Below, piece by piece: positions 1 to 20,000 of a stretch of 20,000 bases of DNA (position 1 is the stretch's first letter; each line of letters opens with the position of its first letter). Location of the stretch: IMG/VR virus record IMGVR_UViG_3300028887_000113; one strand, given 5' to 3'. This stretch comes from an uncultured virus (IMG/VR IMGVR_UViG_3300028887_000113). Its lineage: Duplodnaviria > Heunggongvirae > Uroviricota > Caudoviricetes. Below the pieces are notes generated by a model. The model had not been told where the DNA came from. It saw only the letters and a program-made list of their open reading frames with translations, and did not search any database. A program made the position numbers and the translations under genes.

Positions 1-1504
1 AGACATAGTCCGTCTCTCCAGCCTTCATTGGGTTATATATACCACCGTCGACACGGCACATATTGTAGTTTCCGCACATGCAGACCGGCGCATTATGGAC
101 ATAACTGCCCATTTCCGGTGTCGTAACGCACTGGTAGGCATTGATTTTCTTGCCAGACTTGAGCACTCGTTCCGGATCGACATAGATGACTTCATTGTCG
201 GTCGAGCCATGCTCTACGACCACACCGTCAACTACGACATCATCGATGAAGTTGGCGATCGGTGAGAACGGATTTCCGATAAAGCGCAACGGACAAGATG
301 CGCCGGACGTATTCTCGAAACGATATATTGCGTTAAGGCTAAAGGTCAACATCGGTCGTCGCATACCGTTAATCAGGTAGCCGAGGTGTCCGAAATTGTC
401 CTTCTCGATAGAAACCTTGTAATTGATAACCGGCTTGTTCGTATGGTCGAACGGCGAATTAGCCTTGTGGGTCGTAACTACACCAGTAGCTGGATCCAAC
501 TCGGTCGAATGCCACTGGGTCGGAACGTAGGCTGGATTGTTTTCACCGTATTGACCCGGCGTTCCGTTATACATGTAGACCATCTGGATAATTCCGCCAG
601 TACCCAAGTTCTTGCCGTACTCATCATCCGGACGCTTGTATAGCAAGCCATGCGGATAATCACGGATAATGTCCAACCCTAGATTCTTGTCCTTGACGAC
701 CAAGCAAACTGTGTTATAATCAATTTCACCGTCAATTTCCGGGTTGTATACGTAATTCTTTCCCTTCTCGGTCTGGTCAATAGGCACTATCTGGTCGCCA
801 TAGGTCGGCGAGCAAGTCGGCTCGATAAAGTCAATGAAACGGTACGGAGTCATGTTCTTGCCGTGCTGCTTCGTGTAGGACACGTTACGGAAAATATAGA
901 CGACACTATCGTCTTCAGCATTATTGGTACGAGTAGCAATCGTGACAGTAGGCTGACGGTCTCCGTCGAGGTAGATGATGTTGCCATAACCGCAATCTTT
1001 GTAGTCTACGTTATACTCGTACTTGCTGAGCCTTGGGTCTGGGACCTGGCCAAACAGTCCGGCCACGGTCAAGTAAAAAGGATGCTCCTTAGAATAGTTC
1101 CAGATGTCATTGAGTGCGATTTGGGATTTCTGGTTAGTCGGGCGGCTATAGGAGATAGAGTTGCCTATGAACAGTTTTGCGACTGTCGGAGATGTTGGCC
1201 TTTCACCTACTGGATAGAGTCTGATGTTGCTTAGTTGGACATCTGGAGCATGAATCAAATGAATCTTGAATACACTTTCCATGGAGTACGAATAGCACTC
1301 CGGATTGTCTGGGCGGTAAATGCAATAGGCACCAGCTTCGGACGCATCGTCCGCCGGTACGGTATGGCCGGTTTCTTCGAGAGCCGCCGAGCTATATACT
1401 GACGGCACGCAAGTATCGACCCTTTTTAGACCGATGGATGACACCGGAGTACCGAAATCGCCATCCTTACCAGTATATTTCTTTATGAGCAAACGTGCGG
1501 ACAT
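1..1504 (-). CDS. Hypothetical protein of at least 501 aa, probable late/virion protein; C-terminus lies beyond the left edge of the window
   Basis: Manual translation from ATG at 1504 (MSARLLIKKYTGKDGDFGTPVSSIGLKRVDTC...GGIYNPMKAGETDYV) stays open to position 2. It is absent from the ORF track because its stop is outside the window. GGTGG RBS-like sequence and TGATAAACT motif upstream. Rich in Y/P/D/G/C and probably beta-rich. The virion role is inference. Confidence 0.85.
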   Translation of the reverse strand, partial: MSARLLIKKYTGKDGDFGTPVSSIGLKRVDTCVPSVYSSAALEETGHTVPADDASEAGAYCIYRPDNPECYSYSMESVFKIHLIHAPDVQLSNIRLYPVGERPTSPTVAKLFIGNSISYSRPTNQKSQIALNDIWNYSKEHPFYLTVAGLFGQVPDPRLSKYEYNVDYKDCGYGNIIYLDGDRQPTVTIATRTNNAEDDSVVYIFRNVSYTKQHGKNMTPYRFIDFIEPTCSPTYGDQIVPIDQTEKGKNYVYNPEIDGEIDYNTVCLVVKDKNLGLDIIRDYPHGLLYKRPDDEYGKNLGTGGIIQMVYMYNGTPGQYGENNPAYVPTQWHSTELDPATGVVTTHKANSPFDHTNKPVINYKVSIEKDNFGHLGYLINGMRRPMLTFSLNAIYRFENTSGASCPLRFIGNPFSPIANFIDDVVVDGVVVEHGSTDNEVIYVDPERVLKSGKKINAYQCVTTPEMGSYVHNAPVCMCGNYNMCRVDGGIYNPMKAGETDYV

Positions 1505-1528
1505 ATACCACCGAAAGTGTTTGTACGC

Positions 1529-1537
1529 AGTTTATCA
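1529..1537 (-). promoter_or_regulatory. TGATAAACT motif, candidate phage late promoter
   Basis: 25 nt upstream of ATG 1504. AAACTGATAAACT (13 bp) is identical to the copy at 6372-6384. Confidence 0.65.
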
Positions 1538-1542
1538 GTTTT

Positions 1543-4500
1543 CTATTTCTTAAACATGTCATTGGCTTGGGTCATTGCGCCCTTCATGATCACCTTGTAC
1601 AGTTCCTCGGTAGACATGTTGCTCGGCTGGACGGTCACTGTAATGTGTTCCTTGGTCAAGCTCGCCTTACGAACACCAGCAAGTTCTGCATTGGACACGA
1701 CCTTTTCGAAGATATCTCCGCTCATGCTACCAGAGCTACCAACTCCGCCAGCGCCTTGTGTAGAACCATCCGAGAACTTCCCAGCATTATCCTCAATAGA
1801 TTTCTGTCTGAATATTGCCCTCAGTTCATCAAATCCGATCAAGTCTTGACCAGCAATCAAGCCGAACTCATTCTCGACCATGTCGGCCATAGAGGCATTC
1901 GGGCCATCCACGAAATGGTCGTACATGATGCCGCCGCCATAATTCTCGAACAAGTCCTTCAACGCATCGAACTCTTCCTTGATCTGAGTAGCTACGAGCG
2001 TATGCAGTAACAATGCATCGTCTCCGATAACTTTGCCATTATTGAATCCATCAATAAAGCTATGCTCGCTAACAGTTTCAATCGGATATCCCATCTGTAC
2101 TAGTTCATCTTCAGTACGGAATACTCCGTCAATATACAACCCACGTTCAGTGCATTCCACCGGTGCCAGTTTTTCTCCATAGAAATCGTCCTTTGAATTC
2201 TGATCAAACGTCGGTCGTATATCGGTAGTCTTAAGATGCAACTTACCGTCACTCAATGACAACCATGCACCGCCGTCGGCAGACTCTTCTACAAATATCT
2301 TGGCATCTTGGTATAGATTTCCAAGGTAGTCCTTGACCATCTCAACCATATCTTCGGTATACTTACGGTCGACTATATCCTTGTATGTCTCGACATATTC
2401 ACCAGACACGAGGGCACGCGCCGCCGTCAAGCTTCCAGTCAGACCATAATAAATCAACAACTGCTTGTACGACTTATCATTCAGAGCCTTCCATTCATAT
2501 ATGTTGTCACGATTGTTCAGAGAAGAACCGTTAGCTTGCATCTTGGTACGGATCAAGTTACAGAACTCAAGCACATTCCGTAATACAATATCATGCGGAA
2601 CCGTATAATTACGAATATTTCTAGGACTGACGTAATGCTGGCCGTTAATCAACAACGCGTTCTTGTATGCCGCGCTATTCCTTAGCACATAAGGCAATTT
2701 GCCTTGTGGACGCGTATTATATACCAATTTATTGGCATCTACATTGACATATCCCAAACTAGCCACCGGGTCTTCTTGGTTCAATGTCGCTTCACGGAAC
2801 TTCATCGCATCCTTATGGTTCACTCCGATAGGCAAAAATTCCCATACAAATATATTCGCACCAATCTTCAATCGGCCACACCATACAACGTTCAACGGTT
2901 TGCCGAACACACCATTCAAGCACGCAGTCGTAAAGCCATCGGCTATATCGATCAGCTGCATGAATTCCGGGCTGCCGTCTTCGATCGGCATGCCAGTCGC
3001 CTTACCGCTAATAAGAATCTTAACCGCAAGACCATAGTTGTGCCATGACAAGAACGTACTTTCACCGCCACCGGAACTCATCAGCTCTTGGTCGTCCTTG
3101 GAACGCATAGTCTCTACCAGCTCGACCATCGAGGCACCATAGGTATTGCGCAGAATTCCCATCAAGATAGCAACGGCATCATATATGCCCATGCTAGCAC
3201 GCATATCACCAATACGCTTGGAACTGTTCTTGAAGATTACCCATCCGGGAACCTTCGTGTCCGGATCTGACGGCATCTCTCTAGTATCGCTGGCATACTT
3301 GTCTTGGTCAAATGCGCCATAGTTCATGAACGCCCAACGACGGATCTCGGAATCATACGGAATATACGGCATGTTGTATTCAAGCCGAATCTTGGTACGT
3401 TCATCCGACTTTTCCGTATTTTCCAGTGGAACATATATTCCAACGACATATACACTTCTACCGATACCGTCTATGACAGTATTTGCAGTAAATTTTGATG
3501 CATTATTGATAGTCACGTCAACTTCCAGTCCGTCGTCACTTATCAGCAACAATGTACCGTTTGTAAACTGTGTAACTTTACCAACGCCAATCAGATTAGC
3601 AGAATCACCTTCTATAGGATAATCAAACGTACATACAGTTGATGAGCTGCTGGTCGACACATTCGCATCCTTACCTATCGGATAGTACTGCATCGGCTCA
3701 CTACTATTAGGAGGATATGCCTCGTAGACATCGTTATCTACAAACGTAATTTCGCACCAACGGACACCGATAGATCTCTTGACCATCTTGTGCCGAGTCC
3801 GTCCCCATCGCTTGTACCTAACCTTTACCCGTTTGTACATCTGAACCGGCAATAAAAAGCGAGCTGGCATGAAATTATACGGTGTATCAGCGAATCCATA
3901 CGACGGACGGGTGCCAATAAAAGTCTTATTAGTAAACACGGACTCGTTCGTATATATTTGATACCATTTAATACGGTCAATAGTGTCCTTGAGCTTTTCA
4001 TAGGCGCGTTTAGCATCACGTAATCTAAGTTTCTGTAGAAGCAAGAACGTCAAGCCAAAATGAAGCCCTTGTACGGTCAATATGTTGTCAATCTCGTCAA
4101 TAGCATCATCCATCGTATTAAGCGCAAACTTTACACAGTCGTTGACTGTATACGTTGTAGCTTCGCCAATATCATCAATAGTTTCATAGGACGGCTCGAA
4201 TTTATGCTCATCCAGCAAATCAGTTGCTGTTGACGAAGTATCCCAGCAGACCACCGGCAACTCGTCATCATCAGAGTATGACCCAGTCGTTACATATTGA
4301 CACATGTTATCGATATGGTCGCTACTTCCTATATTAAAGTAATATGGCTGATTGTCATACGACACATTATTGACATCATTACCGATTCTATTGTACAATC
4401 CGCGAATCATAGTTATACATATGTCAATAAATTGAGATACACTACCAAGATACGTGCATTGATGGTTATCATTCGTAATCAAATAATCCATTATATCTGG

Positions 4501-6348
4501 TGTCCACATATATGGAGTCAATTCTGATTCCGGTGGATCAGTATCAGTAGACAGCCCAGCATTTACATTAAAGTCAAACGGCTGTCCATCGGTGCCCAAG
4601 ACCGTGCACTGACATATTTTCTGATCTGGAATGTAGTAACATTGCAAAAAACCGGGGTCTCCGTTATCAAATCCATAGTAATCATTGTACATACCGGCAT
4701 AAATATCAGCCAGCTGCTTTTTGATATCGGACACTTTCATAGGCTGATAGGCCATTTGCCAATCGGAATACGTAGCATTGCCCATCATACCATGCAGAAA
4801 TCCGCTCCACCACTCCTTCGGAAAATTGCTTTTAAGCTGTGTTTCGTCATATCCGGTAAAAATCCTATATGACACACCTAGATAATATGGCGGCGTAGAA
4901 TTTTTCGTCGCAACCTTACCATCGGATTCTTTAGCCACAGTTCCTAAAGCATATAAGGTTTCAAATCCCTTAGTACTAAATAGACGAATGCCTTTCGTCC
5001 ACACATTCATATTTCCGTTATCGTCGCCAATATCGGAAATACCATACGATAATTGAGGGATACCATACTCATACATCGCTTTCAAGAAATTCGTGCATGA
5101 TGCTAAGTCAAGCGCAAATACCTTTTCGGTTGCATATTTTTTCAGCTTGTATCGTTCCTGGCTTAACTTGCGCTTCAGTCCGCTAGACATAAACCGACGG
5201 ACACCACGTATGCTCATTATCTCGTTATATGTGTCAAAATACCGTTCGGTAAATTCGTCAGCAAGTTCTTCCTTCGGTGTATAAAGCTTCTTAAATACAT
5301 CGGATACTGTCGGAATTACTGCAGTCGCACCATCAGCACGTATGTTGGGTAATGGCGACGGATTGCGGTCCATACACTTGAAATAAAACGAAGACGCGGT
5401 GGTCAATTTTTGCTTATCGACATCAGACGTATACACGTCGATCATTTTGGCATTATTCTTAATCTTCGTACGTGTCCAGTCAGCATAGTACGTCTTTACG
5501 GCAATTTGCCAGTCAGACAGACCCTCGGTATCGCCAATCGGGTCGGCATATGACGAATCATAAAATACAGTTTTGATACCAAGATTATTCTCTCGTGCAT
5601 GTTCTCCAAGTACGTTTACCGCCTTAACGAAAGAATCATACCGATAAACAGCATTGGATTTTCCCTTGGTCTGCTTGTTATACCACTTAAAACCCTGATA
5701 CAAGTTTCCTCGCAACCCGACGGCAGCCAGTGCACGCGATGTCCATATGTAATTCGTCTGATGCCAGAAATTCTGGTCGACATTTGTATAGTTTGCGTCG
5801 AACGGGTTAATGTCATACTGAGGCAAGCTTGGATTCATCAATCTAAAACGCGGCGTTACTGATACGGTCAATGCCGTAACCGTAGTACCCTCGACATCCG
5901 AATCATCTACATCGCACAGCCGCATATTCGTCAATGCAACGTCATTCACTACCATCCCAACGGTCAAACTAATGTCGAGAATAATCGAACGTGATTCCGG
6001 AATTTCAAAAATACCAGATTCAGCCAAGTCATCCAACGGATAGCCAATCGCTATATAGTATGATTTCGCAACTTGGCCGCCATCGGCCAGGTCAGTAGTA
6101 GTAACATCCAGTACAACTCTATCTTCTACGCTAACGGCAGAACCATCTGACTTGTATATGCCAGTAATCAGGTACATCACGTTATTCGTCACCAGCTCAT
6201 TCATGTTGACGTCATCGATAGATCCGTCATCATTTGTTGCCAACGAACTGGGCGTAGTTTTCAAAGGAATATCACTGACATCGAGCTTGATGTCAGTTTT
6301 TATTGTCTTTTCCTTGTAATAATGTTCGAAATCAAACAGTCCAGCCAT
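1543..6348 (-). CDS. Large (~1601 aa) probable virion structural protein containing a degenerate peptidase M15 (L-Ala-D-Glu endopeptidase-like) domain
   Basis: Long ORF. Start reassigned to ATG 6348 (MAGLFDF) because GAGG lies just upstream. ETMRSKDDQELM...SWHNYGLAVKI (~3010-3120) resembles the M15C R-S-x3-Q...SxHNYGLAVD motif. Confidence 0.8.
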   Translation of the reverse strand: MAGLFDFEHYYKEKTIKTDIKLDVSDIPLKTTPSSLATNDDGSIDDVNMNELVTNNVMYLITGIYKSDGSAVSVEDRVVLDVTTTDLADGGQVAKSYYIAIGYPLDDLAESGIFEIPESRSIILDISLTVGMVVNDVALTNMRLCDVDDSDVEGTTVTALTVSVTPRFRLMNPSLPQYDINPFDANYTNVDQNFWHQTNYIWTSRALAAVGLRGNLYQGFKWYNKQTKGKSNAVYRYDSFVKAVNVLGEHARENNLGIKTVFYDSSYADPIGDTEGLSDWQIAVKTYYADWTRTKIKNNAKMIDVYTSDVDKQKLTTASSFYFKCMDRNPSPLPNIRADGATAVIPTVSDVFKKLYTPKEELADEFTERYFDTYNEIMSIRGVRRFMSSGLKRKLSQERYKLKKYATEKVFALDLASCTNFLKAMYEYGIPQLSYGISDIGDDNGNMNVWTKGIRLFSTKGFETLYALGTVAKESDGKVATKNSTPPYYLGVSYRIFTGYDETQLKSNFPKEWWSGFLHGMMGNATYSDWQMAYQPMKVSDIKKQLADIYAGMYNDYYGFDNGDPGFLQCYYIPDQKICQCTVLGTDGQPFDFNVNAGLSTDTDPPESELTPYMWTPDIMDYLITNDNHQCTYLGSVSQFIDICITMIRGLYNRIGNDVNNVSYDNQPYYFNIGSSDHIDNMCQYVTTGSYSDDDELPVVCWDTSSTATDLLDEHKFEPSYETIDDIGEATTYTVNDCVKFALNTMDDAIDEIDNILTVQGLHFGLTFLLLQKLRLRDAKRAYEKLKDTIDRIKWYQIYTNESVFTNKTFIGTRPSYGFADTPYNFMPARFLLPVQMYKRVKVRYKRWGRTRHKMVKRSIGVRWCEITFVDNDVYEAYPPNSSEPMQYYPIGKDANVSTSSSSTVCTFDYPIEGDSANLIGVGKVTQFTNGTLLLISDDGLEVDVTINNASKFTANTVIDGIGRSVYVVGIYVPLENTEKSDERTKIRLEYNMPYIPYDSEIRRWAFMNYGAFDQDKYASDTREMPSDPDTKVPGWVIFKNSSKRIGDMRASMGIYDAVAILMGILRNTYGASMVELVETMRSKDDQELMSSGGGESTFLSWHNYGLAVKILISGKATGMPIEDGSPEFMQLIDIADGFTTACLNGVFGKPLNVVWCGRLKIGANIFVWEFLPIGVNHKDAMKFREATLNQEDPVASLGYVNVDANKLVYNTRPQGKLPYVLRNSAAYKNALLINGQHYVSPRNIRNYTVPHDIVLRNVLEFCNLIRTKMQANGSSLNNRDNIYEWKALNDKSYKQLLIYYGLTGSLTAARALVSGEYVETYKDIVDRKYTEDMVEMVKDYLGNLYQDAKIFVEESADGGAWLSLSDGKLHLKTTDIRPTFDQNSKDDFYGEKLAPVECTERGLYIDGVFRTEDELVQMGYPIETVSEHSFIDGFNNGKVIGDDALLLHTLVATQIKEEFDALKDLFENYGGGIMYDHFVDGPNASMADMVENEFGLIAGQDLIGFDELRAIFRQKSIEDNAGKFSDGSTQGAGGVGSSGSMSGDIFEKVVSNAELAGVRKASLTKEHITVTVQPSNMSTEELYKVIMKGAMTQANDMFKK

Positions 6349-6354
6349 GAAAAT

Positions 6355-6395
6355 GCCTCGGTTACGCACCTAGTTTATCAGTTTGCAACCGAGGC
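6355..6395 (-). promoter_or_regulatory. RBS-sequestering hairpin with a TGATAAACT candidate late promoter in its loop
   Basis: Perfect 9-bp inverted repeat GCCTCGGTT (6355-6363) / AACCGAGGC (6387-6395). The mRNA 3' arm contains the GAGG RBS of the 6348 gene. The motif at 6372-6380 is 24 nt from the ATG. Confidence 0.7.
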
Positions 6396-6401
6396 TAATT
6401 C

Positions 6402-8660
6402 CTAGGCAGTCTCTTTTTCCCACATCGGCTTGATCGGTCCCAACATCGAGTACAGACCGTTGTTGGTCACTGCCTGGTGGAAATCGAACTTGTCAGACAC
6501 CACCTTGCCACGGTGAGTAATGATAACGGCACAACCGATATCGGCAAGCATCAGCTTGGCGAGGTCGAGCATGTCCCTCATGGAGTTGTCGTCGGTAGAA
6601 ATGTCGAGCACTTCGTCAAGAGACAAGAAGTTGACATTGAAGTTACCGACCAGCGACACGAAGTCACGGAACGCCATCGATATAGCGAATCCAAGCTTGC
6701 GCTTCTGGCCTTGTGACAACATCGTGTAGGACGGCGACAGACCCGGAAGAGTCTTGAACGTATAGTCCATAGAATCGCTGAACGTCACCACGAACGGCAA
6801 GTGAGCCTTGGCAATGTTGCGCTGCACGGCCTTGTTAAACGCCGGGACGAACATACTGAATACCATCTTCTTCATACCGTCGTCGGCGCAGACCTTCGTG
6901 ATGGTATTGCAGACGGCGATAGTGTCACTCGCCTCATGCATATGCTTTTCGGCTTCGGCTAGTAAAGCTTGATTCTTCTTGATCTTGGATTCCATAACGG
7001 CTATTGAGTCGTCGGTAGAATTCTCGGCACGCTCGATGTTGTCCTTGAGAGTATCAAGCTGTTCCTTCATCTGAGACAACTGTCCATTCAAGTCGCTCTG
7101 TACAGCAACGATATCGCTGAACTGTCTGTTCAACTCATCATATTCAGTACGGATAGCTGGGAATGCCAGCTTTTCTTTCTTAAGCTCATCGAGGCGGATC
7201 GTCAACGAATCGACATCGACGCCAGAAAGTTCACGTTCCAGTCGGCTGACTTCGTTCTTTGCCGTAATCATTTCAGTATAGGCCGGAGTCTTTTTCTCAT
7301 CCAGATACTTCTGGTAGTCTTGGATTTTCGGTTCCATACCCTCAATAGCGGCTAGTACGTCAGCTTTGTCAGAATCAATGCGACTGAGTTCCTTTTCCAA
7401 CGGAGTAAGTTCAGCCTTCAATGCCTTGACTTGGTCATTGAGTGCCGACCACTGTACACGCAATTCGGCCTTGTGGCGTTCAACATCAGACTCGTCAGAA
7501 ATATGTCCGCAAGTCGGACACGGCGTTCCAACCTTAAACGACTTAGCAGTCTCGGTAAGCTGATCACGCTGTTCGGTACGCATACGGATCTCGTTTTCCT
7601 TAATGCCATACTCTCGGTCGACCTTGGCACGTTCTGCTGGTAGCTCTGCCAACTTTTCTTGAGCTTGCTTATACGCTTCGGTAAGATTCGTCATGATACC
7701 TTCGTATCGCTCATTCTCTTCTATTAACTGATTGTAGTCAGTCTCGGCATCAGCATAGCGTGCCTTTGCATCATGGAGCTGCGGAATCTTGGCGGACTGC
7801 CGGTTAATCTTGTCAATCTCCAGATCGATCTCGCACTCTTTCGCCAACTGGGCACGCTTCTCAAGAATCTTCGACTTGATTTCTGTCTTGTCATTCTCGT
7901 GACCGTCATAATCAAATTTTAATACCTTGTACTTGTTATCAAGCGCCTTATAGTCGGCCTTCATCTGGTCAAGATTTTCTGCACGCTCGGCAAGCATCTG
8001 CTCATGAATCTTCTGGAGTTCGGCAACTTCATCACCAAGCTGAGTCATGTCTGACTGGGCAACATTGAACGAAATCGTCGCTTCGGACAGACGCTTATGG
8101 TTTGCCTTCTTCCAAGTATCGAGCGACAGCGAAATTATTGACTCCAGCAATTCACGCTTCTTCGCAGCAGGGAGCATAAAGAACGGAAGCGTTTCCTGGG
8201 TGTTCATGGCTATTACGTTCTTGAACAGCACCTCGTTGAACTGGAGAACCTTTTCCTCAAAGTCTTGCTGGCTGAACCCGGCACGCTTGTTCTGCGCTAC
8301 CCATTCCTCGCCTATTAACTTTTCAATAGTGAACTTGACCGTAGACGTCTTGCCAGAAATACTCCTCATGATACGCCACGATTCGTGACCGTCTTGGGGA
8401 TTTTCCGTATCGAACGTCAACTGAACGACTGTCGGTTCACCGGCACTTGCGTTCTTCGTGTTACGGAGTTCTTCCTTCTTGCCGCCACGGTAAGAAACGC
8501 CTAGTAAGGCGAAAGTCATCGCCTCGACAATGGCGGACTTGCCGAAGCCGTTGTCGCCACTGAGCCATGTCAAGCCGTCACGGAACTCGAAGACGTTCTT
8601 CGTGTTACCGTACGACATGAAATTACGGAACTGGAGTTCCTTGAAAATAATCTTATGCAT
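6402..8660 (-). CDS. T4 gp46-like / SbcC / Rad50 recombination ATPase (SMC-like)
   Basis: N-terminal FRNFMSYGN, Walker A GDNGFGKS, long coiled coils with central zinc hook CPTC, signature LSQGQ, Walker B LSLDEVLD, H-loop IITH. Confidence 0.93.
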   Translation of the reverse strand: MHKIIFKELQFRNFMSYGNTKNVFEFRDGLTWLSGDNGFGKSAIVEAMTFALLGVSYRGGKKEELRNTKNASAGEPTVVQLTFDTENPQDGHESWRIMRSISGKTSTVKFTIEKLIGEEWVAQNKRAGFSQQDFEEKVLQFNEVLFKNVIAMNTQETLPFFMLPAAKKRELLESIISLSLDTWKKANHKRLSEATISFNVAQSDMTQLGDEVAELQKIHEQMLAERAENLDQMKADYKALDNKYKVLKFDYDGHENDKTEIKSKILEKRAQLAKECEIDLEIDKINRQSAKIPQLHDAKARYADAETDYNQLIEENERYEGIMTNLTEAYKQAQEKLAELPAERAKVDREYGIKENEIRMRTEQRDQLTETAKSFKVGTPCPTCGHISDESDVERHKAELRVQWSALNDQVKALKAELTPLEKELSRIDSDKADVLAAIEGMEPKIQDYQKYLDEKKTPAYTEMITAKNEVSRLERELSGVDVDSLTIRLDELKKEKLAFPAIRTEYDELNRQFSDIVAVQSDLNGQLSQMKEQLDTLKDNIERAENSTDDSIAVMESKIKKNQALLAEAEKHMHEASDTIAVCNTITKVCADDGMKKMVFSMFVPAFNKAVQRNIAKAHLPFVVTFSDSMDYTFKTLPGLSPSYTMLSQGQKRKLGFAISMAFRDFVSLVGNFNVNFLSLDEVLDISTDDNSMRDMLDLAKLMLADIGCAVIITHRGKVVSDKFDFHQAVTNNGLYSMLGPIKPMWEKETA

Positions 8661-10290
8661 CTAAATTACCAAATGCGGAAAGGTCAGTATTGTTAAGAAG
8701 ATTGGTTTCACCAAGGTCGAGTTCGACGTCGTCTTCATTCTTTTCTGGTTCGGACGAAGCTTCACCAATCTTGACGACTGGATCTACACAATGAGTATCT
8801 TGGTATACCTTGATTTCGCCATTCAACAAAGGATCGGCTTCGGCAGCCTTCTTAGCGGCTTCCTTGTTAGCCTTCTTCTTTTCACGAGCCTTCTTGGCTT
8901 GTTCACGACGCTTTGCCTTACGGTCTTCAGCTTCCTTATCGAACTTCTGGGCATCTTCCTGGGAGATCGGAGTAGCATTGACCGTTTCGTCGAACTGCTT
9001 TGTCAATTCGGCAATATCGGAAGATTCGACGACGGCCTTGGCTTGTTCTTGGTCAACCTTGATTTCGACGGCATTTTCGGTAGCCTTCTGGGCAAGGTAT
9101 TCCTTGATATTCAGAACAGCAAGGCACTTACGGAGCTTACCGAGCGCCGGAATGCTGATCTTGAGTTCGGTGCAAATCATCGCATCGGTACGACCGCCTT
9201 CTGCATCCAGTTCAGCAAGCTTCTTGTAGACCGGAGTAGACTCGATGATCATGGCGCATTCACGCTTGTACACTCGTTCGATGACAGCACGGTGTTCCGG
9301 AGTATCCTCATAACCGTTCTTGGCAGCAAAGTCAACCAAGTGTTCCACTGGATAGCCATAAAGGATGAATGTATCGATCTTGCCAAGCGGAACTGGTAAT
9401 TCGAGTTCTGCAGCTTCTTCTGGAGAAATCTCACGCTTCGGCAGCTGCGGCTGTTCCACAAGGGCTTCGTTCTTGGCGAACAGTTCCTCGGTAGCCTCGT
9501 TGACAGGAATCTGCAGCAAGGCCGCACGTTCGATCAACATGTTGTTGTCACGGACGGTATAGCCAACCGGCTTGGTTCCCGGCTGCATACCCATTTCGAA
9601 GCCAGACTTCAGACCGTACTTGTAGCCACGAATCGGATAGGCGTCCGGATTGTACTGGCTGGACACAAGATACTTGCCAAGATAGTCATTGGTAAGCGTA
9701 CTGCCCTTGGAATCACGCCAGTGCGGAGTATTCGGTGTAAGAGGGCCACTCATCGGCATGCAAGCGTTATTCGGCACGGAGAAGAAAGTCAAAGTGTAGT
9801 TCGGCGTGTGGGAACACGGATGAACGAGACCTTGCGGATTCGGACGAGTGTGCTGGAAGCAGTCGATCAGAGTTCCGACACGGTTCTTCATAGCCTTCTC
9901 GGAAGACAGATACTTCACGAAAACGGACATAGCCATGGCCTTGTTGACCATGTACTTGTTGATGAACTCGCTGATTGACTTTGTGAAATTCAAGTCGATC
10001 CAGACAAATTCGTCATCTTCCAGACAAACTGTCCAAGTCGGTTCCGTAGACTGTGCCACGTAGGACTTGATGATGTTGCTTTTCTTGCGCCAGTCATTAC
10101 CAGCCATCGGAACGAGCGTCACGTGTTCTTCACGCTTTCGGCAAGCCTCCGGAAGCCAGCCGTGGCTACCAGAATCATAGACATATATTCGATCGAATCC
10201 GAGTGCGATATGGAAATCGAGCCATTCATTGAAATCAAGTTCATTGTTCGTTGACACACGAACCAAAGCATTTACGGGTATATTCGCCAT
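8653..10290 (-). CDS. GT-A glycosyltransferase-like protein (GT2/GT92-like N-terminus) with putative C-terminal HTH and charged tail
   Basis: EWLDFHIALGFDRIYVYDSGS and WTVCLEDDEFVW match the GT92/GT2-like EW..YH...G.D...IYDN.S and W...lD.DEF motifs. GAGG RBS upstream. Stop overlaps the gp46-like start by 8 nt. Confidence 0.7.
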   Translation of the reverse strand: MANIPVNALVRVSTNNELDFNEWLDFHIALGFDRIYVYDSGSHGWLPEACRKREEHVTLVPMAGNDWRKKSNIIKSYVAQSTEPTWTVCLEDDEFVWIDLNFTKSISEFINKYMVNKAMAMSVFVKYLSSEKAMKNRVGTLIDCFQHTRPNPQGLVHPCSHTPNYTLTFFSVPNNACMPMSGPLTPNTPHWRDSKGSTLTNDYLGKYLVSSQYNPDAYPIRGYKYGLKSGFEMGMQPGTKPVGYTVRDNNMLIERAALLQIPVNEATEELFAKNEALVEQPQLPKREISPEEAAELELPVPLGKIDTFILYGYPVEHLVDFAAKNGYEDTPEHRAVIERVYKRECAMIIESTPVYKKLAELDAEGGRTDAMICTELKISIPALGKLRKCLAVLNIKEYLAQKATENAVEIKVDQEQAKAVVESSDIAELTKQFDETVNATPISQEDAQKFDKEAEDRKAKRREQAKKAREKKKANKEAAKKAAEADPLLNGEIKVYQDTHCVDPVVKIGEASSEPEKNEDDVELDLGETNLLNNTDLSAFGNLDA

Positions 10291-10310
10291 AAAATCCTCA
10301 TTTTCCGCTA

Positions 10311-10339
10311 AATATAGTATTAAAGAGCATTAAAGTCAA
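10311..10339 (-). promoter_or_regulatory. sigma70-like promoter TTGACT-N17-TATATT for the GT/gp46 genes
   Basis: -35 at 10339-10334 and -10 at 10316-10311 with exact 17-nt spacing, overlapping the 3' end of the RNase H gene. Confidence 0.6.
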
Positions 10340-11675
10340 ATGACGGGCCACCGAAGGCTCCATCGATGTCTTCGAAGTCGAGACCACTTGCCATTTCGTC
10401 CATTAGCTTCTTGTTCATGTCAGTTTCCTTCTGTACAAGTTGTTCACCCTTGAAGGATTCTGGGTTGGCGTTCTCACGAGCGATTACGGAGAAGAATCCG
10501 AACTGCTGCAGCGTACGGTAATAGTCCACCTTGCTTTCCGGTATGCCCCATTCATTTGTCTTCGTCCAGTCGATAGTCAACTCTGGTGCCGGACGTTCCA
10601 TGATCTCGTCAATCTTCTCGGAGACATTTCGAGGAACCATCGACAAGTCAATCAGCGTACGGTTACGCATATACTGTTCAGCCCAGCCGTTAGCCTCGGC
10701 AACCGCATAGATGTTCGGACAGTTTTCCATCAGCATCACGGCTTCCTTTTCGGAAACTGCGTTAGCCTTGGTAGGCTTGTACTCGCCAGTCTTCGCATCC
10801 ACATAGGCCATGCCACGGATATTATCGGACGTATCGCCAGACAGAACCTTGGCGGACAAGTATGCTTGCGGATAGGCGCACTCGACAAAGTTTTCTTGAG
10901 TATGGTTGAAAATCTTCACGTTCTTGACATCGATCTGCGACATATCAGAGTCACGAGTAATCACGATGACATCGTCGTAGTCACCGCTATACTTCTTGAC
11001 GGCGGCATAAATCATGTCGTCACCTTCGGCAATATCGCACTTGACGGCCTTTGCACGGAGGAACGGAGCCAGTTCCATGGCGTATTCGTCCTTGTAGGAT
11101 TGCCAATACTTCTTGTCTACGGAGAATTCCCACGCGGACGCGCCTCGCTTTCCCTTGTAGGAAGGCAGCACCGGAGTTCCGGTAGGTGTCTTGACACCCC
11201 ACAGCATGTACTGGGTATCTTCGGGAAGCTCACCAAGCTTCTTGTGGCTCAATGACTCAAACAACGACCGCTGCTTGGGCGGAATCTTCACCACTCCATA
11301 TCCGTCACCAGCCTTCGTGACACGGTAGGCATAGTTGTCGCTGCAGACATAGTAACCGGTCGTATCCCAATAAATTGTAGCGTGCTTGGCGTAGTAATCC
11401 TTGACTACTTGCTTGCGCCACGCATTCTTTCCTTCCAAACACAGAATAATGTCCATCGGGTTGAAAAGACGGATATAGTCCAACATACGGTTGAACATCT
11501 TGGAACGCCAGACAATCATTTCGTCGTCTTCCGGCAACATGCTACCCAGCTGCTTCTTGCTGGACTTGGTCTTCATCGACCAAAGCTGATGATATGAAAG
11601 GGACGCCCAGTCGATAACGAGAAGGCGCTTGTCCTTGAACGGATAACTCTTGAGAGGTTTAGACTTGAATTCCAT
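10320..11675 (-). CDS. rnh: T4 RNase H-like 5'-3' exonuclease / flap endonuclease
   Basis: FEN/5'-nuclease acidic motifs LLVIDWAS, CLEGKNAWRK, SYKGKR, EGDDMI, TRDSDMSQ, LSGDTSDNIRG and RNRTLIDL; AGGA RBS. Confidence 0.88.
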   Translation of the reverse strand: MEFKSKPLKSYPFKDKRLLVIDWASLSYHQLWSMKTKSSKKQLGSMLPEDDEMIVWRSKMFNRMLDYIRLFNPMDIILCLEGKNAWRKQVVKDYYAKHATIYWDTTGYYVCSDNYAYRVTKAGDGYGVVKIPPKQRSLFESLSHKKLGELPEDTQYMLWGVKTPTGTPVLPSYKGKRGASAWEFSVDKKYWQSYKDEYAMELAPFLRAKAVKCDIAEGDDMIYAAVKKYSGDYDDVIVITRDSDMSQIDVKNVKIFNHTQENFVECAYPQAYLSAKVLSGDTSDNIRGMAYVDAKTGEYKPTKANAVSEKEAVMLMENCPNIYAVAEANGWAEQYMRNRTLIDLSMVPRNVSEKIDEIMERPAPELTIDWTKTNEWGIPESKVDYYRTLQQFGFFSVIARENANPESFKGEQLVQKETDMNKKLMDEMASGLDFEDIDGAFGGPSFDFNAL

Positions 11676-11682
11676 AAAAATC

Positions 11683-12162
11683 CTACCAATTATTCGGCTT
11701 AACTACAGGTGTTTCATCTTCGTCGTACTCGACCTTTCCTTTAAACGAATCAATCATTTTACCTTGCATCGCCGCAATGTCATTCATGACTTCCAGATTC
11801 AATGCTTCCGGCAATTCAGACTCGACATCACGTTCAATTGTTGGCTGTTGCGGATCAATCGCAGCCATTTCATACAGATCATCCACCAACTGTTTTGCTT
11901 CACGTGGACGCTTGCACTCGCCGATATAGAAATCACGGTAATAATCTGTCGGACGGTCGACCGAACATTCGAGACGATCGAACTGGGCGAAAATGTCTGG
12001 CGCATCTTTCCTAGACACCGAATATCCTTCCAGCGGCTCATGAATATCGGCCATTACAATTTCCATACCATCAAAGTAGTTCTTTGATAGCTTTTCTTTA
12101 TCAAACCCACGCTTGACAAAGAACTCACGGATTTCGTCCCATTTGGTAAGTGATCCTCGCAT
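11683..12162 (-). CDS. Hypothetical acidic protein (159 aa)
   Basis: Tightly packed between uvsW and rnh on the same strand; AAGGTG RBS upstream. Confidence 0.75.
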   Translation of the reverse strand: MRGSLTKWDEIREFFVKRGFDKEKLSKNYFDGMEIVMADIHEPLEGYSVSRKDAPDIFAQFDRLECSVDRPTDYYRDFYIGECKRPREAKQLVDDLYEMAAIDPQQPTIERDVESELPEALNLEVMNDIAAMQGKMIDSFKGKVEYDEDETPVVKPNNW

Positions 12163-12171
12163 AAATACACC

Positions 12172-13944
12172 TTATAGGAAAAACTTATTCTTGAATACTT
12201 TAACTTTATTAGCGACCTTCTCGGCCTTCGCCTTCGCCTTGTCGGCAGCCTTCCGCTTTCGCTCGGCTATTACGGCCTCGTCGATCTTTGCTTCGTAAAT
12301 TCCAGTGAAGTTGATTTCCTCGACGGGAATCTCGTCATCGTCATAATACGATCGACGAATATCATAGTGCTTTACCATGTAATTGGTCTTCACCACCGGA
12401 TAGCCAGAGCGACCGATATACTCGTATGACGCATCGTCCACCAGGTCATACACGTAGGCCATTTTCTTGTCCTTATGCGGACGAACGATACGACCGATAG
12501 ACTGAACGACCATGTACACGGACTTTGCTGGGTTGGCAAATATTAAGTTATGCAGCAGCTTGATGTTCACACCTTGCTTCATGCATCCGTACGTGGCCAG
12601 AATAATATGGCCAGTAGAATACTCAATAGACTTACGGATATCCTCTCGATCGTCTACTGACACGTCACCCTTGATGACATGATAGGTGAACTGTGGATAC
12701 TGTTCCCTAAGGAACTCGTGCATCATTTCAAGCGGATCGATGTTCTTGAACAGTATTACAGTATTCTGCTCGGTAGTAATCTTCTTCGAATCTATTAAAA
12801 TCTTGATGATATCCTGGCGAGACGTATTCGAGCTGCAGAATGCGACCTCGTCGTCATACGTCTGGCGACACAACATCTTCCTCTGGGATGGCGGATACGG
12901 TATTAAGATCGAACGGACAGTAACTGGCGTAAGAATACCCTTTGCAACCAGTTCCTTCAAGCGAACGATATCTTCCTTACGACCGAGCTGGCTCTCGATA
13001 TAGCCAGCGTCGATACCGTCGTTCGGCAACGTACCGGACACGCCGATCTTGAAGTCAATCGCATTGACACACTTCGCCAGAATGTCACGGAGCTTGACGC
13101 CTCTCGTAGAGTGCGCCTCATCCACCATGACAGCGGTGAAACACTCGAAGAAGGAATCCGACTTATGCTGCAACGACTGCCATGTCGATATGGTAATCTG
13201 TTTCAACGTGGCTTCCTCGCCTACATTGGCCGCCTTCAAACGCTCTATCTGCTTCTTTGTCAGCTTGTCGTCAGAATCCGAATATATTAAGGTACAATAG
13301 TTCTTGGCATCTTCCCAACCATAATCGTTATAGAAATCGGAGAACAGCTGTTCCACCAAGTTAGTCGACGGAACGACTATTAAGAGTTTCTTGTTTTCAC
13401 GAGATATTAAGTACCGCGCAATGATGCACATCGCCAGAGACTTTCCAGCGCTCGTACACGCCAGTAATGAAATTCGGCGACCGTTTATGGCTCGCTCGGC
13501 CAACTTGTACTGATGTTCATAAGGAATAATCTTGTCACCAGTAACCCGGTTATGCAAGTTCAGAGTATTAGCGAACCCGACAATATCATCCCTAGTCAAC
13601 TTCCCACGAGGCGGAATAAATAGGTCATTAATGTCCTTTGTCAGCTCGATCTTCGTACCGAAACGGCCTTGAACAAGACGGCTGACCCTCGGTATTAAGC
13701 CAATAGGCAACAGCTGCTCCTTACGGTCGTAGAAAGTCACGAACGCACTCTTGAAACCTTCGGACACTTGCCATGTCTTCGACTTGGTCTTATCGTAGAA
13801 CGTCATCGCAGCCGAGATAAAGCTGTTAATCATGTAGGCAAGTCTCTTATCCTCGGACTCGATGACCACATGACTCTGGATAGGGTCATAATACTCGAAA
13901 CGTACAAGCGAAGGTGCAAATTTAGCTGGTTGCTGTTGCATCAT
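12172..13944 (-). CDS. uvsW: UvsW-like SF2 DNA/RNA-DNA helicase
   Basis: Q motif PYEHQ, motif I ACTSAGKS, Ia VPSTNLVEQLFSDF, STWQSL, II DEAH, III SGT, VI QSIGRIVR and VYDLVDD, as in T4 UvsW. Start placed at the TAATG overlap with the upstream stop (13944). Confidence 0.9.
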   Translation of the reverse strand: MMQQQPAKFAPSLVRFEYYDPIQSHVVIESEDKRLAYMINSFISAAMTFYDKTKSKTWQVSEGFKSAFVTFYDRKEQLLPIGLIPRVSRLVQGRFGTKIELTKDINDLFIPPRGKLTRDDIVGFANTLNLHNRVTGDKIIPYEHQYKLAERAINGRRISLLACTSAGKSLAMCIIARYLISRENKKLLIVVPSTNLVEQLFSDFYNDYGWEDAKNYCTLIYSDSDDKLTKKQIERLKAANVGEEATLKQITISTWQSLQHKSDSFFECFTAVMVDEAHSTRGVKLRDILAKCVNAIDFKIGVSGTLPNDGIDAGYIESQLGRKEDIVRLKELVAKGILTPVTVRSILIPYPPSQRKMLCRQTYDDEVAFCSSNTSRQDIIKILIDSKKITTEQNTVILFKNIDPLEMMHEFLREQYPQFTYHVIKGDVSVDDREDIRKSIEYSTGHIILATYGCMKQGVNIKLLHNLIFANPAKSVYMVVQSIGRIVRPHKDKKMAYVYDLVDDASYEYIGRSGYPVVKTNYMVKHYDIRRSYYDDDEIPVEEINFTGIYEAKIDEAVIAERKRKAADKAKAKAEKVANKVKVFKNKFFL

Positions 13945-14447
13945 TACATTCTCTCGTAGCAGCACATCTTATAGATCGAATCGGACTCCAAGCCGTCCTT
14001 CGGTGCCGGGAAGTACGACGGAATCAAGTAGACGCCGTCCACCTTGTCCTCTGACGTACCGTCCAGTGCGACAATGAATCTATACTTGTAGCCGAAATTC
14101 ACTCGGAAGTCGGTCGGATAGAACATGTTCGACTGTGCCTTGCTCCGAATGACGGCTCCCTTACGTAGGGACTCTCCGAAAATCTGGATAATCTTGGCAT
14201 CCTTCTTGCAACGCTTGATGACTGCGTCGACTAAACGTTCCGTAAGATCTTCGTCTACCAAGTCGTTATGGAGTTCAATGCTGCCCAAGGACAAGTCCAA
14301 GTCCCAACGATTCCCAGAACAGACCTCGTGGGCTTTCAGTTTCAACGTGGCATCCGGTGTCAGCAAGGATACCGGTGACTGCCATCCACTGTTCTCCCAG
14401 CGGAACAAAGACAGCAATTCGATTGTTAAACAAGAAGTGTAATCCAT
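13944..14447 (-). CDS. Hypothetical protein (~167 aa)
   Basis: ATG 14447 (MDYTSC) follows AGGA and a promoter. Translationally coupled to uvsW. The longer ORF-track start (14525) runs into the repeat region. Confidence 0.7.
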   Translation of the reverse strand: MDYTSCLTIELLSLFRWENSGWQSPVSLLTPDATLKLKAHEVCSGNRWDLDLSLGSIELHNDLVDEDLTERLVDAVIKRCKKDAKIIQIFGESLRKGAVIRSKAQSNMFYPTDFRVNFGYKYRFIVALDGTSEDKVDGVYLIPSYFPAPKDGLESDSIYKMCCYERM

Positions 14448-14455
14448 AATCCTAC

Positions 14456-14484
14456 AAGATAGCCATAAACAATTTGAATTGCAA
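14456..14484 (-). promoter_or_regulatory. Leftward sigma70-like promoter TTGCAA-N17-TATCTT
   Basis: -35 at 14484-14479 and -10 at 14461-14456; forms the left arm of an inverted repeat. Confidence 0.65.
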
Positions 14485-14833
14485 ATTAGTTCAGAATGGC
14501 CTAAAAGTGTCATTTTCCGAAACATTATATGGTGGCCCTAGTGGCTCTCTCGCTGTGGGACTCTTTCAGACTTTTTTACTTACCTTGGGAGACTGTCCTG
14601 ACTACACAGACATAGCTGACCTATAGGATAAATGTCATTTTCCGAAACATTATATGGTGGCCTTAGGGCCTCACTGACTGTGGGACTCTTCGGACTTTTT
14701 AACTCACCAAGTTAAGGATGGAATATTATGTAAACTAGACTATATACTCATTGTCCTAGGATTATCGAAACATTATATGGTCAGTTACCTCCGGTAACAC
14801 CGTTACTCGTTCAATTTGCAATTCAAACTGTTT
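14467..14833. repeat. 21-bp inverted repeat (20/21 identity) bracketing a direct-repeat array
   Basis: AAACAATTTGAATTGCAAATT (14467-14487) versus AATTTGCAATTCAAACTGTTT (14813-14833). Confidence 0.9.
14508..14781. repeat. Three iteron-like direct repeats, period 125/123 bp; candidate replication origin
   Basis: The 16-bp core CGAAACATTATATGGT occurs at 14518, 14643 and 14766. Copies 1 and 2 share a 30-bp identical block (TGTCATTTTCCGAAACATTATATGGTGGCC at 14508 and 14633) and ~75 bp of similarity including CTGTGGGACTCTT..GACTTTTT. The origin role is inference. Confidence 0.85.
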
Positions 14834-14844
14834 TAGACTACCTT
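14816..14844 (+). promoter_or_regulatory. Rightward sigma70-like promoter TTGCAA-N17-TACCTT
   Basis: -35 at 14816-14821 and -10 at 14839-14844; mirror copy of the leftward promoter. Confidence 0.6.
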
Positions 14845-14883
14845 TGGACTTCGGTAAATACGACTTGATAAACTCGGCGATAA

Positions 14884-14949
14884 GACAGGACTGGCAGTGG
14901 CAGACCTACCTTAAGCTAGAGCCTGGAGTGGATACTTGCCGGACTTGTT
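14884..14949 (+). ncRNA. Structured RNA (leader or small ncRNA) upstream of the polymerase-fold gene
   Basis: GACAGGACUGGCAGU (14884-14898) pairs with ACUUGCCGGACUUGUU (14934-14949), including three G-U pairs that favour the plus-strand RNA. It is followed by U-rich sequence. Confidence 0.4.
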
Positions 14950-14968
14950 GGTTTTAATTAGTTTTGTA

Positions 14969-16576
14969 ATGAAAATGACAGAAACCCTTAACCAGACCGT
15001 AACGAAGCGCAGAAAGCGGAAACCGCTGAAGGAATTCAAGATAGAGTTGCCTTCCATGCTATGTAATGATTTCGTTACATTCTGTCATAATTTTATGACA
15101 ACTAATGGCGATACGAATTCCACCAAGGCGTTGCTGGATACTATGGCACTGGTACTGTACATGGTCACCAACCAGCTCCGTAGTGACTTGATGACCAATA
15201 TGATCGTACAGCCAACTATTCCAAGAAAGTACTGGAAGTGCCATCTCTCTGCCGTCTTGCTGCGTAAGATACTTGGTGACGGATACATCACCGCAATCAA
15301 TTCCTTAGTAGAGCATGGCTTTATTGGAAGGTCTCATAGCTATATCAAGGGCGATTCGAACACTAAGGGCAAGTGCAAGGCGTTCTGGCTGTGTGCACCG
15401 TACCAGAACAGCTATGCGACTTATCTGCAGACTTGGATTGACAAGAAGTTCATGAATACCGAGGTGGTAGTTCATGGTAAGATGTCCAAGTATACCATAA
15501 CATCCCCGGTTGTTCTGAGACGTATCAAGAGGTCTTTCGAGGAACGTAAGCGGATTTCGATGGACGATCCACTGGTAGCCGTATGCTACGACGAGCTGAG
15601 TCACTTTTCGATAGATACAAAGGTGGCGGATGCTACATTGGATGAGATGGTATCGTCCGGAAAGATGACACCGTACAATGCCAAGATGGAACGTAACAAG
15701 GTGGAACGTTTCAACGGACTGATGGACGACGACGGTGCAATGTACGTGAAACACGACAAGTACGGACGTATCCATACCAACGTGACGAACCTGAAGAAGG
15801 AAATCCGTCATTCCGCGTTGCGCTGTGATGGGGAACCCGTTGCCGAGGTGGACATCAAGTCATCCCAGGCGGCCTTTATCATCGCGGTATTCCGTCGGTA
15901 TATCGATTTTTATAAGGACGACCTGGAAGAGAACCGCGACACGTTCATAAGGTTCCGTCCCATATGGAATGAGGGCCGAAAGGAGATTACCCTTGACCGT
16001 ATGGAGAAAGAGCTGGAACGGTACCGTAACCTGGTGGCCGACGGCCAGATATACGAATTTTTCCAGAAGGAATGCAGCGAGGACTTTGACGTAGACCGTG
16101 AATTGTCGCGTGACGAGGCTAAGAAGGGACTGCTGTCGTTCTTGTTCTCGCCGTTGTATTTCGATGACCGAAGAGAGGTTGTGCGAGGAGCCGTACAGAG
16201 ATGCTGGAGAGAGCATTTCCCTACGCTGTTCAACTGCATGTGGTCAATGAAGGAGCATTGCCATGCGGCCTTGGCCTATGAGATGCAGAAGATCGAGAGC
16301 AGCTTCGTTTTCGAGCAAGTGTGTCCTCGTATCATGGAAGAAGTAGGCTGCCACTTCTGTACGGTGCATGACTCCATCATCGTGCCGGAGAAGTATGCCG
16401 ATCACGTCCGTTGCATCATGGACGAGGAATTGCTCAACCAGAATATCCCAACACACACTGATATCGAATACGAATACGAGATCGAGGCCGCATTGCCAGA
16501 ACGTCCAGACCAGTGTTTCATTGATGAGATGGATCGCAGAAACTGCGATCCGGTCAACTATGAGTCTGATGCCTGA
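14969..16576 (+). CDS. Winged-helix + family-A polymerase palm protein; putative replication initiator / primase-polymerase
   Basis: DKYGRIHT (DxxGR, 15755), motif A VDIKSSQ (15851), motif B RDEAKKGLLSFLF (16109) and motif C TVHDSII (16364). N-terminal HLSAVLLRKILG..YITAINSLVEHGFI..SHSY..G..CKAFWL resembles a wHTH. No exonuclease domain seen. An alternative TTG start at 14936 has GGAG upstream. Confidence 0.7.
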   Translation: MKMTETLNQTVTKRRKRKPLKEFKIELPSMLCNDFVTFCHNFMTTNGDTNSTKALLDTMALVLYMVTNQLRSDLMTNMIVQPTIPRKYWKCHLSAVLLRKILGDGYITAINSLVEHGFIGRSHSYIKGDSNTKGKCKAFWLCAPYQNSYATYLQTWIDKKFMNTEVVVHGKMSKYTITSPVVLRRIKRSFEERKRISMDDPLVAVCYDELSHFSIDTKVADATLDEMVSSGKMTPYNAKMERNKVERFNGLMDDDGAMYVKHDKYGRIHTNVTNLKKEIRHSALRCDGEPVAEVDIKSSQAAFIIAVFRRYIDFYKDDLEENRDTFIRFRPIWNEGRKEITLDRMEKELERYRNLVADGQIYEFFQKECSEDFDVDRELSRDEAKKGLLSFLFSPLYFDDRREVVRGAVQRCWREHFPTLFNCMWSMKEHCHAALAYEMQKIESSFVFEQVCPRIMEEVGCHFCTVHDSIIVPEKYADHVRCIMDEELLNQNIPTHTDIEYEYEIEAALPERPDQCFIDEMDRRNCDPVNYESDA

Positions 16577-16577
16577 A

Positions 16578-16598
16578 CTAATGATATAATTTCATTAG
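16578..16598 (+). promoter_or_regulatory. Extended -10 promoter (TGaTATAAT) centred in a CTAATGA/TCATTAG inverted repeat
   Basis: TG at 16582-16583, TATAAT at 16585-16590, inverted-repeat arms at 16578-16584 and 16592-16598. Confidence 0.5.
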
Positions 16599-16617
16599 AA
16601 ACTAGGTATCAGGTTTT

Positions 16618-17112
16618 ATGTCTCAATATATTCGTACTTTCGTTATTCCGGATGATAAAGATGTCGTCGCCGAGCAGAATGGTCAATACTTATTGAAGGA
16701 CAATCTCGTTGCAGAAGTGGTCATACTCAATTCAGATGTCGATGACTACACGGATGAAATGACAAGTATGGATTTCACTAGTGTGCGTAGCCGTATTACC
16801 GTGCATAAGGGGTTTGCTGCTGAACATCCGTTGCCGACGTTCGCCGTGTTGATTTTGAATTTGCTTGGTATCCGTATCGATCCCCGGTTCACTATCTTGC
16901 TGGCGGCGTTGTACGAGGAGACTGGGTTCAACGAGTACAGCCGTGAGGAATGTGACAAGTTGTTCCTCAATACAGTACTGGAGCCGATACACAACCAGCT
17001 ATTGCACTTCATCGTGTATGAACTGCTGCTGATTGTTGTCGGCAATAATTATGCTTGGAATAACAATTCCGACCAGATTACCGTGGCTACGCTTGAACCG
17101 ATCTGGAACTAG
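16618..17112 (+). CDS. DUF1353-like protein, apparently lacking the conserved HD motif
   Basis: ITVHKGF, ALYE, SREECDKLF and G..YAW follow the DUF1353 pattern (I.VP.GF.TD...HD.LY...R.eAD.iF...G..aw); AGGT RBS. Confidence 0.5.
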   Translation: MSQYIRTFVIPDDKDVVAEQNGQYLLKDNLVAEVVILNSDVDDYTDEMTSMDFTSVRSRITVHKGFAAEHPLPTFAVLILNLLGIRIDPRFTILLAALYEETGFNEYSREECDKLFLNTVLEPIHNQLLHFIVYELLLIVVGNNYAWNNNSDQITVATLEPIWN

Positions 17113-18083
17113 GTTGTCGGGTATAGCGGCTTGGGTTCCTCGATGACGAGTTCTTCGTCTTGATCGGATTCTTCTTCGTCCACGGGGACGTCGAACATTG
17201 GCAGTGAGGCTTCCTCGTCGTAATCAATGAACGGCGAGGAATTCTTTTCTGCGTCGTACTTACCGATCATCGGATTCGGATCTTCCGGGACTTCCTCGGT
17301 CTCTTCGTCGGTCTGTTCGATATGGTCTGCTAGGGCATCGAGAGCTTCTTGAGTTTCCGGAGTCTTGATACCTTGGCTGTCACCGCCGAACAGTTCCATC
17401 GCCTCGTTACGAGCCTTCTCGTGCTCTTCGGAAGATTGGTCGAATATGGCGTTGGCTTCCTTTTCGGAATCGTTCTTGCCGATCGGCTGATTTTCCGGCA
17501 TTTCTTCTGGAGCGACTGGTTCGTTTTCTTCCACTGGCGGAGCCGTACGGACTTGCTTCATGATGCTACCGGCGTTCGTGAGGATACCGCCCAGTGCAGC
17601 CACGAGGTGGGCGCACAATGCTGGCTTCCTTACCTTCGGTGCGATATCTTCGCCGTGGTCGTCCTTGGCGTCGTCAGAATGATGGTTGGCAGATAGACTG
17701 TCGTACTTGTGCTTCATCATGAATTTCATTCCGTTCCAGTTGAAGTCCGGACACGAGCAGTAGCAACGCACGTCGGCATCCTTGAGCATGTTGATACGGT
17801 CAGCCAGTTTCTTGGTAGTCTGTGCCAGAGTGAACAGGTTGGCGTTCTTGGGGATGATGTCGATAAAGCAATGACGGACTGTGCCGGGATCACTGCGAGA
17901 AGGAACCTCGAATTCGATAACTGCATTACCGTCTGGCGCACGAGAAACGCCTACGAAATGTCTTTCCATTTTGCGACCTTGTTCAAATCGCTTGCCGTCG
18001 GTCTTCTTGGCAAAGAAGGCCGCATTGGATTCAATGAGGTTCTTTCCGGTGGAAAGGCAGTTCAGCAGTACGTTCTTGTCCAT
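17109..18083 (-). CDS. SWIM-type Zn-finger phage protein with long acidic C-terminal tail
   Basis: FEVPSRS...DVRCYCSCPDF...LCAHLVAAL (CxC...CxH); the C-terminal ~140 aa are E/D/P-rich. Confidence 0.7.
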   Translation of the reverse strand: MDKNVLLNCLSTGKNLIESNAAFFAKKTDGKRFEQGRKMERHFVGVSRAPDGNAVIEFEVPSRSDPGTVRHCFIDIIPKNANLFTLAQTTKKLADRINMLKDADVRCYCSCPDFNWNGMKFMMKHKYDSLSANHHSDDAKDDHGEDIAPKVRKPALCAHLVAALGGILTNAGSIMKQVRTAPPVEENEPVAPEEMPENQPIGKNDSEKEANAIFDQSSEEHEKARNEAMELFGGDSQGIKTPETQEALDALADHIEQTDEETEEVPEDPNPMIGKYDAEKNSSPFIDYDEEASLPMFDVPVDEEESDQDEELVIEEPKPLYPTT

Positions 18084-18086
18084 AGA

Positions 18087-19595
18087 TTAACCGGCTTCGA
18101 ACACGGACTGGATCAGTTCCTTGTCCATGAAGTATGCGTCCTTGTTCTTGGCATCGATTGACTTGATGCAGGTTTTTCCGTTAACCTCGGTGTCGTCGCA
18201 CACGCGGAGACGTTCCTTGGACGGCTTCGTCCTCGGCTTGAGGATGTAGAACGGCGGGACGCCGTCGTTGGCCTCGATGTACTTCTGGAGCACCATGTCG
18301 TTGACGTTTCTGTTGGACGACTTGATTTCCTCGAGTGCGTCCTTTCCGAGTCTACCGGCGAGCTTCTTTCTGTCGTCGTCGCTCATGTAGCGAGCGTAGT
18401 TGTGCAGACCGGTCGGGCCGCTCGGCACGAGGATGGTGTAGAACTGCTTGAGGTAGAGTGCAGGGAGTTCGATCTCCTTGCCATATACCTTCTGTGCATC
18501 CTCTCCCTTGTCGTGGTTGAGCCAGAAGTCGGAGAGTAGTCCCTCGAAGACCGGGTCGTAGTCAAAGCGGTCGACTGCCTCGGTTTCTGGTGCTTCTTCT
18601 GGTGCCTCGAAGTCGTGGCTGCTGGGTTCTTCCTTGGCGATTGCGTTAAGCGAGACTACTTTTACTTTATCGGCTTCGGACTTTCCGACAAGTGCTTCGC
18701 TGTCGACCTTTAGCGGTTTGCGCAGCATGGGGATGCCTTCAGCAGAAGCAGCCTTCTTGATGAGCTTGTACATCTCGGAGCGCTTGAGGCCGCCAGTCGT
18801 ATGGGTGAGCGAGAAGCTGAAGATGATATGCTTGATAAGCGCCTTTCCGGCGGGTGAGCCGTTGATTCGGTCCATAAGCGCGACAAGGAGCTTCTTGAGC
18901 TGCTTGGGGTTGGACTGGGGATCGGTCTGGACGATCTGTCGGATGAGCTCGCTGTTGAAGTTGATTGCCGGATAGCCGAAGTCCATTGACATGACTTGGT
19001 CGCCAAGTTCGATAGGAGCTTGGTTATAACCTTCCGGGATTACTATGCTTCCGACTTTCTTTCCATTACGGTCTTTCAGAGTATCACGGAGATCGTCATT
19101 GACCTGGCGAGGAACATCGACACCGCATGCGTTAGCGATTGTCGGGATGATCTTGCTTTGGATGATGGCACGGTCGGTACCCTTCTTGGCACGCTCGTTG
19201 ATATAGTTTGTCCACTTTTCCTTGGACTGGCCAGCGCCGTTGAGAATCTTATTTAGCATGGCGGCGACCTTCTCGCCGTCTTCGGGTGCGTTACGGAAAC
19301 GCTGTCTAATACATGCTGCGATCTCCTTGTATTGGATTGCCAGCGTGTCAAGTTCGGTTTCTTTGGCCTTGTCCTTCTCTTCCGGGGTCTGTACGTCCTT
19401 TTCTTCGTTCTTGGACGTTTGAACTTCTGGTTCGTCATTTTGTTTGACTTCTTCACTACTTGCGGCTACTTCAGCACTGTCACCTTGTTGTGCGTTTTTA
19501 TCTTTTTGGTTAACTTCTTGCTGAACCTTTGGTTGTTTAGCAATTACAGCTTTTTCGTTATTACCTGGTATGATATTCTGATCGTCAATAGGCAT
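18087..19595 (-). CDS. Hypothetical protein (502 aa), probable late gene
   Basis: Long ORF with GAGGTGA RBS, TGATAAACT motif 28 nt upstream and a low-complexity charged N-terminus. Confidence 0.8.
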   Translation of the reverse strand: MPIDDQNIIPGNNEKAVIAKQPKVQQEVNQKDKNAQQGDSAEVAASSEEVKQNDEPEVQTSKNEEKDVQTPEEKDKAKETELDTLAIQYKEIAACIRQRFRNAPEDGEKVAAMLNKILNGAGQSKEKWTNYINERAKKGTDRAIIQSKIIPTIANACGVDVPRQVNDDLRDTLKDRNGKKVGSIVIPEGYNQAPIELGDQVMSMDFGYPAINFNSELIRQIVQTDPQSNPKQLKKLLVALMDRINGSPAGKALIKHIIFSFSLTHTTGGLKRSEMYKLIKKAASAEGIPMLRKPLKVDSEALVGKSEADKVKVVSLNAIAKEEPSSHDFEAPEEAPETEAVDRFDYDPVFEGLLSDFWLNHDKGEDAQKVYGKEIELPALYLKQFYTILVPSGPTGLHNYARYMSDDDRKKLAGRLGKDALEEIKSSNRNVNDMVLQKYIEANDGVPPFYILKPRTKPSKERLRVCDDTEVNGKTCIKSIDAKNKDAYFMDKELIQSVFEAG

Positions 19596-19622
19596 TAGTC
19601 ACCTCTAAATTGCAACGTCTGT

Positions 19623-19631
19623 AGTTTATCA
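19623..19631 (-). promoter_or_regulatory. TGATAAACT motif, candidate phage late promoter
   Basis: 28 nt upstream of ATG 19595, directly after a terminator U-tract. Confidence 0.6.
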
Positions 19632-19662
19632 CAAAAATAAAGTCCGCTATCGCTAGCGGACT
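19632..19662 (-). terminator. Rho-independent terminator
   Basis: Stem AGTCCGCTA (19641-19649) / TAGCGGACT (19654-19662) with a 4-nt loop, followed on the minus strand by TTATTTTTG. Confidence 0.8.
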
Positions 19663-19665
19663 GAA

Positions 19666-19681
19666 TGTTTCACGTGAAACA
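19666..19681. promoter_or_regulatory. parS: parS site (ParB/Spo0J binding palindrome)
   Basis: TGTTTCACGTGAAACA is a perfect match to the bacterial chromosomal parS consensus; the palindrome extends to 20 bp (19664-19683). Confidence 0.8.
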
Positions 19682-19692
19682 TTTTTAGAAAA

Positions 19693-20000
19693 TCGCGCCG
19701 AGAAACATGCCACCCAGCGCCGCTAGGCGCTGGGGAACCCTTTAGGGTGGCATATGATAGGCGCGAAACTTGAAAAATAAATTGTAATTTTCTATATAAA
19801 CTTCTAAAGAATAGAACTTTGAACCATGCTTCAGCGTGCCTACAACGTCAGACTGTATCCTAACAAGCAACAGGAAGTCTTGCTCAGCAAGACTTTCGGC
19901 TGCTGCCGTAAGGTATACAACTGCATGTTGGAAGCCAAGATAAAATCGTACGAGGCGACCGGCACAGCGTGCCGGTCGAACCCCACAGATTTCTATGCCG
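19693..20000 (+). mobile_element. IS200/IS605-family element (tnpB-only, IS1341-like), left part
   Basis: Subterminal hairpins at 19693-19766 (TCGCGCC/GGCGCGA, ATGCCACCC/GGGTGGCAT with CCCTTTAGGG), promoter TTGAAA-N17-TATATA (19770-19798), then tnpB. No tnpA upstream. The exact left boundary is uncertain. Confidence 0.7.
19826..20000 (+). CDS. tnpB: TnpB RNA-guided endonuclease, N-terminal part (truncated by the window edge)
   Basis: MLQRAYNVRLYPNKQQEVLLSKTFGCCRKVYNCMLEAK matches the IS605 OrfB N-terminal HTH signature (AYK.RLYP...Q...l..tfGc.R.vYN). Confidence 0.9.
   Translation, partial: MLQRAYNVRLYPNKQQEVLLSKTFGCCRKVYNCMLEAKIKSYEATGTACRSNPTDFYA

Follow-up and report, generated by a model that had tools for sequence, protein, structure and literature searches.

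Single-subunit RNA polymerases of the T7 and mitochondrial type start replication primers at promoters of their own. T7-type enzymes carry DxxGR and HDS motifs, a glycine at the steric gate (G542), a tyrosine closing motif B (Y639) and a specificity-loop hairpin. ColE2 Rep binds its own origin and primes there, and iteron origins consist of several closely packed, helically phased repeats on one strand, beside the gene of the initiator that binds them. In phage T4, oriF and oriG are R-loop origins, in which a MotA-dependent promoter and an unwinding element give a persistent R-loop, while oriE has 12-nt iterons and RepEB (PMC3016281). In ~30% of huge phage genomes the base skew is typical of bidirectional replication (PMC7162821); our literature search found no initiator named for such phages.

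Two groups of family-A polymerases are relevant here. In 2008 Iyer, Abhiman and Aravind predicted that TV-Pol acts as a primase-polymerase (PMC2579912); one of its members, CcPol, works with a partner to prime de novo (PMC10061031, PMC7581432). divPolA2 (Yutin et al. 2024, PMC11348598) is a second polymerase of ~430 aa found beside PolB, lacking an exonuclease and carrying an N-domain without known function.

We analyzed a 20,000-nucleotide stretch of an uncultured virus (IMG/VR record IMGVR_UViG_3300028887_000113), referred to as the window. Its features are collected in Table 1. We propose, with a probability of about 0.5, that positions 14448-14968 are the main origin of a ~430-kb T4-like rumen jumbo phage and that the adjacent 535-aa protein is its dedicated starter enzyme. 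A description of such a module of box, origin and polymerase was not found in the literature search.

Table 1. Positions of the features discussed, numbered from the first letter of the window
Feature	Position	Strand	Remarks
T4 RNase H-like 5'-3' exonuclease	10320..11675	-	
UvsW-like SF2 helicase	12172..13965	-	in the rumen clade, the upstream neighbour that varies least
167-aa gene, no known family	13944..14447	-	first in leftward operon; kept beside the candidate origin in closest relatives
Sigma-70-type promoter candidate TTGCAA-17-TATCTT	14456..14484	-	left inverted-repeat arm; points to 167-aa gene and uvsW operon
Box 1, CGAAACAT-TATA-TGG	14518..14533	+	begins 125-bp unit; candidate polymerase recognition/start site
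Box 2	14643..14658	+	identical 16-nt core
Box 3	14766..14781	+	identical 16-nt core; copy nearest gene
Sigma-70-type promoter candidate TTGCAA-17-TACCTT	14816..14844	+	right inverted-repeat arm; points to polymerase gene
ATAAACT	14868..14874	+	top enriched intergenic word in related genomes
Weak conserved 6-bp hairpin (earlier-proposed RNA stem)	14888..14906	+	poor support
Promoter-like TTGCCG-17-TAGTTT	14936..14964	+	few bases ahead of ATG; from sequence and alignment of 11 relatives
535-aa winged-helix-like + minimal family-A polymerase (TV-Pol-like)	14969..16576	+	without exonuclease domain
N-terminal winged-helix-like domain	15035..15568	+	residues ~23-200
Thumb, palm, fingers	15566..16480	+	residues ~200-504
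Perfect parS-type palindrome	19666..19681	.	second intergenic gap

The 535-aa polymerase

The preliminary description read this ~535-aa frame as an N-terminal wHTH-like segment followed by a polymerase palm, and the structural model agrees. The predicted fold matched Klenow with a Z of 14.5 (rmsd 3.7 over 254 residues), and the model comprises only the N-domain and a polymerase core, with no nuclease domain. For the N-domain the best Z was 6.3; the top matches were mainly winged-helix proteins, none convincing singly, and no named plasmid Rep stood out among them (4pta, 'MDR initiator', at Z 5.3 was tied with many others). On Z values of 5-6 we call this domain winged-helix-like. A protein of Rheinheimera phage Barba31A was also among the best fold matches of the 535-aa protein.

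The polymerase-core motifs are DxxGR at 263-267, D295, Q300, RxxxK at 381-385, F393, Q440 and HDS at 467-469. The catalytic residues were almost invariant among 228 sequences: R267, D295 and K385 were present in all 228, H467, D468 and Q300 in 227, D263 in 225, S469 in 214 and R381 in 194. At position 393, 207 sequences have F and 21 have Y. TV-Pol fingers carry a conserved aspartate (PMC2579912); at 355-365 of the 535-aa protein Y362 is invariant, and no aspartate is conserved. In the model, helices 217-229 and 235-249 followed by strands 260-262 and 268-270 would form the thumb and a beta-hairpin, and residues 394-459 are predicted to be helices and short loops. The protein presents several of the features by which TV-Pol is recognized, namely a two-helix thumb with a beta-hairpin arginine, RRM palm aspartates, the fingers RxxxK and no nuclease.

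Database searches assigned no function. The 535-aa protein had no match in Pfam, matched only phrog_4756 (without functional name) in PHROGs and only unnamed clusters in the ESM Atlas, and found no family in the PDB by sequence or by profile. By tblastn there was no match in cultured phages, the matches being 6 uncultured huge-phage records only. The wider family, with no Pfam model, comprises 8321 cluster representatives at E values up to 0.001. A profile match to divPolA2 was obtained with a probability of 95% (E 2e-8, 202 columns); it is confined to the polymerase domain and does not extend to homology over the whole protein, and the profile of the 535-aa protein family gave no match to MG592441. 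The protein is TV-Pol-like and kin to divPolA2. The earlier view of an undescribed protein type is therefore withdrawn, TV-Pol having been predicted in 2008 (PMC2579912) and divPolA2 being related (PMC11348598).

All five related records encode their own PolB and DnaB-like helicase, so the 535-aa protein is not the replicase. A primase was seen in G002, and a search with PF13155 gave a weak primase match in one of the five.

Boxes and candidate promoters upstream of the gene

UvsW-like, RNase H-like and gp46-like genes lie on the opposite strand and diverge from the polymerase gene, as first described. No resolvase, integrase or transposase was found among the 11 window proteins scanned. The non-coding region 14448-14968 lies between the leftward operon and the polymerase gene and holds the boxes and a pair of candidate promoters. 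This gap is real, but it is not the only long one in the window as had been claimed, since a second of at least 405 bp occupies 19596-20000. The perfect parS reported nearby is also present and fits the parS consensus. In G001 and G005 there is one parS only, 3-6 kb away from the gene, and parS was conserved near the locus in 11 of 42 loci. It was missing from G002-G004 and G013-G017, most of these records being incomplete, and no phage ParB was found in the five related records.

Three identical 16-nt cores start at 14518, 14643 and 14766, at the 125- and 123-bp intervals originally noted; across 1000 shuffles of 14448-14968 the longest three-copy word was 9 nt. Copies 1 and 2 are similar over 61 nt (89%), copy 3 having only ~17-25 nt in common with them, and units 1 and 2 fall to random similarity beyond ~75 nt. 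In another sample, a near-identical strain has contigs without positions 14508-14632, which could reflect a collapsed 30-nt repeat.

In order to count boxes in 42 relatives' loci we used a flexible pattern, because a weight matrix missed boxes with a 4-nt spacer, including those of the window. A box was found upstream of the gene in 33 loci, and 25 had at least two, the number ranging from 1 to 3 among relatives. Eight of the nine remaining loci carry clade-specific variants, seven from one long-branch clade and one on a long branch of its own. The check set beforehand, that homologues should keep an upstream box, thus came out in favor for the rumen clade. Box types differ by clade (CGAAACAT, CGTAAACAT, GAGAACAT) when grouped on a quick tree, and such tracking is expected from kinship alone. 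Down to a protein identity of 33% the box keeps its place immediately upstream of the polymerase gene, whereas the other neighbours vary; in distant members no shared box was seen upstream of the gene.

Box orientation follows gene direction (62 forward versus 1 reverse in the 42 loci, ~2 being expected). Inside the box the spacer measures 4 or 5 nt, varying even within a single genome. The 29 box-to-box spacings range from 82 to 822 bp with no common phase, and the idea of a phased iteron array was abandoned. Free spacing and the loss of similarity between units 1 and 2 after ~75 nt led us to reject the idea that the 125-bp units are CRISPR-like or an RNA array. With the weight matrix, the top two genome matches in G001-G004 were the upstream boxes, so the box is nearly unique; its use as a genome-wide promoter was ruled out by this confinement to one locus. 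G exceeds C after 25 of 29 second and third boxes and before 7 of the 29; no such enrichment follows first boxes (17/33). The box resembles a polymerase start site more than it does an iteron. That the boxes act as redundant polymerase start sites and not as phased iterons is part of the whole preferred explanation and shares its even odds.

The arms at 14456-14487 and 14813-14844 form an outward-facing inverted pair, each of the form TTGCAA-17 nt-TAnnnT, in agreement with the inverted promoters proposed to enclose the repeats. This word class precedes same-strand genes elsewhere at 5 sites in G001 and 6 in G002, 10 of the 11 being intergenic, and has no sites in G003-G005; a generic sigma-70 scan did not call the two arms. 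From the position of the word class upstream of genes we infer a promoter role for both. The right arm contains the cumulative G-C minimum of the window. The TTGCCG-17-TAGTTT sequence suggests that the early message may be almost leaderless. ATAAACT, present at 53-100 copies per record in related genomes and enriched ~9-13-fold between genes, is likely a phage (late-type) promoter not specific to the origin.

A structured RNA had been proposed downstream of the boxes. Folding of 14850-14968 was no better than that of shuffles (z -0.54), Rfam gave no match to the region, and relatives retain only the 6-bp hairpin, with one two-sided change. None of 7 stretches folded reached z -2 (best -1.7, minus strand). 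Structured RNA was consequently ruled out as a main part of the locus.

The boxes aim at the polymerase gene and lie between promoters, and UvsW and RNase H genes adjoin. These facts would also suit a T4-style origin at which host RNA polymerase forms the R-loop and the 535-aa protein is a box-binding private RNA polymerase or autoregulator that does not prime but produces short RNAs or regulates its own promoters and those of the uvsW operon. Its DxxGR and HDS motifs are like those of T7-type RNA polymerases, the fold matched mitochondrial RNA polymerase (Z 12.9) and T7 RNA polymerase (Z 10.4), and an RNA polymerase role has been suggested for divPolA2 (PMC11348598). However, the box was not found ahead of other genes, and such an enzyme would therefore transcribe almost nothing. 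The polymerase gene has sigma-70-type promoters of its own, no specificity-loop hairpin is predicted ahead of motif C, and Q and mostly F stand at the positions of T7 G542 and Y639. We regard this alternative as unlikely.

Base skew and the proposed origin

The cumulative GC-skew minimum of the window is at 14842. Whole-genome tests were made on the records of relatives. In 4 of 5 rumen relatives the whole-record minimum was within 2 kb of the gene (0 bp in G002 and G004, 102 bp in G001 and 1751 bp in G005); in G003 the raw minimum was 25 kb off. A switch from C-rich to G-rich occurred over the gene in 23 of 27 close loci, compared with 46 of 302 control slices. In the single-box clade a local minimum was found 3-5 kb downstream of the gene start. 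A strand-corrected two-break fit landed on the gene only in G004 and G005; in G001 and G002 it missed by ~25 kb, and in G003 it did no better than shuffles.

The skew switch might simply reflect divergent transcription, the boxes being ordinary regulatory sites that were locally duplicated and no origin being present. Gene orientation does flip near the locus, the three-copy state appears unstable judging by the near-identical strain, and in 3 of 5 records the two-break fit lacks precision. However, in all 5 rumen records skew at four-fold sites climbed across the locus in plus-strand as well as minus-strand genes; therefore the switch is not due to coding bias alone. In the closest relatives the skew turns positive even though the genes just past the polymerase are mainly on the minus strand, and the conserved parS also speaks against this explanation, which we consider very improbable.

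The skew check thus placed the switch at the locus in the rumen clade, and there the origin reading, carried by skew and boxes, was upheld; it did not extend to the distant members examined. In distant records the whole-record minimum was at the gene in 0 of 4 (G007, W01, W02 and 260 kb of G013), which does not support a family-wide origin role. With neither box nor minimum at the gene in these members, the polymerase fold needs no adjacent origin. This would suit an accessory polymerase for repair, gap filling or restart, domesticated from a TV-Pol mobile element, with another phage or host factor reading the boxes and the gene owing its place by the origin to the clustering of early replication genes at that site. 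Integrases or resolvases adjoin bacterial homologues in 7 of 13 loci scanned, and a repair role has been suggested for divPolA2 (PMC11348598). Against it, the box stays with the gene as neighbours change, a repair enzyme has no need of a unique oriented site, and the head of the protein is modelled as a DNA-binding type. We find this possibility rather doubtful.

Our preferred reading, that of an origin with its own starter enzyme, starts from what was observed: the fold, the catalytic residues, the one-way and near-unique boxes, the skew switch and the separate replisome. There is about an even chance that the 535-aa protein binds the boxes and primes the first strand. Host RNA polymerase would fire both outward early promoters, leaving the DNA between them underwound and expressing the gene. 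The winged-helix head would then read the fixed part of the box, CG[T]AAACAT, and the 4-5 nt A/T stretch behind it would open. The family-A core would begin a chain at or near the following GG, giving a short primer or R-loop that runs rightward on the strand that is G-rich from the origin onward; this product may be RNA or DNA. PolB, clamp, DnaB-like helicase and a gp61-like primase could take over to set up two forks, with RNase H and UvsW processing or shutting off the hybrid by analogy with T4 (PMC3016281). More tentative is the view that one protein is both origin reader and primase, recognizing a promoter-like box in double-stranded DNA and starting a chain de novo, possibly with a DNA primer; Q at the steric gate and F at the T7 Y639 position hint at the latter.

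The locus offers a candidate initiator enzyme together with a defined 17-bp candidate substrate, and the 2008 priming prediction for TV-Pol is therefore directly testable with one protein and one oligonucleotide. If the more tentative view is true, no initiator of bidirectional replication would have been named before in a jumbo phage, and the enzyme would stand as a working intermediate linking DNA polymerase I to RNA polymerases of the T7 type, which start at promoters. As a reagent, too, a small self-priming polymerase with sequence specificity could be useful.

Comparison with described systems

The subset of TV-Pol with an N-terminal globular domain has the nuclease-free minimal family-A core seen here, and the beta-hairpin arginine, two palm aspartates and RxxxK are all shared (PMC2579912). 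TV-Pol genes have a resolvase, integrase or transposase as neighbour (PMC2579912); homologues of the 535-aa protein in Bacteroidota, Planctomycetota and Verrucomicrobiota adjoin integrases and resolvases. TV-Pol members carry a C-terminal D5 helicase or an all-helical N-terminal domain (PMC2579912). The 535-aa protein has no D5 helicase fusion or recombinase, and its N-domain, which models as winged-helix-like with a beta wing, may differ from that of TV-Pol. Its gene is a fixed part of a jumbo phage that has a complete T4-like replisome. The TV-Pol account, in the parts drawn on here, names no cognate DNA box or origin (PMC2579912).

Like divPolA2, the protein is an exonuclease-less second PolA beside PolB. 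Motif A ends in Q here and in E in divPolA2, and motif C is HDS here and FDE there; divPolA2 has variable neighbourhoods and was proposed to act in repair or transcription (PMC11348598). CcPol-MP, the primase of SCCmec, likewise uses a family-A domain as primase; it depends on a distinct single-strand-binding partner, is linked to a helicase and retains the residues equivalent to E710 and F762 (PMC7581432, PMC10061031), whereas here the head is fused, Q stands at the E710 position and the candidate start site is double-stranded.

With T4 the locus shares a strand-switch origin, nearby promoters, UvsW and RNase H, and direct repeats (PMC3016281); a switch in both transcription direction and base skew was found here. 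T4 relies on host RNA polymerase together with MotA, lacks a dedicated origin polymerase and has several origins without a shared motif (PMC3016281), whereas a single dominant skew minimum and a conserved, oriented box mark this locus. RNA polymerases of T7 and of mitochondria have the same fold, with DxxGR and HDS kept in the 535-aa protein, and the box resembles their promoters in having an A/T-rich flank, a fixed core, a meltable A/T stretch and then GG. The protein differs from them in its size (~535 aa), in lacking a modelled specificity loop and a genome-wide promoter set, and in its sugar-selection residues (Q300 for glycine, mainly F for tyrosine at 393). As with iteron Rep proteins and ColE2, a winged-helix-type reader would sit beside same-strand direct repeats; here the repeats are neither phased nor tightly packed, and the catalytic domain belongs to family A, not AEP.

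Boxes, candidate promoters and a putative RNA stem upstream of the polymerase gene

The non-coding region upstream of the polymerase gene contains an exact 16-mer in three copies (boxes 1-3). When this region was shuffled 1000 times, the longest word in three copies was a 9-mer, which bears out the three 16-bp cores of the preliminary description. It is not, as was claimed, the only long non-coding stretch, since a second gap exists in the window.

The proposed survey of homologues for upstream repeats covered the window, 160 loci and a further 5 loci of annotated records. Of these, 92 scored 450 or higher against the profile and had over 450 nt of upstream sequence; dereplication at 92% identity left 42. 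The pattern [GT]AAACAY-N4-6-YRG, derived from the surveyed loci themselves, was present in 33 of the 42 and in at least two copies in 25; 62 sites were on the strand of the gene versus 1 on the opposite strand, with about 2 expected from shuffles. Of the nine pattern-less loci, six carried one AAAAA(G)TGAGAACATATAGTG, two had a variant of their own in two copies, and the last had nothing clear; all nine were on long branches of a quick tree. Box variants track clades, as would be expected from kinship alone. In four (G001-G004) of the five related rumen jumbo-phage records (G001-G005), the upstream boxes were the two best matches of the whole record. The inner spacer was 5 nt in 57 sites and 4 nt in 5, both lengths occurring inside single genomes. 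Sequence 3′ of second and third boxes was G-rich in 25 of 29 cases and that 5′ of them C-rich (G exceeded C in only 7 of 29); first boxes had no G bias on their 3′ side (17 of 33). Contigs of a different sample agree with the window at every base but lack 14508-14632, owing either to a strain with two boxes or to the collapse of a 30-nt repeat. The regular repeat array envisaged earlier was not borne out in relatives, where boxes are 82-822 bp apart without helical phase. The boxes share one direction, are freely spaced, vary in copy number, have a flexible A/T middle and are unique, all of which suits redundant start sites more than cooperative iterons. In two loci (L005 and L100) the two boxes, ∼1000 and 180 nt before the gene, are ∼820 bp apart, and the inserted sequence between them suggests recombination at the boxes.

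The inverted promoters described around the cores were recovered as two promoter-like arms, and in 9 of the 10 closest loci the boxes lie between an outward pair. The same word class occurred at five sites in G001 and six in G002, 10 of these 11 being intergenic, and was absent from G003-G005. Since this class also precedes genes elsewhere and no intergenic word is commoner in the relatives than ATAAACT (14868), these elements appear to be ordinary phage promoters, not origin-specific ones. Like TATAAATA of T4, ATAAACT probably acts as a promoter of late type that a phage sigma factor recognizes. The structured RNA claimed here proved weak, with a folding z of -0.54, no Rfam match and, in 11 sequences, a 6-bp hairpin with one two-sided change.

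Features of the window in and around the candidate origin
Feature	Position	Strand	Remarks
1608-aa protein	1543-6369		Pfam and PHROG matches not found
545-aa protein	8653-10290		between RNase H and gp46 genes; N-terminal glycosyltransferase-2-like domain (PF13704); may act in phage DNA modification
167-aa gene	13944-14447		no known family; overlaps uvsW start; heads leftward operon
Intergenic region	14448-14968		non-coding
Inverted arms	14456-14487, 14813-14844		outward-facing; promoter-like word TTGCAATTCAAA, TAnnnT 17 nt after hexamer
Boxes 1-3	14518, 14643, 14766	+	exact 16-mers
Cumulative G-C minimum	14842
ATAAACT copies	1535, 6378, 14868, 19629, 19796
Polymerase gene	14969-16576	+	535 aa
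164-aa gene	16618-17112		directly after polymerase gene; kept in closer clades; weak Atlas match to DUF1353 (score 0.85)
324-aa (SWIM-finger-like) and 502-aa genes	17109-19595		paired near polymerase gene in most rumen relatives; inverted in some clades
Second intergenic gap	19596-20000		contains the palindrome below
Perfect parS-type palindrome	19666-19681

Skew, phage setting and extent of the candidate origin signal

The window is a piece of a T4-like jumbo phage whose closest protein relatives (80-84%) are on contigs of up to 440 kb. Its DNA was found in bovine gut metagenomes, one run of which may be where it comes from; two runs of one other sample contain 0.94 and 0.78 of its words. Relatives at 79% were binned into one Fibrobacter and one Prevotella genome; these host assignments conflict.

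Genome-scale tests were run on the relatives' records. The whole-record minimum of cumulative G-C was inside the gene in G002 and G004; G001 has it 102 bp off, G005 1751 bp off and G003 25 kb off, the gene-orientation minimum of G003 being at the polymerase gene. In 23 of 27 close loci (dereplicated, 5-kb flanks), skew turned from negative to positive across the gene (versus 46 of 302 control slices), and in 19 of the 27 the local minimum was -1.2 to +2 kb from the gene start (versus 22 of 302). At four-fold sites, the skew of genes on either strand increases over the locus in 5/5 rumen records, which speaks for replication, not coding bias. A two-break fit of this signal was on the gene in G004 and G005 and ∼25 kb off in G001 and G002; in G003 it was not above shuffles. 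By the position of the minimum, the skew check agreed with the proposed origin in the window and in four of five rumen records, and failed to do so in G003 and the distant records. We consider a replication origin at 14448-14968 likely, and it is very improbable that the locus holds none.

The wider family (∼400 aa) has 8321 representatives. Of 31 loci with its distant phage members, 19 showed the local sign switch but only 10 a local minimum at the gene. No upstream box common to them was seen, and the whole-record minimum was away from the gene in the distant records G007, W02 and W01 (in the last, 15 kb off after detrending) and in 260 kb of G013. The origin module is therefore a feature of the rumen clade with 500-550-aa proteins only. 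Two distant loci (L042 and L043) have a 66-bp tandem repeat, which may be coding, 250-600 nt upstream of the family member. At 7 of 13 loci the bacterial members adjoin an integrase or resolvase, in a scan that took in 81 of 109 listed ORFs from 13 of 33 loci, and in L331 and L347, elements with an integrase or resolvase, a DUF5131 gene directly follows the homologue.

The perfect parS reported earlier is present. Among 42 close loci, many of them with too short flanks, 11 have a parS with at most one mismatch 4.7-7.1 kb from the gene start; none of 31 distant loci does. G001 and G005 carry the site once, and G002-G004 and G013-G017 lack it. Since ParB was not found in 5/5 records searched, a host ParB would have to use the site; the phages may make use of ParB-SMC supplied by the host.

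The polymerase as candidate initiator-primase

The structure model of the 535-aa protein is confident (pLDDT 86.6). Residues ∼194-504 resemble DNA polymerases of family A (Klenow at Z 14.5 and rmsd 3.7 over 254 residues) and also single-subunit RNA polymerases (mitochondrial Z 12.9, T7 10.4, N4 RNAP II 9.0). The N-domain modeled alone (pLDDT 91) gave mostly winged-helix matches at Z 5-6.3, among them Fur, ORC, TFIIE, Cdc6 and LexA, and no Foldseek match with E < 0.001. Thus the polymerase palm described before is confirmed, while the winged-helix assignment is consistent as a class, none of its matches being individually strong. R267, D295, K385 and E443 occur in all 228 aligned sequences, and Q300, Q440, H467 and D468 each in 227; with catalytic residues so conserved, the enzyme is very likely active. 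It combines DxxGR and HDS, motifs of T7-type RNA polymerases, with Q440, a Pol I feature, and Q at the Pol I steric-gate position; the equivalent of T7 Y639 is F in 207 sequences and Y in 21. With features so mixed, a preference for RNA or DNA sugars is not readable from active-site residues. The reference residues E710 and F762 follow PMC7581432.

PolB and a DnaB-like helicase are encoded in 5/5 relative records. A scan of 34 of 44 listed ORFs from two regions gave a primase for G002 and, for both G001 and G002, SSB, clamp loader and UvsX. As the relatives encode these proteins, the polymerase is neither replicase nor routine lagging-strand primase. It could be an accessory repair polymerase; the boxes beside its gene sit poorly with this, and we hold it doubtful. 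Marginally less doubtful is a T4-style R-loop origin made by host polymerase, the protein being a local RNA polymerase or regulator; the gene-directed boxes and RNA polymerase-like fold accord with it, the near-uniqueness of the boxes less so.

We prefer an initiator-primase. Divergent early transcription would underwind the interval between the promoters; the winged-helix head would read a box, whose A/T middle then opens; the family-A core would start a primer or R-loop at GG, along the future rightward leading strand, and a T4-like replisome would take over from the primer. We give this whole mechanism a probability of about 0.5; putative binding of the boxes by the protein is, by itself, probable. 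We regard the locus as a real and clearly marked candidate origin, paired with a fitting putative initiator-primase and confined to one phage clade.

Further counterparts are the T7 and mitochondrial RNA polymerases, which prime replication from promoters of their own, and ColE2 Rep, an origin-binding protein that also primes. The literature searched, with few subscription journals in it, yielded no paper on a family-A polymerase that has both a winged helix and matching boxes at an origin. PMC3016281 (T4 origins) and PMC7162821 (huge-phage skew) give background for the locus. The protein has the core features of TV-Pol (PMC2579912) and is homologous to divPolA2 (PMC11348598) in the polymerase domain only; both are exonuclease-less family-A polymerases. 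CcPol-MP, the SCCmec primase, is a TV-Pol member able to prime, according to PMC10061031 and PMC7581432, and by analogy the 164-aa product could possibly partner the polymerase as MP does CcPol.
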